Shown piece by piece: positions 1 through 64,000 of a stretch of 64,000 nt of DNA. Source of the DNA: Candidatus Omnitrophota bacterium (GTDB taxonomy: Bacteria > Omnitrophota > Gorgyraeia > Zapsychrales > JANLHA01). How positions within the stretch are numbered: the first letter of the stretch is position 1; the number at the start of each line of letters is the position of its first letter. The stretch is from assembly GCA_022711395.1 (NCBI GenBank), contig JAKLFA010000001.1:195277-259276 (forward strand). The letters are read 5' to 3'. The position numbers were made by a program, and so were the translations under genes. The notes beneath the pieces are model-generated. The model saw only the letters and a list, made by a program, of their open reading frames with translations, was not told the origin of the DNA and did not search any database.

Positions 1-502
1 TCCTTGGCTGGATTCTGAGAAAGAACTTCCTGTGAATTCCCGCGTGAAAGGTGTCGTGCGCGGATTTACGGATTACGGGGCGTTCGTTGAATTAGATTCG
101 GGATTGGAAGGGATGATCCACGTTTCTGATATGTCCTGGACCAAAAAGATCAACCATCCGCAGGATGTGCTGCAAAAAGGGCAGAATATCGAAGTTGTTG
201 TCCTGGGCGTTGATCCTGAGAACCGAAAGATCACTTTGGGATTGAAACAGCTCAACGAAAATCCATGGCCTAAGATCGCGGAAGATTATCCGGTCGGAAA
301 GGTCGTGGATGCCGAGGTTGTTTTGAATTCGAATTTTGGCGTCTTCGTGAAATTGGCCGATGATATCGAGGCCTTAGTCTATTCTTCAGAAATTGATAAA
401 GAACAGGCAGCGGCGCTGAAGCCGGGAGACCAGATAAAAGTCAAAGTGATCAAGGTTGATGTCGAACAGATGAAGATCGGCGTCAGTACTCGTTTAGACT
501 AA
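1..502 (+). CDS. rpsA: 30S ribosomal protein S1, C-terminal part (5' end lies outside the window)
   Basis: Repeated S1 RNA-binding motifs (GxVxxG..GxFVxL) in the translation. The ORF is open to the window start. Confidence 0.8.
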   Translation, partial: PWLDSEKELPVNSRVKGVVRGFTDYGAFVELDSGLEGMIHVSDMSWTKKINHPQDVLQKGQNIEVVVLGVDPENRKITLGLKQLNENPWPKIAEDYPVGKVVDAEVVLNSNFGVFVKLADDIEALVYSSEIDKEQAAALKPGDQIKVKVIKVDVEQMKIGVSTRLD

Positions 503-552
503 TTTCTTCACGATCATTCTGATTTTCCAAAATACAATGCGGTTGTTCACCT

Positions 553-590
553 GGGGGGCGCATAGATATGCGCCCCCTTAGGCAATTTTT
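553..590 (+). terminator. Rho-independent terminator after rpsA
   Basis: GC-rich inverted repeat ggggggcgc / gcgccccc (8-9 bp stem, 8 nt loop), followed by a T-containing tract and then the tyrS start. Confidence 0.5.
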
Positions 591-599
591 ACAAAAACG

Positions 600-1745
600 A
601 TGGATAAGGCGTTCGAAAAAATTATCCGCGGTACGACGGAGATCATCAATCCCGAAGGTCTGAAGGACAAACTTCGTGAGGGACGACCGCTGCGTGTTAA
701 GGCGGGTTTTGATCCGACGGCACCGGATATACACTTGGGCCACGCTGTTTTGCTTCGAAAGCTGCGGCAGTTTCAGGATCTGGGACATGAGGTGTATTTT
801 CTGATCGGTGATTTCACAGCACAGGTCGGAGACCCAACGGGAAAAGATCAGTTGCGGCCTAAAATGACGCTTGAGGATGTTTCCAAGAACGCCAGGACAT
901 ATAAGAAACAGGTTTTCAAGATCCTGGACCCGAAGAAAACAAAGGTCGTTTTTAATAGCAAATGGCTTTCGAAATTAACGGCTCAGGAGATTCTGGAACT
1001 GACGGCGCATTCAACGGTCGCGCAGATGCTGGCTCGGGCGGATTTTAAGAAGCGTTATGAAGAGCAGAAAGAGATCAGCCTTTTGGAGTTTGTGTATCCG
1101 CTTTTGCAGGGATATGATTCGGTGCATTTGAAGGCCGATATTGAACTGGGCGGAAACGATCAGAAATTTAACCTGCTCATGGGGCGCCAATTGCAGGAAG
1201 TGGCAGGACAGGCCCCCCAAGTGGTCGTGATGACGCCGTTGTTGGAAGGCTTGGACGGTGTCAAGAAAATGAGCAAGTCGTTGGGCAATTATATCGGGAT
1301 TAACGAGGACCCGGTTGAGATCTTCGGCAAGGTGATGTCCATTAGTGATGAATTGATGATCCGTTATTATGAAGTTTTGACGGATGCGGATCTGGAAGTT
1401 GTTCGGTCTCTTCATCCCAAAGAGGCTAAGTTGCAGCTGGCGGAACAGATTGTAGGACAGTTTTACTCTGAGGAGTTGGCTGGGAAGGCCCGGTTAGAGT
1501 TTGAGCGGGTTTTCAGTCAGCGCCAGGTCCCGGAAGATGTTGTGGAATATAGGTTTAAAAAGGATATGCCTTTGGTTGATGCTTTGGTGGGTTCTGGCAT
1601 GGTTGATTCCAAGAATGAAGCCCGCCGTTTGATCAAACAAGGGGCGGTCTCCTTTGAAGGCCAGAGGATTGACCAGGAAAGTTGGCCAGTGAGGGAGGGG
1701 GTCCTGAAAATCGGGAAACGGCGTTTTTTAAAGTTAATTCCGTGA
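600..1745 (+). CDS. tyrS: Tyrosyl-tRNA synthetase
   Basis: Class I HIGH-type motif (HLGH) and KMSKS motif. C-terminal S4-like RNA-binding domain. Confidence 0.9.
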
Positions 1746-1809
1746 ATTCGACAGGATTCTAACTACATGCTGTTCAAGCTTATAAATAAATTTACTTATA
1801 AATTAAACC

Positions 1810-1838
1810 TTGACAAAAAAAAGTTGACCAATTATACT
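1810..1838 (+). promoter_or_regulatory. Sigma70-like promoter for the tRNA-Thr/rpmG/tRNA-Trp/secE-nusG transcription unit
   Basis: TTGACA (1810-1815), 17 nt spacer, TATACT (1833-1838). AT-rich repeats (cttataaat twice) lie upstream and could act as an UP element. The tRNA starts about 18 nt downstream. Confidence 0.5.
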
Positions 1839-1855
1839 ATTGGTTCATTTGTCCT

Positions 1856-1928
<73 letters not shown>

Positions 1929-1947
1929 TAAGAAAAGAGTAGCAAAG

Positions 1948-2100
1948 ATGCGTGAAAATATTCAATTTGAATGTACAGAATGTCGACGGATCAATTATAA
2001 CAGTACGAAGGATAAGAAGAAAAAGCCTGAACGTATTGAGCTGAAGAAGTACTGTCGTTTTTGTCGCAAACATACACCTCATCGCGAGATGAAAAAGTAA
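1948..2100 (+). CDS. rpmG: 50S ribosomal protein L33 (50 aa, not in the ORF track)
   Basis: Translation [50 protein letters not shown] matches the L33 zinc-ribbon pattern (C-x2-C ... C-x2-C). It sits between tRNA-Thr and tRNA-Trp, upstream of secE as in many bacteria. Confidence 0.85.
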
Positions 2101-2149
2101 GCAGGCAGTAGGATAGATTGGGGCAGGAGGGTTACTAGAAACGTATTTT

Positions 2150-2223
2150 AGGCCAGTAGCTCCAATTGGTAGAGCAGCGGTCTCCAAAACCGCGTGTTGT
2201 AGGTTCAAATCCTACCTGGCCTG
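2150..2223 (+). tRNA. tRNA-Trp (anticodon CCA)
   Basis: Acceptor AGGCCAG/CTGGCCT, anticodon stem-loop GCGGT CTCCAAA ACCGC, T-arm GTAGG TTCAAAT CCTAC. Lies immediately upstream of secE, which is the conserved position. Confidence 0.85.
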
Positions 2224-2247
2224 TTGTTTTATATCAGAGGCAATGGA

Positions 2248-2433
2248 ATGATCGCTCGGACCGTTAGATTTGTCAAAGAAGTTGCGGCAGAACTCAAAAA
2301 GGTCTCTTGGACCACACGGGAAGACTTGATGAGTTCAGCTTGGATTGTGATTGTCAGTAGCGCGTTCTTGGGGATTTTCATTGCGGCAACCGATTTTGTT
2401 ATTTCAAAAGGGATCGCATTTCTTATTCGGTAA
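2248..2433 (+). CDS. secE: Preprotein translocase subunit SecE
   Basis: Small protein with one C-terminal TM helix and a SecE-like sequence. The ORF-track start at 2224 overlaps the tRNA-Trp 3' end, so the internal ATG at 2248 is preferred. Confidence 0.8.
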   Translation: MIARTVRFVKEVAAELKKVSWTTREDLMSSAWIVIVSSAFLGIFIAATDFVISKGIAFLIR

Positions 2434-2438
2434 AGATT

Positions 2439-2966
2439 ATGATGAAATGGTACGTTGTTCATACACAGACCGGGGCTGAGGAGAAAGCGAAAGCTGGACT
2501 CGAGAACCGCATGGCAACCACTGAGCTGAAGCAGTTCATTGAAGAAATCATTGTTCCCACCGAACAGGTTTCGGAGGTCCGTGGCGGAAAAAAGAGGATC
2601 GCCGCGCGCAAGTTTTTTCCAGGCTATATATTAGTGAAGATGGAAATGACCAAAGACAGCTGGTATTTGGTCAAGAGCACTCCTGGTATTACCGGATTTA
2701 TTGGTCCGGGCCGACGTCCGACCCCGATCTCTGAAGAAGAAGTGAATTTTATTATTAAACGAACAGAAGACACAGAAACCAAACCGAGCCCCAAGATCGT
2801 TTTTGAAGCGGGCGAAGCGGTCCGTATCGCCGAAGGGCCGTTCGCGAATTTTAATGGCCAGGTTACAGAAGTGTTCCCGGACCGTGGCAAGTTAAAAGTC
2901 AGCGTGCCGATCTTTGGACGTTCAACTTTGGTGGAATTAGAATATTGGCAAGTGGAGAAAATTTAA
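2439..2966 (+). CDS. nusG: Transcription termination/antitermination factor NusG
   Basis: NGN domain plus C-terminal KOW motif, in the conserved secE-nusG-rplK context. Confidence 0.9.
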
Positions 2967-2967
2967 A

Positions 2968-3393
2968 ATGGCAAAAGAAGTCAGCGCACAGATTAAGTTA
3001 TATGTTCCGGCAGGTCAGGCCAACCCGGCCCCGCCAGTCGGTCCGGCTTTAGGTCAGCACGGCGTGAACATTATGGGATTTTGCAAGGCCTTCAATGAGC
3101 AGACCAGAGGTCGTGAAGGGACTATTTTACCGGCGATCATCACCGTTTATAAAGATAAATCTTTTGATTTTGTTATCAAGACCCCGCCGAGTTCTGTCTT
3201 GATTAAGAAGGCGGCGAATTTGGCCAAGGCATCCGGTCAGGCAGGTAAGGAGAATATCGCGAAATTGAACCATGCTCAGGTTCGTGAGATCGCCAAGACC
3301 AAGATGGAAGATTTGAACACGGTTGATCTAGAGCAAGCGATTAAAATCATTGAAGGAACTGCCAGAAGCATGGGCATTGAGGTGGTGGATTAA
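2968..3393 (+). CDS. rplK: 50S ribosomal protein L11
   Basis: L11 sequence (PPVGPALG motif). Confidence 0.95.
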
Positions 3394-3394
3394 T

Positions 3395-4081
3395 ATGGCA
3401 AACTTAAGCAAACGCAAAAAAAGTTTTTCTGAAAGTTTCAAACCAGACGCGATGTTCTCTTTAGAAGAGGCGATCGCCAGTATCGAAAAATTTCCAAAGG
3501 TCAAATTTGATGAAACAGTTGAGGTTCATTTGAATCTCAATATTAATATCAAGACTTCTGATCAAATGGTCCGTGGCACGGTTGTGCTGCCTCACGGGAC
3601 CGGCAAGAAGATCCGTATCGCAGTGATTTGTAAAGGGGAATACGCGCAAAAGGCTGAGGACGCTGGCGCTGATTATGTCGGTGGACCGGAACTCATTGAG
3701 AAAATTGCCAATGGGTTTATGGACTTTGACTGCCTGGTGGCGACCCCGGACATGATGCGAGATCTGAGTAAATTGGGTAAAGTTTTAGGCCCCAGAGGCC
3801 TTATGCCGAGCCCTAAAGCTGGGACCGTCTCAACTGATGTCGAGCGGGTCATTAAAGAAGTCAAGGCAGGGCGGGTTGAGTTCAAATCCGATAAGCAGTG
3901 CGGAATCCATGTTGGGATCGGGAAACGGTCGTTCTCCAAAGAGCAACTTTTAGAGAACGCCAAGCATCTTCTGGAGGCTGTCGATCATGCCAAGCCGGCA
4001 TCGGTTAAAGGCAACCTGATTAAGACGCTCTCCATTTCAACGACCATGGGTCCGGGGTTGAATATTAACGTCGCATCATAA
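3395..4081 (+). CDS. rplA: 50S ribosomal protein L1
   Basis: L1 sequence. Start placed at the internal ATG (MANLSKRKK), just after the rplK stop. Confidence 0.93.
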   Translation: MANLSKRKKSFSESFKPDAMFSLEEAIASIEKFPKVKFDETVEVHLNLNINIKTSDQMVRGTVVLPHGTGKKIRIAVICKGEYAQKAEDAGADYVGGPELIEKIANGFMDFDCLVATPDMMRDLSKLGKVLGPRGLMPSPKAGTVSTDVERVIKEVKAGRVEFKSDKQCGIHVGIGKRSFSKEQLLENAKHLLEAVDHAKPASVKGNLIKTLSISTTMGPGLNINVAS

Positions 4082-4113
4082 AAACGAGTGAAGGATCTCT
4101 TCACCAAGACAGG

Positions 4114-4653
4114 GTGTATAGAATGGAACGAGTCGGTCAAATTTTTCGAAAAGGTCTTCTGAAAAACATCAAGGCCGGGATTTCAGAGAACAGCGGGACT
4201 TTTTTGGTGACATATTCCGCATTGTCTGCTCGGCAGATGGATGATTTTCGTAAGAATATGAAAAGGCTTGGCGCGGAAGTTCTTGTTTCCAAAAACCGTA
4301 TTGCTAAGCTTGCTTTGAAAGAGCTGTCCTATGATAAATTGGCGGATCTTTTGTCCGGCCAAACGGCCTTTACCTGGTCCAATGAGGATTCGGCCGCGAT
4401 TTCTAAAGCGTTGATTAAGCTCGCTAAGGATTGCGAAGGATTTCAGGTTAAGGGCGGGGTGCTGGATGGGGCTGTTTTGAGCTTGGCTGATGTTCAGAGG
4501 CTCGCAGATCTTCCGTCGAAAGAGGTTTTACAGGCGCAATTATTGGGAACCATCATTGCTCCGCTGACACGTTTGGCAGGGGCGTTAAATGCAAAATCGC
4601 GAGAATTATTGTCTATTTTGAAGCAATATAGCGAAAAAAAGGGAGGTAGTTAA
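4114..4653 (+). CDS. rplJ: 50S ribosomal protein L10
   Basis: L10 sequence. A short hairpin (gtgaag..cttcac, 4088-4106) lies in the leader. Confidence 0.9.
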
Positions 4654-4654
4654 T

Positions 4655-5092
4655 ATGTCTGAGGCGACCAACACGTTAGAAGAGAAGAAGGGCGTTGTCC
4701 TTTCTCAAAAACTCGAGAAGATCGCACAAGAGATCGAAACGCTGACAGCTTTAGAGTTGGCGGATTTGGTGAAAGGTCTTGAGGATCGCTTGGGTATTCA
4801 AGCAGCTGCTCCGATGGCGGCTGGTATGATGATGGCTGCTCCTGCAGCTGGCGGTGGCGCAGCGGCCGCGGCTGAGGAGAAGACGGCTTTTGATGTCATC
4901 TTGACCGATGCTGGTGCACAGAAGATCGCGGTTATCAAAGAGGTCCGCGCGGTCACCAATTTAGGGTTGAAAGAAGCTAAAGAACTTGTTGAATCTGCTC
5001 CGAAGCCCATCAAAGAAGGCGCAACTAAGGAAGAAGCTGAAGAGTTGAAGAAAAAACTCGAGGCAGCAGGCGCTAAAGTCGAGATTAAATAA
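4655..5092 (+). CDS. rplL: 50S ribosomal protein L7/L12
   Basis: Ala/Gly/Met-rich hinge and a conserved C-terminal domain. Confidence 0.95.
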
Positions 5093-5106
5093 CACAAGTG
5101 TTCCAG

Positions 5107-5154
5107 AATGTGATGTTGGACAGAGCCAGACGTGTATCTGTCCAGCATCACATT
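5107..5154 (+). promoter_or_regulatory. Perfect 18-bp stem-loop between rplL and rpoB (candidate attenuator / partial terminator / RNase III site)
   Basis: AATGTGATGTTGGACAGA (5107-5124), 12 nt loop, TCTGTCCAGCATCACATT (5137-5154). No strong U-tract follows. Confidence 0.5.
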
Positions 5155-5223
5155 ATTGTATCTGTGGGCAAAATCAAAACGTCTTCTTAGTTGGACGGCA
5201 ACCCAAAACCAAAGATCTGGCAG

Positions 5224-8200
5224 ATGAACACATTAAATATCAGAAATTTTGGTAAGATCAAAGACAATTTTGAATTACCTAATCTTTTGGATATTCAAAC
5301 GGTAGCTTATGTTGATTTCTTGCAAGAGAACGTCGATCCGGATGAACGTGAAGATAAAGGATTAGAAGAGGTCTTTCGTGAAGTTTTCCCTTTGGAAAGT
5401 TACGATGGACAGATCAAGCTTGAATATCTCAATTACACCTTGGGTAAAGCCAAGTATTCCCATGTCGAATGCCAGCGCCGCAGTATGACGTATTGCGCTC
5501 CGTTGAAGGTCAAACTCCGTTTGATCACTCCGGTAGAGATCAAGGAACAGGAAGTCTATTTCGGCGATGTGCCGTTGATGACAGAGACGGGGACCTTTAT
5601 TATCAATGGTGATGAGCGTGTTGTCGTTTCCCAGATCCAGCGCCCGCCGGGAGTTTCTTTTGAGGAAGAACTTCATCCTACCGGCCGCAGTGTTTATCAT
5701 GGTCGTATTATCCCATCCCGCGGGGCGTGGTTTGAAGTCAAATACGATCTCAATGATATTTTGTTGGCTTATATTGATCGCCGACGAAATTTTCCTGCCA
5801 CCCAGATTCTTCGGATCATGGGCTTGACCGATGAGGCCACGATGTCCCAAATGCTGGGCGAAGAGGCTTTTAAGAAATTAGGGCCGACCCTGGAGAAAGA
5901 CCATACCACGAATAAAGAAGAAGCTTTGTTGGATTTTTACCGGAAGATGCGCCCTACCGAACCGGCAACGGTGGAAGTGGCTGAGGCGCTGTTTTTCCGT
6001 CTTTTCTTTGATCCCAAGCGCTATGACCTTAGCAAGGTCGGAAGGCACATCATTAACCGCAAGCTCGGGACGAGCGTTCCTTTAGAGAACCGCGTTCTGG
6101 ATATTCATACGGTCGTTGAAGTCATTCGTTATTTGATGGGCCTGAGAGAAGGCGTTGGGGAAACAGATGATATCGACCATTTGGGTAACCGTCGTATCAA
6201 GACCGTCGGGGAGCTGATCCAGAATCAGGTCCGCATCGGTCTGGCCCGTTTGGAGCGTTCGATCAAGGAACGTCTTGTTGTCATGAGTTCCTTTGAAAGC
6301 CTCACGGCGCATCATTTGATCAATTCACGTCTTTTTTCTAATCAGATTCATGATTTTTTTGCCCGGAGCCAGCTTTCACAATTCATGGACCAGGTCAATC
6401 CGCTCTCGGAAATGACCCACAAGAGGCGTTTAAGCGCTTTGGGCCCGGGTGGTTTGTCCCGTGAACGCGCAGGGTTTGAGGTTCGTGACGTTCACCCGAC
6501 GCATTATGGCCGCGTCTGTCCGATCGAAACGCCGGAAGGCCCGAACATCGGATTGATCGCGTCTTTAACGACATGCGCGCGGGTTAATGAATTGGGTTTT
6601 ATCGAAACTCCCTACTATAAAGTGGATCACGGCAAAGTTTCATCGTCAGTTGAATTTTTAACGGCTGATATCGATCAGGATAAATATATCGCTCAGGCGA
6701 ATGCCCCAACGGATGAAAAAGGAAAATTTTCCAATGAGGAGGTCGTCTGCCGCTATCGCACGGATTTTCCCCGTGTCAATCCGGATAAGGTGGATTATAA
6801 AGATGTTTCAACAAAGCAACTTGTTTCAGTTGCGACTTCGCTGATCCCGTTTTTGGAGCATGACGACGCTAATCGCGCTTTGATGGGGTCTAACATGCAG
6901 CGCCAGGCCGTGCCGTTGATGTGTCCGGAGGTTCCTTTGGTCGGGACCGGCATGGAAGAGAAGGTGGCCCGGGACTCCGGCGTCGTTGTGATCGCCCAGG
7001 CTGATGGCACAGTGTCTAAGGTCGATGGCAGCGAGATCGTTATCGGGGGTCATGTTTATCCGTTGAAGAATTTTCAGCGCTCCAATGCGAACACCTGCGT
7101 TTTGCAGAAACCGATCGTCAAGCTCGGTGAGAAGGTGAAAAAGGGTCAGATCATCGCGGATGGGTTCGCTACAGATCGAGGTCGTTTATCCTTGGGACGT
7201 AATGCGCTGGTCGCCTTCATGCCTTGGAGAGGATATAATTTTGAGGATGCGATCCTGATTAACCAGCGTCTGGTCAGAGAGGACGCTTTCACATCGATCC
7301 ATATTGAGCGTTTTGAGGTAGAGGCCCGTGAAACACGTCTGGGTAACGAAGAGATCACCCGAGACATCCCCAACGTGGGCGAGGAGGCTTTAAAGGATCT
7401 GAATGCCGATGGTATTGTGCGGATTGGTGCTGAGGTCAAGCCGGGGGATATCCTTGTCGGTAAAGTCACCCCGAAGAGTGAGAAGGAGCTGTCTCCGGAA
7501 GAACGTTTGCTGCGGGCCATCTTTGGCGAGAAAGCAGCGGATATCCGTGATACATCCTTTGTGCTTCCTCCTGGAGTCGAGGGTGTTGTGATCCAGGCAG
7601 AGGTCTTTCAGCGCACGGAGCGCGGACGCAAATCTAAAGTCGAGAAGGCCAAGACTGTGGAAGCGGTTAACAAGGTCAAAGAATATTATGAACAAGAACG
7701 GATCCTGATCGAGGAAGAGCGCGATAAGAAATTGAGTGAATCCTTGGGCGTTAAGACATCGAAGCTGAGCCCTGTGGAACTGCGCAAGCTTCCTGAGGAT
7801 TCTGAGGCAAGTGAGATCCTTGCGTTTTATGATGATAAATTGGAAGAGCTGGCCCATGAGGAAGAGCAGGAAATCGAACGCGTCAAACGCGGCGATGAGC
7901 TTCCCGCCGGAGTTTTGAAGAGGGTGGTGGTCTATGTGGCGACCAAACGCAAACTCCAGGAAGGGGACAAGATGGCTGGCCGTCATGGGAACAAGGGTGT
8001 CATTTCCCGCATTCTTCCTGAAGAGGATATGCCGTTTCTGCAGGACGGGACGCCGGTGGATGTTGTCCTCAATCCGCTGGGGGTTCCTTCTCGTATGAAC
8101 GTCGGGCAGCTTTTAGAAACACACCTTGGCTGGGCGGCCAAAGCATTGGGTTTTCACGCTGAAACGCCGGTATTCGACGGGGCCAGCGAACAGGAGATCT

Positions 8201-8679
8201 TCGATCTTTTTAAAGAAGCTGGCCTTCCTGAGACAGGAAAGACCGTGGTGTGTGATGGTTTCAGCGGGCAGCCCTTTGATCAAAAAGTCACGGTGGGTTA
8301 TATCTACCTGATGAAATTGAACCATCTTGTTGATGAAAAGATCCATGCCCGTTCGATCGGTCCGTATTCGCTGGTTACGCAGCAACCGCTCGGAGGCAAG
8401 GCTCATTTCGGTGGTCAGCGCTTTGGTGAAATGGAAGTTTGGGCTTTGGAAGCGTATGGCGCCGCCTATACATTGCAGGAAATGTTGACCGTCAAGAGCG
8501 ATGACGTCCAAGGGCGCAGCCAGATTTATGAGGCGATCGTCAAGGGTGAGCAGCGTTTAGAGACGGGCATTCCCGAATCATTCAATGTCTTGGTGAAAGA
8601 GCTTCAGGGATTGTGTTTGGATATCCAGCTGGAGCAAGAGAAGCCGGCTGTTACCGAAGAAAAAGCGGATAAAAAATAG
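5224..8679 (+). CDS. rpoB: DNA-directed RNA polymerase subunit beta
   Basis: Unmistakable RpoB sequence. ATG at 5224; an in-frame TTG at 5191 is an alternative start. A compact form of about 1150-1160 aa. Confidence 0.95.
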
Positions 8680-8726
8680 CAGGTTACGATACAGAGCACA
8701 ATGATCCGATTAAGGAGAATTTTATA

Positions 8727-11700
8727 ATGGCCAAAAAACAGGATATCATAAATCAAGATCGAATTACGATCAAGATTGCATCGCCGGATACGATCCGTTC
8801 GTGGTCGCAAGGGATGGTGAAAAAGGCCGAGACGTTGAATTATCGAACCTTGAAACCGGAAAAGGATGGTCTCTTTTGCGAGCGTATTTTTGGGCCGGTC
8901 CGTGATTGGGAATGCAATTGCGGGAAATATAAGGGGATCAAGTTCCGCGGAATCACCTGCGACCGTTGCGGCGTTACGGTCACGAGGTCTTCTGTCCGTC
9001 GTGAACGCATGGGCCATATTGAATTGGCTTGCCCGGTAACGCATATCTGGTTCTATAAGGCGGTTCCCAGCCGCTTATCGGCCCTCCTGCAGGTGTCCTT
9101 GAGAAATCTTGAAAAGCTCATTTATTATGAAGAATACGTGGTTATTGATCCGGGTGATGCGCCTTTGAAGTATAAGCAATTCTTGAGCGAAGATCAGTAT
9201 CAAGAGGCGGTTGTTAAATATGGTGGCGCGTTTAAGGCCAAGATCGGCGCTGAGGCGGTCAAGGATCTGTTGGAGAGCATCGAGCTTGATAAACTGAGCA
9301 AGGAATTACGCAAAGAACTTGCTGGAATGAGCTCGCTGAGCGCTAACGCCAAAAAGATGGCCAAGAGCTTGAAGATCATTGAAGATTTCAAGATTTCCGG
9401 GAACAAGGCTGAATGGATGGTCTTGGATGTGCTTCCGGTCATCCCGCCGGATTTGCGTCCTTTGGTCCCTCTAGAAGGAGGGCGATTTGCTACTTCAGAC
9501 CTGAATGATCTTTATAGACGGGTCATTAACCGCAATAACCGTCTTAAGAAATTGATGGATTTAAATGCTCCGGAGATCATTATCCGCAACGAAAAGCGCA
9601 TGCTTCAAGAATCGGTGGACGCGCTTTTGGATAATGGCCGTCACGGACGCCCGGTCTTGGGTTCCGGCAACCGTCCTTTGAAATCCCTGTCGGATATGCT
9701 CAAAGGCAAGCAGGGCCGTTTCCGCATGAACCTTCTTGGTAAACGCGTGGATTATTCCGGGCGCTCGGTCATTGTCGTTGGACCGACGCTGAGATTGCAT
9801 GAATGCGGCCTTCCTAAGAAGATGGCTTTGGAACTTTTTGAACCGTTCATTATCCGTAAATTGCGGGAAAAAGGTTATGTGCACACCATTAAAGGTGCAA
9901 AACGGATGGTTGAACGCGCCAAGGTGGAGGTTTGGGATATCTTAGATGAGGTCATTAAGGACCACCCGGTCCTTTTAAACCGTGCTCCGACGCTGCACAG
10001 ATTGAGCGTCCAGGCCTTTCAGCCGGTGTTGGTGGAAGGGAAGGCGATCAAGCTGCATCCGTTGGTTTGCGCGGCCTTTAACGCGGACTTCGATGGGGAC
10101 CAGATGGCGGTTCACGTGCCGTTATCGCTGGAGGCCCAGATCGAATGCCGTTTACAAATGCTTTCTGTGAACAATCTTTTTTCTCCGGCGGATGGCCGTC
10201 CGATCATGTCGCCGACCCAGGACATGGTGTTGGGGTTGTATTACCTAACGAAGGATAATGGGCATGAACCGAAAGGGATATTCGCTTCGGCGCAGGAAGT
10301 CATTATCGCCTTTAACGACAAAGTGGTCACGCTGCATGATGCGATCCGCTTGCGTTTGGCAGGGTCGGTCTGGGGTGACGAAAAGCCGTCTTTGATCATT
10401 TCCCAGGAAAAGGCGCTTATGGGCGAATCCGCAGAAGGCGTTGCGGCAAATAGTCCGGTTAAGGCCCAGATTATTGAAACAACTGTTGGACGGGTTCTTT
10501 TCAACCAACTGCTGCCTGAAGGCTACGGGTTCGTCAACGAACTTTTGGACAAGAAACGAATCGGCGCCGTTATTTCTGATTGTTATAAGCGTTTTGGGCA
10601 GGAAACAACGGTGCGGTTGTTGGACCGGATCAAGGAATACGGGTTCTTCGCTTCGACAGAGGCGGGTATTTCGATTTCGATCCCGGACCTGACAAGCCCG
10701 AAGGATAAAGAGAAATATATTAAGAAGGCAAAAGATGAAGTGGCCCGCGTTGAAGACCAGTACCACAAGGGGATTATCACCGGCCGCGAACGATATAATA
10801 AGATCATTGATATTTGGACGCATACGACGGAAAAGTTATCTGACCTGGTCTTCAAGCAAATGGACCCGTTCAATCCGGTTTTTATTATGGCGGATTCAGG
10901 GGCGCGGGGTTCGCGTTTGCAGATCCGTCAGCTGTCGGGCATGAGAGGGCTTATGGCAAAGCCTTCAGGTGAGATTATTGAAAACCCGATCACGGCCAGT
11001 TTCCGTGAAGGATTGACGGTGCTGGAATATTTTATTTCTACGCACGGTGCTCGCAAGGGTTTGGCGGATACAGCTTTGAAAACAGCGGACGCCGGGTATT
11101 TGACCCGTCGTTTGGTTGACGTCGCCCAGGAAGTTGTCATCACCGAAGAGGACTGCGGGACCGTGAATGGGATTACGGTTTCTGCGATCGTCGAGGGTGA
11201 TGAACTGGTCGTGAGCTTGAAAGAGCGTATTATTGGTCGTGTTGCGCTGGACAACATTGTTGATGTTATTACCGATCAAGTCGTTGTTGAAGCGGGACAA
11301 GAGATCACGGAGGAAAAAGCGGCGGCGATCGAACAGCTTGGTATTGAAAAGGTGCGTATCCGCAGTGTTCTGACCTGTGATTCCGATCGCGGTGTCTGCG
11401 TGAAGTGCTATGGCCGCAACTTGGCGACTCAGCGTATTGTTGAGATCGGAGAATCGGTCGGTATTATTGCGGCACAAAGCATCGGTGAGCCCGGGACCCA
11501 GTTGACCATGCGGACCTTCCACATCGGTGGTACAGCTTCGCGTGCCGTGGAACAATCCCATTATCAATCAAAGAACGATGGTTTTGTGAAGTACCATCAG
11601 CTGCGCGTTGTTGAGCGCAATGCTGAATTCGTCGTCCTGAACCGTAACGGATCGATCAGTATTAATAATGAGTTCGGACGGGAGTTTGAACGCTATCAAC

Positions 11701-12845
11701 TGCCGCAAGGCGCGACTTTGAAGTTTGCTGATGGGGCGGCTATTAAAAAAGACGATGTTTTCGCGACGTGGGATCCGTATACTGTTCCGATCATCACGGA
11801 GGTCAAAGGTGTTGTAAATTCGGAAGATATCATCGGGGATGTCACCGTTCAGGAAGAGCTGAACCCGATCACGGGTATCACGGAACGCGTTGTTGTGGAG
11901 CACAAGCCCCAATACCATCCGCAGATTATCATTACGGATGAAAAGAAGGAAGTCGTTGGTATTTATTCGATTCCTGTTGGCGCCCATATTTTGGTCAATG
12001 ACAAGAGCGAGGTTCGCGCTGGCGATCTGATCGCCAAGATTCCGCGAGGCGTAGGCAAGACCAGAGACATTACAGGCGGTCTTCCGCGGGTTGCGGAATT
12101 GTTCGAAGCTCGTCGGCCGAAAGACCCCGCTGTTATCAGCGAGATCGATGGTGTCGTCGAGTTCGGGGAGGACCGTAAGGGTCTTCGAACGATCATCGTG
12201 AAGAGTGAGACCGGTATGGCGAAGGAATATACCATTCCGCACGGGAAGCATCCGAACGTTTATAAAAGTGATCGTGTTTTTGCCGGCCAGCAGCTGACCG
12301 ACGGACCGGTTGTTCCGCATGATATTTTGAGGGTCTGTGGCGACAAGGTCCTTCAGGAATATCTCTTGAATGAAGTTCAGGAGGTCTATCGCTTGCAAGG
12401 TGTCCGGATCAATGATAAGCATATTGAGCTGATCATTTCACAGATGTTGAAAAAGGTTCGGATCGATGATGGGGGAGATTCTCCGTTTTTAGTCGGTGAG
12501 CAGATCGACCGTGTTCAGTTTAAAAAGGTTAATGATGAAATAATTAAAAAGAAGGGCAAGCCTGCGCAGGCAACGCCCTTATTATTAGGGGTCACAAAGG
12601 TCTCTTTGACGACGGACAGCTTTATATCTGCTGCGAGCTTCCAGGAAACAACTCGGGTGTTGACAGAAGCTGCATCTAGTGGTAAGATTGACCTTTTACG
12701 TGGCCTGAAAGAGAACGTCATCGTGGGACATTTGATCCCTGCGGGGACTGGATTAAAGTATTATCAAGAAGTGGAAATGGTGAAATATGCCGACGATACA
12801 GCAGTTGATCAGAAAGAGCAGGAACCTCAAGTCCAAGAAGACTAA
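8727..12845 (+). CDS. rpoC: DNA-directed RNA polymerase subunit beta'
   Basis: RpoC sequence with the NADFDGD catalytic motif and zinc-binding cysteines. Confidence 0.95.
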
Positions 12846-13158
12846 GTCTCCTGCGTTGACAGAATGCCCGCAAAAACGCGGCGTCTGTTTGCAAGTCAAG
12901 ACAATGACTCCGAAAAAGCCGAATTCGGCTTTGCGAAAGATCGCGAGAGTCCGTTTGTCAAACCGTACAGAAGTTACAGCCTATATCCCGGGAGAAGGTC
13001 ATAACCTTCAGGAACACTCCATTGTCCTGGTTCGCGGGGGCCGCGTGAAGGATTTGCCGGGTGTTCGTTATCATATCGTCCGTGGGACATTGGATGCTTC
13101 AGGGGTGGATAAGCGAAAGCGGTCACGTTCAAAATATGGTACAAAGCGAGCGAAGTAA
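12787..13158 (+). CDS. rpsL: 30S ribosomal protein S12
   Basis: Conserved N-terminus [10 protein letters not shown]. The ATG lies 59 nt inside the rpoC 3' end in a different frame. Confidence 0.93.
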
Positions 13159-13160
13159 AA

Positions 13161-13631
13161 ATGAGAAGACGTAGAGCAGAAAAAAAAGACGTTTTTCCGG
13201 ATCCGAAGTATAATAGCCTCTTGGTCGCGAAGTTCGTCAACACTGTGATGAGGGACGGCAAAAAAACAGTCGCTGAAAAGATTGTATATGGCGCGATTGA
13301 AGTTCTGACAGAGCGCGTTACGGAGGAGTCAGGAATTAAGGTTTTCAATAAGGCGATCGAAAATGTTCGCCCGCGCCTTGAGTTGAAGTCACGGAGGCTT
13401 GGTGGTTCTACATATCAAGTGCCGGTCGAAGTGACGCCTAACCGGGCAAATTCATTGGCGATCCGCTGGCTGCGAGATTTCGCGCGCAAGAAAAAAGGCA
13501 AGTCCATGAGGTTGAAATTGGCTGACGAGTTATTATCAGCTTATCGAAATGAAGGCCCGGCGATCAAAAAGCGGGATGAAACACACAAAATGGCTGAAGC
13601 TAACAAGGCATTCGCCCACTTACGCTGGTAA
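13161..13631 (+). CDS. rpsG: 30S ribosomal protein S7
   Basis: S7 sequence. Confidence 0.95.
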   Translation: MRRRRAEKKDVFPDPKYNSLLVAKFVNTVMRDGKKTVAEKIVYGAIEVLTERVTEESGIKVFNKAIENVRPRLELKSRRLGGSTYQVPVEVTPNRANSLAIRWLRDFARKKKGKSMRLKLADELLSAYRNEGPAIKKRDETHKMAEANKAFAHLRW

Positions 13632-13657
13632 ATCATTTAAGGAGATAAAGAGTTTAG

Positions 13658-15760
13658 ATGGCTGGAAAGACACCATTAAAAGATATACGGAATATAGGGA
13701 TTATCGCGCACATTGATGCGGGTAAGACCACGACCACTGAGCGCATTCTGTTCTATACGGGCGTAATCCATAAAATGGGGACGGTTGATCAGGGTAACGC
13801 AACCATGGACTGGATGGAGCAGGAACAGGAACGTGGTATTACCATCACGTCTGCCAACACGACAACGTATTGGAAGGGAAAGAAGATCAATATCATCGAT
13901 ACTCCCGGTCACGTTGACTTTACTGTTGAGGTTGAGAGGTCTTTAAAGGTCCTGGATGGGGCTGTCGTGGTCCTGTGCGCAACGGGTGGTGTGCAATCCC
14001 AGACGGAAACGGTCTGGCGTCAGGCTGATCGCTATAAAGTTCCGAGGATTTTCTTTATCAACAAGATTGACCGGTTGGGTGCTGATTATTTCCGTGTCAT
14101 CAATGAGATTCACGAACGTTTAGGTTGTAACGCGGCTGCGGTTCATCTGCCGGATGGGAACGAGGATAATTTTAAGGGTTTGGTGGATCTTATTGCAATG
14201 AAATATTACACGTGGTCGGATGATGAAGGAATGAACATGGAAGTTAATGACATCCCAGACCATCTTAAAGATCGCGCGAAGCAGTTAAGGCATGACATGA
14301 TCGAGAGATTGGCTGAAGCTGATGACGCCATTATGGAAAAGTTCCTAGAAGAAACAGAAATTTCTTCTGATGAAATTAAGCAAGCGATCCGTAAAGGGGT
14401 TATTGAGAATACATTTTTGCCTGTGCTCGTTGGAACGGCTCTTCGCAATCGTGGCGTGCAGCTTGTGTTGGATGCTGTCACGGAGTATCTTCCGTCTCCT
14501 CTTGATGTTCCTGCCGTTGAAGGTGTCAAACCCGGTTCCCAAGACAAATTAACCCGTATGGCGGATCCGAATGCGCCTTTTTCGGGTCTGGTGTTCAAGA
14601 TCGCCTCCGATCCTTATGTGGGAAAATTATTCTACACGCGTATTTACTCCGGAAAGCTTTTATCTGGTTCTACGGTCCTCAATTCAACGAGGGATAAGCG
14701 CGAACGCATTTCAAAGATCGTTGTTATGCACGCCAATAAACAAACCATTGTTGAACAAGTGGAAGCCGGGGAGATTGTGGCCCTGGTTGGTTTGAAGGAA
14801 ACAAAGTCCGGTGACACTGTTTGTGATGAGAAGGAAGCGATCATTCTTGAGCAGATGAATGTGCCTGAGCCGGTTGTTTCGATGTCTTTGGAGCCGAAAT
14901 CAAAGGCTGACCAGGATAAATTGGGGATCATTATACGTAAATTTTTGGATGAAGACCCTTCCTTGAATTGTAAATATGATGAGGAGACGGGCCAGACCAT
15001 TATTTCCGGAATGGGCGAGCTGCATCTTGAGATTATTATTGACCGTATGAAACGCGAGCACGGCCTTGAGTGCAATATCGGACGTCCTCAGGTCGCTTAT
15101 CGTGAAGCGATTACGAAGAAGGTCACTAATATTGAGGGTAAATTCATCTCTCAGACGGGTGGTCGCGGTCAGTATGGCCATTGCGTTATCGATATGGAGC
15201 CGAATTCGTCCGAAGATAAAGGGAAGGGTATTATTTTTGTCAACAAGATCAAGGGCGGGAATATTCCACGTGAATATATCGCTCCGATCGAAAAAGGTAT
15301 CCGTAATGCTGCTTTAAACGGAATTCTCGCCGGGTATCCGGTCACGGACTTCACCGTTACGTTGATCGATGGTTCTTATCACGAAGTTGATTCCAGCGAA
15401 ATGGCGTTCCAGTTCGCAGGACGTATCGCTTTTCAGGAAGGAATGAAGAAAGGCGGTCCGGTGTTCTTGGAACCCATCATGGATTTGGAAGTTACGGTTC
15501 CGGAAGAATTCATGGGAGCGGTCATTGGTGATTTAAACACGCGCCGCGCCAAAATCGTTGAAATGGGCACTCGGGGAAAGCTTAAAAACGCTCGTGTTGA
15601 GGTTCCTTTGTCTGAAATGTTCAATTACGCGAACGCGTTGCGTTCTTTAACTCAGGGTCGGGCATCGTTCTCGATGGAGCCGGCTTTTTATGCGGAAGTT
15701 CCTCATCATATAGGGGAACAAATTAAGGGAGCTCGTCAACAGACGGCGAGAAGGCAGTAA
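13658..15760 (+). CDS. fusA: Elongation factor G
   Basis: GTPase G1-G4 motifs ([18 protein letters not shown]) and EF-G domains. Confidence 0.95.
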
Positions 15761-15800
15761 TAGGGAAAGATAAAATCTCTAATTAAGGAGGAGGTGAGTT

Positions 15801-16994
15801 ATGGCTAAGGAAAAATTCGTAAGAAATAAACCTCACTTGAATGTTGGAACGATCGGGCACGTCGATCATGGTAAAACAACCTTGAGCGCGGCCATAACGA
15901 CCGTCCTTTCCAAGAAGGGTTTGAGCGAAATCCGGTCCTATGATTCTATTGATAATGCACCGGAAGAAAGAGAACGCGGCGTTACCATCAATATTTCCCA
16001 TTTGGAATATCAGACGGAAACCCGCCATTATGCCCACATTGATTGTCCCGGGCACGCTGACTATATCAAGAACATGATCACGGGTGCTGCCCAGATGGAT
16101 GGCGCCATCCTGGTTGTTTCTGCGGCTGACGGTGCTATGCCTCAGACACGTGAACATATTCTCTTGGCTCGTCAGGTGAACGTTCCTCGTCTTGTCGTGT
16201 TCATGAATAAATGCGATCAAGTCGATGATCCGGAACTTTTGGACCTGGTTGAAATGGAACTCCGTGAACTTCTGAGCAAATATGAATACGATGGCGACAA
16301 CACGCCGATCGTCAAGGGAAGTGCTCTGGAAGCTTTGAATAGTCCTGATGATGCAGAAAAAACAAAGTGCATCATTGAGCTTATGAAAGCTGTTGACGAG
16401 TGGATTCCTCAACCGCAGCGTGAGCTTGATAAGCCGTTTTTGATGGCGATCGAAGACATCTTTTCGATTTCCGGTCGTGGGACTGTCGCGACAGGCCGTA
16501 TTGAGCGTGGTCGCGTGAAGGTCAGCGAGGAAGTCGATATCGTTGGGATGCAGGAAGGGATCGATGTCACCGTTGTTACAGGTGTTGAGATGTTCCGTAA
16601 AGAGCTTGATGAAGGTCAGGCCGGCGATAACGTTGGTCTTTTGCTCCGTGGTGTTGACAAAGATAAGATTCAGCGTGGACAGGTCTTGGCGGCTAAGGGT
16701 TCGATCACTCCGCACAAGAAATTCAAGGCCTCGATCTACGTTCTGACCAAAGAAGAAGGTGGGCGTCACACACCGTTCTTTAAAGGATACCGCCCGCAGT
16801 TCTATTTCAGAACAACGGACGTGACCGGTACAGCGATCCTTCCGGAAGGTGTTGAGATGTGCATGCCGGGGGATAATGTCGATCTGACGATCGAATTGAT
16901 CACACCCGTTGCTATGGAGAAAGAGTTGCGTTTTGCTATCCGTGAGGGTGGCCGCACGGTTGGCGCAGGAGTTGTTTCTGAGATCGTGGAATAA
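15801..16994 (+). CDS. tuf: Elongation factor Tu
   Basis: [14 protein letters not shown] and NKCD motifs. 397 aa. Confidence 0.97.
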
Positions 16995-17046
16995 GGTCTA
17001 GGCTAACTGAAAATCAAACGCAATCACATTATATGAGGTAACCATT

Positions 17047-17076
17047 GACCCCGCTCTCAAGCCTGGGAGCGGGGTC
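17047..17076 (+). promoter_or_regulatory. 10-bp GC-rich hairpin in the tuf-rpsJ spacer (candidate S10-operon leader attenuator or tuf terminator)
   Basis: GACCCCGCTC / GAGCGGGGTC (perfect 10-bp stem, 10 nt loop). No U-tract follows. Confidence 0.35.
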
Positions 17077-17091
17077 ATAACGAGTGAAGAC

Positions 17092-17394
17092 ATGCAAAAA
17101 ATACGTTTAAAATTAAAAGCTTATGATCATAGACTGATCGATCAATCAGCCCAGGAGATCGTTGACACGGCGATCCGTACTGGCGCTAAGGTTTCGGGGC
17201 CGATCCCGCTTCCCACAAAGAAAGAACTGTATACGGTTTTGCGTTCGCCTCACGTGAACAAAAAATCAAGGGAGCAATTCCATTTGGTCATCCATAAACG
17301 CTTGATTGATCTTGTAGAGCCTACGGCAAAGACGGTCGAATCACTTCGAAAGTTGAATTTGCCGGCTGGCGTCGACATTGAAATTAAGCAGTAA
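17092..17394 (+). CDS. rpsJ: 30S ribosomal protein S10
   Basis: S10 sequence. Confidence 0.95.
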
Positions 17395-17427
17395 GACGGA
17401 TCATAAACACGACATTGGGGCAAAAGA

Positions 17428-18138
17428 ATGATTAGAGGTTTATTAGGTAAAAAATTAGGCATGACACAGATTTTTGACAAAGACGGCAACGTTGTTCCGG
17501 TGACCGTCGTTGAAGCTGGTCCGTGTCCTATTTTAGAGCTCAAGAACGAGCCCAAGATCAAGGTAAAGATCGGATTTCTTGAAGTTAAAGAGCAGCGGGT
17601 CGATAAGCCCAGGCAGGGTCTTTTCAAGAAGGCCAATGTCGCTCCCCGAAAGGTTGTCCGGGAATTTGAATCGGCTGGAAATGGCGATTATCAAGTTGGC
17701 CAGGAGATCAAAGCAGACGTTTTTAAAGCCGGAGAATTTGTCGATGTCTCTGCTGTGTCCAAAGGAAAAGGCTTCCAGGGCGGTATGAAACGTCATCACT
17801 GGTCAGGTGGTCCTGCGGCTCACGGCTCCATGCATCACAGACGGGTCGGTTCGATCGGTTCCAGCGCATGTCCTTCGCGCACTTTTAGGGGTCAGCGGAT
17901 GCCCGGACACATGGGCGCAGAGCGGACAACGATACAGGGTTTGCGGGTCATGGAAGTGGACGCAACGAATAACATTTTATTGATTAAAGGGGCTGTCCCC
18001 GGAGCGAAGAATGGTCTTTTAGAGATCAATCGTTCAAAGAAGAGAGCCTATCGTTCGTTGGAAGACAAACCGGCGAATCTTGAAAAGAAACGTAATCCGA
18101 TAAAACAAAGTAAATCGAAGGCGAAAGGTAAGAAGTAG
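17428..18138 (+). CDS. rplC: 50S ribosomal protein L3 (with a Lys-rich C-terminal tail)
   Basis: L3 sequence. The last ~35 aa are K/R-rich. Confidence 0.95.
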   Translation: MIRGLLGKKLGMTQIFDKDGNVVPVTVVEAGPCPILELKNEPKIKVKIGFLEVKEQRVDKPRQGLFKKANVAPRKVVREFESAGNGDYQVGQEIKADVFKAGEFVDVSAVSKGKGFQGGMKRHHWSGGPAAHGSMHHRRVGSIGSSACPSRTFRGQRMPGHMGAERTTIQGLRVMEVDATNNILLIKGAVPGAKNGLLEINRSKKRAYRSLEDKPANLEKKRNPIKQSKSKAKGKK

Positions 18139-18140
18139 CC

Positions 18141-18767
18141 ATGGTCATGATGCCTGTTTTAGATAAAAACGGAAAGAAGAAAAATCAGCTTGAATTTTCC
18201 GATGAGGTTTTCGGAAAGGCTGTGAATCAGGACGTGATTCATCAGGCTGTTGTGATGTATCGCGCTTCTTTGCGTCAGGGGACGGTCGCGACAAAGGATT
18301 TTTCGCTCGTTCACGGCGGCGGCAAGAAGCCTTACCGTCAAAAGGGCACGGGCCGCGCACGCCAGGGATCTATTCGTGCTCCGCAGTTTGTGGGTGGTGC
18401 GACTGTTTTCGGCCCTCAACCCAGGGACTTCGGTTATTCTGTTCCGAAAAAGATCAGAAGAGCGGCTTTACGCGAAAGCATTAATGCCAAGATCAAGGCC
18501 GAGCAGATCATTCTGGTCGATGATTTTAAGGATAAATTCACAAAGACCAAGGAATTTTCTGGTATCCTGAAGGCCCTTCAGGTCCAGGGAAAGACGTTGG
18601 CTCTTTTGGACGGATGTGATGAAAGCGTCAAACTTGTCAGCCGCAACATCCCGCGTTTTGAGATTTTACGCGCTGAAGACGTGACGGCATACGATATTAT
18701 GCGTAATAAGACGCTTTTAATGACAAAAACAGCGTTCGATAAAGTAATGGATCGAATCAATAAATAA
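18141..18767 (+). CDS. rplD: 50S ribosomal protein L4
   Basis: L4 sequence. Confidence 0.93.
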   Translation: MVMMPVLDKNGKKKNQLEFSDEVFGKAVNQDVIHQAVVMYRASLRQGTVATKDFSLVHGGGKKPYRQKGTGRARQGSIRAPQFVGGATVFGPQPRDFGYSVPKKIRRAALRESINAKIKAEQIILVDDFKDKFTKTKEFSGILKALQVQGKTLALLDGCDESVKLVSRNIPRFEILRAEDVTAYDIMRNKTLLMTKTAFDKVMDRINK

Positions 18768-18777
18768 GAGCAAAGAC

Positions 18778-19056
18778 ATGATTACAAGCTACGATATTAT
18801 TCAGACATTGGTCCGGACCGAAAAAAGCTCAACCTTGGAGCCCCAGAGAAAGTATGTGTTCCATGTTTCTCCCCGGGCTAACAAAGGCGAGATCAAAAAA
18901 GCTGTCGAAGAGATTTACAGTGTTAAAGTTGCTGCGGTCAATATCATGACAGTGGTGGCCAAGCGCAAACGCGTTCGCAGCGATTTCGGCTATACAACGC
19001 CTTGGAAAAAGGCGGTCGTTTCTTTAAAAGAAGGATATTCAATCAACGTAACTTAA
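18778..19056 (+). CDS. rplW: 50S ribosomal protein L23
   Basis: L23 sequence. Confidence 0.93.
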   Translation: MITSYDIIQTLVRTEKSSTLEPQRKYVFHVSPRANKGEIKKAVEEIYSVKVAAVNIMTVVAKRKRVRSDFGYTTPWKKAVVSLKEGYSINVT

Positions 19057-19068
19057 GGATCAAGAGCC

Positions 19069-19905
19069 GTGGGTATAAAAAAGTTTAAACCAATAACAAA
19101 CGGGTTAAGGCACACAGCGATTTCTGATTTTGCTGAGATCACGAAATCCAAGCCCGAAAAAGCATTATTAACTCCTTTGAAGAAGTCTGGCGGCCGAAAC
19201 ATGTACGGTCGTATTACGGCCCGGTATCGCAGCGGTGGACACAAGAGAATGTACCGGATTATTGACTTTAAGAGAAGGCGTTTGGAGGATGTGGCAGATG
19301 TGGTGGCGATCGAGTACGATCCTAACCGTAGCGCGCGCATTGCTTTGATCCAGTATCCTGATCAGGAGAAAAATTATATCCTGGCCCCCTTGGAGTTGAA
19401 GGTCGGCGATAAAGTTGTCAGTACGCGAGAAAATGATGTTGAGATCAAGCCAGGCAATTGCATGCCTTTGACAAAGATCCCGTTGGGAATCGCCGTTCAC
19501 AATATTGAACTTCAGCCTGGAAAAGGTGGGCAGATCGCCCGTTCCGCCGGAACGTCGGCACAGCTGATGGCTAAAGAAGGAGGGTTTGCTCTCTTGCGGA
19601 TGCCATCCAGTGAGATTCGAAAAGTTCCCGTGGAGTGCCGTGCTACGATCGGTCAGATCGGGAATGTCGAGCACGAAACTATTTCGATCGGCAAGGCAGG
19701 CCGTTCCCGTTGGCTGGGGCGTAAGGGTCATGTCCGCGGGGTTGCCATGAACCCGGTCGATCACCCTCACGGTGGTGGTGAAGGAAAGGCTCCTCAGGGA
19801 AATCCTCACCCCGTTACGCCATGGGGAAAGGCGACCAAAGGTCTTAAAACAAGAAAACGACGTAAATATTCTGATCAAATGATCGTTAAGAGAAGGACGA
19901 AGTAA
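19069..19905 (+). CDS. rplB: 50S ribosomal protein L2
   Basis: L2 sequence. Probable GTG start. Confidence 0.95.
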
Positions 19906-19906
19906 T

Positions 19907-20194
19907 ATGCCACGTTCGATTAAAAAGGGTCCGTTCGTTGATGAAGCGCTTTTACAAAAGATCAAGCGCATGGAAGAAACAGGAAGAAAAGAGCCAATCA
20001 AAACTTGGTCACGCCGGTCTACGGTTACGCCAGAGTTTGTTGGATATACAGTCGCGATCCATGATGGTCGTAAGCATGTTCCGATCTACATTACCGAGAA
20101 CATGGTGGGATTTAAATTCGGCGAGCTTGCCGCAACCCGCACTTTTCGTAATCACGGTGGGGTGAAAGCCAAGAAGGCGCCGCAAAAGACATAA
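19907..20194 (+). CDS. rpsS: 30S ribosomal protein S19
   Basis: S19 sequence. Confidence 0.95.
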
Positions 20195-20218
20195 TGATCT
20201 AAAAGTGGTGATTGAAGA

Positions 20219-20554
20219 ATGATTGCACAAGCAAAAGGACAACATATCAGGGTTTCTCCGACGAAGGTCAGAAAGGTCATCGATCTGATCCGGGGAAAGG
20301 ACGTGGTAACATCAAAAGCGATCCTGTCGCAGGTTCCGAAAGGAATCGCGGGCAGGGTTCATAAGATCTTGGATTCAGCGGTCAGCAATGCGAAGCAAAA
20401 GGGCCTGGAGGAAAACCAGCTTTTTATTTCGAAGATCACTGCTGATCAAGGGCCATCATGGAAGCGTTATCGTTCGGCTCCATTCGGCCGGGCGTTGGTG
20501 ATTCTTAAACGCACAACACATTTAACGTTGGAATTGGATCTGATCACTAAATAG
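20219..20554 (+). CDS. rplV: 50S ribosomal protein L22
   Basis: L22 sequence. Confidence 0.93.
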   Translation: MIAQAKGQHIRVSPTKVRKVIDLIRGKDVVTSKAILSQVPKGIAGRVHKILDSAVSNAKQKGLEENQLFISKITADQGPSWKRYRSAPFGRALVILKRTTHLTLELDLITK

Positions 20555-20565
20555 GAGTGGCTTAA

Positions 20566-21234
20566 GTGGGACAAAAAGTACATCCATACATTCAGCGGGT
20601 CGGGATCAATAAAAATTGGCGCAGCCTCTGGTATGCCGACCGAAAAGATTATGCCAATAACGTCAAAGAGGATTATAAGATCCGTGAGTTCATTCGTAAG
20701 CGTTTTGTTCACGCTTCTGTTTCGTACGTTAACATTGAGCGTATGGGTGAACAAGTGAAGATCAAGATCGCTTCTGCCCGTCCTGGGGTCATTATCGGGC
20801 GCAGAGGCGCGGACATTGACCGCCTCAAGGGCGAGCTTGCCAAGATCACTCCCCGAGAGGTGTCTGTGGACATCATTGAGATCAAGAATCCTGCTCTTGA
20901 TGCGCAGCTTGTAGCGCAGAACGTTGCCTTTCAGTTGGAGAAACGCGTGGCGTTCCGCAGGGCTGTCAAGCGCGCTATCGATCAATCCCGTCAGGCTGGT
21001 ATTTTGGGGATCAAGATCGCGGTGGCAGGGCGTTTAGGCGGAGCTGAAATGGCCCGTCGGGAAACATATCATGAAGGTTCGATACCGCTTCAGACCCTTC
21101 GGGCTGATATTGACTATGGCTTCACTGAGGCGATAACCACGTATGGACTGATTGGTGTCAAGGTCTGGTTGTACCATGGGGAAATCATTCCTGAAAAACA
21201 AAAGCCCGCTCAGCCGGTGCAGAAACAGAAGTAA
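20566..21234 (+). CDS. rpsC: 30S ribosomal protein S3
   Basis: S3 sequence (KH domain). Confidence 0.95.
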   Translation: MGQKVHPYIQRVGINKNWRSLWYADRKDYANNVKEDYKIREFIRKRFVHASVSYVNIERMGEQVKIKIASARPGVIIGRRGADIDRLKGELAKITPREVSVDIIEIKNPALDAQLVAQNVAFQLEKRVAFRRAVKRAIDQSRQAGILGIKIAVAGRLGGAEMARRETYHEGSIPLQTLRADIDYGFTEAITTYGLIGVKVWLYHGEIIPEKQKPAQPVQKQK

Positions 21235-21264
21235 GCTTGAAAGGGTTTCGAGGGAGAATACGCA

Positions 21265-21681
21265 ATGCTTCAGATGCCAAGAAAAGTAAAATTTCGTAAA
21301 GCTCAAAAGGGCAAAAATCGCGGTGTAGCGACGCGCGGTGATAAATTAACGTTCGGCGAGTATGGTCTTAAAGCATTAGAGAACGGGATCATGAAATCCA
21401 ATCACATGGAGGCTTCCCGTCTGGTGATCGTTCGTAAGATGAAGGGCGCCGGTAAGCTTTGGGTCAAGGTGTTTCCTCATAAACCGGTCACCAAAAAACC
21501 GGCGGAAACACGCATGGGAAAAGGAAAGGGTGATTTGTCACACTGGGTCTTTCCCGTCAAACGGGGCAAAGTGATCCTGGAGCTGGGTGGTATCCCGGAG
21601 GATTTCGCAAAACGGATTTTCCGCTTAGTCGCTTTTAAGCTTCCGTTTAAGACGAAGTTTGTGACACGAGCTCATCATTGA
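21265..21681 (+). CDS. rplP: 50S ribosomal protein L16
   Basis: L16 sequence. Confidence 0.95.
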   Translation: MLQMPRKVKFRKAQKGKNRGVATRGDKLTFGEYGLKALENGIMKSNHMEASRLVIVRKMKGAGKLWVKVFPHKPVTKKPAETRMGKGKGDLSHWVFPVKRGKVILELGGIPEDFAKRIFRLVAFKLPFKTKFVTRAHH

Positions 21682-21905
21682 TGAGGATCGAACAAGGAAG
21701 AGACATGATGAAATCAAAAGAATTACGAGATCTAAATACGGCCGATTTGCTTCAAAAGGAAAAATCTTTGAAGAAAGAGCTGTTTGATATGAGATATCAG
21801 CGCAAGGTCGGACGTGTTGAAAAACCGGCGCGTTTTAAAGCGATCAGAAAAGATATCGCACGAATTTTAACGGTCTTGAATGAAAGAAAAAATGATGGAA
21901 AATAA
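21678..21905 (+). CDS. rpmC: 50S ribosomal protein L29
   Basis: L29 sequence. Overlaps the rplP stop. Confidence 0.9.
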   Translation: MMRIEQGRDMMKSKELRDLNTADLLQKEKSLKKELFDMRYQRKVGRVEKPARFKAIRKDIARILTVLNERKNDGK

Positions 21906-22149
21906 CAGAATTAATAGTCGACGGGTGTTCATAGGTGAAGTGGTGTCCGACAAAATGAACAAGACTCGGGTTGTGCAAGTTCGTACATCCGCCAAGCACG
22001 AAAAATATCAAAAAACGATCCGCTCCGCCCAGAAGTTCAAGGCTCATGATGAAAAGAATGAGTCAAAACAGGGTGATCGCGTGAAAATCATGGAAACTCG
22101 GCGTTTGTCTAAGGATAAGCGCTGGGTGATTATGGAAGTTATTAAATAA
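21880..22149 (+). CDS. rpsQ: 30S ribosomal protein S17
   Basis: S17 sequence. The true start may be an internal Met (about 21892) that overlaps rpmC less. Confidence 0.9.
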   Translation: MKEKMMENNRINSRRVFIGEVVSDKMNKTRVVQVRTSAKHEKYQKTIRSAQKFKAHDEKNESKQGDRVKIMETRRLSKDKRWVIMEVIK

Positions 22150-22163
22150 TCTGAGGGTGAACA

Positions 22164-22532
22164 ATGCTTTACATGAAATCTATTTTGGATGTTGCAGATA
22201 ATTCTGGGGCCCGTACTGCTTCGCTGATCGGTGTTTTGAACAGCAAAGGACGTGTTTGGGCTCAGGTTGGGGATATTGTCAGAGTCAATATTAAGGAAGC
22301 AGCTCCTGACGCGGCCATCAAAAAAGGTTCGAAGGCCAAGGCTGTTATCGTTCGAACGAGAGCCCCGATCAAACGGGCTGACGGGACGACGATCCGTTTT
22401 GACAGCAATGCGTTGGTTATTATTGACGATGCCGGAAACCCAAAAGGGACTCGCGTTTTTGGCCCGGTGGCCCGTGAGTTGAGAAACTTAGAGTTTATGA
22501 AAATCATTTCTTTAGCACCCGAGGTTGTTTAA
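22164..22532 (+). CDS. rplN: 50S ribosomal protein L14
   Basis: L14 sequence (VADNSGAR). Confidence 0.95.
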
Positions 22533-22534
22533 CA

Positions 22535-22846
22535 ATGTTACGGATCAAAAAAAACGATATAGTGGCCGTCATTACCGGCCGTGATAAGGGGAAGACAGGC
22601 AAAGTGCTTCGAGTGTTTCCGGCTCAGCAGAAGGTTCTTGTCGAAAAGATCAATATGGCTAAGAAGGCCCGCAGGAAGACCCAGCAGGACCAGACGGGCG
22701 GGCTTGTTGATATCGAAGTTCCGATCCATATTTCCAATGTGATGCTGATGGATAAAAAGACGAATAAGCCAACCCGTTTCGGGGTAAAAATTTTAAAAGA
22801 TGGCTCACATGTCCGCGTTAGCAAAAGAAGCGGGGAAGAGCTTTAA
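22535..22846 (+). CDS. rplX: 50S ribosomal protein L24
   Basis: KOW-domain L24 sequence. Confidence 0.93.
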
Positions 22847-22863
22847 TAGAGGAGTGCGCAGAG

Positions 22864-23409
22864 GTGGTCCCACGATTATTAGAGAAATATAAGACAGAGA
22901 TCGTTCCAAAACTCACGGAAAAATTTGACATTAAGAATGTCATGGCCATGCCGCGGCTGGAGAAGATCGTGATCAATATGGGCGTTGGTGAGGCGATCCA
23001 TGATATCAAGATCCTTGAAAGCGCTATGGCGGATTTGGCTGCTATTACGGGCCAGAAGCCGTTGATCAGGAGATCCCGTATCGCGATTTCAAATTTCAAG
23101 CTTCGCGCCGGCCTTCCTATTGGCTGTAAAGTCACGTTGCGCGCGGCCAAAATGTATGAATTTTTGGACCGTCTTGTCAATGTGTGCCTTCCTCGCATCC
23201 GTGATTTTAACGGCGTTTCCAGGAAATCATTTGACCGTTTCGGCAACTATTCAATGGGCATCTCAGAGCAGGCGATTTTTCCTGAGATCGATTCAGGTCG
23301 CATTACCCGGGTTCAGGGGATGGACATTACGTTTGTTTTCAACAATAAGCCTCAAGAACAGACCATGGAATTGTTGAGTCTGTTAGGCATGCCTTTTCGC
23401 AAGGCGTAA
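22864..23409 (+). CDS. rplE: 50S ribosomal protein L5
   Basis: L5 sequence. GTG start. Confidence 0.93.
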
Positions 23410-23439
23410 AAGTTTTTAAGAAGGGACGTTAGAAGTCTT

Positions 23440-23625
23440 ATGGCCAGAAAAGCAATGATCTTGAAATCGCAACGTAAGCCGAAATTTTCAGCTCGGCAAT
23501 ACAATCGTTGCAAGCTTTGCGGGCGCCCGAGAGGATATCTGCGCCGGTTTGGTTTGTGCCGTATTTGTTTCCGTGAGTTGGCATGGAAGGGAGAGATCCC
23601 GGGAATCCGAAAGGCCAGCTGGTAA
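23440..23625 (+). CDS. rpsN: 30S ribosomal protein S14 type Z (zinc-binding, 61 aa)
   Basis: C-x2-C ... C-x2-C zinc ribbon. Short type-Z length. Confidence 0.93.
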
Positions 23626-23665
23626 GTATCCATTTAAAAGAAACCGATGGAGCAGAGGAAAAGCA

Positions 23666-24061
23666 ATGTCGTTAAGTGATCCAATTTCAAACATGTTAAC
23701 CAATATCCGGAACGCCATTCAGGTGAAAAAGGAAACAGTGGATATCCCCGCATCGAAAATGATCGGACATATTCTCGAAATCTTTAAGGCGGATGGTTAC
23801 ATTGAAGATTTCCGGTTATTGAAGAACAATGTTCAGGGAACGTACCGTGTATATCTGAAATATGATAATAAGAAACCGGTCATCATGGGTTTAAAACGTG
23901 TTTCAAGACCAGGGCTGCGCGTTTACGCCTCTGGGGATAAATTGCCACGCGTTTTAAATGGTTTGGGCACCGCGGTCATCTCGACCTCAAAGGGGGTCTT
24001 GGCGGACCGGGATGCTCGTAAACAAAAAATCGGCGGCGAAGTCGTTTGCCATATCTGGTAG
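23666..24061 (+). CDS. rpsH: 30S ribosomal protein S8
   Basis: S8 sequence from the internal ATG (MSLSDPISNMLT). The ORF-track start at 23549 is an upstream extension that overlaps rpsN. Confidence 0.93.
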   Translation: MSLSDPISNMLTNIRNAIQVKKETVDIPASKMIGHILEIFKADGYIEDFRLLKNNVQGTYRVYLKYDNKKPVIMGLKRVSRPGLRVYASGDKLPRVLNGLGTAVISTSKGVLADRDARKQKIGGEVVCHIW

Positions 24062-24071
24062 GAAATGAATT

Positions 24072-24611
24072 ATGTCTAGAGTAGGAAAAATTCCAGTTAA
24101 AGTTCCTAAGAATGTCAAAGTATCCATTCAGAACAATACGGTCCTGATGGAAGGCGCCAAAGGCAAGATCACATTGGATCTTCCTTATGGGATCAAGGTT
24201 GAGCAGAAAGATGATGAGCTGATGGTTGCCCGTCTTTCAGATGTCAAGCAGGCGCGGGCCAATCACGGAACGGTGCGTGCGCACTTGAAGAATATGATCG
24301 CTGGTGTTCTTGAAGGCCACAAAAAAGAGCTCGAGATCCAGGGTGTTGGTTTCAGGGCCCAGATGCAGGGCAAGAAGGTGGTTTTTAACCTGGGATTCAG
24401 CCATCCGGTCGAGTTTGAGCAGCCGGAGGGGGTAAAAATTTCTGTTCCCAGCCAGACGTCGATCATCATTGAAGGTGTGGATAAGGCTGCTGTCGGTCAG
24501 GTCGCGGCAAAGATCCGTGATATCAAACCGCCGGAACCATATAAAGGCAAAGGGATCCGTTATATCGGAGAGAAAGTTAGACGAAAACAAGGAAAGTCTG
24601 TAGGTAAATAA
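24072..24611 (+). CDS. rplF: 50S ribosomal protein L6
   Basis: L6 sequence. Confidence 0.95.
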   Translation: MSRVGKIPVKVPKNVKVSIQNNTVLMEGAKGKITLDLPYGIKVEQKDDELMVARLSDVKQARANHGTVRAHLKNMIAGVLEGHKKELEIQGVGFRAQMQGKKVVFNLGFSHPVEFEQPEGVKISVPSQTSIIIEGVDKAAVGQVAAKIRDIKPPEPYKGKGIRYIGEKVRRKQGKSVGK

Positions 24612-24616
24612 GGCGT

Positions 24617-24985
24617 ATGAGAACTCAAAACGATAGAGAAGTAAAACGGCTTGCTAAACATGAGCGCATTCGTAAACGCACCACTGGGACCGTTGAACGC
24701 CCCAGGCTGTGCGTTCATCGGAGCCTGAAGAATTTTTATGCCCAAGTGATCGATGACACGACTGGAAAAGTGATTTTCGGTTTGTCAACGCGCAATAAGG
24801 ATGTTGCTTCTTCCTTGAATGGGTGCGGAAATATTGCCGCGGCGGCCCGTTTGGGAAAGATATTTGCTGAACAGGCGAAGACAAAAGGCGTTTCCAAGGT
24901 TTGTTTTGACCGCGGGGGGTATAAGTATCATGGCCGCGTGAAGGCTTTTGCGGATGCAGCCCGTGAGGGTGGATTAGATTTCTAA
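24617..24985 (+). CDS. rplR: 50S ribosomal protein L18
   Basis: L18 sequence. Confidence 0.93.
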
Positions 24986-25014
24986 CAGTCAATTTAAACG
25001 GAGTACAATGTTCC

Positions 25015-25659
25015 ATGGGAAATGAAGAAAATAAAATTCCGTCGGATGAGGCCCAGACGAAGTCCTTAGAGCCTGAAAAACAGGGTGGAGATGCTGCTCG
25101 CGCACAGAAACCTGTTAAGAGGAGTGGCGGGTTTCGCGGTGGGAAGTCACGACGGAATACTGAGGAAGGCGCAGAGCCGGAAGGTGATTCTGCGGATGCA
25201 AAAAAACCGCTTAAGGTGGAGACGGAGTATATTGAGAAGGTTTTGAGCATCAAGCGCGTTACGAAAGTCACCAAGGGTGGCAAAAAACTTTCCTTCAGCG
25301 CTTTGGTGGTCGTTGGAGATGGTCAGGGCCGCGTTGGATACAGCATGGACAAGGCGGGAGAGGTCGCTACAGCGATTCGAAAGGCCATGAACAGCGCTAA
25401 AAAGCAAATGGTCAAGATCCCGTTGAAAGGGACTACGATTCCTCATGAGATTATTGGGGCTTGGGGCGGAGCTCGGGTTCTTTTAAAGCCTGCCGCAGAG
25501 GGTACCGGTGTTATCGCTGCGGGTCCTGTTCGCGCGGTTTGTGACGGGGCAGGTATTCGTAATATTCTGACAAAATGTCATCGTTCAAATAACCCGAATA
25601 ATGTGGTCAAAGCCACCATGGATGGGTTAACTCGTTTGAAGACCGTTAATAAGGTATAG
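25015..25659 (+). CDS. rpsE: 30S ribosomal protein S5 with a ~50-aa charged N-terminal extension
   Basis: S5 dsRBD and C-terminal domains begin around residue 55. The N-terminus is low-complexity (K/E/G/A-rich). Confidence 0.9.
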
Positions 25660-25665
25660 GATTTT

Positions 25666-26142
25666 ATGCAAGTTCATAATTTGAAAGCTTCAGAAGGAGC
25701 AAGAAAAACCAAACGGATTGTTGGGCGCGGTGAATCATCCGGCCGCGGCAAAACCTGTGGGCGCGGGCATAAGGGGCAGAAGGCCCGTGCGGGCAGGGGG
25801 ATTTTGGGGGGTTCAGAAGGAGGGCAAATGGCGTTGATCCGCCGGTTGCCTAAATTCGGTTTTAGAAGCCATCGGCCTGTTGTGTATCAATGGGTCAAGG
25901 TCGGCGACCTGAACCGTTTTAAGAAAAACGAAGTTGTAGACGCGAAGGCTTTAAGGGAAGCCGGTTTGATCCATAATATTTATAAGCCTTTCAAGATTCT
26001 TGGTAATGGAGAATTGAAGGTGGCTTTGGAAGTCAAGGCGACCAGTTTCTCAAAAACAGCCAAAGAGAAGATTGAACAGGCTGGCGGAAAAACGGCTATT
26101 TTTGATAAAACCACCCTTAAAAAACAACTCGCTGAAAAATAA
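25666..26142 (+). CDS. rplO: 50S ribosomal protein L15
   Basis: L15 sequence. It follows rpsE after only 6 nt, so there is no room for rpmD. Confidence 0.93.
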   Translation: MQVHNLKASEGARKTKRIVGRGESSGRGKTCGRGHKGQKARAGRGILGGSEGGQMALIRRLPKFGFRSHRPVVYQWVKVGDLNRFKKNEVVDAKALREAGLIHNIYKPFKILGNGELKVALEVKATSFSKTAKEKIEQAGGKTAIFDKTTLKKQLAEK

Positions 26143-26149
26143 TTAACTT

Positions 26150-27493
26150 ATGCTTTCAGCTTTTGCAAATTGTTTTAGAGTCCCGGATCTTAAAAAGAAG
26201 ATCCTGATCACGTTGGGGATTATAGCCCTCTACCGCGTAGGGTGCTTTATTCCGACGCCCGGAGTTAACGGTTCAGTTCTCACACAGTATTTTGAGAGCA
26301 TGAGCTCAGGCAAAGGTGGGACGCTCTTTGGCATGATGAACATGTTTTCTGGTGGTTCGATCCAGCGCATGACCGTTTTTGCTCTGGGCATTATGCCATA
26401 TATTTCCAGTTCGATCATTTTACAGTTGCTGACGGCGATCATTCCCGCGCTTGAAAAGCTGGCAAAAGAGGGGCAGGCGGGTTATCACAAGATCAATCAG
26501 TATACCCGTTATGGGACCTTAGGGTTGGCATTCCTGCAGTCTTTTTTTATCGCGTTATGGCTGGAGAAGCAGGTCATTGAGGGGATGGCTGTTGTTAACA
26601 GCCCGGGATGGGGTTTCCGTTTGGTAACGGTGGCGACCCTGGCTTGCGGGACGATCCTTTTGATGTGGCTGGGTGAGCAGATTCAGGAACGCGGGATCGG
26701 AAATGGAATTTCTTTGATCATTACAGCGGGTATTATTTCATCCGCACCGGCGGCTGCGCAGATGTTGGCGAAATTGATGTCAGCTCAGACGGTCGGAGCG
26801 GATAAATTGCAGCCCTTTGAACTGGCCATGATGACAGCCTTTTTGTTTGCGGTTATCCTTGCGATCACGTTAATCACCCAGGCGCAACGGAAGATCCCTG
26901 TTCAATATGCGAGGCGTATTGTCGGCAGAAAAGTTTACGGCGGGCAGAGCACATATATTCCTTTAAAGGTAGACACATCCGGCGTTATTGCCATCATTTT
27001 TGCGCAATCAATTCTGCTTTTTCCGGCGACCCTTGCCAATTTTATTCCTTCGCAGGGATTCCAGACCTTTGCGGCAGCTATTACGAGAGGTAATTGGCTG
27101 TATTATTCGATCTATTCGTTGTTGATCATTTTCTTTTGTTATTTTTATACTGCCATCGTTTTCAATCCGATCGATGTGGCGAATAACATGAAGAAACACG
27201 GCGGTTTCATCCCTGGTGTCCGCCCCGGAAATCAGACAGCGGATTTTCTGGACTTTGTTTTGACCAGGATCACATTGGCCGGAGCGATTTTTATCTGTAT
27301 TATCGCGGTCATGCCGGACTGGATCATGGCATCGTTCGATGTGCCTTATTTAGTGGCGTCATTTTTCGGGGGGACGGGAGTTCTCATCACGGTCGGTGTT
27401 ATGCTGGATACGATGAAACAGATCGAATCACACCTTTTGATGCGCCACTATGATGGATTTATGAAATCTGGACAACTGAAAGGCCGACGATGA
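26150..27493 (+). CDS. secY: Preprotein translocase subunit SecY
   Basis: 10-TM SecY sequence. Confidence 0.95.
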   Translation: MLSAFANCFRVPDLKKKILITLGIIALYRVGCFIPTPGVNGSVLTQYFESMSSGKGGTLFGMMNMFSGGSIQRMTVFALGIMPYISSSIILQLLTAIIPALEKLAKEGQAGYHKINQYTRYGTLGLAFLQSFFIALWLEKQVIEGMAVVNSPGWGFRLVTVATLACGTILLMWLGEQIQERGIGNGISLIITAGIISSAPAAAQMLAKLMSAQTVGADKLQPFELAMMTAFLFAVILAITLITQAQRKIPVQYARRIVGRKVYGGQSTYIPLKVDTSGVIAIIFAQSILLFPATLANFIPSQGFQTFAAAITRGNWLYYSIYSLLIIFFCYFYTAIVFNPIDVANNMKKHGGFIPGVRPGNQTADFLDFVLTRITLAGAIFICIIAVMPDWIMASFDVPYLVASFFGGTGVLITVGVMLDTMKQIESHLLMRHYDGFMKSGQLKGRR

Positions 27494-28143
27494 GGATCGT
27501 GCTTTTAGGGCCGCCCGGAGCCGGAAAAGGGACCTTGGCTGGTTTGATCAAAGAAGAGTATGGCGTTTTGCATGTTTCGACGGGAGATATTTTAAGGGCA
27601 GAGATGAAGAGCGGCTCGGACCTTGGCAATGAAATGAAGAAATATGTTGAGTCCGGCGCCCTTGTTCCGGATGAGGTGGTCACCAGGATCGTGGCCAAAA
27701 AGTTGAAAGAGTTGGACCTGACGCAAGGGATCATGTTTGACGGTTTTCCGCGCACAAAGCAGCAGGCACAGGATTTGGATAGGATTTTGAAGGAATTGGG
27801 ATTTCCGATTGAGGCAACGCTGTTCATGGAGGTCGATCTTCCGGTCATTATTCAGCGTTTGACGGGCAGGAGAGTTTGTAAAGATTGTGGCGCGGTATAT
27901 CATTTGACAAACATGCCGTCTAAAAAGGCCGGCGTGTGCGATAGTTGCGGTGGGCAGCTTTATCAACGGGCGGACGACAATGAAGAGACTATCCGTAACC
28001 GGATGGATGTTTATATGAGCAACACGGCTCCGGTCATTGATTATTATGAGGATCAGGGGAAGCTCAGACGGGTTGATGCATCACAAAAAACAGAGACGGT
28101 CGTAAAGGCACTGAGTGATATTTTAGAGAATTCAAATGGGTAA
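27490..28143 (+). CDS. adk: Adenylate kinase (zinc-lid type)
   Basis: P-loop GPPGAGKGT. Lid domain with C-x2-C ... C-x2-C. ATGA overlap with the secY stop. Confidence 0.95.
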   Translation: MRIVLLGPPGAGKGTLAGLIKEEYGVLHVSTGDILRAEMKSGSDLGNEMKKYVESGALVPDEVVTRIVAKKLKELDLTQGIMFDGFPRTKQQAQDLDRILKELGFPIEATLFMEVDLPVIIQRLTGRRVCKDCGAVYHLTNMPSKKAGVCDSCGGQLYQRADDNEETIRNRMDVYMSNTAPVIDYYEDQGKLRRVDASQKTETVVKALSDILENSNG

Positions 28144-28885
28144 TATCATCCTGAAAACGCCGGACGAGATCAAGATCATGAGAAAGGCCGGCGGGATATT
28201 GTCCAAGATTTTAAAGAAGGTTGCCGCTTCAGTTGCGGACGGGATCACGACCCGGGATATTGATCTTTTGACAGAAAGTTTGATCGTTCAGCAGGGGTGC
28301 CGTGCGGCATTCAAAGGCTATCGCGGATTTCCCGGTTCGGCTTGTGTATCGGTGAACCAGGAAGTTGTTCACGGTATTCCAGGAAACAGGAAGATCAAAA
28401 ACGGCGATATTGTCAGTATCGATGTCGGCTTGATCTACCAGGGATATTATGCGGATACAGCAACGACTGTTGCTGTAGGGCCTGTGAGTGAGCAAACAAA
28501 AAGGCTGGTTGAAGTGACCCGGGAGTCCTTGCATGCGGGCATTATACAGGCAAGGGCTGGTCAGCATCTCTCAGATATTTCCCATGCTGTTCAGAAGCAT
28601 GTCGAACATCATGGATTTTCAGTGGTTCGTGATTTTGTCGGCCATGGGATCGGGGCCACACTTCATGAGGAACCTGAAATACCGAACTATGGTCCGCCAC
28701 ACACGGGGCCCATTCTGCGAGAAGGAATGGTGTTCTGCATTGAGCCCATGGTGAATATGGGATCGTGGCAGACAAAGATCATGGATGATGGGTGGACCGT
28801 TGAGACAGAAGATGGGAAGCCTTCTGCTCATTTTGAGCACATGATCGCGGTTACGGCTGGAGGGCCGGACATCTTAACAGAGTGA
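28136..28885 (+). CDS. map: Methionine aminopeptidase type I
   Basis: M24A sequence with metal ligands (D, D, H, E, E). Confidence 0.93.
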   Translation: MGNIILKTPDEIKIMRKAGGILSKILKKVAASVADGITTRDIDLLTESLIVQQGCRAAFKGYRGFPGSACVSVNQEVVHGIPGNRKIKNGDIVSIDVGLIYQGYYADTATTVAVGPVSEQTKRLVEVTRESLHAGIIQARAGQHLSDISHAVQKHVEHHGFSVVRDFVGHGIGATLHEEPEIPNYGPPHTGPILREGMVFCIEPMVNMGSWQTKIMDDGWTVETEDGKPSAHFEHMIAVTAGGPDILTE

Positions 28886-28888
28886 CCT

Positions 28889-29110
28889 ATGGCAAAAGAA
28901 GAACTGATAGAGGTTGATGGGACGGTCGTGGATGCCTTACCGAACGCACGATTTAAGGTGCAGCTGGAAAATGGGCATGAAGTTCTTGCCCATATTTCAG
29001 GGAAGATCAGAATGAATTTTATCCGGATCCTGCCGGGGGATAAGGTGAAAGTGCAATTGTCGCCTTATGATCTATCAAAAGGGCGTATAACATACAGGGA
29101 TAAGAAATGA
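28889..29110 (+). CDS. infA: Translation initiation factor IF-1
   Basis: S1-like OB-fold IF-1 sequence. Confidence 0.95.
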
Positions 29111-29220
29111 AAGTTAAGTCATCAGTCAAAAGAATTTGTGGGAAATGCAAGATTGTGCGGCGCAATAATGTCGTGCGGGTCATTTGTGAGAACCCCAAAC
29201 ATAAGCAGCGCCAAGGTTAA
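29107..29220 (+). CDS. rpmJ: 50S ribosomal protein L36 (37 aa, not in the ORF track)
   Basis: [37 protein letters not shown] with a C-x2-C ... C ... H zinc ribbon. ATGA overlap with the infA stop. Confidence 0.88.
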
Positions 29221-29259
29221 TTCTGTGTCCAACATTGTGTACGATCTAAGGAACGAAAA

Positions 29260-29643
29260 ATGCCAAGAATTTTAGGTGTGGATATCCCGCGGGAAAAACG
29301 AGTTGATGCGGCGTTGCCGTATTTATACGGGGTCGGTCGCGTGAATGCGCGTAATATCCTGAAGGAAGCGAATATTGAAGCCAGTAAAAGGGCGAAGGAT
29401 CTGACGGATGAAGAGGTCGCGCGCATCACGGCTATTATTCAGAGCAATTATATAACGGAAGGCGATCTGCGACGCGAAGTCTCGGAGAACATCAAGAGGC
29501 TTATGGACGTCGGTGTTTATCGCGGTCTTCGTCATCGAAAAGGACTGCCGGCCCGCGGTCAACGGACCAAAACCAATGCCCGTACTCGGAAAGGGCGTAA
29601 AAGCATGGTCAGTAATATTATTAAGAAAAAGGCTAATGAATAA
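29260..29643 (+). CDS. rpsM: 30S ribosomal protein S13
   Basis: S13 sequence. Confidence 0.95.
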
Positions 29644-29659
29644 TTAAAGGATCTGATAT

Positions 29660-30070
29660 ATGGTCGTTAAAAAAGCTCCGGCAACTGGAAAAGAAAAAAA
29701 AGCAAAAAAGAAGTCATTGAAGGGCGCGACTTCGGGACAGGTCCATATCAAGGCGACCTTTAATAACACATTGATCTCGATCACTGATAGAGAGGGTAAT
29801 GTGATCTCGTGGTCGTCCCCGGGCAGCGTGGGATTCAGCGGTTCAAAGAAATCGACCCCGTTCGCGGCTCAGGTTGCCGCCAGCGCGGCCGCCCGTGAGG
29901 CAAAGGACTTGGGTTTACAAAGTGTCGATGTTTATGTCAAGGGGCCGGGATCGGGACGTGAGTCAGCTATTCGCGCGATCCAGGCGGCTGGGCTTAACGT
30001 GACATCAATCCGTGATATTACACCAATTCCGCACAACGGGTGCCGGGCTAGGAAAAAACGCAGAGTTTAA
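29660..30070 (+). CDS. rpsK: 30S ribosomal protein S11
   Basis: S11 sequence. Confidence 0.95.
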
Positions 30071-30104
30071 GATCTTGAATGTGATTGGAGAAAGGATTTT
30101 ATAG

Positions 30105-30725
30105 ATGGCAAGATATACAGGACCAAGATGGCGATTATCCAGACGAGAAGGGGTAGAGCTCTTTTCGGCGAAGCGAAACGCTTTAGAACGCAGGGATTAT
30201 GCGCCGGGTCAGCATGGCAGCAAGCGTGCGAAGCTGTCAGATTACGGGATCCAGCTTAGGGAAAAACAGAAGGTTAAACGTCTGTATGGTGTTCTTGAAC
30301 GTCAATTCCGCCGTTACTATGAAAAAGCGACAGGTTCGACGGGTGTCACAGGTACGGTTCTTTTGCAACTGCTTGAAAGAAGGCTGGACAACGTGATTTA
30401 CCGTTTAGGGTTTGCCACGACTCGTCCTCAGGCACGTCAGATCGTCAACCACGGTCTTGTCTGTGTTAATGATAAACGGGTTGATATTCCTTCCTTTCTA
30501 GTGAAAGTCGGCGATGAGGTCTCGATCAAGCCGAAAGAGAACATCAAAAAGTATGTTCAGACGAATATTGAGATGAACAAGCAGTATCAGGGACGGGAAG
30601 CCGTTCCGGCATGGGTTAATGTTGATGTTCAGCATTTGAAAGGGAAAGTGCTGCGTCTTCCTGAACGGGAAGACATCACGTTCCCGATCAATGAAAAGTT
30701 GATTATCGAGCTTTATTCGAAATAA
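30105..30725 (+). CDS. rpsD: 30S ribosomal protein S4
   Basis: S4 sequence. Confidence 0.95.
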   Translation: MARYTGPRWRLSRREGVELFSAKRNALERRDYAPGQHGSKRAKLSDYGIQLREKQKVKRLYGVLERQFRRYYEKATGSTGVTGTVLLQLLERRLDNVIYRLGFATTRPQARQIVNHGLVCVNDKRVDIPSFLVKVGDEVSIKPKENIKKYVQTNIEMNKQYQGREAVPAWVNVDVQHLKGKVLRLPEREDITFPINEKLIIELYSK

Positions 30726-30760
30726 GAGTGTTTTCACACTAATTTAATCAGGAGGAACTT

Positions 30761-31750
30761 ATGGGAGTCAAATGGCGCGATTTCCAAATGCCCAAAAGGC
30801 TGGATTGCGATGAATCAAGTTATACGAGTTATTATGGAAAATTTATCGCAGAACCATTTGAACGGGGCTATGGTGTAACGCTCGGCAACTCGTTGAGGCG
30901 CATACTCCTTTCGTCCATCGAAGGGGCGTCGATTACCTCGATCAAGATCGAGGGGGTTCAGCATGAGTTTTCCACGATGCCCGGAGTTCTGGAGGCGGTA
31001 ACGGATATCGTCCTGAATATTAAAGGCGTGGTTCTGCGTTCGCATTCCAAGGTTCCGAAAACTGTTTATATCAAAGCGGACTCGAAGGGCCAAGTGAAGG
31101 CGAAGGATATCATTTGCGATGAGACGATCGAGATTATCAATCCGGATCATCATATCGCCACATTGACACAGGACATCTCTTTTCATGTTGAGATGGAAGT
31201 TTCCCGCGGGCGTGGATATGTTCCGGCGGACCAGAATAAGAAACCGGAAGCCCCGTTAGGGACAATCGCGATCGATTCGATCTTCACGCCGATCGTTAAG
31301 GTGAATTTTTTTGTCGAGGATACCCGCGTCGGCCAGCGCACGGACTATGACCGGTTGGTCCTGGAGATCTGGACCAACGGCGCCATTGAGCCAAAAGAAG
31401 CATTGCTTTATGGGGCGAATATTCTGCAGCGCCATCTGGATGTTTTTGTTTCTTATGGTCAGCTTCCTGAGGAGGAAGAGGAAGAGGAAGAAATCTCGGC
31501 TGAAGAAGAAACAATGTATGAAAAATTGCGTCTGCCGATCTCTGAGTTGGAACTCTCCGTTCGCAGTGCGAACTGCCTGAAGGAAGCCAACATTCAGACG
31601 ATTGCAGAGCTTGTGAAATATCAGGAAAGTGAACTTTTGAATTTCCGGAATTTCGGAAAGAAGTCATTGACCGAGATCAACGATCTTTTAAAAGTTATGG
31701 GTTTGACCCTGGGCATGAAAGTGGACCAGAAAAAGTTAAAACGCAAGTAG
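30761..31750 (+). CDS. rpoA: DNA-directed RNA polymerase subunit alpha (poly-Glu run in the inter-domain linker)
   Basis: Alpha NTD and CTD sequences. The linker contains EEEEEEEEISAEEE (about 31469-31510). Confidence 0.95.
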   Translation: MGVKWRDFQMPKRLDCDESSYTSYYGKFIAEPFERGYGVTLGNSLRRILLSSIEGASITSIKIEGVQHEFSTMPGVLEAVTDIVLNIKGVVLRSHSKVPKTVYIKADSKGQVKAKDIICDETIEIINPDHHIATLTQDISFHVEMEVSRGRGYVPADQNKKPEAPLGTIAIDSIFTPIVKVNFFVEDTRVGQRTDYDRLVLEIWTNGAIEPKEALLYGANILQRHLDVFVSYGQLPEEEEEEEEISAEEETMYEKLRLPISELELSVRSANCLKEANIQTIAELVKYQESELLNFRNFGKKSLTEINDLLKVMGLTLGMKVDQKKLKRK

Positions 31751-31781
31751 ATATTATCCATTCAAGTTAAAGGTTATAGCC

Positions 31782-32348
31782 ATGAGACATGGAATCGCAG
31801 GGAATCGTTTAGGACGTAATTCAGGATGGCGCAAAGCCACTGTTCGGGATATCGCCAAGGCCACTTTAATCCGAAAGCGGATCACGACGACCGAAGCTAA
31901 GGCCAAAGAGGCCCGCAAGCTTGTCGATCGTCTGATCACGTTAGGGAAAAAAGGCACTTTGGCGCACAAGCGGAGAGCTTTTGCTGTCCTTTGTGATCAT
32001 AAGCTTGTGAGCGACCTGTTTGACAAGATCGCTCCGCGGTTCAGCACGAGGAACGGCGGATATACCCGGATCATAAAACTTGCCACAGCACGTCGGGGTG
32101 ATAATGCCAAGCTTGTCTTTTTGGAATTGACTGAACGGGATTCTTTACAGGAAGAACCAAAAGTCAAGAAGGCAGCACAAAAAAAGGCAAAGAAAACCGA
32201 TGCTGCGAAGGCTGCGGAATTGTCTGAAACAGCGGCTAAAGCAGAAGACGCTGGTTCAGTGAAAAAATCCGCAGAATCCCCCAAAAAGGAAAAGAAGCCT
32301 GCAAAGCGGGGGATCGGCATCTTTAAGAAGAAAAAATCCGAAGAATAG
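31782..32348 (+). CDS. rplQ: 50S ribosomal protein L17 with a ~70-aa Lys/Ala-rich C-terminal tail
   Basis: L17 core of about 118 aa, followed by a histone-H1-like K/A/E low-complexity extension. Confidence 0.92.
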   Translation: MRHGIAGNRLGRNSGWRKATVRDIAKATLIRKRITTTEAKAKEARKLVDRLITLGKKGTLAHKRRAFAVLCDHKLVSDLFDKIAPRFSTRNGGYTRIIKLATARRGDNAKLVFLELTERDSLQEEPKVKKAAQKKAKKTDAAKAAELSETAAKAEDAGSVKKSAESPKKEKKPAKRGIGIFKKKKSEE

Positions 32349-32383
32349 TTTTTGTGCGTTTCCAAGAACGGGAGGGACCCTTG

Positions 32384-33544
32384 ATGGTGAATCGTAGAGT
32401 CGCTGGTCTTGTGGAGTCTTCAACGCTGGCCATTACGGCAAGGGCGAAAGAACTTAGTTCCCAAGGGCACGATGTTGTGAATTTCGGCGCTGGTGAACCG
32501 GATTTTGATACACCGGAGATCATTAAACAGGCCGGGATCCAGGCGATTCAAAAAGGGTTCACCAAATATACTCCCAGCATCGGAACGCTTTCGTTGCGGC
32601 AAGAGATCGCGAAGAAGTTCAGCCGTGATAATAAACTGGAGTATAAGCCCTCCCAGATCGTTGTTTCCTGTGGAGCCAAACACTCTATTTACTCGATCAT
32701 CCAGGTTTTGGCTGATGACGGGGATGAGGTCTTGATCCCTGCTCCATATTGGGTGAGTTATCCTGAAATGGTCAAGCTGGCCGGAGCGGTCCCGGTTTAT
32801 ATCGCGACCACGCCCGAAACGGGTTTAAAGGTCACCCCTGCCGCGTTAAAGAAATCCATCACTAAAAAGACGCGTATCTTTATTTTTAATTCGCCGTCCA
32901 ATCCGACGGGTGTTGTTTACACAAAAGAAGAGATCCGCGCCCTTGCCGAAATTTGTGTAGCGAATGACATCTGGATATTGAGCGATGAGATCTATGAAAA
33001 ATTGATCTATGATATCCCTGAATACACGTCGGTCGCTTCCTTAAGCAAGCAGATCTATGATAAGACGATCACAGTCAACGGGGTTTCTAAGGCGTATTCC
33101 ATGACCGGGTGGCGCATCGGCTATGCCGCCGGGCCTCAGGAGATCATGGACCATATGAAACGATTCCAGGATCATTCCACGTCAAACCCCACGTCGATCA
33201 GCCAGGCTGCATCCGAGGCTGCGTTCAAAATGCCTGAGGCTGACATTCAGGCCATGGTCCGCGAGTTCAAGGCTCGCCGGGACCTTATCACTTCTTTGGT
33301 GGACAAAATCCCTGAGATTTCTTATGTTTATCCGCAAGGGGCATTCTATCTTTTCTGTGATATTTCTAAGCTCGGAGATTCTGAGGCGGTCGCTAAGGTC
33401 ATCTTGGATGACGTGAAAGTCGCGTTGATACCAGGCGATGGCTTTGGCGCTCCCGGGTTTGCCAGGCTCAGTTTTGCCACATCCACCGAGCGCATCCAGG
33501 AAGGCATTAAGCGCATAGCACAGTGGATTTCCAAGTCGAAATAG
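32384..33544 (+). CDS. Aspartate/aromatic aminotransferase (PLP fold type I)
   Basis: GEPDF motif and a PLP-lysine region (SKAYSMTGWRIGY). About 390 aa. Confidence 0.85.
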   Translation: MVNRRVAGLVESSTLAITARAKELSSQGHDVVNFGAGEPDFDTPEIIKQAGIQAIQKGFTKYTPSIGTLSLRQEIAKKFSRDNKLEYKPSQIVVSCGAKHSIYSIIQVLADDGDEVLIPAPYWVSYPEMVKLAGAVPVYIATTPETGLKVTPAALKKSITKKTRIFIFNSPSNPTGVVYTKEEIRALAEICVANDIWILSDEIYEKLIYDIPEYTSVASLSKQIYDKTITVNGVSKAYSMTGWRIGYAAGPQEIMDHMKRFQDHSTSNPTSISQAASEAAFKMPEADIQAMVREFKARRDLITSLVDKIPEISYVYPQGAFYLFCDISKLGDSEAVAKVILDDVKVALIPGDGFGAPGFARLSFATSTERIQEGIKRIAQWISKSK

Positions 33545-33626
33545 CCGGTAATTTCTTCTGGTCCCAGACTAGACCGAATTCTTTTTCCGTGTTACACTGA
33601 GAACACATTTTTCATACGGAAGGAGT

Positions 33627-34685
33627 GTGGATATGGATTTAAGAGAATTGCTTATGATGGCCAATGAAAATAAGGCCTCTGACCTTCATTTGACCTTTGA
33701 TAGCCCGCCGATCCTTCGTATTGATGGTGACTTGCGCGTCACTGATAAGGAGGTCCTGACCAAAGACCAGTTAAAGAAGATGATCTATGGGATTTTGACG
33801 GACCGGCAGAAAGAAAAATTCGAGGCGGAACGAGAGCTTGATTTTTCGCTCGCGCTTTCAGGAATGGACCGTTACCGCGTCAATGTCCATATCCAGCGGG
33901 GGTCTGTTGAGGCGGCTTTTCGACGGATACCGTTGTTCATTCCTAATATGGAAGAATTGGGTTTGCCGCCCATTGTGGCTGATATGGCCAGAAAAAAGAA
34001 CGGCCTGGTCCTGGTAACAGGTCCGACGGGGACGGGAAAGACCACAACGCTGGCATCCATGATCAATCTGATCAATGAGGAGCGCAAGACCTTGATCATC
34101 ATGATCGAAGATCCGATCGAGTATGTCCATTTCAATAAAAAGTCGATCATCAAGCAAAGGGAAGTTTACAGCGATACCCATTCATTTGCGGAAGCTTTGA
34201 AACGCTGTTTGCGTCAGGACCCGGATATCATTGTGGTCGGTGAGATGAGAGACCTGGAGACCATTTCAACGGCTCTGACCGCCGCGGAGACAGGACACTT
34301 GGTTTTGGCGACTTTGCACACGCCAGATGCCCCGCAGACGATCGAACGTATTATTGACGTGTTTCCTTCCCATCAGCAGAGCCAGGTGCGTTTACAGCTG
34401 GCTGCTGCCTTACAGGCTGTTATGTCCCAGGTCCTTTTGCCGAGGGCGGAAGGGGACGGCCGTATCTTGGCGACGGAGATCATGATCGCAACGCCCGGAG
34501 TGAGGAACCTGATACGCGAACAGGCCATTGAACAGCTTCCGACCGCGATCCAGACAGGAAGCGCCTATGGGATGCACACGATGGATAAGTGCCTTCAGGA
34601 ACTCTGCCAGAGCGGCGCCGTGAAATATGAGGACGCTGTTCCGCATGTCAAAAACGTAGAGGAATTCAGAAGATTATTCCGATAA
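33627..34685 (+). CDS. pilT: PilT-family type IV pilus retraction ATPase (lone gene)
   Basis: Walker [11 protein letters not shown], Walker B, and the PilT N-terminal region. Confidence 0.85.
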
Positions 34686-34702
34686 GAGATGAAGGAGATG
34701 TT

Positions 34703-35782
34703 ATGGCTTATAGAGTGACCCTTTTGCCGGGTGACGGGATTGGACCGGAAGTCGCCCAAGCGATGCAAAAATGCATTGACGCGACAGGCGTGAAGATCGA
34801 ATGGGATGAACAAATGGTCGGCGAGCCTGCGATTAAAAAATATAACACACCGTTGCCTGACCATGTCCTTGATTCCGTGCGGAAGAACAAGATCGCGATC
34901 AAAGGTCCGATCGTGACTCCCATCGGGACAGGTTTTCGTTCCGTTAACGTAGCCTTACGCCAAGCGTTGGACCTTTATGCCTGCGTGCGTCCGGTCAAAT
35001 ATTATGAAGGGACTAAGTCCATCAGCAAGAAGCTGGACCTTGTGATCTTTCGTGAGAATACCGAGGACCTTTACGCTGGTATTGAGTTTGAATTGGGAAC
35101 GGAAAGCTGTGATAAGATCATTAAGGAGATCAGCGCCCTTTCCCCGAAGAAGATCAGAAAGGATTCCGCGATCTCGATCAAGCCTATTTCCGTTTTTGGA
35201 TCGCGCAGGATTGTGAAAGCGGCGTTCGAATACGCGGTCAAGAACAACCGTCGCAAAGTGACCGCGGTCCATAAAGCTAACATTATGAAATTTACCGATG
35301 GGCTTTTTTTGAGGACGGCGCAGGAAGTGGCTGAGGAGTATAAGGGCAAGATCGAGTTTCAGGATGTTATTGTCGATAATATGTGCATGCAGCTTGTCCA
35401 AAAACCAGAACTTTATGATGTTTTGGTCCTCCCCAATCTTTACGGAGACATTGTTTCTGATCTATGCGCGGGTATGGCCGGCGGGTTGGGCATCGCCCCG
35501 GGGGCGAATATCGGTGATGAAGCGGCCCTGTTTGAACCGGTGCACGGATCCGCGCCAAAATATGCCGGGCAAAATAAGGTCAACCCGACAGCAACGATCC
35601 TTTCGGGGGTCTTGATGCTTAAGCATATCGGAGAAGCCCAGGCGGCCGACCGTTTAGAGAGGGCTGTTTCTGCGGTCTTAAAAGAAGGAAAAGACGTCAC
35701 CTATGACCTTAAAACCGATCGCGATGATCCGACCGCTGTCGGAACGCGGGAAATGGCTCAAGCGATCATAGCGCGTTTGTGA
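34703..35782 (+). CDS. NAD(P)-dependent isocitrate dehydrogenase (isocitrate/isopropylmalate dehydrogenase family, ~36 kDa)
   Basis: GDGIGPEV N-terminal motif and [27 protein letters not shown] signature. Confidence 0.8.
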
Positions 35783-35792
35783 TAATATTTTG

Positions 35793-35852
35793 CCTCAGTG
35801 TTGGACAGCGTTCAATCTTTTGAGCGACGCGCTCGACACTGAGGTTTTTTTT
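35793..35852 (+). terminator. Rho-independent terminator after the dehydrogenase gene
   Basis: CCTCAGTGT ... ACACTGAGG stem (9 bp) followed by TTTTTTTT. Confidence 0.55.
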
Positions 35853-35862
35853 GAAATCAAAT

Positions 35863-36486
35863 ATGAACATTGAAGATCTCGGGCTGATACCTTACGAAAA
35901 AGCTTGGCAGAAGCAAAAAGAGGCTGTTTCCCGGGTCATTGCGGGCGGGCAGGAATGTTTGTTCTTTTGTGAGCATCCGCCGGTCCTGACGTTGGGCCGT
36001 TCCGCCTCCCGGAAGAATCTTTTAGTGCCACCGGACGAACTCGCCAATAGGGGCATCCGGGTCTTGGACGTTGACCGCGGGGGGGATGTGACCCTTCATG
36101 CTCCCGGGCAGTTGGTCGCGTATCCCATCCTTGATTTGAACCGAAGAGGCAGGGATTTGCACAGGTATTTGCATCAATTAGAAGAGGTTGGGATTGATTT
36201 CCTGCGGGGTTTTGGTATAGTGTCTGTAAGAGTTTCCGGCAAAACCGGCGTATGGGTCAAGGACCGCAAATTGATCGCTATCGGGATTGGCGTGCGCCAA
36301 TGGGTCGCTTATCACGGGATCGGTATTAACGTAAAGACAGATTTGAGCCTGTTTTCCTTGATCAGACCTTGTGGGCTTTTTGAAGGGGTAACATCGATCG
36401 AACAGTGCATAGGAAACGCCGTGGATATGGCTGAAGCCAAGGACCGTTTGGGAAAAATCTTTAGAGATGATTTTGGAGTTCAATAG
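35863..36486 (+). CDS. lipB: Octanoyltransferase LipB
   Basis: LipB/BPL catalytic-domain sequence. ATG at 35863; the TTG at 35851 is an alternative start. Confidence 0.85.
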   Translation: MNIEDLGLIPYEKAWQKQKEAVSRVIAGGQECLFFCEHPPVLTLGRSASRKNLLVPPDELANRGIRVLDVDRGGDVTLHAPGQLVAYPILDLNRRGRDLHRYLHQLEEVGIDFLRGFGIVSVRVSGKTGVWVKDRKLIAIGIGVRQWVAYHGIGINVKTDLSLFSLIRPCGLFEGVTSIEQCIGNAVDMAEAKDRLGKIFRDDFGVQ

Positions 36487-36501
36487 GCAAAAGGAGTTGT
36501 T

Positions 36502-36735
36502 GTGAACGAGCTTGTTCTGCCTGAATTGGGTGAGGGGATCAAAGAGGCAACGGTCGTTTGCTGGCATGTGAAGGCCGGATCCCGCGTTGAGAAGGACGAA
36601 GATATCGTTGAGGTTGTGACCGATAAGGCGAGTTTCAACATCCCGTCGCCTTTTTCGGGAACGATCAAAAAAATCTGTATTGACCCCGGCGAGACGGTGC
36701 CAATCGGCTGCGTGCTGGCACACGTTGCGCCTTAA
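36502..36735 (+). CDS. Stand-alone lipoyl-domain protein (77 aa; H-protein-like lipoyl carrier)
   Basis: Lipoyl-attachment consensus (EGxxxxWxxKxGDxVxxxDxxxEVxTDKAxxxIPSPxxGxI) with the target Lys in TDKA. GTG start. Sits immediately after lipB. Confidence 0.75.
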   Translation: MNELVLPELGEGIKEATVVCWHVKAGSRVEKDEDIVEVVTDKASFNIPSPFSGTIKKICIDPGETVPIGCVLAHVAP

Positions 36736-36748
36736 TAAAGGTATTTCC

Positions 36749-37900
36749 ATGAGCCCACATCGAAACAGACGTATCCTTTTAATGTATATCACCAAGGTGT
36801 CAGGTCACCGTCAGGCGACCATGGCGATCCAGAAAGCTTTGAAGCAGCTGAATCCCAATGTCGAGACGCCGATCATCAACGGTTTTGGTTATACGTATCC
36901 CCGGCTGGAGAGAGTCGTTAATGGGGCCTACATGAGCGTAATCAAGACCACTCCTAAGGTTTGGGATTATCTTTACGACAATCCCAAGATCGTGAAAAAA
37001 TCAGCTTCCATAAAGAATTTTTTGCATAAGACCAGCTATTCGAAACTGGACCGCCTGTTCAATCGACATAAGCCGGATGTCGTGGTCTGCACGCAGGCGT
37101 TTCCGTGCGGAATGGTCGCGGCCTATAAGCGGGCCAAGGGGAAAAATTTTAAGGTCGTAGGAGTTCTCACGGATTACGCGCCCCATTCTTATTGGATCAA
37201 CGAAGGAGTGGATTATTATATTGTTCCTTCGACGGAAGCGAAGGAGCGGTTTGTGGCCAAGGGGGTGCCGGGGGACAGCATCAAGATTTATGGAATCCCG
37301 ATCAAGGCGAAATTTTCCGCTCAATTGGATAAAAAACCTATAGCGGATCATTTGGGACTGGACTTGAATATTCCGACCATTCTGATCATGGGGGGTGGAC
37401 AGGGATTGGGCCCGATCAAAAGCGTCGTGAAGTCCCTCATGAAGATCGAGATGCCGCTTCAGATGATCGTCCTGACCGGCGTGAACAAGAAATTATGCAA
37501 GTGGCTTGATGTCAAGGCCCACAAGAAAAATAAATATAACAAAACAGTGATCTTTTACGAATATGCGAACAACGTCGATGAATTGATGGAAGTTTCCGAC
37601 CTCATTGTCACCAAGCCCGGCGGGATGACGACCAGCGAATCTCTGGCGAAAGGCCTTCCGATGGCGATCGTCAATCCCCTGCCCGGACAGGAGATGCGAA
37701 ATACCGATTATCTTTTAAAAAAGAACATAGCCATACGCATCGATAAGAATTCCGACATCGGAGAAGAGATCGAGCTGCTTTTAAGGTCCCCTGAACGTTT
37801 GGCTGAAATGAGCAAGGCGGCCTTTGAGAACGCGCATCCGCATTCGGCGCTGGATATAGCCCAGTTGATCTTGCACGATACAGGGGCCGATAAAGAATAA
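36749..37900 (+). CDS. GT28-family glycosyltransferase (MGDG synthase / UgtP-like diacylglycerol glycosyltransferase)
   Basis: N-terminal G-H motif (VSGHRQ), GGGQGLGP and KPGGMTTSE motifs typical of the MurG/MGD GT-B fold. Confidence 0.75.
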   Translation: MSPHRNRRILLMYITKVSGHRQATMAIQKALKQLNPNVETPIINGFGYTYPRLERVVNGAYMSVIKTTPKVWDYLYDNPKIVKKSASIKNFLHKTSYSKLDRLFNRHKPDVVVCTQAFPCGMVAAYKRAKGKNFKVVGVLTDYAPHSYWINEGVDYYIVPSTEAKERFVAKGVPGDSIKIYGIPIKAKFSAQLDKKPIADHLGLDLNIPTILIMGGGQGLGPIKSVVKSLMKIEMPLQMIVLTGVNKKLCKWLDVKAHKKNKYNKTVIFYEYANNVDELMEVSDLIVTKPGGMTTSESLAKGLPMAIVNPLPGQEMRNTDYLLKKNIAIRIDKNSDIGEEIELLLRSPERLAEMSKAAFENAHPHSALDIAQLILHDTGADKE

Positions 37901-37934
37901 ACTTTCTTCTTAAAGAAAGTGGACCTTTGAGGGT

Positions 37935-38831
37935 ATGTTCAAATATTTTTTTTATCGATTCGCTTTGATGTTCACCAGCCTGTTTCCCGTCGAATGGTGT
38001 TACGGGATAGCCCATCTGATCGCCCGTATTCAGTTTTATTGCTCCCCCCGGGACCGCGCTGCGGTGATCGATAATCTTCAACAGATCCTTGGAAACAGGG
38101 AAAAAGCCAAGCGTCTGGCCGTGGAGGTCTTTCGCCATTTTGCCTGTTATTTGGTGGAATTTTTCCGTATGGGACAAGACCTCGATGACGCGTTCATTTC
38201 CCGGAAAGTTGAACTGCAGGATTTCGATCTTTTGAAGCAGGGTCTGGCGAAGGGGCGCGGGGTTATCCTGTTGACCGGGCATATCGGGAACTGGGAGCTT
38301 GGAGGGCTTGTGATCAGTTGCCTGGGCTATCCGTTCACGGCGATCGCCCTGCCGCATAAAGAGCGTCCGGTCAATGAGCTTTTTAATTCCCAAAGGGAAA
38401 AATTCGGCGTTAAGATCGTTCCGGCCCATCTGGCCATTCGTCGCTGTTTGAAAGACCTTAAGGACAACCGTGTTGTCGCGATCCTTGCTGATCGTGATTT
38501 CAGCGTCACGGGGGAGGCGAGGAGTGTTTTTGGTAAGACCATGATGATCCCTAAAGGCGCGGCGCTGTTCGCCTATCGCACGGGAGCTGCCGTTATACCG
38601 GCTTTTTTACGGCGCAACCCTGACCATACGTTCCGTCTCGCTTTTGGCCCGGTTTTTGATTTGCCGGAAGATCCCCATCAGATGATGGAAGATGTGTTTG
38701 TGAACCATTTTCTCGACCAGCAGGTGAAAATGATCGAACAGGAAGTGCGCAGGGACCCTGCTCAATGGATGATGTTCCGGCGGTTCTGGTTCGATCAGAC
38801 GGCCGCTCCTGAAAGGATTACCAGTACATGA
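37935..38831 (+). CDS. Lipid A late acyltransferase family protein (LpxL/HtrB-like)
   Basis: HIGNWELGG motif (HxxxxE of the Lip_A_acyltrans family). About 300 aa, with an N-terminal membrane anchor. Confidence 0.7.
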   Translation: MFKYFFYRFALMFTSLFPVEWCYGIAHLIARIQFYCSPRDRAAVIDNLQQILGNREKAKRLAVEVFRHFACYLVEFFRMGQDLDDAFISRKVELQDFDLLKQGLAKGRGVILLTGHIGNWELGGLVISCLGYPFTAIALPHKERPVNELFNSQREKFGVKIVPAHLAIRRCLKDLKDNRVVAILADRDFSVTGEARSVFGKTMMIPKGAALFAYRTGAAVIPAFLRRNPDHTFRLAFGPVFDLPEDPHQMMEDVFVNHFLDQQVKMIEQEVRRDPAQWMMFRRFWFDQTAAPERITST

Positions 38832-39493
38832 ACCTGTATGTTGTTATTCCGGCGTTGAACGAAGAGGCTTATGTCGGCGAGATTGTCAGCGGGATCTGCC
38901 GCTTGGGTTTTGATGTGGTGGTCATCGATGATGGGTCGCGGGATTCGACGGGGGAGACGGCTCGGCAGAACGGGGCGCATGTTATCCGTCATGCCATTCG
39001 ACAGGGCAAGGGCGCGTCTTTGCGGGATGGATTCCAGCACGCCTTAACCCAAGGGTGTGATGCGGTCGTTACCATGGATGGCGATGGACAGCATGCGGTC
39101 TCGGACCTGCCGGCTTTTATTGAAAAATTTGAGAATGAACCCGGGTATGGTGTTATCAATGGTTCCCGTATGCTTTCTTGCCGGAGCATGCCGAAGGTGC
39201 GCTTGTACACGAATCGTTTGATGTCGGCTTTGATATCCTGGCTGTGCCGTCAGCGCATCGCGGATACTCAGTGCGGGTTTCGTTTGATCCGGGCGGACGT
39301 GCTGAGAAAGGTCACGTTGCGTTCGGCTGGTTTTCAGATCGAAAGTGAACTGCTGATCGAGGCGGCCCGTGCGGGTTTTACGATCGGTTCAGTTCCAATC
39401 CAGACGATCTACTCGGATGAAAAAAGCAGCATTAACCCTGTTGTCGACACGTTTCGTTTTATTGGGTTTTTCATCAACCAGCTTTTTCGGTGA
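38828..39493 (+). CDS. GT2 polyprenyl-phosphate sugar transferase (DPM1/ArnC/GtrB-like)
   Basis: VVIPALNEE, DDGSRDST and DGDGQH (DxD) motifs. Confidence 0.8.
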   Translation: MNLYVVIPALNEEAYVGEIVSGICRLGFDVVVIDDGSRDSTGETARQNGAHVIRHAIRQGKGASLRDGFQHALTQGCDAVVTMDGDGQHAVSDLPAFIEKFENEPGYGVINGSRMLSCRSMPKVRLYTNRLMSALISWLCRQRIADTQCGFRLIRADVLRKVTLRSAGFQIESELLIEAARAGFTIGSVPIQTIYSDEKSSINPVVDTFRFIGFFINQLFR

Positions 39494-40206
39494 ATAGAAT
39501 GTCTTATCAATATTTATTATCATTGGAACGCAAGATCTTTCGCTGGGCATTGGTAACGTCTTTGGTGTTTCATTTGGTCCTGCTGCTGGTGGCGTTTCTG
39601 ACGAACATTCATTACAAAAAAAGAGTCTCAAAAGCAAAAGACATTGAAGTGGTCTATCAGACCCTTCAGCAGGAACAAAAGCAGGAGCCCTTTCGGGCAG
39701 ACCCGCTTCAAAGCGTCGGTCATAAAAAAAAGGTGGACTCGCCCAAGGTGTTGATCAAGCCGAAACTCGACGTGGATGTTCCATTCAAACCGCTGGACAA
39801 AGCCCCCGTGCAGGTGCCGGACCAGGGCCAACCTTTGGCTAAACCGTTGGTGTCCAGTTCAAAACGCCAGATCGCCGTTCCTTTGCTGCAGTCTGAAAAG
39901 ATCTCGAACCCTCGTTATTTGACTTATCATGAACAGGTTCGGGACAAGATCCGCAACAGGGCATATCAGTATGTTGATAATCCCCGTTTTGAGGCGGGTG
40001 AGGTCTATTTGACATTTGTCCTGGCGTCCGATGGCGAATTGAAGGATGTCCAGATCGTCCATGAGCGTAGCAGGGCTAACCCCTTTTTGAAAAGCGTTGG
40101 CCTGCGAAGCATCAAGGAGTCTGCGCCGTTTCCGGCGTTCCCAAAAGATTTGAACTATCCGGAGCTCACCTTTAACGTCGTGATTTCTTTTGAGGTCGGG
40201 GAATAG
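39490..40206 (+). CDS. TonB-family protein (N-terminal TM anchor, Pro/Lys-rich spacer, C-terminal TonB domain)
   Basis: Single N-terminal TM helix and a proline-rich linker (KPKLDVDVPFKPLDKAPVQVPDQGQP). The C-terminus fits the TonB_C beta-alpha-beta pattern. Confidence 0.6.
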   Translation: MNRMSYQYLLSLERKIFRWALVTSLVFHLVLLLVAFLTNIHYKKRVSKAKDIEVVYQTLQQEQKQEPFRADPLQSVGHKKKVDSPKVLIKPKLDVDVPFKPLDKAPVQVPDQGQPLAKPLVSSSKRQIAVPLLQSEKISNPRYLTYHEQVRDKIRNRAYQYVDNPRFEAGEVYLTFVLASDGELKDVQIVHERSRANPFLKSVGLRSIKESAPFPAFPKDLNYPELTFNVVISFEVGE

Positions 40207-40223
40207 AGAAAGGACGATCAGTC

Positions 40224-41765
40224 ATGAACAGCGTTATTCATTTGCCCGTCCTTTTGTATTATTCTTGCGCTGCCATATTCATTTTTTTTGTTTTTGGGGT
40301 CTTCCATAATTTGAAAGATTCTTCGGCGCTCTTTTGCAGTGTTGGAAAAAAGGGATGGCTGGCCCTGGCTGCGGTGTGCTTGGCCGCTGCTGTCTTACGC
40401 TTTGGCGTCATCGAGCATCGGCATTATGTGTTCTATGATGAATATGAACATATCAATATTGCCAAGAATATGGCAGAGTCCAAACAATTCTCCCGATGCG
40501 ATCTTTACCTTGACGGGCGGTGTTTATCCTTTCAGCCTCCGCAATGGACCCCGGGATATCATTTTTTGCTTTCTTTGGTCTTCCGGCTTTTCGGGCCCTC
40601 TGAGGAGGCGGCGTTTTTATGGAACGCTGTCTTGGGGGTGTTTTCGGTCGCGGCCCTTTTTCTTGTCCTTTATCTGATCACGGAGCAATGGTCCATATCG
40701 ACCGTCTTCGCTTTTGTTCTTACGATGACGCCGTTGCACATGAAATTTTCCGGGAATTCCTCACCGGAAATGGCATCATTCTTATTCATTTCGTTAAGCG
40801 TGCTTGCGCTTTTGATCTTTTCCAAAAGTCAGACCGACGGGGCATTCCTTCAACTGGTATCGGTTGCGGCTTACACGCTCCTTTTACGACCGGAGAATGG
40901 ATTGATCCTGCTTTTGATCATGGCGTGGTTGGCCTTTTTTGCACGAACAGACCGCCGCTATTTTGGGAAAGCTTTGAACGCCATCGTTGCGTTCATTCCG
41001 TATGTTCTCTGTCTGATGGCGATCCGTGATTATCAGATCACCCGTTGGTTTCAGCATAATGAGGGGGAGGTCTTCCTTACGGAATTTTTCAGGAGTGTCC
41101 ACTCATGGACGGGAAATCAGATGATCCCGCTGGCCTGCGTGATCCTGGCGGGAATCGGGGCCTTGGGGGCTTTTAAGAAAGACGGGAAAATCATCCGCTG
41201 GTCGGTAGTGTATTTTTTCATTTTTTTGATTTTTTATTCACTGATGCGCAGGACGATGATGGGTGATACCCAGCGCCTGAACCTTCAGTTTTATCTTCCG
41301 GTCATTATTTTAGCGGTTTTCGGATTTAAAAGAACATGCCGTTTGTTGGGAGAATTTTTCAGGAGTTCAAAACTGGCCTTCGCGGTCTTGATCGCTGTAA
41401 TTTTCTTTAATTGTTGCCAGGCCTTTCCATTCATTTTCGAGGAGATCTCTCTCCCTGTTTTTCAGGAAGAATATAAACTGCTTTTAAAAGGCCGCGCCAT
41501 TGACGATCGAGTGGTTTTTATAAGTTGTAATCCGTCGTTCATTATTACGGTCCTGGGAAAATCAAGCGTGCTGGTTTCACAGGCGATGGATGAGCAGTTT
41601 TTTAATGCCTATCTCAAGGACAGGGACTTGGTCTTGGTCGATGATTATTGGTGCGCGAGGGGAGAAGGGGGATGCGGGGAGTTTAAGAAAAAATACCGCG
41701 TGGAACCGTTTTATGCTCACGGGCAGCAGTTTGGCCGGGAGATGTTTTATTTGGTAAAAAAATAG
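40224..41765 (+). CDS. GT-C-fold membrane glycosyltransferase (PMT/ArnT-like, 513 aa, multi-pass)
   Basis: About 11-13 predicted TM helices. A DE-containing first extracytoplasmic loop motif (FYDEYEH). Translationally coupled to the upstream GT2 and TonB genes. Confidence 0.5.
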   Translation: MNSVIHLPVLLYYSCAAIFIFFVFGVFHNLKDSSALFCSVGKKGWLALAAVCLAAAVLRFGVIEHRHYVFYDEYEHINIAKNMAESKQFSRCDLYLDGRCLSFQPPQWTPGYHFLLSLVFRLFGPSEEAAFLWNAVLGVFSVAALFLVLYLITEQWSISTVFAFVLTMTPLHMKFSGNSSPEMASFLFISLSVLALLIFSKSQTDGAFLQLVSVAAYTLLLRPENGLILLLIMAWLAFFARTDRRYFGKALNAIVAFIPYVLCLMAIRDYQITRWFQHNEGEVFLTEFFRSVHSWTGNQMIPLACVILAGIGALGAFKKDGKIIRWSVVYFFIFLIFYSLMRRTMMGDTQRLNLQFYLPVIILAVFGFKRTCRLLGEFFRSSKLAFAVLIAVIFFNCCQAFPFIFEEISLPVFQEEYKLLLKGRAIDDRVVFISCNPSFIITVLGKSSVLVSQAMDEQFFNAYLKDRDLVLVDDYWCARGEGGCGEFKKKYRVEPFYAHGQQFGREMFYLVKK

Positions 41766-41874
41766 TTGTGGCGGGGCTAATGCCGGATTTTTTGATGAAT
41801 GATTTTTGTTGAAATAAAAAAATTTTGTTATATACTTAATCGTAACCTATCGGTACGATTTATGCTACCGAAGT

Positions 41875-41905
41875 AATAAAGAACGAATGTTCTTTATTTT
41901 TTTAT
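41875..41905 (+). terminator. Terminator-like perfect 10-bp inverted repeat with a T-tract, in the AT-rich spacer upstream of the sensor kinase
   Basis: AATAAAGAAC gaat GTTCTTTATT followed by ttttttatttcttt. The stem is AT-rich, so it is weak. Confidence 0.35.
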
Positions 41906-41964
41906 TTCTTTAAGAGTGAAAAATTTCACGATATATCAATATATCCCATATTTTTTACTGAAGT

Positions 41965-43824
41965 GTGATAAAAATAATGATAAATTTCAAAAAACCAACT
42001 AAACTTTGGACAACAATCCTGATTGGGATCTTTGCGATGGTCCTTTTTTGGGGTTTATTTATGTCTGGTTACGGTTTTTTTGTTGTGAAGCGCTATATTT
42101 TTAAGGAAGCCCGGCAGACGCTTGAACAGAATCTCAATACAGTCCGCAACGTTTATAAAGAGCGGATGAATCAGATGAGGATCGCGTTTAATATTGTTAA
42201 TCCTGATTCTGATCTGAACGCCGTGAAAAACGAACTAAGCCTGGATTATTTTGGAGTTGTGAACGCCGCTCAGCAAGCGACATCCAGCAGTGAAGTTGTT
42301 CAGGAAGCCTTTTTGACCGGGCAACCCGTCGTTGCAAGCCGCATCATGAGGAAAGAAGAACTGGAGCGTATTCGGCCAGGAATGATTGTTCCGATGGCAT
42401 CGGCCTTGATAGCAAGTCCTGCAGAACAGGCGCAGCTTCAAGATGCTCTCAGCATGGAATTTGCACGGCCGATCTTAGGGCCGGATGGGCGGGTTGAGAA
42501 AGTCCTTTACGGCGGGGAAATTGTGAATAATAATTTTAATTTTATTGACCATATCGTCAACGTGGTCTTTGAACCGAAGGCATATGATGGAAAACCTTAC
42601 GGGATCATTACGATCTTTCAAAATGATGTGAGGATCGCAACGAATGTTTTGGATAAGGGCGGCGAGAGGGCGGTTGGCACAAAGATCTCAAAGGATGTTT
42701 ATAATAAAATTGTTGAACAGCGCGGTTCTTGGCTTGGCCGGACGTTTGTCGTGACGGATTGGTATATTGCGGCCTGCGAGCCCATTTTAAATGTCCGGGG
42801 AGAAATTATCGGAGGCCTTTATGTCGGGATTCTGGAAAAGCCGTTCCAATTGCTGGGAGAAAAGCTTTTCCTCGGGCTTTTGATGATCATTATGATGGGC
42901 GTCATTCCGACACTGATCTTCGCTTATTTTTTAGCGAATTCCTTGGTGCGCCAGTTGACGCAGATGGTCCGAACGACCGTGAAGATCGCGCAAGGGGAGC
43001 TGGAAAGTAAGATCGACACGACGGGCTTATCTGTTCATGAAATGAAAGAGCTGGGTGAATCGATCAATTATATGTCAGAAAAGCTGGTTGAAAGGGAAGA
43101 GAGTTTAGAAGAAACACACAAGCGTTTGGAGGTCATGAATAAAAGGTATTTGGACCTGATCGGCTTTGTTGCTCATGAACTGAAAGGGATCTTGTCTTCG
43201 ATCGTTCTAAACACATACCTTTTACAGAAAAAGATCCTGGGGGATATCAATCCCAAGCAGGAAAGTGTCCTGAAGTCCATGGGCAGGAATCTGGATTATT
43301 TGACCGTCACGGTGAAGAATTTTCTTAATCTGAGCAGGATCGAAAAAGACGAACTGAAGGTCGATAAACAGGAGATCTTTCTCAAAGAGCATCTGCTTGA
43401 TCCGGCCATTGAGTCTTTTCAGCAGCAGGCGGAAGAGAAAAATATTATGATCTCTAATACGGTCGACGCGCGTTTGAGCGTGCGGGTTGATTCGGGATTG
43501 ATGCAGATCGTCGTGAATAATTTATTGAGTAATGCGGTCAAATATGGCCTTGAGGGGGGGAAGATCAGGATCACGGCAAAAAATCAGGAAGACATGCTGG
43601 AGGTTGAGGTTTATAATGACGGAGAACCGATAGCCAGTATTGATATGGACAAGTTGTTCAAGAAGTTCTCCCGGGTCCTTTATCGCGGACAGGAAAGCGT
43701 GAAAGGAACAGGGATCGGGCTGTTTATCTCAAAAGAGATCATTGAACGCCATGGCGGTCATATTTGGGTGGAACCTGCCTTGAAGGGGAATTCGTTCAAA
43801 TTTCAGATACCAAGATCAAATTAA
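41965..43824 (+). CDS. Membrane sensor histidine kinase (two TM helices flanking a ~250-aa extracytoplasmic sensor domain, HAMP/coiled coil, HisKA, HATPase_c)
   Basis: H-box FVAHELKGIL, N-box NLLSNAVKYG, G1 NDGEPI, G2 GTGIGLFISK. GTG at 41965 or ATG at 41977. Confidence 0.88.
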   Translation: MIKIMINFKKPTKLWTTILIGIFAMVLFWGLFMSGYGFFVVKRYIFKEARQTLEQNLNTVRNVYKERMNQMRIAFNIVNPDSDLNAVKNELSLDYFGVVNAAQQATSSSEVVQEAFLTGQPVVASRIMRKEELERIRPGMIVPMASALIASPAEQAQLQDALSMEFARPILGPDGRVEKVLYGGEIVNNNFNFIDHIVNVVFEPKAYDGKPYGIITIFQNDVRIATNVLDKGGERAVGTKISKDVYNKIVEQRGSWLGRTFVVTDWYIAACEPILNVRGEIIGGLYVGILEKPFQLLGEKLFLGLLMIIMMGVIPTLIFAYFLANSLVRQLTQMVRTTVKIAQGELESKIDTTGLSVHEMKELGESINYMSEKLVEREESLEETHKRLEVMNKRYLDLIGFVAHELKGILSSIVLNTYLLQKKILGDINPKQESVLKSMGRNLDYLTVTVKNFLNLSRIEKDELKVDKQEIFLKEHLLDPAIESFQQQAEEKNIMISNTVDARLSVRVDSGLMQIVVNNLLSNAVKYGLEGGKIRITAKNQEDMLEVEVYNDGEPIASIDMDKLFKKFSRVLYRGQESVKGTGIGLFISKEIIERHGGHIWVEPALKGNSFKFQIPRSN

Positions 43825-43838
43825 CAGAAGGTGGTGAC

Positions 43839-44717
43839 ATGAAAAACAAGATTTTACTCGTGGACAATGACAGGGATTTCTTGGAAGCGACAGCGATCCT
43901 TTTGGAATCCGACGGCTATGATGTGGTCAGGGCATCGAACGGGCAAGAAGGTTTTCAAAGGGCCAAGGAAGAGTCTCCGGACCTGATCCTGCTGGATATG
44001 ATGATGACGTATAAGACGGAAGGGGCGGAAATGGCAAAGGCCCTTGCGGCGGACGCGGCGACACACAATATCCCGCTGATCCTGATCACCGGGGCTAAAA
44101 AGGAGATGGGGTTTCCCTTTGAGATCAAGCCTGACGAAAAGGACCTGCCGGTCAAGATGGTGATCGAAAAACCGATCCAGCCTGAACGGCTGCTGAGCAC
44201 GGTGAAGCTTTTCATTAAGAAGACCGGCCTTGAACACCGCAGTTTTGTTGGAGAGATCGACGCTCTTGTTGACAAATGGAGCGGCAAAGACGGGAATCTT
44301 ATCATGATCCTCCACGAGATCCAGAATCATTACGGGTATGTTCCGCGGGAGGCCGCTTTTGAACTTCGCCGGCTGTTAGGTATTCCGCTGGCGCGTATTT
44401 ATGAAGTGATCACGTTTTATAATTATTTCAAGCTCGATCCGCCGGGAAAGCATTTGATCTCGGTCTGTATGGGTACGGCGTGCTATTTGAAAGGGGCGCC
44501 TGGCTTATTATCGGAGTTGAAAAATTTATTGAATGTTGAAGAGGGGCAGACAACTCCGGACGGTCTTTTTCATCTTCAGATCGTGCGTTGTTTAGGGTGC
44601 TGCGGCCTGGCTCCGGTCATGACGGTCGATGGGAAGATCTATGGTAAGGTCAAGAAGGAAAACGTGATCAATATTTTATCTGAATATTCAAAAGAAAAAA
44701 TGGAAGTTGTTCAATAA
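43839..44717 (+). CDS. hydC: Receiver (REC) domain fused to the NuoE/HydC-type [2Fe-2S] thioredoxin-like subunit of an [FeFe] hydrogenase
   Basis: Residues 1-125 form a CheY-like receiver (DND acidic pocket, phospho-acceptor Asp in LILLDMMM, Thr in ILITG, Lys in IEKPI). Residues ~160-293 are NuoE-like with C-x4-C (CMGTAC) and C-x3-C (CLGCC). The RBS GAAGGTGGTG lies 14 nt after the kinase stop. Confidence 0.85.
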   Translation: MKNKILLVDNDRDFLEATAILLESDGYDVVRASNGQEGFQRAKEESPDLILLDMMMTYKTEGAEMAKALAADAATHNIPLILITGAKKEMGFPFEIKPDEKDLPVKMVIEKPIQPERLLSTVKLFIKKTGLEHRSFVGEIDALVDKWSGKDGNLIMILHEIQNHYGYVPREAAFELRRLLGIPLARIYEVITFYNYFKLDPPGKHLISVCMGTACYLKGAPGLLSELKNLLNVEEGQTTPDGLFHLQIVRCLGCCGLAPVMTVDGKIYGKVKKENVINILSEYSKEKMEVVQ

Positions 44718-44728
44718 AGGGGGAATCG

Positions 44729-46531
44729 ATGGTGAAGTTGAGCATGGCCCAGTTGGACAGTTTTAAACGGAAAAAAGAGGATGGGGTCGTCGTCAGGGTC
44801 GGCATGAGCTCTTGCGGGGTTGCCGCCGGTTCAAAAGACACCTTTCAAAAGATCCAGTCCGAACTTAAAGCCAATGGAATTGACGCGGAGTTGATGAAGT
44901 GCGGATGTTTGGGAATGTGCTATGCCGAACCCTTGGTCGAGATTGAACGGCACGGGGTTTTGGAAGGAACTTATGGTAATGTTGACGCGAAGGCGGCCGC
45001 AGAGATCATTCAGCATCATCTTGTGAAGGGAAATCCGCAGGCTGCGGAGATCTCGAAATACCGCATCGTGACGTCTGAAAAGCAGATCAGGATCGTTCTG
45101 CGTAATTGCGGGGTGATCGACCCTGAGAATATCGAGGATTATTTGGCGCAGGACGGCTATCAGGGATTAAAGAAGGTCTTGACCAAAGGGGCCCCGGACA
45201 AGGTCCTGGAGGAGCTTAAACTGAGCGGTTTGCGAGGGCGCGGCGGCGGCGGATTTCCGACGTGGATGAAGTGGAGTTTCGCGCGGGGAGTGCAGGCAGA
45301 CCAAAAATTCATCATTTGCAATGGCGATGAAGGAGACCCGGGTGCGTATATGGACAGAAGCGTCCTGGAAGGGGATCCTCACTCGGTCCTGGAGGGAATG
45401 ATCATAGCCGGTTTCACGGTGGGCGCCAGCCGTGGTTTCTTTTATATTCGGGCGGAATATCCTTTGGCTATTGAGCGAATCCAGAAAGCGATCGACCAGG
45501 CGCATGAGTATGGCCTTTTGGGTGAGCATATCTTGGGAACGAAATTCTCCTTTGACCTGGAGGTTCGATTGGGGGCCGGCGCTTTTGTCTGCGGTGAAGA
45601 GACGGCGCTGATCGCTTCGATCGAAGGCAAACGGGGATGCCCAACGCCGCGTCCGCCATATCCTTCGGTGAAGGGGCTGTGGGGAAAACCGACGGTTATC
45701 AATAATGTGGAAACATTGGCCAATGTTCCGGTCATCCTTAACAAAGGCGGCGAGTGGTTCTCCCAGATCGGGACCAAGGATTCGAAGGGGACCAAGGTCT
45801 TTGCCTTAACAGGAAAAGTGAAGAATACCGGACTTGTCGAGGTCCCTATGGGGATCACATTGCGAGAGATCGTTTTTGATATTGGCGGCGGAACTGCCAA
45901 CGGCAAAAAGATCAAGGCGATCCAGACCGGAGGGCCTTCCGGAGGAGTCATTCCTGAGCAGTTTTTTGACACGCCGGTTGACTATGAGAACCTTCAGAAA
46001 CTGGGTTCGATCATGGGCTCCGGCGGCATGATCGTTATGGATGAGGATGACTGCATGATCGATATCGCGAAATTTTATCTGGGATTTTGTGTTGATGAGT
46101 CATGCGGAAAATGCGCGCCTTGCCGTATCGGCGGCACGCAATTGCTGGGTTATTTGAAGGACATCTCGGAAGGCAAGGCTTCCGAGGATGATCTGGCAAA
46201 GATGCGCAGGATCTCTGTGGCAATGCAGAAGGCCTCGTTGTGCGGCCTGGGGCAGACGGCCTCCAATCCTGTTCTTTCGACATTGCAGTATTTTGAAGAG
46301 GAGTACCGGACGCATATTAAGGACAAGCGTTGTCCGGCAGGAAAGTGCAGCCAGCTTTTCAACTACAGCATCATTCAGGAGAAATGCCGTCGCTGCACCC
46401 TTTGCCAGCGCAACTGTCCTGTGGGGGCGATCCCCGGGGACCGGGAGCAGGGATTTTGGATCGTACCGGAAAAATGTATCCGCTGCGGGCAGTGTTTTGA
46501 AGTTTGTAAATTTGGAGCGATCAAACGATAG
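44729..46531 (+). CDS. hydB: NuoF-like NAD(P)H/FMN-binding subunit of an [FeFe] hydrogenase (HydB)
   Basis: N-terminal thioredoxin-like 2Fe-2S domain, GRGGGGFPT FMN/NADH motif, ESCGKCAPCR N3 cluster motif, and two C-terminal 4Fe-4S ferredoxin motifs. Confidence 0.9.
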   Translation: MVKLSMAQLDSFKRKKEDGVVVRVGMSSCGVAAGSKDTFQKIQSELKANGIDAELMKCGCLGMCYAEPLVEIERHGVLEGTYGNVDAKAAAEIIQHHLVKGNPQAAEISKYRIVTSEKQIRIVLRNCGVIDPENIEDYLAQDGYQGLKKVLTKGAPDKVLEELKLSGLRGRGGGGFPTWMKWSFARGVQADQKFIICNGDEGDPGAYMDRSVLEGDPHSVLEGMIIAGFTVGASRGFFYIRAEYPLAIERIQKAIDQAHEYGLLGEHILGTKFSFDLEVRLGAGAFVCGEETALIASIEGKRGCPTPRPPYPSVKGLWGKPTVINNVETLANVPVILNKGGEWFSQIGTKDSKGTKVFALTGKVKNTGLVEVPMGITLREIVFDIGGGTANGKKIKAIQTGGPSGGVIPEQFFDTPVDYENLQKLGSIMGSGGMIVMDEDDCMIDIAKFYLGFCVDESCGKCAPCRIGGTQLLGYLKDISEGKASEDDLAKMRRISVAMQKASLCGLGQTASNPVLSTLQYFEEEYRTHIKDKRCPAGKCSQLFNYSIIQEKCRRCTLCQRNCPVGAIPGDREQGFWIVPEKCIRCGQCFEVCKFGAIKR

Positions 46532-46553
46532 ATCTTAAGAAGGAGTTTTATTC

Positions 46554-48299
46554 ATGGGAAAAGCAATTATCAATGATATCCCGGTCGAATTTGAAGACGG
46601 GATGACGATTTTAGACGCGGCGAAGCGCGTCCAGGTCAATATCCCGACCTTATGCAAACATCCGGATGTGGCGGCCAGCGGCGCCTGCGGGATCTGTATC
46701 GTAAAGGTCAAAGGGACCCGAAAGATGATCCGGTCCTGCTGCACTCCGATCGAGGAGGGGATGAATATCATCACCCACGATACGGAGCTTGTGGCGACCC
46801 GCAGGACGGTTTTAGAGCTGATCCTTTCCAATCATCCCAATGATTGTTTGAAGTGCGGCCGCAACAACAACTGCGAATTGCAGAACATGGTCGCTGATTT
46901 CGGGATCCGTGAGGAGAATTTCAAAAAGGTCGTCCGGGAACTTCCGATCGACCGTTCGACCAAGACGATCATCTTGGAGCCCAGCAAGTGCATCAAGTGC
47001 GGGCGTTGCGTCACTGTCTGTCAGGAAACACAGAATGTCTGGGCGCTTTCGTTCTTGGAACGCGGTGTTGAGACCCGTATTTCAGCCGCCGGGGACATCA
47101 AGCTTGGGGAATCGCCCTGTGTGCGCTGCGGCCAGTGTTCTGCTCATTGCCCGACGGGGGCGATCTTTGAACATGATGATACGATCAAGGTCTGGGAAGT
47201 TCTGCAGGACCCGGACAAGCATTGCGTCGTTCAGATCGCGCCTTCGGTGCGCGTCGCGGTCGGCGAGGGCTTCGGAATGAAGCCGGGCACGAACTTGACG
47301 AAAAAACTTTACGCGTTATTAAGACGGCTTGGTTTTAAGGCGGTCTTTGACACGAATTTTTCGGCGGACGTGACGATCATGGAAGAGGCTACTGAATTTG
47401 TTCAGCGTTTTGTGTATAAAAAAGGACCGCTGCCTTTGATCACGACCTGCTGTCCGTCATGGGTGGATTTTATGGAGAAGTTCCATACGGACATGATCGA
47501 GCATTTTTCTTCCGCCAAATCGCCTCAGGAGATCATGGGGGCCTTGGCCAAGACGTATTATCCTGAGACCCGTAAGATCGATCCGTCCAAGGTCGTGGTG
47601 GTTTCGATCATGCCTTGCACGGCCAAGAAGTATGAGATCAGCCGAAGCCAAGACATGTTCGCCTCAGGCTATCAGGACACGGACCTTGTCTTGACGACCC
47701 GTGAACTGATCCGCATGATCAAACAGGCGGGGATCGATTTTGAGAACCTTCCCGATGAGGATCCTGACCATTTGATGGGTGATTATTCCGGCGCGGGGAC
47801 GATCTTCGGGACGACCGGAGGCGTTATGGAGGCGGCGCTGCGCACGGCCTATCATTTCATCACAAAAGAGAACCTGAAGGATGTGGAATTTATGGATGTG
47901 CGCGGGCTCGAAGGCGTTAAAGAGACGTCGGTCACGATCCAGGGCTCAAAGGTAAATATCGCTGTTGCGCATGGTTTAAGTAATGTAGAATATGTCCTGA
48001 ACAAGGTCCGCCAGGCCAAGGAAAACAATGAGCCATTGCCGTATCATTTTATCGAGGTCATGGCCTGTCCGGGCGGATGCATCGGCGGCGGCGGACAACC
48101 GTATGGTGTCAGCAATGAAGTGCGCGCGGCGCGTGCACAGGGCCTTTATGAGGATGATGAAGCCAGCGTGACCCGTTGCAGTCACGACAACCCCTTCGTA
48201 AAGAAGCTTTATGCTGAATACCTTGGGGCTCCGTTAAGTGAGAAGGCTCATCATTTGCTGCACACGAAATACAAACCGCGGCCCGAATATAAGCGTTAA
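46554..48299 (+). CDS. hydA: [FeFe] hydrogenase catalytic subunit (HydA, M3-type with an N-terminal 2Fe-2S domain and 4Fe-4S domains)
   Basis: H-cluster motifs L1 TTCCPSW, L2 MPCTAKKYE, L3 EVMACPGGCIGGGGQP. N-terminal plant-type ferredoxin cysteines and 2x C-x2-C-x2-C-x3-CP. Confidence 0.93.
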   Translation: MGKAIINDIPVEFEDGMTILDAAKRVQVNIPTLCKHPDVAASGACGICIVKVKGTRKMIRSCCTPIEEGMNIITHDTELVATRRTVLELILSNHPNDCLKCGRNNNCELQNMVADFGIREENFKKVVRELPIDRSTKTIILEPSKCIKCGRCVTVCQETQNVWALSFLERGVETRISAAGDIKLGESPCVRCGQCSAHCPTGAIFEHDDTIKVWEVLQDPDKHCVVQIAPSVRVAVGEGFGMKPGTNLTKKLYALLRRLGFKAVFDTNFSADVTIMEEATEFVQRFVYKKGPLPLITTCCPSWVDFMEKFHTDMIEHFSSAKSPQEIMGALAKTYYPETRKIDPSKVVVVSIMPCTAKKYEISRSQDMFASGYQDTDLVLTTRELIRMIKQAGIDFENLPDEDPDHLMGDYSGAGTIFGTTGGVMEAALRTAYHFITKENLKDVEFMDVRGLEGVKETSVTIQGSKVNIAVAHGLSNVEYVLNKVRQAKENNEPLPYHFIEVMACPGGCIGGGGQPYGVSNEVRAARAQGLYEDDEASVTRCSHDNPFVKKLYAEYLGAPLSEKAHHLLHTKYKPRPEYKR

Positions 48300-48374
48300 A
48301 CAGTTTTACGGGGGTCCGGTGGTGTTATGTTTTCAGAAGATCGGAGATGGTTTTGCCGATCAAGGTGAGGAGCG

Positions 48375-49871
48375 ATGTCTACTTCAGAAGTAAAGCAACC
48401 CACATGGCTTGAAAAGCGCGTCCGTCAGGATGAGATCGACAAATATCTTGTGGACGGAAAGGATTTCATCCCGCAGGAGGAGATCCCGCTTTTGCTGGAG
48501 CGTCACAAAAACCCGGACGCGAAACAGGTCCGGGATCTTTTGGATAAATCTTTGGCTATCCAGAGCTTGACCCCGGAGGAGACCGCGGTTCTTTTGAATG
48601 TCGAGGACCCGCAGCTTCTGGCAGAAATGAAATCGGCCTCCCTGAAAGTGAAATTGAAAGTTTACGATAACCGCATCGTGACCTTCGCGCCGTTGTATCT
48701 GGGAAGTTATTGTGTCAACAATTGCAGCTACTGCGGATTTAAAACTGACAACATCAACGCGGAACGTAAAGTTCTCACGCCTTCGGAGATCGTGAAAGAG
48801 GTCGAAGCGCTTACCGGTAAGATCGGCCATAAACGGCTGATCGTTGTCTATGGCGAGCACCCCCGAAACGATGTTGATTATATTGTTTCGAGCATCAAGA
48901 CGATCTACAGTGTCAAGGCGAAGGTCAAGGGCCATGAATCCTGCATTCGCCGGGTCAATGTGAACGCTCCGCCGTTCTCAATTGAGGATCTGAAGAAGAT
49001 CCATGACGCGGGGATCGGGACGTATCAGGTTTTTCAGGAGACCTACCACTTGCCGACGTACCGAAAGGTCCATCCGGCCAATACGATCAAGGGGAATTAT
49101 CGCTGGAGATTGTATTCCATGCACCGCGCGCTGGAAGCTGGCATTGATGATGTGGGGATCGGCGCGCTCTTCGGGCTGGCTGACTGGCGTTTTGACGTGA
49201 TGGGCCTGGTTTACCATTCTCTCGAATTGGAAGAGCGTTTCGGGATCGGTCCGCACACGATCTCCTTCCCGAGGCTGGAACCGGCACTTAACGCCAACAT
49301 GGATCAGTTCAGCAAAACCCGTGTTTCGGATGAGGATTTTAAAAAATTGATCCTGGTCCTGCGCCTGGCGGTTCCACACGCCGGGATGATCATCACCGCG
49401 CGCGAAAGCGCGCAGATCCGCAAAGAGGCGATCGAAATGGGCATCACCCAAACGGATGCCTCTTCCAACATCGGCCTGGGCGGTTATCAAAAAGAGAAAT
49501 CTGCGCAGGACGAAAAGAACCAGCAGTTTATCCTGGGAGATACCAGAAGCCTCGAGGACGTGATCGCTGAGTTTGCCCGCATGGGCTATATTACGTCCTT
49601 TTGCACGGCTGGTTACCGCTGCGGTCGCACGGGGGAGTGCATCATGGAACTTCTGCGCAACGGCCAGGAAGGAAAATTCTGCAAGCTCAACGCTGTCCTG
49701 ACATTTAAGGAATGGGTGGATGATTTTGCCAGTGAAGAAACGCGCAAACTTAGCCTCCCCATCATCGAGCGTGAGATCGCTCAGATCCGCCAGACCAATC
49801 CGCAAATATTCGACCTCTTCATGGAATACTACCGCCGCATCGAAGCCGGTGAGCGGGACCTGTATCTTTGA
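48375..49871 (+). CDS. hydG: Radical-SAM [FeFe] hydrogenase maturase HydG (ThiH-like tyrosine lyase)
   Basis: C-x3-C-x2-C (CVNNCSYC). About 500 aa, with a Cys-containing C-terminal region (CTAGYRCGRTGEC...C). Lies directly downstream of hydA. Confidence 0.65.
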   Translation: MSTSEVKQPTWLEKRVRQDEIDKYLVDGKDFIPQEEIPLLLERHKNPDAKQVRDLLDKSLAIQSLTPEETAVLLNVEDPQLLAEMKSASLKVKLKVYDNRIVTFAPLYLGSYCVNNCSYCGFKTDNINAERKVLTPSEIVKEVEALTGKIGHKRLIVVYGEHPRNDVDYIVSSIKTIYSVKAKVKGHESCIRRVNVNAPPFSIEDLKKIHDAGIGTYQVFQETYHLPTYRKVHPANTIKGNYRWRLYSMHRALEAGIDDVGIGALFGLADWRFDVMGLVYHSLELEERFGIGPHTISFPRLEPALNANMDQFSKTRVSDEDFKKLILVLRLAVPHAGMIITARESAQIRKEAIEMGITQTDASSNIGLGGYQKEKSAQDEKNQQFILGDTRSLEDVIAEFARMGYITSFCTAGYRCGRTGECIMELLRNGQEGKFCKLNAVLTFKEWVDDFASEETRKLSLPIIEREIAQIRQTNPQIFDLFMEYYRRIEAGERDLYL

Positions 49872-49966
49872 GCTCCGGCATCATTTTTTATCTAAAAGGC
49901 TAAAACTTCAAATGATTGGTGTATAATAGAGCTGTTTCCTGTTTTACAACATCTGACGGATGACCC

Positions 49967-50350
49967 ATGATCAAATACAAACCATTCAAATTCTCAGAAC
50001 GCGCGCGAAGTTTTAGATTCGCCTTTCGCGGTATCTGGACCATGCTTAAGTCCCAGCACAACGCCTGGATCTATACGTGCGTCACTGCCTGGGTCATTGC
50101 CGCGGGGTTGTTCTTCCGCCTGACGCCTTCCGAGTGGTGCTGGCTGATCCTGGCGATCATGGCGGTCTGGACTTCCGAAGCCTTGAACACCGCTTTTGAA
50201 TTTTTGGCGGACGTGGCCTCACCGGAGTTTCACCCGTTAGTTGAACATTCCAAGGACGTCGCGGCCGGAGGCGTGTTGATCTCGGCCATTGGTTCTGCGA
50301 TCATCGGTATTGTGATCCTGGGACCGCATTTCGTCAGACTCTTTCAGTAG
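49967..50350 (+). CDS. dgkA: Diacylglycerol kinase / undecaprenol kinase family (DgkA)
   Basis: 127 aa, 3 TM helices, SEALNTAFE and HxLxExSKDVAAGGVLI motifs. Confidence 0.8.
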   Translation: MIKYKPFKFSERARSFRFAFRGIWTMLKSQHNAWIYTCVTAWVIAAGLFFRLTPSEWCWLILAIMAVWTSEALNTAFEFLADVASPEFHPLVEHSKDVAAGGVLISAIGSAIIGIVILGPHFVRLFQ

Positions 50351-50495
50351 TAAACCCCTTTAAAATAATTTATGAAAGAATTCAGACCCTTTGTGCGACT
50401 ATTTAATAGTTCCTAAGCATGAAGGATTTTTTGCGCCTTTTTTAGCTTAAAAAGAACTGCGTTTCAACAACTCATCAGCGAACGGGAGGGGGCGG

Positions 50496-51905
50496 GTGGA
50501 TGTGATAACGGAAATTGAACAGGCAAACGCCATCGAAAAGTATCTTCAAAAACATTTTAGTGATCTTGAACGTTGTTCCCCATACAATGAAAATATCCTA
50601 CAGGAATTTTTAAAGCTCGGGCCTTTTCATTCGTTCATTCCGCGCCCTTTGGGCGGTTGCGGTGAAAATAGTGCATCCTACCTGAAAACGCTCGAAACGG
50701 TATCATATTATTCCCTTCCCTTGGGTCTGACGATGGGGATCACGGGGTCGTTGTTCATCATGCCGATCGTCAAACACGCGCCGTCTGATCTGAGGAACAG
50801 GATTATTTCAGAATTCCTTCACGGAACGCCGCTGGGCGGCATCATGATCACGGAGCCGACGGGAGGAACAGATATTTTCGGCCTTCAAACAAGCCTTTCC
50901 GCTACTCAAGGAGGGATGCTCCTTAACGGCGCCAAATGCTGGGGCGGTTTGACCGGTAAAGCCCAGCACTGGCTTGTGGCCGCGCGGAAAATGCAGGACG
51001 GTAAGCTGACCCGTTCTTTGAATCTGGTCTATGTGCCGCTTTCATCCCCGGGCATTAAGGTGCATACTTATTTTGACGCGCTTGGTCTTCAGCCGATCCC
51101 TTACGGTGAGACGCGGTATTCCAATGTCGTGGTCCCTGAGGAACACAATCTGACGCCCGGAGGGAAGGGCGCGTTGCGGGTCTTGTATGACACGCTGTTT
51201 CGCAGCCGTATGAACATCCCTGCGATCGTTTCCGGCCTGTGCAAACGGCTCTCCGAAGAAAGCGCGGCGTGGGCTTCACGGCGGACGGTATTTGGACAGT
51301 CTATTGACCATTATGACCAGGTGCAGTTCCGGTTGTCGGCGCTTCGGGGTTTCGCGCAGATCAATCATTGCATCCGGCGTTTTGTGGGAACCTGGATGGA
51401 CGGGCATGACGATGTGTCCGGTGATTATGTGCTGGTCAATTCGGTCAAGTTCGTTTCTTCTACCACCATGGCGATCGCGGCGGACTCGGCCATTCATCTG
51501 TTCGCAGCTTCTGCTTATAAACGCAATCATCTGGTCGGGCGGGCTTATGTGGATTGCCGGCCGTTTCAGATCTTTGAAGGCAGCAATGATGTTTTGGATG
51601 ATAACACGTTTTCTGTGCTGGTCGGCCGCTATGGTCGAGTGACACCTGAGGCCATCAGCCAGGAGCTGGAGAAATTCAGGTTGCACATGCCCTCTGATCT
51701 TCCTAAGGGGGTGCTTGATGCGCTGGATGTAAGGGAAGAGGGCTCTCAGCGGCAGAGGGTGCAGTATGGAAGGATCATCGAGTGGATCGTTGTGCGAAGT
51801 CTTGTTGAATACATCGGTGCAGATCAGAAGGTGCCGGTGGAGGACGCCCGGCGCGTCACGAACCGTTATATCGCCTCCTGCACTGCCGAGCTTGCTTATT
51901 TGTAA
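50496..51905 (+). CDS. Acyl-CoA dehydrogenase family protein (469 aa, longer than typical)
   Basis: ACAD signature 1 (IMITEPTGGTDIFG) and signature-2-like QIFEGSNDVLDDNTFSVLVGRYG. GTG start. Confidence 0.65.
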   Translation: MDVITEIEQANAIEKYLQKHFSDLERCSPYNENILQEFLKLGPFHSFIPRPLGGCGENSASYLKTLETVSYYSLPLGLTMGITGSLFIMPIVKHAPSDLRNRIISEFLHGTPLGGIMITEPTGGTDIFGLQTSLSATQGGMLLNGAKCWGGLTGKAQHWLVAARKMQDGKLTRSLNLVYVPLSSPGIKVHTYFDALGLQPIPYGETRYSNVVVPEEHNLTPGGKGALRVLYDTLFRSRMNIPAIVSGLCKRLSEESAAWASRRTVFGQSIDHYDQVQFRLSALRGFAQINHCIRRFVGTWMDGHDDVSGDYVLVNSVKFVSSTTMAIAADSAIHLFAASAYKRNHLVGRAYVDCRPFQIFEGSNDVLDDNTFSVLVGRYGRVTPEAISQELEKFRLHMPSDLPKGVLDALDVREEGSQRQRVQYGRIIEWIVVRSLVEYIGADQKVPVEDARRVTNRYIASCTAELAYL

Positions 51906-51916
51906 AATCATTCCGC

Positions 51917-51960
51917 AAAAAAGGCGCGGTGAAATAGTTCACCGCGCCTTTTTCTTTTTT
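51917..51960. terminator. Bidirectional rho-independent terminator between convergent genes
   Basis: AAAAAA GGCGCGGTGAA atag TTCACCGCGCC TTTTTCTTTTTT. Perfect 11-bp GC-rich stem flanked by an A-tract and a T-tract. Confidence 0.8.
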
Positions 51961-51967
51961 GGGTAAA

Positions 51968-52537
51968 CTACGCCGGAAAATTAAAACTGATATCCGCGTC
52001 TTTTCGGTCTTCGGCGGACACCTGGAATAATTCTCTGGGTTTCATGTTGAGCATGTTGGCGACCATGACATCCGGGATCTGCGCGATGCGGATATTGTAG
52101 GCGTTGACGGATTCGTTGAACATTTCACGCCGGTCCGCGATCTGGCTTTCGAGATGGCTGACGCGGTTCTGAAGCTGCGTGAAGTTGCTGTTGGCCTTCA
52201 GGTCCGGGTAATTTTCAGCTACGGCGAAAAGGTTCTTTAACAGGCCGCTGAGTTCGCCTTCGGCTTTTGAAGAGTCGGCGACAGATGAGGCGTTGATACA
52301 GGCCGTGCGCGCCAAGGTGATCTTTTCAAGCGTTTCGCGTTCGTATTTCATGTAGCCTTCGCAGACTTTGATGAGCTTGGGGATCTCATCGTGACGTTGT
52401 TTTAGAAGAACGTCGATATTGGCCCAGGATTTATCGATGTTCCTGGACAGGACGATCAGGCCGTTGTAGACCGTCATAAAATACATGATGCTTCCCACGA
52501 TCAAAAGCAGGAGGACCGCAGTCAGAATGATTCCCAT
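51968..52537 (-). CDS. lemA: LemA family membrane protein
   Basis: N-terminal TM helix plus the LemA consensus (NxLxxxxxxIDxSWANIDVLLKQRHDEIPKLI ... NYPDLKANxNFxxLQ). Confidence 0.85.
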   Translation of the reverse strand: MGIILTAVLLLLIVGSIMYFMTVYNGLIVLSRNIDKSWANIDVLLKQRHDEIPKLIKVCEGYMKYERETLEKITLARTACINASSVADSSKAEGELSGLLKNLFAVAENYPDLKANSNFTQLQNRVSHLESQIADRREMFNESVNAYNIRIAQIPDVMVANMLNMKPRELFQVSAEDRKDADISFNFPA

Positions 52538-52555
52538 AAAGGTTTCCTTTCGTTT

Positions 52556-53494
52556 TTAAAGAAGATTGAACCTGAGAACTAAAATGATCAACCCTATTAT
52601 AACAGAGGCCGCTCCTCCGTAGATCGCCAGCCCGCATTGCCAGCCCAGTTTGGATAAAAGCTCTTTTTGGTCCTTGTCCGAAATGATGAAGATCCGGCTG
52701 TTGGGGTTGAAGGCGATCACCACATCCGTATGTTCCTCATGCGTGAAGGCGGTCTTGGAGAGGTCTTCTAAAAGCTGTTGTTCTATGCTTTGTGCCGCGA
52801 AGTTCCATTCTTCCTGGCTGATCTCGCCGTCTTTGTTCATGTCGAATTGGGCCATCAGCGCGCGGTCCTGTTTGGCCTTTTCAAGGCGCTCGGCCAGTTT
52901 GGTCCGGTGGTCCTGTAAAAATGTCTGGTTTTTCTGGGCGAAACCCAGAACGTAGACTCTTTCTTGGGGTTTGATGTGCCATTCCGTGAAACGCAGGCGC
53001 CGCTGAAAGCCAAAAAGGCCGCGCGATTTTAGGCCGGAGCGGGTCAGGAAATTTTCGATTTGAGAACTCATGCTTTCAGTCCGCAATTTTTGGTCGATGA
53101 TCATTTCGGCTTTCGCTGGAGAGACCAGGACCCGACCTGTGTCGTCTTTGAGATAAAAGGGAGAGGCCGCACTGTCTCCTTTAGCGATGGTGTCCCAGTG
53201 GGAGTTCTTTCCGTTGGAGTGATATTCTTCGATCTTGTATTTGTAGTAAACGCAAGGAGAGTTGCTGAAGGGCGCGCTCAGGGCCTGATGGCAGTGTTCA
53301 GTCTGGCCGGCGAGCTCGACCTCTCCCATGGCCATGCCCCGGACCGTTGAAGTGGGGATATTCTCGATCATGCGCTTGCGCTTCAGTCGGCTGAACCCTG
53401 TGAAAAATCCCACAAATCCGCCAATGAGCATAAAAAGCCCCAGGACGGCAGGGTCATCCGAATCCGATGAATAATTGCTGTAGAGTAGGAGCAT
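52556..53494 (-). CDS. LemA-associated membrane protein (GIDE-like domain) with a canonical EF-hand calcium-binding loop
   Basis: N- and C-terminal TM helices. DMNKDGEISQEE matches the 12-residue EF-hand loop consensus. 19 nt upstream of lemA on the same strand. Confidence 0.6.
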   Translation of the reverse strand: MLLLYSNYSSDSDDPAVLGLFMLIGGFVGFFTGFSRLKRKRMIENIPTSTVRGMAMGEVELAGQTEHCHQALSAPFSNSPCVYYKYKIEEYHSNGKNSHWDTIAKGDSAASPFYLKDDTGRVLVSPAKAEMIIDQKLRTESMSSQIENFLTRSGLKSRGLFGFQRRLRFTEWHIKPQERVYVLGFAQKNQTFLQDHRTKLAERLEKAKQDRALMAQFDMNKDGEISQEEWNFAAQSIEQQLLEDLSKTAFTHEEHTDVVIAFNPNSRIFIISDKDQKELLSKLGWQCGLAIYGGAASVIIGLIILVLRFNLL

Positions 53495-53660
53495 AGTTTT
53501 ATTTTGAAATTCAAGTTATTATAAAAACCTTTTTAGTGAAATAAAAGTATTTTGATGATTTTATTTGTGTCTGGGTCTGTTTTTTTCCGGACATTATTTG
53601 ACACCGTATTTTAAGTTTGGTATTCTATTTTATCTTATTATTCATATTAAAGGAGCATTT

Positions 53661-54041
53661 ATGTCATCGGAGAAATCGGTTGATCAATCGTGGAAAGAAA
53701 CCGCCAATCAGGAAAAACAGAAAACCGATCAAGCCTATCAGGAACACAATACAGACTATTCAGAATTTAATTTTATGACCTATATCACAAGCCTTTCGAT
53801 GCAGGCGCTGATTTTTTTGGGAGTAATCGGAAACCCCATGAACGATAACCAGGTCGAGGTGAATTTGGACCAGGCCCGGCTTTTGATCGACACGTTGGCG
53901 ATCCTGAAGGAAAAAACGAAGGGCAATCTCAATAAGGAAGAAGAAGGGCTTCTCAACGCTTCGGTCTATGAACTTCAATTAAAATACGTGGAATTGGCCG
54001 GCGCGACGAAGGAAGAAGGAAAGATCATTCATGGATCGTGA
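53661..54041 (+). CDS. DUF1844-family protein
   Basis: ATG with an AGGAG RBS at 53661. Conserved core FxTxxxSLxxQALxxLGxIxNP ... NLxxAxxxIDxLxxLxEKTKGNL. Confidence 0.6.
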   Translation: MSSEKSVDQSWKETANQEKQKTDQAYQEHNTDYSEFNFMTYITSLSMQALIFLGVIGNPMNDNQVEVNLDQARLLIDTLAILKEKTKGNLNKEEEGLLNASVYELQLKYVELAGATKEEGKIIHGS

Positions 54042-54198
54042 ACTTCTTGAGATCCTGGCCTGTCCGGCTTGTCACGGCGCCATTGCCGAACAGGAAAAGT
54101 TTTTGCTTTGCAAGGGCTGTGGCCTTCGTTATCGCATAGAAGATGGAATAGCGGTCTTGCTGATTGAAGAGGCTCAAGCCGCGCAAAAAGGAGCATAA
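54031..54198 (+). CDS. Trm112 / UPF0434 family small zinc-ribbon-like protein (55 aa, not in the ORF track)
   Basis: MDRELLEILACPACHGAIAEQEKFLLCKGCGLRYRIEDGIAVLLIEEA matches the Trm112p-like consensus (LLxILxCPxCxG ... LxCxxCxxxYPIxDGIPVLL). Overlaps the upstream ORF by ~11 nt. Confidence 0.75.
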   Translation: MDRELLEILACPACHGAIAEQEKFLLCKGCGLRYRIEDGIAVLLIEEAQAAQKGA

Positions 54199-54201
54199 AT
54201 C

Positions 54202-54639
54202 ATGTCGAAAGTCTTGGTCATCCATGGCCCGAATTTGAACCTTTTGGGGCAGCGTGAGAAGGATATTTACGGGGACACAACCCTTGAGGATATTAACGCG
54301 TGCTTGAATGAAGTCGCGACAGACGCAGATCTTGAGATTGAAACGTTTCAGTCCAATCATGAAGGGGATATTGTGGATAAGATCGGCCAGGCCAAAAAGG
54401 AAGGATTTGCCGCGATCCTTATTAATCCCGCCGCCTACACGCACACAAGCGTTGCCATCCGTGACGCGGTCGCAGCGGTTGAGCTGCCGACCGTGGAGGT
54501 CCATTTGTCTAATATTCACGCGCGGGAAGAGTTCCGACATAAATCCTTGATCGCTCCGGTCGCTTATGGACAGATCAGCGGGTTTGGAGTGGATAGTTAT
54601 GTTCTGGGGCTTGAGGCGATCATCGGGCTGATCGCTTAA
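54202..54639 (+). CDS. aroQ: 3-dehydroquinate dehydratase type II
   Basis: [14 protein letters not shown] and [12 protein letters not shown] motifs. Confidence 0.92.
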
Positions 54640-54704
54640 GCGGCATTGCATTTTATCGTCTACTCGAGCATTCTCAAAAAAGAGGCTTTCTTAGCGCTCA
54701 CGTC

Positions 54705-55784
54705 ATGGCACATATCCGTATCCAAAAACTCCGTAAACAGCTCGTTTCACAAAAAATCGATGCCTATCTGTCGGTGCGGGATGAGGATATCCGCTATTTG
54801 ACCGGATTTCCGGCGCATGAATCCTGGCTCTTGGTGGGCTTAGAAAAGGCAGCCTTTTTTACGGATCCCCGTTACAGTCAGGAGGCGCGACAGCATTTGA
54901 AAGGGGTCGCAGTCCGGGAATGCCGCGGGTCTTTACGTGAAGAACTGGCGCGTTATATGACCCGGCGCTCTCTGAAAACGATAGGGTTTGATGAGCGGCA
55001 TTTCAGTGTTTTTTCTTTGAAACAGCTTAAAAGCACTCTGCCGGCAGGAACACGGCTGAAAGCCGTTAATGACGCGGTCCTGAGGCTCAGGCTTATTAAA
55101 GACCGGGAAGAGATTTCCGGGATCAAGGAATCGCTGGCTTTTAATATGAAAGCTTATCAGTATCTTAAAACGATGATACATCCCGGAATGAGGGAGAGGG
55201 ATGTGTTTGCCAGGCTTTTGGAATTTATTTCCAAGAATCACATCAGGTTTGCCTTTGATCCGATCATTGCTTCAGGCCCGAATTCAGCCTTTCCGCACGC
55301 CCGTATTACTGACCGCCGTATTGAGCGTAAAGACCTTTTATTAATTGATATGGGGATGGAGAAGAATGGATATAAGTCTGACTTGACACGTATTTTCCTT
55401 TTCGCTAGAATATCCCCCTCTGTTGAAAAGGTTTACAAGGCGGTTGCCGAAGCCCAGCAAGCGGCGTTGGGGATGATACGGGATGGGATCGCGGTTGCGC
55501 AGGTGGATCAGGCCGCTCGAAAGTCTTTGAAAAAAAAGGGTTTAGATAAACAATTTATCCATTCATTGGGGCATGGCTTGGGGCTTGATATTCATGAGCC
55601 TCCGAGACTTTCCGTGAAGAGCTCTGAAGTGCTTAAATCCGGCATGGTCGTTACGGTCGAACCCGGGGTGTATCTGAAGGGCCGTTTCGGCATCCGCATT
55701 GAAGATATGGTGTTGGTGAAGGACCAGGGATGTGAGGTTTTGAGTCAGTCGTTGATTTCATCACATCCTTTTTTGTTGAAATGA
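54705..55784 (+). CDS. Xaa-Pro aminopeptidase / M24B family peptidase
   Basis: Creatinase-like N-domain plus the M24 pita-bread domain ([15 protein letters not shown]). Confidence 0.85.
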
Positions 55785-55806
55785 ACTTGTTTTAGGAGAG
55801 GGGTAA

Positions 55807-56373
55807 ATGACGATCACGATCAATCAACTTTCAAATGGCCAGGGGCTGATCATTGACGGGGAGATCTATCTCGTTGTTGAGTATCAGCACGTTAAACCGG
55901 GCAAGGGCAGTGCGTTTGCCCGCGTCAGACTTCGGAATGTGAAAACGGACGCTGTTTTAGAGCGCACCTACAGGACCGCGGATAAGCTGGAAGATATTCT
56001 TCTGGAAGAGCACCGGATGCAGTTTCAATACCGCTCGGGAGACATGTTCCATTTTATGAATCTGGATAATTTTGAACAGATCGAGATCCCGGAATCGACA
56101 GTCGGCGATGCGGCGAAATTCTTGCTGGAGAACCTTGAGATCATCGGGCTTGTTTACGAGAATAAAACATTGAGGGTCGTTCTGCCCAATTTTATCGAAG
56201 CGGAGATCACTTACGCCGAGCCGGGCATCAAGGGCGACTCATCACGTTCCGGCACAAAACCGGTTCAGATCGAAACAGGCACCACGGTTCAGGTGCCGTT
56301 GTTTATTAACCAGGGGGATTGGATACGCATTGATACTCGAAACGGTCAATACGTTGAAAGGATTCAGAAATGA
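55807..56373 (+). CDS. efp: Elongation factor P
   Basis: EF-P sequence of 188 aa. The Lys/Arg at the modification loop (KPGKG) is present. Confidence 0.93.
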   Translation: MTITINQLSNGQGLIIDGEIYLVVEYQHVKPGKGSAFARVRLRNVKTDAVLERTYRTADKLEDILLEEHRMQFQYRSGDMFHFMNLDNFEQIEIPESTVGDAAKFLLENLEIIGLVYENKTLRVVLPNFIEAEITYAEPGIKGDSSRSGTKPVQIETGTTVQVPLFINQGDWIRIDTRNGQYVERIQK

Positions 56374-56828
56374 ACTTGAAGGAAATCAAAGAGATCATTA
56401 AGTTGATGCAGGAAAACGAGCTTTCAGAGGTGGAAGTTGAGCATGAGGGCGGAAGGTTAAAGCTTAAAAAGTTCGGGAGCGATGTTCATATGACCCCGGT
56501 CTATCATCATGCTCCGGCAGCTCCGGCGGTGGCGCCCGCAGCTTCTTCTGCGTCGGAAGCGGCAGCTCCGGCGGCGAAACCGGTCAAAACGGTCGAGATC
56601 ACCTCGCCCATGGTCGGGACCTTTTATCGGGCTCCTTCTCCTGAATCCCCGGCATATGTTGAGATCGGCCAGATCATTGAGGTCGGCCAGGTCGTTTGTA
56701 TCGTTGAGGCCATGAAGCTGATGAATGAGATCAAAGCTGAGGCCCGCGGCAAGGTCGTGGAGATCCTGGTGAACAACGCGGAACCGGTCGAATTCGGCCA
56801 ACCGCTTTTTTTGTTGGATCCGGCTTAA
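56370..56828 (+). CDS. accB: Biotin carboxyl carrier protein of acetyl-CoA carboxylase
   Basis: Ala/Pro linker and EAMKLMNEI biotinylation motif. Confidence 0.92.
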   Translation: MNLKEIKEIIKLMQENELSEVEVEHEGGRLKLKKFGSDVHMTPVYHHAPAAPAVAPAASSASEAAAPAAKPVKTVEITSPMVGTFYRAPSPESPAYVEIGQIIEVGQVVCIVEAMKLMNEIKAEARGKVVEILVNNAEPVEFGQPLFLLDPA

Positions 56829-56921
56829 ACAGGTAGTCGGCGAGGGGTAAGACGGGGGCTTCGCCAGCAGTGGGGAAGCCTTAAGAAATTTTGAAGAAAG
56901 AACCTTAAGATCGGTTAATAT

Positions 56922-58280
56922 ATGTTCTCAAAAATTTTGATTGCGAATCGAGGCGAGATCGCTCTGCGGGTCATCAGGGCCTGCCGGGAAATGGGGATCC
57001 AGACAGTGGCGGTGTTTTCGGAAGCGGACAGCAATTCATTGCATGTCCGTTTTGCTGATGAGGCGGTTTGTATCGGGCCAGCCAAAAGTTCGCAAAGTTA
57101 TTTGAATATTCCAGCGATCATCGCGGCGGCGGAAATTACGGATGTTGAGGCGATCCATCCGGGTTACGGGTTTTTGGCGGAGAACGCGCATTTTGCCGAG
57201 ATCTGTGAATCATGCCATATCCGTTTTATCGGGCCTTCACCGGAGGCGATCCGCCTTATGGGTGATAAGATCCAGGCCAGAGAGACGGTCCGGAAGGTCG
57301 GCGTTCCATTAACACCCGGTGGCAAGGGCGTGGTCGCTGATGAAAAAGAAGCGCTTAAGATCGCCAACAGCATCAAATATCCGGTCATCATCAAGGCCGC
57401 GGCCGGCGGAGGCGGTAAGGGCATGAGGGTGTGCCACAATGACATGACCCTGATGGGCGCTTTTGCCATGGCCCGCTCTGAGGCGGAAGCGAATTTCGGC
57501 AATCCGGATGTTTATATTGAAAAATATCTGACGGATCCTCGTCACATCGAATTCCAGATCCTGGCGGACAGCCACGGAAACGTGATCCATTTGGGAGAAC
57601 GCGATTGCAGCATTCAGCGCCGCCATCAAAAGCTGATCGAAGAGGCGCCTTCGCCCGCGCTGACAAAATCCCTGCGAAAAAAAATGGGGGATGCCGCGGT
57701 CAAGGTGGCCAAGTCTGCCAATTATCAAGGGGTCGGGACGATCGAATTTCTGCTGGATTCGACCGGAGAGTTTTATTTCATGGAAATGAACACCCGTATC
57801 CAGGTCGAGCATCCGGTCACGGAAATGGTCACCGGTATCGACTTGATCAAAGAGCAGATCAAGGTCGCGGCGGGGGAGAAGTTGACCATTAAACAGGAAG
57901 ATGTTCAGATCGCAGGCGCGGCTATTGAATGCCGTATCAATGCGGAAGACCCGGCCAATAATTTTATGCCGTGCCCCGGCAAGATCGAGGAGCTGAATAT
58001 CCCCGGCGGCCGCGGCGTGCGGGTGGATTCGCACATTTATCCCGGTTATAAGATCAGCCCGTATTATGATTCGATGATCGCCAAGCTGATCGCTTATGGT
58101 AAGGACCGTAAAGAGGCGATCCGCGTGATGCGCAGAGCGCTGGATGAATTCTATGTGGCGCCGATCAAGACCACGATCGGCCTTCATTTGGATGTTTTGA
58201 ACCATCCGATGTTCGTTAAAGGGGATTTCTCGACACATTTTCTTGAAAAGCATATGAAGAAGAATGAGGCGGAGGCATAA
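56922..58280 (+). CDS. accC: Biotin carboxylase
   Basis: ATP-grasp biotin carboxylase sequence. Confidence 0.95.
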
Positions 58281-58282
58281 TT

Positions 58283-58639
58283 ATGAGTGAGATCAAGAAT
58301 GTTGATTTGGGGTCCGTCAAGATCCATAAAAAGGTCATTGCGGATATCACGGCGAATGCCGTGGCTGAGATCAAAGGGGTCCATTTGGTCGCGCCGACGA
58401 TGGCAGACGAACTTCTCAAGATGCTTGGCCTGAGAGTGCATCCTGCTATCACGGTCGATATTGAGAAGACGGGGCAGGTCTCGGTCGATGTGCGTGTCTG
58501 TGTGGAGTACGGCAAGCGTATTCCGGATATCGCGACCCAGGCTCAGGATGTGATCCGGCAGGCCATTGAACAGACGGTCGATATAGATTTAAAGGATGTT
58601 AATGTCAATATCCATGGGATAGAGAGGGGGGGGCAATGA
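58283..58639 (+). CDS. Asp23/Gls24 family (alkaline shock protein 23-like)
   Basis: Asp23 (DUF322) pattern. Confidence 0.75.
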   Translation: MSEIKNVDLGSVKIHKKVIADITANAVAEIKGVHLVAPTMADELLKMLGLRVHPAITVDIEKTGQVSVDVRVCVEYGKRIPDIATQAQDVIRQAIEQTVDIDLKDVNVNIHGIERGGQ

Positions 58640-59247
58640 AATTAATAGTCCGGTTAGGCGTGATGTTTTATTGTGTGGTGACCCTGCTGCTGGCATTTTT
58701 TCTGGTAATGATTGCCTTGCCGCTTATGTCGATCGAGGAAATGTCCGCGATCTTGGAAGCGATCAATCAAAGCGTGCAGGTCCGTTTGGTCCTTGGCCTG
58801 GTCGCATTGATCCTTGTTTTGAAGGCGTATACTTTCGCGAAGCTGATCTCCGGGGACCAGCAAAAGGGCAAGAACATCGCTTTTGATAATCCCGAAGGCC
58901 GTGTGTATGTTTCGTTGGTGGCTATTGAGGATCTTGTTCGTCGGGAACTCTCCTCTTTGGAGGAGGTCAAGGACGTGCGCGCATCGGTAATCGCCAAAAA
59001 AAGCGGCGACCTTTATATTCAATCGCGGGTTTCTCTTAATGGTGATATCAATATTCCTGAACTGACTTCGCGGCTGCAGACGATCATTAAATCCAAGATC
59101 CAGAACATGATCGGCTCTGAACTGGGAGTTGAGGTGGATGTCGATGTCGTCAAGATCGTTCCTCGCAACAAGGACAAGAAGGTCAAGGTCACGGAAGCTG
59201 CCAGTGAAACAAAGCCCAACGTTCCTTTTGAAGGATACCGGGCATAG
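58636..59247 (+). CDS. Membrane-anchored Asp23-like protein (AmaP-like)
   Basis: Two N-terminal TM helices followed by an Asp23-like soluble region. Translationally coupled to the upstream Asp23 gene. Confidence 0.55.
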   Translation: MKLIVRLGVMFYCVVTLLLAFFLVMIALPLMSIEEMSAILEAINQSVQVRLVLGLVALILVLKAYTFAKLISGDQQKGKNIAFDNPEGRVYVSLVAIEDLVRRELSSLEEVKDVRASVIAKKSGDLYIQSRVSLNGDINIPELTSRLQTIIKSKIQNMIGSELGVEVDVDVVKIVPRNKDKKVKVTEAASETKPNVPFEGYRA

Positions 59248-59332
59248 GATGCCGGAAGATTGAAAGAAGCTAAACCCTTTTCCGAGAGGCTGGTTTTATA
59301 GATCTGATCTAACTATTTCTAAGGTGGCGCTT

Positions 59333-60358
59333 ATGAAGAAGATTGGAATTCTCACAGGTGGGGCGGATTGTCCTGGATTGAACTCTGTGATCCGGGCGGT
59401 TGTTCGCAAAGGCATGCTGGAAGGCTATGTGGTGGCCGGCATCAAGAACGGCTGGGAGGGTTTGATCGAAAATGATATGAAGATCCTGGACCCGCGCATG
59501 ACGTCCGGTATTCTTGACAAAGGCGGAACGATCTTAGGGACCAGCCGTATTGATCCTCTGGAAGACCCGAATAAAGTCGCAGCGATCGGAGAGAATTATA
59601 AACGCAGTGGCATCGATGCCTTGATAGCCGTGGGTGGTGAGAAGACCTTGACCATTGCCCAGTATTTGCATGAGAACGGATATATAAAGGTCGTGGGTGT
59701 TCCTAAATCGATCGATAACGCGCTTTCGGGGACAGAATACGCTTTTGGGTTTGATACCGCTGTTAATATTGCGACCGAATGCATCGACCGCCTGCACACG
59801 ACAGCGGAAAGCCATCACCGCATCATTGTTATTGAGGTCATGGGCCAGCACACCGGATGGATCGCTCTGGAATCCGGCATCGCCGGAGGGGCGGATGTGA
59901 TCTTGATCCCTGAGATCGAGTCTGATCTAGATGCGGTTTGTTTGGACCTCAACGCGAGACACCGCCGTGGCAAAACATTCAGTATCGTTGTGGTCGCGGA
60001 AGGGGCGCGCATCAAAGGTTTTTCTCCTCAAGAGATCGCTAAGCGGATCAGCCATTACCGTTTCGGGGGCATTGGTGAGTTCGTGGCCGAAGAGATCGAA
60101 AAGAAGACCGGTTATGAAACACGCGTGAGCGTTCTGGGTCATATCCAACGGGGTGGTGCTCCAACAGCCTATGACCGGATCATCGGAACCCAGTTCGGCA
60201 TTAAGGCCGTGGATCTTGTCAAAGAACAGAGATTCGGACAGATGGTGAGTTTGAAGAACAATAAGCTCGGCTCTGTAGACATTGAAAAAGCGATCAAAAA
60301 GCGTAAAACGATCGACATGGACCTGTTCGAAATCGCTTCGGTCTTTTTTGCCCATTAA
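59333..60358 (+). CDS. Phosphofructokinase-family kinase with non-canonical active-site residues (PPi-type Lys124 signature, GGEKT in place of GGDGS, MGQ in place of MGR)
   Basis: PFK fold motifs GGADCPGLN and LGHIQRGGAP are conserved. Key substitutions can be read directly against the E. coli PfkA pattern. RBS AAGGTGG before the ATG at 59333. Confidence 0.85.
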   Translation: MKKIGILTGGADCPGLNSVIRAVVRKGMLEGYVVAGIKNGWEGLIENDMKILDPRMTSGILDKGGTILGTSRIDPLEDPNKVAAIGENYKRSGIDALIAVGGEKTLTIAQYLHENGYIKVVGVPKSIDNALSGTEYAFGFDTAVNIATECIDRLHTTAESHHRIIVIEVMGQHTGWIALESGIAGGADVILIPEIESDLDAVCLDLNARHRRGKTFSIVVVAEGARIKGFSPQEIAKRISHYRFGGIGEFVAEEIEKKTGYETRVSVLGHIQRGGAPTAYDRIIGTQFGIKAVDLVKEQRFGQMVSLKNNKLGSVDIEKAIKKRKTIDMDLFEIASVFFAH

Positions 60359-60369
60359 GAGGAACCGTT

Positions 60370-60936
60370 ATGGACCAGCGCATAAAAAGCATCGTTTTGG
60401 AAAGTATTCGGGTCAAAGAAGAGGCCTTTCGGCAGAATATGGAAAAGATCCAGTCCGCGGTCGAGATGATCACGGACTGCTTCAAGAATGGGCGCAAACT
60501 GCTGATCTGCGGTAACGGCGGTTCTGCCGCTGACAGTCAGCATATTGCCGCGGAATTCGTGGGCCGTTTTCAGAAGGAACGCAAGGCTCTGGCGGCGGTC
60601 TCGCTTACGACCGATACGTCTATTTTGACATGCCTTTCAAATGATTATCAATTTGATTGCGTTTTTTCCCGTCAAGTCGAAGCCCTTGGAGAGCGCGGGG
60701 ACGTGTTTTTAGGGTTGTCCACCAGTGGGAATTCAAAAAATGTGGTTCAGGCTGCCCGTGCCGCCCGCTCAAAAGGAATGCGAACGATCGCGATGACCGG
60801 TGAAGGGGGCGGGCTTTTGGCTGAGGCGGTTGAGCTGTGTTTGGCCGTTCCATCGAAGGTCACGGCTAGGATCCAGGAGTCCCACAGCACCATCGCGCAC
60901 GTGATCTGTGAACTGGTTGAAGAACAATTTTCCTAA
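60370..60936 (+). CDS. gmhA: Sedoheptulose-7-phosphate isomerase (SIS domain)
   Basis: SIS motifs (CGNGGSAADSQH ... STSGNS). Confidence 0.85.
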   Translation: MDQRIKSIVLESIRVKEEAFRQNMEKIQSAVEMITDCFKNGRKLLICGNGGSAADSQHIAAEFVGRFQKERKALAAVSLTTDTSILTCLSNDYQFDCVFSRQVEALGERGDVFLGLSTSGNSKNVVQAARAARSKGMRTIAMTGEGGGLLAEAVELCLAVPSKVTARIQESHSTIAHVICELVEEQFS

Positions 60937-60937
60937 G

Positions 60938-61420
60938 ATGATGAATTCCAATAAAAAAATCGTCAGCCTTGCCTCGCTCAAGCGAAAACTTTCCGCTCTT
61001 CGCAAACAGAAGCGGACGATCGCCTTCACCAACGGATGTTTTGATATTTTACATTATGGACATGTGAGTTATTTGCAGAAGGCCAGGGCCAAGGATCGAG
61101 TTCTGGTTGTCGGATTAAACAGCGATTCATCTGTGCGAAAGATCAAAGGCCCGCAAAGGCCCGTTAACAGTGAGTTGAACCGGGCTGGCGTCCTGGCAGG
61201 TTTGGAGTGCGTGGATTTTGTGACGATCTTCAATGAAGAAACACCCTATGAACTGATCCGGGCCGTGAGGCCGGATATTTTGATCAAAGGGGCAGATTGG
61301 AAGGGAAAGGCGGTCGCCGGTTCGGATCTGGTCAGCCGGGTGGAGTTGATCGAGTACGTCCCCAACCTTTCAACAACCAGCATCATTGGCAAGATCAAGA
61401 AAAGTGGCCAAGCAAGTTGA
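60938..61420 (+). CDS. D-glycero-beta-D-manno-heptose-1-phosphate adenylyltransferase (HldE/RfaE domain II-like cytidylyltransferase fold)
   Basis: TNGCFDILHYGH (HxGH nucleotidyltransferase motif). About 160 aa, immediately after gmhA. Confidence 0.8.
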   Translation: MMNSNKKIVSLASLKRKLSALRKQKRTIAFTNGCFDILHYGHVSYLQKARAKDRVLVVGLNSDSSVRKIKGPQRPVNSELNRAGVLAGLECVDFVTIFNEETPYELIRAVRPDILIKGADWKGKAVAGSDLVSRVELIEYVPNLSTTSIIGKIKKSGQAS

Positions 61421-61826
61421 TCAAAAAATCTTTCGTGTTTTGGACGCCAACTTCAATAGGGCCAAGGAAGGCTTGAGGGTTTGCGAGGATATTTGCCGTT
61501 TTATCCAGGAGCAGCCGTCCTGGACGCGATCCTTGAGGCAGATCCGGCATGGGCTGACGGATATTCAGTGCTCTTTGAGCCGTAAAGTCCTGCTGGGCAA
61601 TCGGGATATTGTCGGGGATGTCGGTAAAGGTTCTTTAGAGGCAGAATTTTCCCGCAGGAACGTGAGGGATATTTTTTATGCGAACATCCAACGCGTGAAA
61701 GAATCCATCCGTGTCCTTGAGGAATTCATGAAATTGGTGGATAAAAAGAAGGCGCAAGTCTTGAAGTCCTCCCGGTATAAGATTTACGATTTTGAACGCA
61801 AGTCCTGTGAAAAGTTTTCGTTTTGA
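61386..61826 (+). CDS. Conserved hypothetical protein immediately upstream of thiE (possible ThiE-associated domain)
   Basis: ORF of 146 aa (or from GTG 61404) overlapping the preceding gene. No motif I can confidently name. Confidence 0.4.
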   Translation: MARSRKVAKQVDQKIFRVLDANFNRAKEGLRVCEDICRFIQEQPSWTRSLRQIRHGLTDIQCSLSRKVLLGNRDIVGDVGKGSLEAEFSRRNVRDIFYANIQRVKESIRVLEEFMKLVDKKKAQVLKSSRYKIYDFERKSCEKFSF

Positions 61827-61862
61827 AAGTGTGATTTTTCTGATATAATTTTGTGCTTAAAT

Positions 61863-62507
61863 ATGGAAAATAAGATAGATATGTTGCGCCGGGCAAAGGT
61901 TTATGTGGTTCTGGACCGCTCGGTGGTGGATTATACAAGGCTGTTTGATCTTTTAGGAATTTGTGTTGATGCCGGAGCAGATGTTGTTCAGCTGCGTGAC
62001 AAAAGCGGATCGGCAAAAGAGATTCTGTCATTTGCGCGCGACGCGTTGAAACTGACGCGCGGGAAACTGCTGTTCATTGTCAATGATCGACTGGATATCG
62101 CCTTGGCCGCGGGTTGTGACGGGGTTCATTTGGGCCAGGAGGACCTTCCGATTGAGGAGGCTCGCAGGATAGCGGGATCCGGTCTGATGATCGGCGTTTC
62201 ATGCCAGACTTTAGAACATCTTCAGGAGGCAGAGAGCGCCGGGGCGGACTATGTCGGTTTTGGGTCCGTCTTTAAAACATTGACTAAGCCCCAACGCAGT
62301 CCCATGCCGCTGGATGTTCTCAAATCTGCATGGGTTCAATCACACATTCCGATGTTCCCGATCGGAGGAATCACGCTGGACAACATAAGCCAGTTGCTGG
62401 CGCTGGGTATGAACCGGGTCGCTTTGACGCGGGGGATCTGTTTGGCGTCAGATCCCGCTTTTGTGATCCGGGAATTAAAAATGAGATTGTCAAACATTGC
62501 GGTTTGA
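61863..62507 (+). CDS. thiE: Thiamine-phosphate synthase
   Basis: TIM-barrel ThiE motifs (VQLRDK, FIVNDRLDIALAAGCDGVHLGQEDLP, GADYVGFGSVFKT, GGI). TTG at 61851 is an alternative start. Confidence 0.88.
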   Translation: MENKIDMLRRAKVYVVLDRSVVDYTRLFDLLGICVDAGADVVQLRDKSGSAKEILSFARDALKLTRGKLLFIVNDRLDIALAAGCDGVHLGQEDLPIEEARRIAGSGLMIGVSCQTLEHLQEAESAGADYVGFGSVFKTLTKPQRSPMPLDVLKSAWVQSHIPMFPIGGITLDNISQLLALGMNRVALTRGICLASDPAFVIRELKMRLSNIAV

Positions 62508-62558
62508 GATCACGAGTGTTCACGTTGAAGAATTTTCACGATAGAAGTCGCGATTTAG

Positions 62559-62632
62559 GCGAGGGTAATTCAGTGGTAGAATTCCAGCTTCCCAAGCTGG
62601 CTACGCGGGTTCGATTCCCGTCCCTCGCTCCA
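62559..62632 (+). tRNA. tRNA-Gly (anticodon CCC), with the CCA end encoded
   Basis: Acceptor GCGAGGG/CCCTCGC, D-arm AATTCAGTGGTAGAATT, anticodon arm CCAGC TTCCCAA GCTGG, T-arm GCGGG TTCGATT CCCGT, then T-CCA. Confidence 0.85.
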
Positions 62633-62668
62633 TTTTTATGCGGAACGCGTTCTCTGAAAAAGGTATTG

Positions 62669-63313
62669 ATGGCGGTGGTTTTGCTGATGGGTGGGGCCTT
62701 ATCCGGATGCGCCCCGGTGATCTATGATCCAGGCGAATATTACGGGTATAAACCACAAGGGATCTATCATACCGTCGAAAAGGACCAGACGCTCTGGCAG
62801 ATCGCGCAGGCTTACCAGGTTGGGCTTGATGAGATCGTAAGGGTCAACCAGATCGCTAATGTGGCCAATATCAAAGTTGGCCAAAAGATCCTTATTCCCA
62901 GGGCTCAACAGCCGCTCAATATTCCCGTGCAGGATATTGATCCTGACCGTTTGAAATTCGCGTGGCCGGTCGAAGGAGAAGTTGTTGGATTTTTTAATGG
63001 AAAGAGGGCCTATTTTAACAAAGGCATCAAGATCCAGGCCCCGGGGAGAAGCTCGGTGAGGGCCGCGCGCTCCGGTAAGGTCGTTTTGGCGGACTATTTG
63101 ACAGGCTACGGACAGGTTGTGATCGTGGATCATCAGGACGGTTTTATGACGGTTTACGCGCGCACAGCGAATCGCACGGTGAAGCTGAATGATCATATTT
63201 CAAAAGGTGATAAATTGGCGGAGATCGCGGATGCTGCCGGAAAAGCATTTTTGTATTTTGAGGTTCGCAAAGATGGCATCGCTGATAATCCCTTGTATTA
63301 TTTGCCCAAATGA
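62669..63313 (+). CDS. NlpD-like lipoprotein: LysM domain plus a degenerate M23/LytM domain
   Basis: Lipobox LSGC after a signal peptide. LysM (YHTVEKDQTLWQIAQAY...GQKILIP). The M23 domain has HxxxD conserved but the HxH motif replaced (FLYFEVR), which suggests an activator rather than an active peptidase. The ORF-track start at 62330 runs through the tRNA and is rejected. Confidence 0.75.
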   Translation: MAVVLLMGGALSGCAPVIYDPGEYYGYKPQGIYHTVEKDQTLWQIAQAYQVGLDEIVRVNQIANVANIKVGQKILIPRAQQPLNIPVQDIDPDRLKFAWPVEGEVVGFFNGKRAYFNKGIKIQAPGRSSVRAARSGKVVLADYLTGYGQVVIVDHQDGFMTVYARTANRTVKLNDHISKGDKLAEIADAAGKAFLYFEVRKDGIADNPLYYLPK

Positions 63314-63327
63314 CAGAGGCAGGTTTT

Positions 63328-64000
63328 ATGGTTATGATGGGGTTGGATAAATTTTACGGTCGCAAAGACATCTTAGAGCTCCTTAAAAAAAGGGTCTTGG
63401 ATTTTAAGGATGGGTATCGTCAGAACATCGCACTTTTGGGTGAGCGGTATATTGGAAAGACCAGTGTCCTTCATAAATTTCTTGAAAGTATTGAACTGCG
63501 TAGCGTCATTCCGGTTTACGTCGACCTCGAGAACCGAGAACTCGGGCAATTCTGTGAAAGAATTTCGTCATCCTTGCTGTACCAATTTTTAAGATCCCGT
63601 GGGCAATCCTGCCATGAGGATTTGAAGCTCTTGCTCGAGAGCGCACAGGATACACTTCCGTTAACGGTCAAGAGCATACGTCGCATCCAGGCGCACTTAG
63701 CGCATGGGCGTCAGGCGGATGCTTATCGCGAGGTTATCGCGCTTCCTCAGATATTTTCCTCTGAAACAGGTCTTTTTTGTGTGTTGATCCTGGATGAGTT
63801 CCAAGCTTTGGATGATTGGGACATCCCGGACGTTTTTCGTGACCTTGGCAAGACGATCATGACACAGAAACAATGTTTATATATCGTGTCCTCATCGTTG
63901 CCGAGCACGGCCGAGACGATCCTTTCAGAAAAACTTTCTTTGCTATTCGGGAATTTTGAGGTCCGCTGGGTGGAGCCATTTTCGATCCGGACCTGTCAGG
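63328..64000 (+). CDS. AAA+/Arch_ATPase-like (DUF234-type) P-loop ATPase, 5' part (runs off the window end)
   Basis: Walker A GERYIGKTS, Walker B VLILDEF. The ORF is open at 64000 and is not in the ORF track. Confidence 0.6.
   Translation, partial: MVMMGLDKFYGRKDILELLKKRVLDFKDGYRQNIALLGERYIGKTSVLHKFLESIELRSVIPVYVDLENRELGQFCERISSSLLYQFLRSRGQSCHEDLKLLLESAQDTLPLTVKSIRRIQAHLAHGRQADAYREVIALPQIFSSETGLFCVLILDEFQALDDWDIPDVFRDLGKTIMTQKQCLYIVSSSLPSTAETILSEKLSLLFGNFEVRWVEPFSIRTCQ

Follow-up and report, generated by a model that had tools for sequence, protein, structure and literature searches.

To our knowledge, how anaerobes quickly adjust their H2 production to the surrounding thermodynamics is little understood, and the controls so far known for bifurcating [FeFe] hydrogenases are either transcriptional, through Rex, which senses NADH/NAD+, or exerted via uncharacterised sensory hydrogenases. 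In Cupriavidus necator, the cytoplasmic H2-sensing regulatory [NiFe] hydrogenase HoxBC is bound to the soluble kinase HoxJ, and the output is the NtrC-type regulator HoxA. Response regulators with outputs other than DNA binding include CheY, CheB and PleD. Omnitrophota are uncultivated, and often host- or partner-dependent.

In group C ‘sensory’ [FeFe] hydrogenases (HydS/HfsB type), the hydrogenase-like protein is the presumed H2 sensor and is linked to kinases, phosphatases or PAS domains; regulatory modules are found in or beside the [FeFe] hydrogenase genes, sometimes together with bifurcating subunits (PMC8542988, PMC11406978). Rex-repressed hydrogenase operons exist in anaerobes (PMC6391272, citing Ravcheev et al. 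2012), and KdpD acts on the KdpFABC pump after translation (PMC11018627). Formate is sensed by chemoreceptors (PacF, Atu0526, structures 8PY0/8PY1) in which the binding module is either the single one or the membrane-distal one, the distal one in PacF (PMC11804620).

We analysed a stretch of 64 kb from a Candidatus Omnitrophota bacterium, hereafter the window, in which a membrane sensor kinase gene stands directly ahead of the genes of an [FeFe] hydrogenase whose HydC subunit is fused to a receiver domain (REC). Like HoxJ/HoxA with HoxBC, this would be a two-component system dedicated to a hydrogenase, but its sensor is a predicted extracytoplasmic Cache domain, and its receiver is part of the enzyme. 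It differs from the group C clusters on three counts: its HydA carries the catalytic motifs but lacks a PAS domain, sensing would fall to a membrane-bound Cache kinase, and the receiver resides on HydC. As for CheY, CheB, PleD and KdpD, the phosphorylation signal would go to a protein machine and not to DNA. Our searches of the open-access literature turned up no account of a REC-HydC or REC-NuoE fusion, of a kinase tied to bifurcating hydrogenases or to Omnitrophota, or of a receiver on the iron-sulfur subunit of any electron-bifurcating (NuoEF-type) oxidoreductase.

Results

A histidine kinase with a bimodular Cache sensor

The kinase gene lies at 41977–43824 on the forward strand, and its 615-aa product was confirmed, by domain content and motifs, as a HisKA-type sensor histidine kinase with a predicted bimodular Cache sensor. 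The reading frame had been reported as 41965–43824 in a preliminary description; it does exist, but its start is more likely the ATG at 41977, from which the product has 615 aa, as many as homologue P0121 (96% identical). Pfam placed a HAMP domain at residues 318–371 (42928–43089), a HisKA domain at residues 394–456 (43156–43344; 27.8 bits for a cutoff of 26.9) and a HATPase_c domain at residues 508–613 (43498–43815; E = 1e-22, 80.8 bits). The H-box reads AHELK, with the phospho-acceptor His at residue 400 (43174–43176), and HELKG is nearly invariant across 55 kinase homologues. The N box (NLLSNAVKY, at 515), the G1 region (YNDGEPI) and the G2 box (GTGIG, at 577) were located as well, and the full catalytic core claimed earlier is thus present. 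Two hydrophobic segments, TM1 at residues 9–37 or so (about 42001–42087) and TM2 near residues 290–324 (about 42844–42948), bracket the extracytoplasmic region of some 250 aa that had been claimed between two transmembrane helices.

This region had been called Cache- or 4HB-like. Pfam recognised sCache_3_3 at residues 183–291 (E = 3e-26, 92 bits for a cutoff of 28.8) and Cache_3-Cache_2 (E = 2e-17, 64 bits for a cutoff of 27.7). An AF2 model of the sensor (pLDDT 85) contained two alpha/beta modules, and its Foldseek matches were dCache and sCache ligand-binding domains. The Cache part of the assignment was therefore retained, whereas a 4HB sensor was ruled out by both Pfam and the model. Module A extends over 42238–42522 (residues 88–182), and module B, which is sCache_3_3-like and conserved, over 42574–42837 (residues about 205–286), with pocket residues T212, R219, T222, T235, C267 and Y282. 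Column identity was 78% for module B versus 54% for module A.

Comparison with formate sensors

The only PDB sequence matches of the sensor were the formate-bound ligand-binding domains 8PY1 and 8PY0, and the Pfam families sCache_3_3 and Cache_3-Cache_2 are common to the window sensor and the formate chemoreceptors (PMC11804620). The Arg/Thr/Thr formate signature given in PMC11804620 is present as R219 (R142 of PacF, R118 of R3), T222 (T145 of PacF) and T235 (T158), all three invariant in the 55 kinases, as is T212, the equivalent of T105. Formate or a similar small anion is our best guess for the ligand, because formate-binding sCache domains are the sole PDB matches of module B, which also retains the Arg/Thr/Thr set. 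An external cue had been proposed for this kinase. The Cache sensor agrees with this, and the conserved pocket suggests formate or a small anion as the cue, and not H2.

Several features speak against formate. The H-bonding Tyr (Y167 of R3) and the pocket-floor Phe (F182 of R3), which excludes larger ligands, are both replaced in the window kinase: the Tyr is found in 53 of the 55 homologues and is Cys267 in the window kinase and in P0121, while the Phe equivalent is Tyr282 in all 55. In addition, module B appears membrane-proximal, as it abuts TM2 with module A preceding it (an order read from chain connectivity). The window sensor is about 24% identical to the formate chemoreceptors (Foldseek), has an additional module ahead of the formate-like one, and belongs to a protein with kinase output, whereas theirs is that of a chemoreceptor.

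A receiver domain fused to HydC in an operon-like HydABC cluster

The kinase gene is followed by a gap of 14 nt on the same strand (43825–43838) that contains the RBS GAAGGTGGTG of the REC-HydC gene, and in which our scan found no terminator-like site. The preliminary description had placed the kinase stop codon 14 nt from this RBS; this was incorrect, as 14 nt is the entire gap from 43824 to the ATG at 43839, with the RBS inside. The next gene (43839–44717, forward strand) encodes a REC-HydC fusion of 292 aa, as judged by Pfam, family alignment and an AF2 model. A longer, TTG-started reading frame of 317 aa (43764–44717, as in P0001) was rejected, as 36 of 36 aligned homologues begin with MKNK, which corresponds to the ATG at 43839.

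The REC domain (43839–44204; Response_reg, E = 7e-16, 58.8 bits) has an intact quintet, consisting of D9, D11, D53 (43995–43997), T84 and K111. The NuoE/HydC thioredoxin-like [2Fe-2S] domain (44259–44687; E = 1e-46, 158 bits) contains cysteines C210, C215, C251, C254 and C255, all invariant in the REC-HydC family; C210, C215, C251 and C255 are the four presumed cluster ligands. The best PDB matches of the HydC part were C subunits of HydABC and of related Bfu-type complexes. All listed PDB matches to REC-HydC cover only the NuoE part, from about residue 133 or later, and none covers the REC; the solved HydC/NuoE homologues listed have 85–318 aa, and HydC proper 154–189 aa. In the AF2 model (pLDDT 81, pTM 0.59), one predicted helix, residues 115–147 (44181–44279), links REC alpha5 with the first HydC helix. 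The pTM of 0.59 leaves the mutual orientation of the two domains uncertain.

Three further genes follow on the same strand, and the gaps between kinase, REC-hydC, hydB, hydA and hydG are 14, 11, 22 and 75 nt. HydB (44729–46531), the NuoF-like FMN/NADH subunit by Pfam and PDB matches, has a 2Fe-2S-like region at the N-terminus and a double [4Fe-4S] domain at the C-terminus, and its best PDB matches were Bfu-type B subunits, including T. kivui, A. woodii and T. maritima HydB. HydA (46554–48299) is the catalytic [FeFe] hydrogenase, of M3 architecture, with the H-cluster motifs TTCCP, MPCTAK and EVMACPGGCIGG; its best PDB matches were 7q4v (deposited as iron hydrogenase HydA1, E = 1e-166) and then 8a6t (electron-bifurcating hydrogenase subunit HydA1, E = 1e-163). 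The HydG maturase (48375–49871), with radical SAM and BATS domains in Pfam, starts 75 nt past hydA. The E-values of the Pfam domain calls in the kinase and the downstream genes were far beyond chance.

Having HydA, HydB and HydC together in one cluster, the locus qualifies by its gene content as group A3, or Bfu-type, HydABC. Clear homology to the canonical HydABC of T. maritima, A. woodii and T. kivui extends over HydA, HydB and the last 150 aa of HydC, but the window HydC carries in addition a receiver domain. A group C sensory hydrogenase was rejected, HydA being of M3 type, devoid of a PAS domain and with TTCCP intact.

The first strong intrinsic terminator downstream (51918–51953) has a stem of 16 bp that is flanked on either side by T-runs. 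The scan found no strong terminator ahead of it in the operon, and it is likely the outer limit of the transcription unit. On the upstream side, scan and sequence reading revealed terminator-like hairpins on the forward strand (41769–41905) after a glycosyltransferase gene, namely a GC hairpin with a T-run at 41769–41785 and an AT-rich hairpin, AATAAAGAAC-GAAT-GTTCTTTATTTTTTT, near 41875–41905. These putative terminators set the kinase apart from the upstream unit.

DNA-binding regulators and a Rex-like site

Pfam detected no HTH domain, DNA-binding regulator or second REC in the larger ORFs (probable genes) between 32354 and 63313; the ORFs at 39490–40206, 54025–54651 and 58636–59247 had no Pfam match. 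Phmmer searches with REC and kinase core as queries found no further copy of either in the 64 kb. The earlier claim that no helix-turn-helix regulator is encoded within 8 kb was thus borne out over this wider range. Likewise, none of the close-orthologue loci that were read, whether Omnitrophota-type or from Sedimentisphaerales, had an adjacent gene for a classical DNA-binding response regulator.

The kinase had been described as having no DNA-binding partner. None is encoded nearby, but the operon is probably still under control at the DNA level. A Rex-operator-like palindrome, GAGTGAA-AAAT-TTCACGA (41914–41931), agrees with 11 of 14 specified positions of the consensus TTGTGAANNNNTTCACAA (taken from PMC6391272), and its final base, 41931, is 46 nt ahead of the kinase ATG at 41977. 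For the core GTGAA-N4-TTCAC, the window has two occurrences where 0.04 would be expected. The second match, at 51929, was discarded as a Rex site, being the centre of the 16-bp terminator hairpin between convergent genes. In eight related loci, the same core lies 37–235 nt upstream of rex or hydC, and the operator copies ahead of orthologous clusters are better than the imperfect 11/14 site of the window.

In most related loci, rex adjoins the kinase gene or sits just upstream, and no rex gene or Rex homologue was found within the 64-kb window. Transcription of the hydrogenase operon is probably Rex-controlled, because relatives encode rex beside the kinase and the window has a Rex-operator-like site. 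The orthologous clusters are, in this respect, like known Rex-repressed operons (PMC6391272), being rex-flanked and preceded by TTGTGAA-N4-TTCACAA-like sites, but Rex leaves the kinase and the REC of the window unexplained. A sigma-70-like promoter candidate, TTGAAA-16-TATACT, was noted upstream of the kinase at 41809–41836 on the forward strand, solely by its match to the consensus (10 of 12 positions). Such promoter calls are weak, because the promoter scan showed no enrichment of sigma-70-like sites in the region over shuffled sequence.

Linkage of kinase and receiver in related loci

The REC-HydC fusion family comprises at least 120 clusters, 54–100% identical and mostly from Candidatus Omnitrophota. 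D53 is kept in 112 of 121 members, and more than 90% of them retain the full D-D-D-T-K quintet. A kinase homologue lies directly upstream in 13 of 13 distinct fused loci with intact Asp (11 full length, two reduced to a 230-aa kinase core). The Asp is replaced in three fused loci (D53N in L004, D53E in L009 and L089), and the kinase is missing from all three; in L009, rex abuts REC-hydC, in the exact place that the kinase has in other loci. The association of kinase presence with intact Asp was significant (Fisher exact test, p = 0.0018, uncorrected for phylogeny), on a small sample of two or three independent co-loss events. The D-to-E and D-to-N replacements give opposite hints as to which state is active.

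Plain HydC loci, that is, hydC with neither a fused nor an adjacent REC, contained this kinase in one case out of 66 (L040). Co-occurrence of kinase and REC-HydC, which the preliminary description had suggested checking across genomes, is thus the rule at intact-Asp loci. Conversely, kinase orthologues found independently were in [FeFe] hydrogenase clusters at every locus with enough flank, and the REC of these clusters was fused to HydC, beside hydC, or elsewhere in the cluster.

These counts bear on the possibility that the REC is a structural or pseudo-receiver appendage of HydC that plays no part in signalling, the kinase being its neighbour merely through a shared Rex-controlled operon. 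Nine of the 121 family members keep the REC without the Asp, which points to some phosphorylation-independent role, and the REC of L107, a NuoE fusion of another lineage, looks degenerate. However, a quintet kept in most members at such divergence, the coincidence of Asp loss with kinase loss, and the near absence of the kinase from REC-less clusters make a purely structural REC highly improbable.

Unfused receivers bear both on the fusion and on another alternative. A separate REC gene of 123–142 aa adjoins hydC in seven loci (L011, L013, L027, L031, L061, L087, L092), which is Rosetta-stone evidence for a REC that acts on HydC. A standalone 127-aa REC follows hydA in eight (L001, L002, L006, L007, L010, L014, L016, L061). 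The kinase could mainly drive the standalone REC, in these relatives, or else an orphan DNA-binding regulator encoded in the genome outside the window, with REC-HydC as a secondary target, phosphate sink or competitor shaping the main signal. Clusters with this kinase and an unfused REC are common, and in the distant lineage L108 a kinase of this kind has a sigma54-type regulator and a REC-REC protein as neighbours, in addition to a REC-NuoE protein. We nevertheless regard such a branched or indirect pathway as unlikely: the window yielded no second REC, the Asp is lost just where the kinase is lost, and the unfused RECs, each a single domain, are paralogous to the fused one (cross-scores of 110–166 bits). 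Their position next to hydC in many loci suggests the same target, and not a DNA-binding output. Because the clusters of many relatives also contain the standalone 127-aa REC, the kinase may have two targets there.

In L107–L109, REC lineages unrelated to this one are joined to NuoE-type subunits that belong to other NuoEF-type (Bfu-like) complexes, which adds to the Rosetta-stone evidence.

Discussion

Conserved linkage and co-loss support the earlier proposal that a dedicated kinase signals to the hydrogenase itself and not to a DNA-binding regulator. We think it rather probable, from gene order and domain content, that kinase and REC-HydC form a two-component system with an enzyme subunit, instead of a transcription factor, as its output; the pairing of kinase and REC-HydC is drawn from synteny and co-loss. 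The membrane kinase would bind a small extracytoplasmic ligand via its conserved Cache module, and TM2 and HAMP would relay the signal to the kinase core, leading to autophosphorylation at His400. We infer that the phosphoryl group would then pass from His400 to Asp53 of the HydC-fused REC. Phosphorylation of Asp53 may alter the conformation of HydC or its pairing inside HydABC, because REC alpha5 continues into the first HydC helix without a flexible linker. The result would be post-translational tuning of H2 production or uptake, with operon transcription probably set separately by Rex.

The same rigid helical junction could relay changes either way. In a reverse flow, the redox state of the HydC [2Fe-2S] cluster would alter REC phosphorylation, dephosphorylation or kinase binding, and the hydrogenase would report the cellular redox state into signalling, not be controlled; the second REC of relatives could carry the output. 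This is very unlikely in our judgement, as no downstream output component was found in the window, the kinase owns an elaborate and strongly conserved extracytoplasmic sensor, and Rex already gives a redox input in relatives.

Returning to a signal that runs from kinase to enzyme, a more specific version can be put forward tentatively, and we hold it to be more doubtful than the general scheme: extracellular formate might stand in, as a soluble signal, for the H2 partial pressure, the Cache kinase phosphorylating the HydC-fused REC and so gating electron flow or assembly. HydB and HydC form the outer lobes of the complex, with the HydC cluster close to both the FMN and the mobile bridge domains (PMC9499530). 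This part of the complex is considered important for bifurcation, and phospho-mimic mutants could therefore help probe the bifurcation mechanism.

If true, a HydC-borne REC with its dedicated kinase would amount to a switch that acts directly, and after translation, on a flavin-based electron-bifurcating enzyme. Should the formate-gating reading hold, it would exemplify a general principle, so far undescribed, in which NuoE-type subunits are under phospho-control, with apparently independent origins in hydrogenase, formate-dehydrogenase-like and Hdr-linked complexes (L107–L109). With formate as its ligand, the system would moreover connect the two main carriers of electrons between species in Omnitrophota.

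The kinase gene and the hydrogenase operon

The sensor kinase gene flagged at 41965–43824 in the preliminary description proved to be a real ORF. Its start is most likely ATG 41977, giving a protein of 615 aa, the same size as a 96% identical homologue. Pfam matched sCache_3_3 (residues 183–291, E 3e-26), Cache_3-Cache_2, HAMP, HisKA and HATPase_c, each above the curated cut-off. The expected catalytic core was recovered (H-box AHELK with His400, N box, G2 box), as was an extracytoplasmic domain of ~250 aa, flanked by hydrophobic segments at residues ~9–37 and 290–324.

The last base of the kinase stop codon is 43824, and the following gene opens with ATG at 43839. The 14 nt previously given as the distance to the ribosome binding site are therefore the entire gap, and the site lies inside it. 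The gene starting there encodes a 292-aa fusion of a response regulator receiver (REC) to a thioredoxin-like [2Fe-2S] NuoE/HydC domain, as determined by Pfam (REC-HydC). It is followed on the same strand, with spacings of 11, 22 and 75 nt, by the genes for HydB (NuoF-like), the catalytic [FeFe] subunit HydA, in which motifs TTCCP, MPCTAK and EVMACPGGCIGG are present, and HydG. Among solved structures, HydA, HydB and HydC come closest to the subunits of electron-bifurcating HydABC and related Bfu enzymes. For every solved HydC/NuoE homologue the alignment was confined to the NuoE part of the query, and none matched the receiver part.

Terminator-like hairpins lie between the upstream glycosyltransferase gene and the kinase, and the earliest strong downstream terminator is at 51918–51953. 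The latter is intrinsic and bidirectional, with a 16-bp stem and T-runs on both sides, between convergent acyl-CoA dehydrogenase-like and LemA genes. HydG (48375–49871) is the sole H-cluster maturase of three 3′ of hydA, and is followed by genes for a diacylglycerol kinase and the acyl-CoA dehydrogenase-like protein; the 64-kb window lacks hydE and hydF, though these are clustered in most relatives. Neither a second receiver, nor a second kinase core, nor Rex was found within these 64 kb. Pfam scans of the larger ORFs (probable genes) between 32.3 and 63.3 kb detected no DNA-binding regulator, in agreement with the claim that none is encoded nearby.

Elsewhere in the window, ORFs 39490–40206, 54025–54651 (minus strand) and 58636–59247, of 203–238 aa, had no Pfam match. 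The protein encoded at 52556–53494 (minus strand), adjoining the LemA-family gene, has GIDE and EF-hand matches. Around and within 5191–12845, ORFs of 1162 and 1372 aa are accompanied by many small ones on the same strand, which, on ORF size alone, suggests a putative RNA polymerase/ribosomal-protein region.

Linkage of kinase and receiver in related loci

The loci compared (L numbers) were the surroundings of relatives in species-representative genomes and further contigs around individual proteins, all annotated by phmmer with the window proteins as queries. The REC-HydC family comprises at least 120 clusters of 54–100% identity, and its named members belong nearly throughout to Omnitrophota, one coming from 'Aureabacteria'. 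More than 90% of members retain the receiver quintet D9/D11/D53/T84/K111; D53 itself is kept by 112 of 121.

Co-occurrence of kinase and fusion, when checked, was supported: of the distinct fused loci, the 13 that retain the Asp all have a kinase homologue directly 5′. Eleven of these kinases are full length; the other two (L013, 9287–9979; L015, 469–1158), which belong to one sublineage, are 230-aa cores (DHp and ATPase) devoid of sensor, with no TM, Cache or HAMP segment. In contrast, no kinase homologue is present in the three fused loci with another residue in place of the Asp (D53N in L004, D53E in L009 and L089), and in L009 rex abuts REC-hydC at the exact position taken by the kinase in other loci. 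The association of kinase with intact Asp gave p = 0.0018 by Fisher's exact test, a value that ignores shared ancestry and stands for only two or three independent events. Of 66 loci with no receiver fused or adjacent to HydC, one has this kinase (L040, 1–2535). There, the kinase and a 156-aa HydC are separated by 238 nt, and tblastn aligned query residues 105–138 upstream of the HydC ORF, so that a decayed or frameshifted receiver remnant may be present.

The sensor, used as query, retrieved 838 homologues, the close ones labelled Candidatus Omnitrophota. The linkage held from this side too, every close orthologue with enough flank sitting in an [FeFe] hydrogenase cluster; such orthologues came, among others, from Candidatus Velamenicoccus archaeovorus, a Sedimentisphaerales MAG and five metagenome contigs. 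The genes typically run Rex, kinase, 119-aa protein, HydB, HydA, HydC, maturases and then a standalone receiver of 127–128 aa. Receivers were thus found fused to HydC, as a separate gene adjoining hydC (directly beside it in L011, L013, L027, L031, L061, L087 and L092), or elsewhere in the cluster, and the fused form and the free one are closely related paralogues (cross-scores of 110–166 bits). Such a Rosetta-stone pattern suggests that the receiver's partner is HydC.

Two tandem hydrogenase clusters occur in L011, L013, L027, L031 and L061, each with its own receiver beside its NuoE-like gene, and one of the two has a HydB variant of ~400 aa or 1067 aa. A gene of 113–122 aa between hydC and hydB (L002, 10891–11241, and many other loci) corresponds to the N-terminal part of the window HydB, a domain fused in some lineages and split off in others.

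Beyond this family, a search of 1.84 billion representatives turned up roughly twelve clusters of more distant REC-NuoE fusions, some named in IMG 'NADH:ubiquinone oxidoreductase subunit E/CheY-like chemotaxis protein'. Genomic context was read for three. In L107 (8001–16882), REC-NuoE heads a cluster with NuoF-like and Hdr/FlpD-type proteins and no kinase; its receiver looks degenerate. In L108 (2983–8855), the kinase is of Cache_3_3 type and shares the pocket residues; after it come a sigma54-type response regulator, a REC-REC protein and REC-NuoE, in a NuoEF-type cluster whose NuoF- and NuoG-like proteins are no hydrogenase. The arrangement resembles a branched form of the pathway, and its gene content shows that the same kind of kinase can have a putative transcriptional partner in another lineage. 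L109 (8001–9737) encodes a 578-aa tandem (REC-NuoE)x2 protein, then NuoF-like and molybdopterin formate-dehydrogenase-like subunits; three REC-AraC regulators are nearby. The receiver motif is the ordinary D-x-K-M-P-x-x-G-G in L108 and L109, versus DMMMTYKTEG in the Omnitrophota family; REC-NuoE fusions therefore probably arose more than once.

The sensor module and its possible ligand

The AlphaFold model of the kinase (pLDDT 85, 55-sequence alignment) consists of a 64-residue helix (TM1 and stalk), alpha/beta modules A (88–182) and B (205–286), and a final helix that passes through TM2 to HAMP. The Foldseek hits were dCache and sCache ligand-binding domains. Of the earlier 'Cache- or 4HB-like' assignment, it is thus the Cache part that both Pfam and fold comparison bear out.

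The only PDB sequence matches to the sensor were 8PY1 (E 7.5e-6) and 8PY0 (E 3.6e-5), sCache domains solved with formate bound. Formate-contact residues (PMC11804620) were transferred to the kinase through HMMER alignments, and their conservation was scored over 55 kinases. R118 (PacF R142), T105, PacF T145 and PacF T158 correspond to R219, T212, T222 and T235, all invariant, and F182 of the pocket floor to Y282, Tyr in all 55. Y167, the Tyr that hydrogen-bonds formate in solved sCache sensors (PMC11804620), corresponds to position 267 (window 42775–42777), Tyr in 53 of 55 kinases and Cys in the window kinase and its 96% identical relative, in which ligand specificity may be altered. Column identity was 78% in module B versus 54% in module A, and module B was also much above the TM helices and HAMP. 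The likeness to formate sensors has real limits: PacF binds formate in its distal module, whereas chain connectivity places the formate-like module of the kinase next to the membrane. Given the formate-bound matches and the conserved contact residues, the best available guess for the ligand is formate or a very small anion like it, a guess held less firmly than the phospho-control discussed below. To us, a formate signal would make sense physiologically, since anoxic communities use formate and H2 interchangeably as electron carriers.

Rex and transcription

In most related loci, rex (Put_DNA-bind_N and CoA_binding) lies directly 5′ of the kinase; the window has none. A palindrome 5′ of the window kinase (GAGTGAA-AAAT-TTCACGA, 41914–41931) agrees with the Rex operator TTGTGAANNNNTTCACAA (PMC6391272) at 11 of its 14 specified positions. 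Its core, GTGAA-N4-TTCAC, occurs twice in the window, versus 0.04 expected, the second copy being part of the 51918–51953 terminator hairpin. Over 1.38 Mb of loci, 10 of 12 core matches sit 37–235 nt 5′ of rex, kinase or hydC. The eleventh (L043) falls inside hydC when its longest ORF is taken, and has the same sequence as the L042 site, which is 37 nt 5′ of hydC; the twelfth is the window hairpin. In related loci, sites closer to the operator stand 5′ of rex or hydC. From the placement of these sites, transcription of the operon is therefore probably under Rex, the two-component system being a separate, added layer.

Discussion

HoxJ/HoxA, together with the regulatory [NiFe] hydrogenase, regulate transcription. 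Other known arrangements are the sensory [FeFe] hydrogenases of group C, linked to kinase or PAS modules (PMC8542988, PMC11406978), and Rex (PMC6391272). In the open-access papers searched, we found no description of a receiver fused to HydC/NuoE, or of the present kinase-hydrogenase linkage; a survey of 421 Omnitrophota genomes mentions A3 hydrogenases but neither a two-component system nor Rex.

In the REC-HydC model (pLDDT 81, pTM 0.59), receiver helix alpha5 and the first HydC helix form one helix (residues 115–147) with no flexible linker. In T. maritima, the solved complex has HydB and HydC as its outer lobes, and the HydC cluster, which adjoins FMN near mobile bridge domains, is deemed by the authors likely to matter for bifurcation (PMC9499530). 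On these grounds, transmission of the phosphorylation signal through the helix to HydC is proposed. Ligand binding would set kinase activity and Asp53 phosphorylation, and the resulting change in the alpha4-beta5-alpha5 face would travel along the helix to HydC. The outcome could be an altered HydC-HydB contact or the pairing of adjacent HydC subunits, by which activity, direction or assembly would be modulated. Across lineages without the kinase, position 53 is either phospho-mimic Glu or non-phosphorylatable Asn, and these two would argue for opposite active states.

We consider it fairly probable that the hydrogenase is under phospho-control via the kinase and REC-HydC. The HisKA kinase, Cache sensor, receiver and HydABC are each ordinary for their families; their combination is not, and its novelty would be two-component signalling with an output embedded in the enzyme.

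Follow-up and report, generated by a model that had tools for sequence, protein, structure and literature searches.

The window, a 64,000-nucleotide stretch of a Candidatus Omnitrophota genome, contains a gene cluster in which a response-regulator receiver domain is fused to a NuoE/HydC-type domain (REC-HydC). The features of the cluster are as follows:

41914 to 41931, no strand assigned: Rex-operator-like palindrome GAGTGAAAAATTTCACGA, with an intact GTGAA-N4-TTCAC core, its start 51 nt before that of the kinase gene
41965 to 43824, plus strand: sensor histidine kinase with the architecture sCache_3_3-HAMP-HisKA-HATPase_c, ending 14 nt before the fusion gene
43839 to 44717, plus strand: REC-HydC fusion gene, 292 aa, stop codon at 44715-44717, identified as an open reading frame and by profile search
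43839 to 44213, plus strand: receiver domain, residues 1-125 (PF00072), with D9, N10, D11, D53, T84 and K111
43995 to 43997, plus strand: GAT codon of the predicted phospho-acceptor Asp53 (LILLDMMM), read from the sequence
44214 to 44246, plus strand: connector KKTGLEHRSFV, residues 126-136, predicted to lie within one helix that runs from receiver α5 to the first HydC helix
44247 to 44693, plus strand: complete NuoE/HydC/BfuC module, residues 137-285, composed of an N-terminal helical bundle and a thioredoxin-like [2Fe-2S] domain
44729 to 46531, plus strand: HydB/BfuB flavoprotein, 600 aa, NuoF-like, 11 nt downstream of the fusion gene
46554 to 48299, plus strand: HydA, the H-cluster subunit, 581 aa (NCBIfam FeFe_hydrog_A6 NF040763, 800 bits, cut-off 765)
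48375 to 49871, plus strand: HydG radical-SAM maturase, the last gene of the cluster (TIGR03955, 460 bits, cut-off 312)

As the genes are adjacent and lie on the same strand, the sCache_3_3 histidine kinase, REC-HydC, HydB, HydA and HydG probably form one operon.

A sequence-only reading of this DNA had placed a receiver and a NuoE-type domain in a single open reading frame, and both Pfam families are indeed found above their cut-offs. One polypeptide carries Response_reg (PF00072, 58.8 bits against a cut-off of 30.2; residues 5-122, equivalent to profile positions 1-110 of 111) and a complete NuoE/HydC [2Fe-2S] domain (residues ~137-285), within which 2Fe-2S_thioredx (PF01257) covers residues 141-283 with 158.4 bits against a cut-off of 24.8. 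The gene begins with the ATG at 43839, directly preceded by AAGGTGGTG. A TTG start at 43764, given by a mechanical list of open reading frames, runs into the 3' end of the kinase gene and was rejected: all homologues begin with M-K/R-N-K, which marks 43839 as the real start. Both domains share one reading frame, with a conserved junction, in 120 of the best 120 homologous clusters (54-100% identity), which were drawn from four independent sources (ENA, NCBI, JGI and Logan assemblies); the named sources among them are mostly Candidatus Omnitrophota MAGs. This continuity rules out a local sequencing error, and the locus does not resolve into a stand-alone CheY and a normal HydC, an outcome that had been considered in advance. 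An ENA protein of 317 aa (P0001) is 100% identical across the fusion protein query. A 226-aa NCBI protein from a Candidatus Omnitrophota MAG (P0131), labelled as a partial 'response regulator', is 100% identical over a 130-aa receiver query.

The sequence-only reading did not know the fusion to be characterised. Databases carry automatic annotation only (e.g., 'NAD(P)H-dependent oxidoreductase subunit E' and 'NADH:ubiquinone oxidoreductase subunit E/CheY-like chemotaxis protein'), none of the curated NCBIfam models covers the fusion, and a full-text literature search, with most subscription journals outside its reach, returned no paper describing it. Searches of Pfam and NCBIfam found no DNA-binding or sigma-54-activating output domain in the protein, and by its output domain it does not belong to the classical OmpR, NarL or NtrC types. 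NCBIfam models for PhoB, MtrA and similar proteins match the receiver part only, far under their cut-offs; the best small-receiver match is the DVU0259/DivK-like family, with 58 bits far under the cut-off of 160.

The C-terminal module resembles HydC proteins of known structure throughout. Its [2Fe-2S] ligands, C210/C215 (CMGTAC) and C251/C255 (RCLGCCG), follow the pattern C-x4-C...C-x3-C and are invariant in 46 homologues. The module aligns with residues 16-162 of 8a6t_C, 9-155 of 7t2r_C and 14-156 of 7q4v_C, and with 7p5h_C end to end; Foldseek matches it to the same solved chains with probability 1.00 at 39-44% identity. It is 44% identical to 8a6t_C and 7t2r_C over the whole length of these chains and scores like an unfused HydC. 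Equivalog scores are under the cut-offs for HoxE (NF005747, 151.7 against 224) and for NuoE (NF005722, 132.3 against 141; TIGR01958, 122.6 against 142.4). Since the solved HydC chains align from query residues 137-139, about 10 residues join the two domains, instead of the ~35-aa linker proposed earlier. This connector is the least conserved segment of the protein, with a mean pairwise identity of 30% against 55% for the receiver. AlphaFold2 predicts one unbroken helix through residues 115-147 (pLDDT about 85); the model has a pTM of 0.61, and its inter-domain geometry is uncertain.

The neighboring subunits point to the same enzyme. HydB comprises an N-terminal 2Fe-2S thioredoxin-like domain, Complex1_51K (the NuoF FMN/NADH core), SLBB, NADH_4Fe-4S and two C-terminal Fer4 domains, and its residues 25-599 align with residues 12-597 of HydB from Acetobacterium woodii (7q4v_B, 723 bits). 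HydA contains Fe_hyd_lg_C (311 bits), Fe_hyd_SSU, Fer2_4 and NADH-G_4Fe-4S_3 domains, and its residues 13-578 align with 7q4v_A 15-581. The HydABC context claimed for the fusion gene is thus borne out by end-to-end alignment of both partners with solved bifurcating subunits. In the Bfu family, BfuB combines a NuoF FMN domain, SLBB, a NuoF [4Fe-4S] domain and a ferredoxin-type 4Fe-4S domain, while BfuC contains a NuoE domain (PMC9304861); the domain set of HydB/BfuB and the NuoE-domain BfuC found here agree with that definition. HydA has an H-cluster domain and an N-terminal Fe-S domain, with the maturase HydG alongside. The enzyme is predicted to be an electron-bifurcating HydABC of the Bfu type with ferredoxin/NAD(P)-coupled activity, and REC-HydC is best explained as the true small subunit of an [FeFe] hydrogenase of the electron-bifurcating A. 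woodii/Thermoanaerobacter kivui type. A NuoF-type partner gene adjoins the fusion gene in all inspected loci, and in each of them the fusion lies directly before hydB.

Most signature residues of the receiver are conserved. In the best 120 homologues, D9 is kept in 117/118, D53 in 111/120, T84 in 112/120 and K111 in 120/120; conservation of the phospho-acceptor, a point on which the earlier proposal could have failed, is therefore high. T84 (in ILITG) and K111 (in IEKP) are both present in the window copy. Judged by these alignments, the receiver is under purifying selection, with its catalytic residues conserved. The acidic pair was reported as DND: the motif D9-N10-D11 does exist, but it departs from the family consensus D-D-D. 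Asn10 aligns with Asp13 of CheY, a Mg2+ ligand (the CheY pair being D12/D13), and represents a minority state, position 10 being Asp in 107 and Asn in 6 of the 120 homologues. Elsewhere in the family, receivers with Asn here often show other signs of decay; P0011 (77% identical) likewise reads D-N-D, and its receiver is intact apart from this. The window receiver might be poorly phosphorylated owing to Asn10.

Two features are specific to the family: the β3-α3 loop reads DMMMTYKTEG, in which the Pro of canonical receivers is missing, and α4 gives way to a FPFEIKPDEKDLPVK segment that is not helical. The fusion protein also contains a conserved FPFE-KPD-LPVK loop. AlphaFold2 recovers all five receiver strands (residues 4-8, 28-32, 49-53, 80-84 and 107-110) and helices 1, 2, 3 and 5, with α4 shrunk to residues 86-90 and followed by a low-confidence loop. 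The degenerate α4 and the atypical β3-α3 loop mean that the usual receiver output face is altered.

That a sensor kinase adjoins the fusion gene is confirmed by the domain search, which gives the full sCache_3_3-HAMP-HisKA-HATPase_c order. The sCache_3_3 match (92 bits) falls in a ~250-aa extracytoplasmic region between two hydrophobic segments, which gives no more than a weak match (E about 1e-5) to the chemoreceptor ligand-binding domain 8py1. The Cache domain spans residues ~43-295, and the cytoplasmic part of the kinase residues ~321-619. The HisKA H-box is FVAHELKG, with His404, and the DHp is the best-conserved region of the protein (0.79 column identity). In 13/13 kinases of the family the H-box continues as H-E-L-K-G/S, not as H-E-x-x-T/N, a motif associated with phosphatase activity in HisKA kinases. 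The adjacent kinase is presumed to be the phosphodonor of the receiver.

Kinase and phospho-acceptor go together across the family. A histidine kinase gene lies next upstream in 14/14 fused loci with Asp53 (12 full sCache_3_3 kinases and two 230-aa DHp-CA forms) and is absent in 4/4 fused loci in which Asp53 is replaced (N, E, E, H); for these 18 loci the Fisher exact p is about 3e-4, a value without phylogenetic correction. Three different replacing residues in four different surrounding sequences suggest more than one event of Asp53 loss. In the kinase-less members the receiver domain persists although Asp53 has been lost, which suggests that the domain has some value without phosphorylation.

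Related operons vary in how the receiver is attached. Three related species (L028, L032 and L060) encode a 127-aa receiver 10-46 nt before a 160-aa hydC as separate genes, and their operons have no hydC other than the NuoE gene that comes after the receiver. Three further loci (L019, L070 and L073) seem unfused; they start at contig ends and were not counted as unfused. Stand-alone receivers beside a NuoE gene occur in two further types of Omnitrophota hydrogenase operon, and in 8 loci hydA is followed by a paralogous 127-aa receiver that matches the fused one at about half of its residues (137 bits) and has the same unusual loops. In many loci a single kinase is surrounded by two or three paralogues of the receiver, and some relatives have several NuoE genes close together. 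The 64-kb window contains one receiver only and the fusion gene as its sole NuoE-type gene, and neither another regulator nor a rex gene was found in it; as a rex gene and an extra stand-alone receiver are found in many relatives, the circuit here may differ from theirs.

REC-NuoE proteins form at least 12 clusters at 50% identity, including clusters from Nitrospirota and from 'Deltaproteobacteria'/Pseudomonadota MAGs. The well-preserved receivers outside Omnitrophota are of canonical type, with neither of the two indels specific to Omnitrophota; those of some Nitrospirota fusions (P0195, P0168 and P0252) are degenerate. In L088, L089 and L092, REC-NuoE lies inside Bfu-type enzyme operons with a molybdopterin (formate-dehydrogenase-type) subunit, and an sCache_3_3 kinase is present in 2/5 of the inspected loci from other lineages. 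The fusions in these lineages are probably of independent origin.

Taken as a whole, the comparison favors the view that REC-HydC is a phosphorylation-controlled HydC that tunes the hydrogenase post-translationally, its receiver belonging to a hydrogenase-dedicated subfamily; we consider this the likely account, if by no great measure. Post-translational control by the adjacent kinase has strong comparative support, given the conservation of the receiver, the tracking of Asp53 with the kinase in the 18 loci, the split forms and the probably independent fusions. With a sensor kinase next door, a signal from outside probably controls the enzyme directly and not via transcription.

The Cache domain of the adjacent, probably co-transcribed membrane kinase would sense an extracytoplasmic ligand, and the kinase would then phosphorylate Asp53. 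The resulting change on the α4-β5-α5 face of the receiver could pass through the α5 helix, with no break, into the N-terminal helical bundle of HydC, altering how HydC is seated on HydB/HydA and likely biasing its swing between HydC-in and HydC-out. Such a swing would gate the passage of electrons among FMN, cluster C1 and the ferredoxin branch; an alternative effect would be a changed oligomeric state. H2 production or uptake would thereby be tuned after translation. A phosphorylated receiver may thus change activity, assembly or electron routing. The observed domains, gene layout, conservation and co-occurrence are the basis from which we infer phosphotransfer, the gating mechanism and which way the effect would go. 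The N-terminal bundle of HydC sits at the HydB/HydA interface, and the C-terminal domain alternates between 'in' and 'out' states for which a gating role in bifurcation has been proposed (PMC10021017); PMC9304861 refers to cluster C1 as 'the gate or switch'. That the movement of HydC gates catalysis is a current structural hypothesis. A more specific version is tentative and, on balance, doubtful: a Cache-sensed ligand would toggle the HydC/BfuC receiver, turning the enzyme on or off or shifting its electron routing from a coupled mode (ferredoxin plus NAD) to an uncoupled one and back, and such control would have arisen on more than one occasion among Bfu enzymes. The cases appear to be the [FeFe] hydrogenases of Omnitrophota and, in Nitrospirota and Desulfobacterota-like lineages, complexes of the formate-dehydrogenase type.

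In this organism, the domain could instead be a pseudo-receiver, a structural or oligomerisation module that stabilises the complex independently of phosphorylation, with the kinase serving another partner. Asn10 in place of a metal-binding Asp, the degenerate α4, the retention of the domain in kinase-less members after Asp53 loss and the degenerate Nitrospirota receivers all fit this explanation. It is nevertheless unlikely, as D9, D11, D53, T84 and K111 are intact in the window, P0011 combines D-N-D with an otherwise intact receiver, the kinase gene ends 14 nt before the fusion gene, and kinases are found with Asp53 (14/14) but not where it is replaced (0/4).

Signal flow might also be reversed. 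The hydrogenase-bound receiver would then act as an input or phosphate sink whose gain and loss of phosphate are set by the redox state or conformation of HydC; the real output would be another regulator (either a stand-alone paralogue of the receiver or a DNA-binding regulator encoded far away), from which the phosphoryl flux of the kinase is diverted. The sets of paralogous receivers around one kinase and the operon without a DNA-binding regulator would suit such a circuit, and a sink would be useful if the 13/13 kinases without H-E-x-x-T/N lack phosphatase activity. The 64 kb of the window, however, encode a single receiver and no further regulator, and fusion to a catalytic subunit, probably recurring independently in Bfu enzymes, is more simply explained as control of the enzyme; a reversed flow is quite unlikely.

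That the protein is a free-standing redox-sensing response regulator, with the [2Fe-2S] domain as sensor or output and the true HydC encoded elsewhere, is very improbable: the window is smaller than the whole genome and some relatives do have neighboring NuoE genes, but the fusion holds the hydC position before hydB in every inspected locus, the NuoE gene of the split forms is the only hydC of its operon, and the NuoE part matches solved HydC (8a6t_C, 7t2r_C) along its whole length. An assembly or sequencing artefact joining a CheY-like gene to a normal hydC, as the separate adjacent genes of L028, L032 and L060 might hint, is practically excluded by the single reading frame in every one of the best clusters from four independent sources and by the identical P0001.

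As a phosphorylation-controlled HydC, the protein would differ from known systems in several respects. The solved HydC (BfuC) proteins of A. woodii, T. kivui, Thermotoga maritima and NiFe-HydABCSL (7Q4V, 8A6T, 7P5H and 7T2R) have the same Cys ligands and operon partners; their chains of 150-190 aa, however, contain no signalling domain, whereas REC-HydC carries a 125-aa N-terminal receiver attached via a predicted continuous helix. Like CheY on FliM, DivK and CpdR, the receiver has no DNA-binding output and must act on a protein machine, but here it is tethered covalently to its presumed target, and its α4 and β3-α3 loop are remodelled in a family-specific way. In CheB, PleD/WspR and RpfG, phosphorylation of an N-terminal receiver controls catalysis in the same polypeptide or complex; the partner in REC-HydC is no self-contained enzyme but an electron-transfer subunit of a multi-subunit metalloenzyme.

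Hydrogenases are regulated by Rex repression of hyd operons and, in the case of [NiFe] hydrogenase transcription, by H2-sensing two-component control through HoxBC-HoxJ-HoxA. HydS/Hfs sensory [FeFe] hydrogenases occur with kinase and phosphatase genes in Firmicutes. To our knowledge, all of these systems act on transcription or have no known target, whereas the receiver of REC-HydC belongs to the enzyme itself. Kinase-type genes are common near hyd operons, L091 being one example.

Electron-bifurcating hydrogenases set the balance of H2, NADH and ferredoxin in anaerobes, and the regulation we know of for them is transcriptional (Rex, sensory hydrogenases). A HydC-bound receiver with a dedicated kinase, if true, would be the first indication of a two-component system acting on the enzyme itself. 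Asp53 and the natural Asp-to-Glu, Asn and His forms offer natural handles on the HydC-gate model. Most Omnitrophota have not been cultured, and among them are very small cells that show host-dependent traits; if an external signal adjusts H2 exchange quickly, this could bear on their interactions with partners. As REC-BfuC fusions also turn up in complexes of the formate-dehydrogenase type, this mode of regulation may be a general one in the Bfu family.

Rex, a sensor of NADH/NAD+, probably governs the operon separately, at the level of transcription. The palindrome GAGTGAAAAATTTCACGA has 3 mismatches to TTGTGAAN4TTCACAA and is the sole intact-core match in 36001-52000; loose Rex-box matches across the window (7 found against 4.2 expected) are not above chance, and the palindrome is proposed as a Rex site only on the strength of its location and of comparable sites at homologous loci. 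Many homologous operons share a rex gene and a Rex box with Rex-regulated hyd operons, and in 8/17 homologous loci a single such box precedes the first gene of the operon (rex or REC-hydC) by 33-237 nt, measured start to start.

REC-HydC, a receiver fused to a NuoE/HydC [2Fe-2S] domain, is encoded within a compact hydrogenase cluster, in which five genes follow one another on one strand with short gaps:

41914-41931, Rex-operator-like palindrome, core GTGAA-AAAT-TTCAC intact, its start 51 nt ahead of that of the kinase gene
41965-43824, + strand, sensor histidine kinase (sCache_3_3, HAMP, HisKA, HATPase_c)
43839-44717, + strand, REC-HydC; ATG start at 43839 with AAGGTGGTG just before
44729-46531, + strand, HydB, NuoF-type, 600 aa, with N-terminal [2Fe-2S] and C-terminal 2x[4Fe-4S]
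46554-48299, + strand, HydA (NCBIfam FeFe_hydrog_A6, 800 bits)
48375-49871, + strand, HydG

HydB and HydA align end to end with electron-bifurcating enzymes whose structures are solved, from Acetobacterium woodii and Thermoanaerobacter kivui, which bears out the HydABC context proposed by the sequence-only reading; the adjacent sensor kinase it named is likewise present on the same strand. The flanks are unrelated to the hydrogenase cluster (envelope biosynthesis upstream, diacylglycerol kinase and acyl-CoA dehydrogenase downstream), and rpoB, rpoC, fusA and tuf, at 5-17 kb, mark the window as chromosomal. Apart from hydG, the flanking ORFs scanned, a subset of those in the window, have no relation to hydrogenase maturation, and neither hydE nor hydF was seen among them; relatives carry hydE, hydF and a TM1266-like gene after the operon. 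The N-terminal [2Fe-2S] thioredoxin-like domain, fused into HydB in the window (residues 11-95; 44729-45070), is a separate gene of ~116 aa between hydC and hydB in many relatives (e.g., L002 8891-9241, L004 8880-9230, L006, L007 and L012).

Both domains reside in one polypeptide, as had been claimed: Pfam matches Response_reg at residues 5-122 (58.8 bits) and the thioredoxin-like [2Fe-2S] NuoE domain at residues 141-283 (158.4 bits). No NCBIfam equivalog model matched REC-HydC at its cut-off, and database names are automatic only. The NuoE part is a complete HydC: query residues 137-139 to 283-287 are covered by the alignment with solved HydC chains, 150-190 aa long (Foldseek probability 1.00). 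As the alignment starts at 137-139, the connector is only ~10 residues long and not the ~35-aa linker first described. In the AlphaFold2 model (mean pLDDT 82, pTM 0.61), receiver α5 is predicted to run on into the first helix of HydC as a single helix, residues 115-147.

Both Pfam domains are present in all of the best 120 clusters (54-100% identity) from a search of 5.8 billion proteins. The organism itself is a Candidatus Omnitrophota bacterium: where a homologue has a named source, it is mostly an Omnitrophota MAG, and a protein with full identity to the receiver query carries a Candidatus Omnitrophota label in NCBI. The phospho-acceptor Asp53 is retained in 111/120 homologues, as are Asp9 (117/118), Thr84 (112/120) and Lys111 (120/120), and the four cluster cysteines do not vary. 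Pairwise identity averages 55% in the receiver, 67-73% in the HydC parts and 30% in the connector. Judging from these alignments, the receiver is under selection.

Two features set the fused receiver apart from CheY, PhoB and others: a one-residue insertion with no Pro in the β3-α3 loop (DMMMTYKTEG), and a conserved non-helical segment, FPFE-KPD---LPVK, at the α4 position. Both features also occur in stand-alone receivers of Omnitrophota hydrogenase operons, and on sequence grounds the domain is a member of a hydrogenase-dedicated subfamily. A stand-alone paralogue of 127-130 aa (137 bits to the fused receiver) lies directly 3' of hydA in eight relatives (L001 12482-12865, L002 12804-13187, L006 12857-13243, L008, L012, L016, L018 and L060); in the window, hydG occupies that place. 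A second operon type encodes Rex, a 123-aa receiver directly before a 158-aa NuoE, a short NuoF (409 aa) and HydA of ~634 aa (L007 741-5348, L013 136-4760, L015 1303-5937). It sits immediately upstream of the kinase, so that one kinase is flanked on either side by a hydrogenase operon with a receiver of its own. In a third type (L028, L032, L060), the receiver follows the NuoE gene. The orthologous operon of these three loci carries split genes for a 127-aa receiver and a 160-aa HydC, 10-46 nt apart; such fused and split forms are classic evidence for the two working together.

Eighteen non-redundant fused loci have readable upstream context. The next upstream gene encodes a histidine kinase in all 14 that keep the phospho-acceptor Asp (12 full-length sCache_3_3 proteins and two 230-aa DHp-CA forms), whereas the kinase is absent from all four in which Asp is replaced, by Asn in L004, Glu in L011 and L093 (clusters P0042 and P0037), and His in L094 (Fisher's exact p ~3e-4 over the 18 loci, not corrected for phylogeny). 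Three different residues in four different surrounding sequences suggest more than one loss. The best-conserved region of the kinase is its DHp domain. Of the arguments available, this co-occurrence speaks most strongly for Asp53 serving to accept phosphate from this kinase. Glu in place of the phospho-acceptor often mimics the phosphorylated state of receivers, and its presence in two kinase-less loci hints that the phosphorylated form may be the one compatible with enzyme function. The short kinases (~230 aa; L015 6287-6976, L017 469-1155), upstream of REC-hydC in one sub-clade, consist of DHp and catalytic domains without Cache or transmembrane part, which implies a cytoplasmic or partner-dependent input. 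In 13/13 orthologous kinases (loci L001-L018; H-box of the window kinase at 43165-43179, region of residues 401-405), the phospho-His is followed by H-E-L-K-G/S and not by H-E-x-x-T/N, a motif that in HisKA kinases is associated with phosphatase activity. This difference could be connected with the additional stand-alone receivers that many loci encode.

In published structures, the N-terminal four-helix bundle of HydC lies at the HydB/HydA interface, and its C-terminal [2Fe-2S] domain shifts between HydC-in and HydC-out, altering C1-FMN and C1-B3 distances, a motion proposed as the gate of the low-potential branch (PMC10021017; PMC9304861). Joined to the bundle by a predicted continuous helix, the receiver would be well placed to influence HydC. 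Once Asp53 is phosphorylated, the receiver could act through this helix on the position of HydC or on how the complex oligomerises. A post-translational control that the Cache kinase exerts directly on the hydrogenase is thus moderately favoured; the specific gating step can only be inferred.

The receiver of this organism could instead be a phosphorylation-independent structural module, an unlikely reading to which its degenerate α4 and Asn10 lend some support. The acidic D-N-D motif (residues 9-11), present as reported, is unusual in this family, where D-D-D is the consensus; Asn10 lines up with CheY Asp13, which binds Mg2+. Slightly less probable still is that the receiver serves as a phosphate sink or as a redox-dependent input to a branched pathway. 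It seems very improbable that REC-HydC acts as a free redox-sensing regulator and is no subunit, and an assembly artefact, scarcely credible, is ruled out by the recurrence of both domains in all 120 clusters from four data sources.

Besides the proposed kinase-dependent control of the enzyme, transcription of the operon is probably under separate Rex control. The putative Rex box lies in an AT-rich gap of 200 nt ahead of the kinase gene, and a single such box precedes the first gene in 8/17 homologous loci, that gene being rex in seven. Most homologous operons begin with rex, preceded by a single near-consensus box; the 64-kb window contains no rex gene.

Enzyme-controlling receivers and HydABC are each well known; the combination of receiver and HydC is what is new. 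A full-text literature search found no description of the fusion, in line with the initial impression that it is uncharacterised. Support for the combination comes from the co-occurrence of kinase and Asp, from its split and fused forms and from recurrence across Bfu enzymes (the bifurcating family of HydABC), and REC-HydC makes the HydC-gate hypothesis directly accessible to experiment.

Among 1.84 billion representatives searched by profile, at least 12 clusters at 50% identity have the REC-NuoE architecture, with members labelled Thermodesulfovibrionales, Dissulfurispiraceae, Deltaproteobacteria and Pseudomonadota. Among 11 aligned receivers, eight are canonical (MP motif, no α4 insertion) and three degenerate (P0168, P0195, P0252); the canonical receivers point to fusions that arose apart from the Omnitrophota one. 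Genomic context was inspected for five such loci. L088 and L089 combine BfuB with a molybdopterin formate-dehydrogenase-type subunit. In L090, REC-NuoE comes after an sCache_3_3 kinase, a regulator of the NtrC type and a REC-REC protein, and is followed by HydB and, at the place of hydA, an Fe-S subunit. L092 contains REC-NuoE, molybdopterin and NuoF-type subunits and an sCache_3_3 kinase. L091, from a Pseudomonadota-labelled MAG, includes a sensory-type [FeFe] hydrogenase together with DRTGG, HATPase_c_2 and PHP domain proteins; directly before its REC-NuoE gene, a receiver is fused to a glycine-cleavage H-protein-like (GCV_H) domain (4572-5342).
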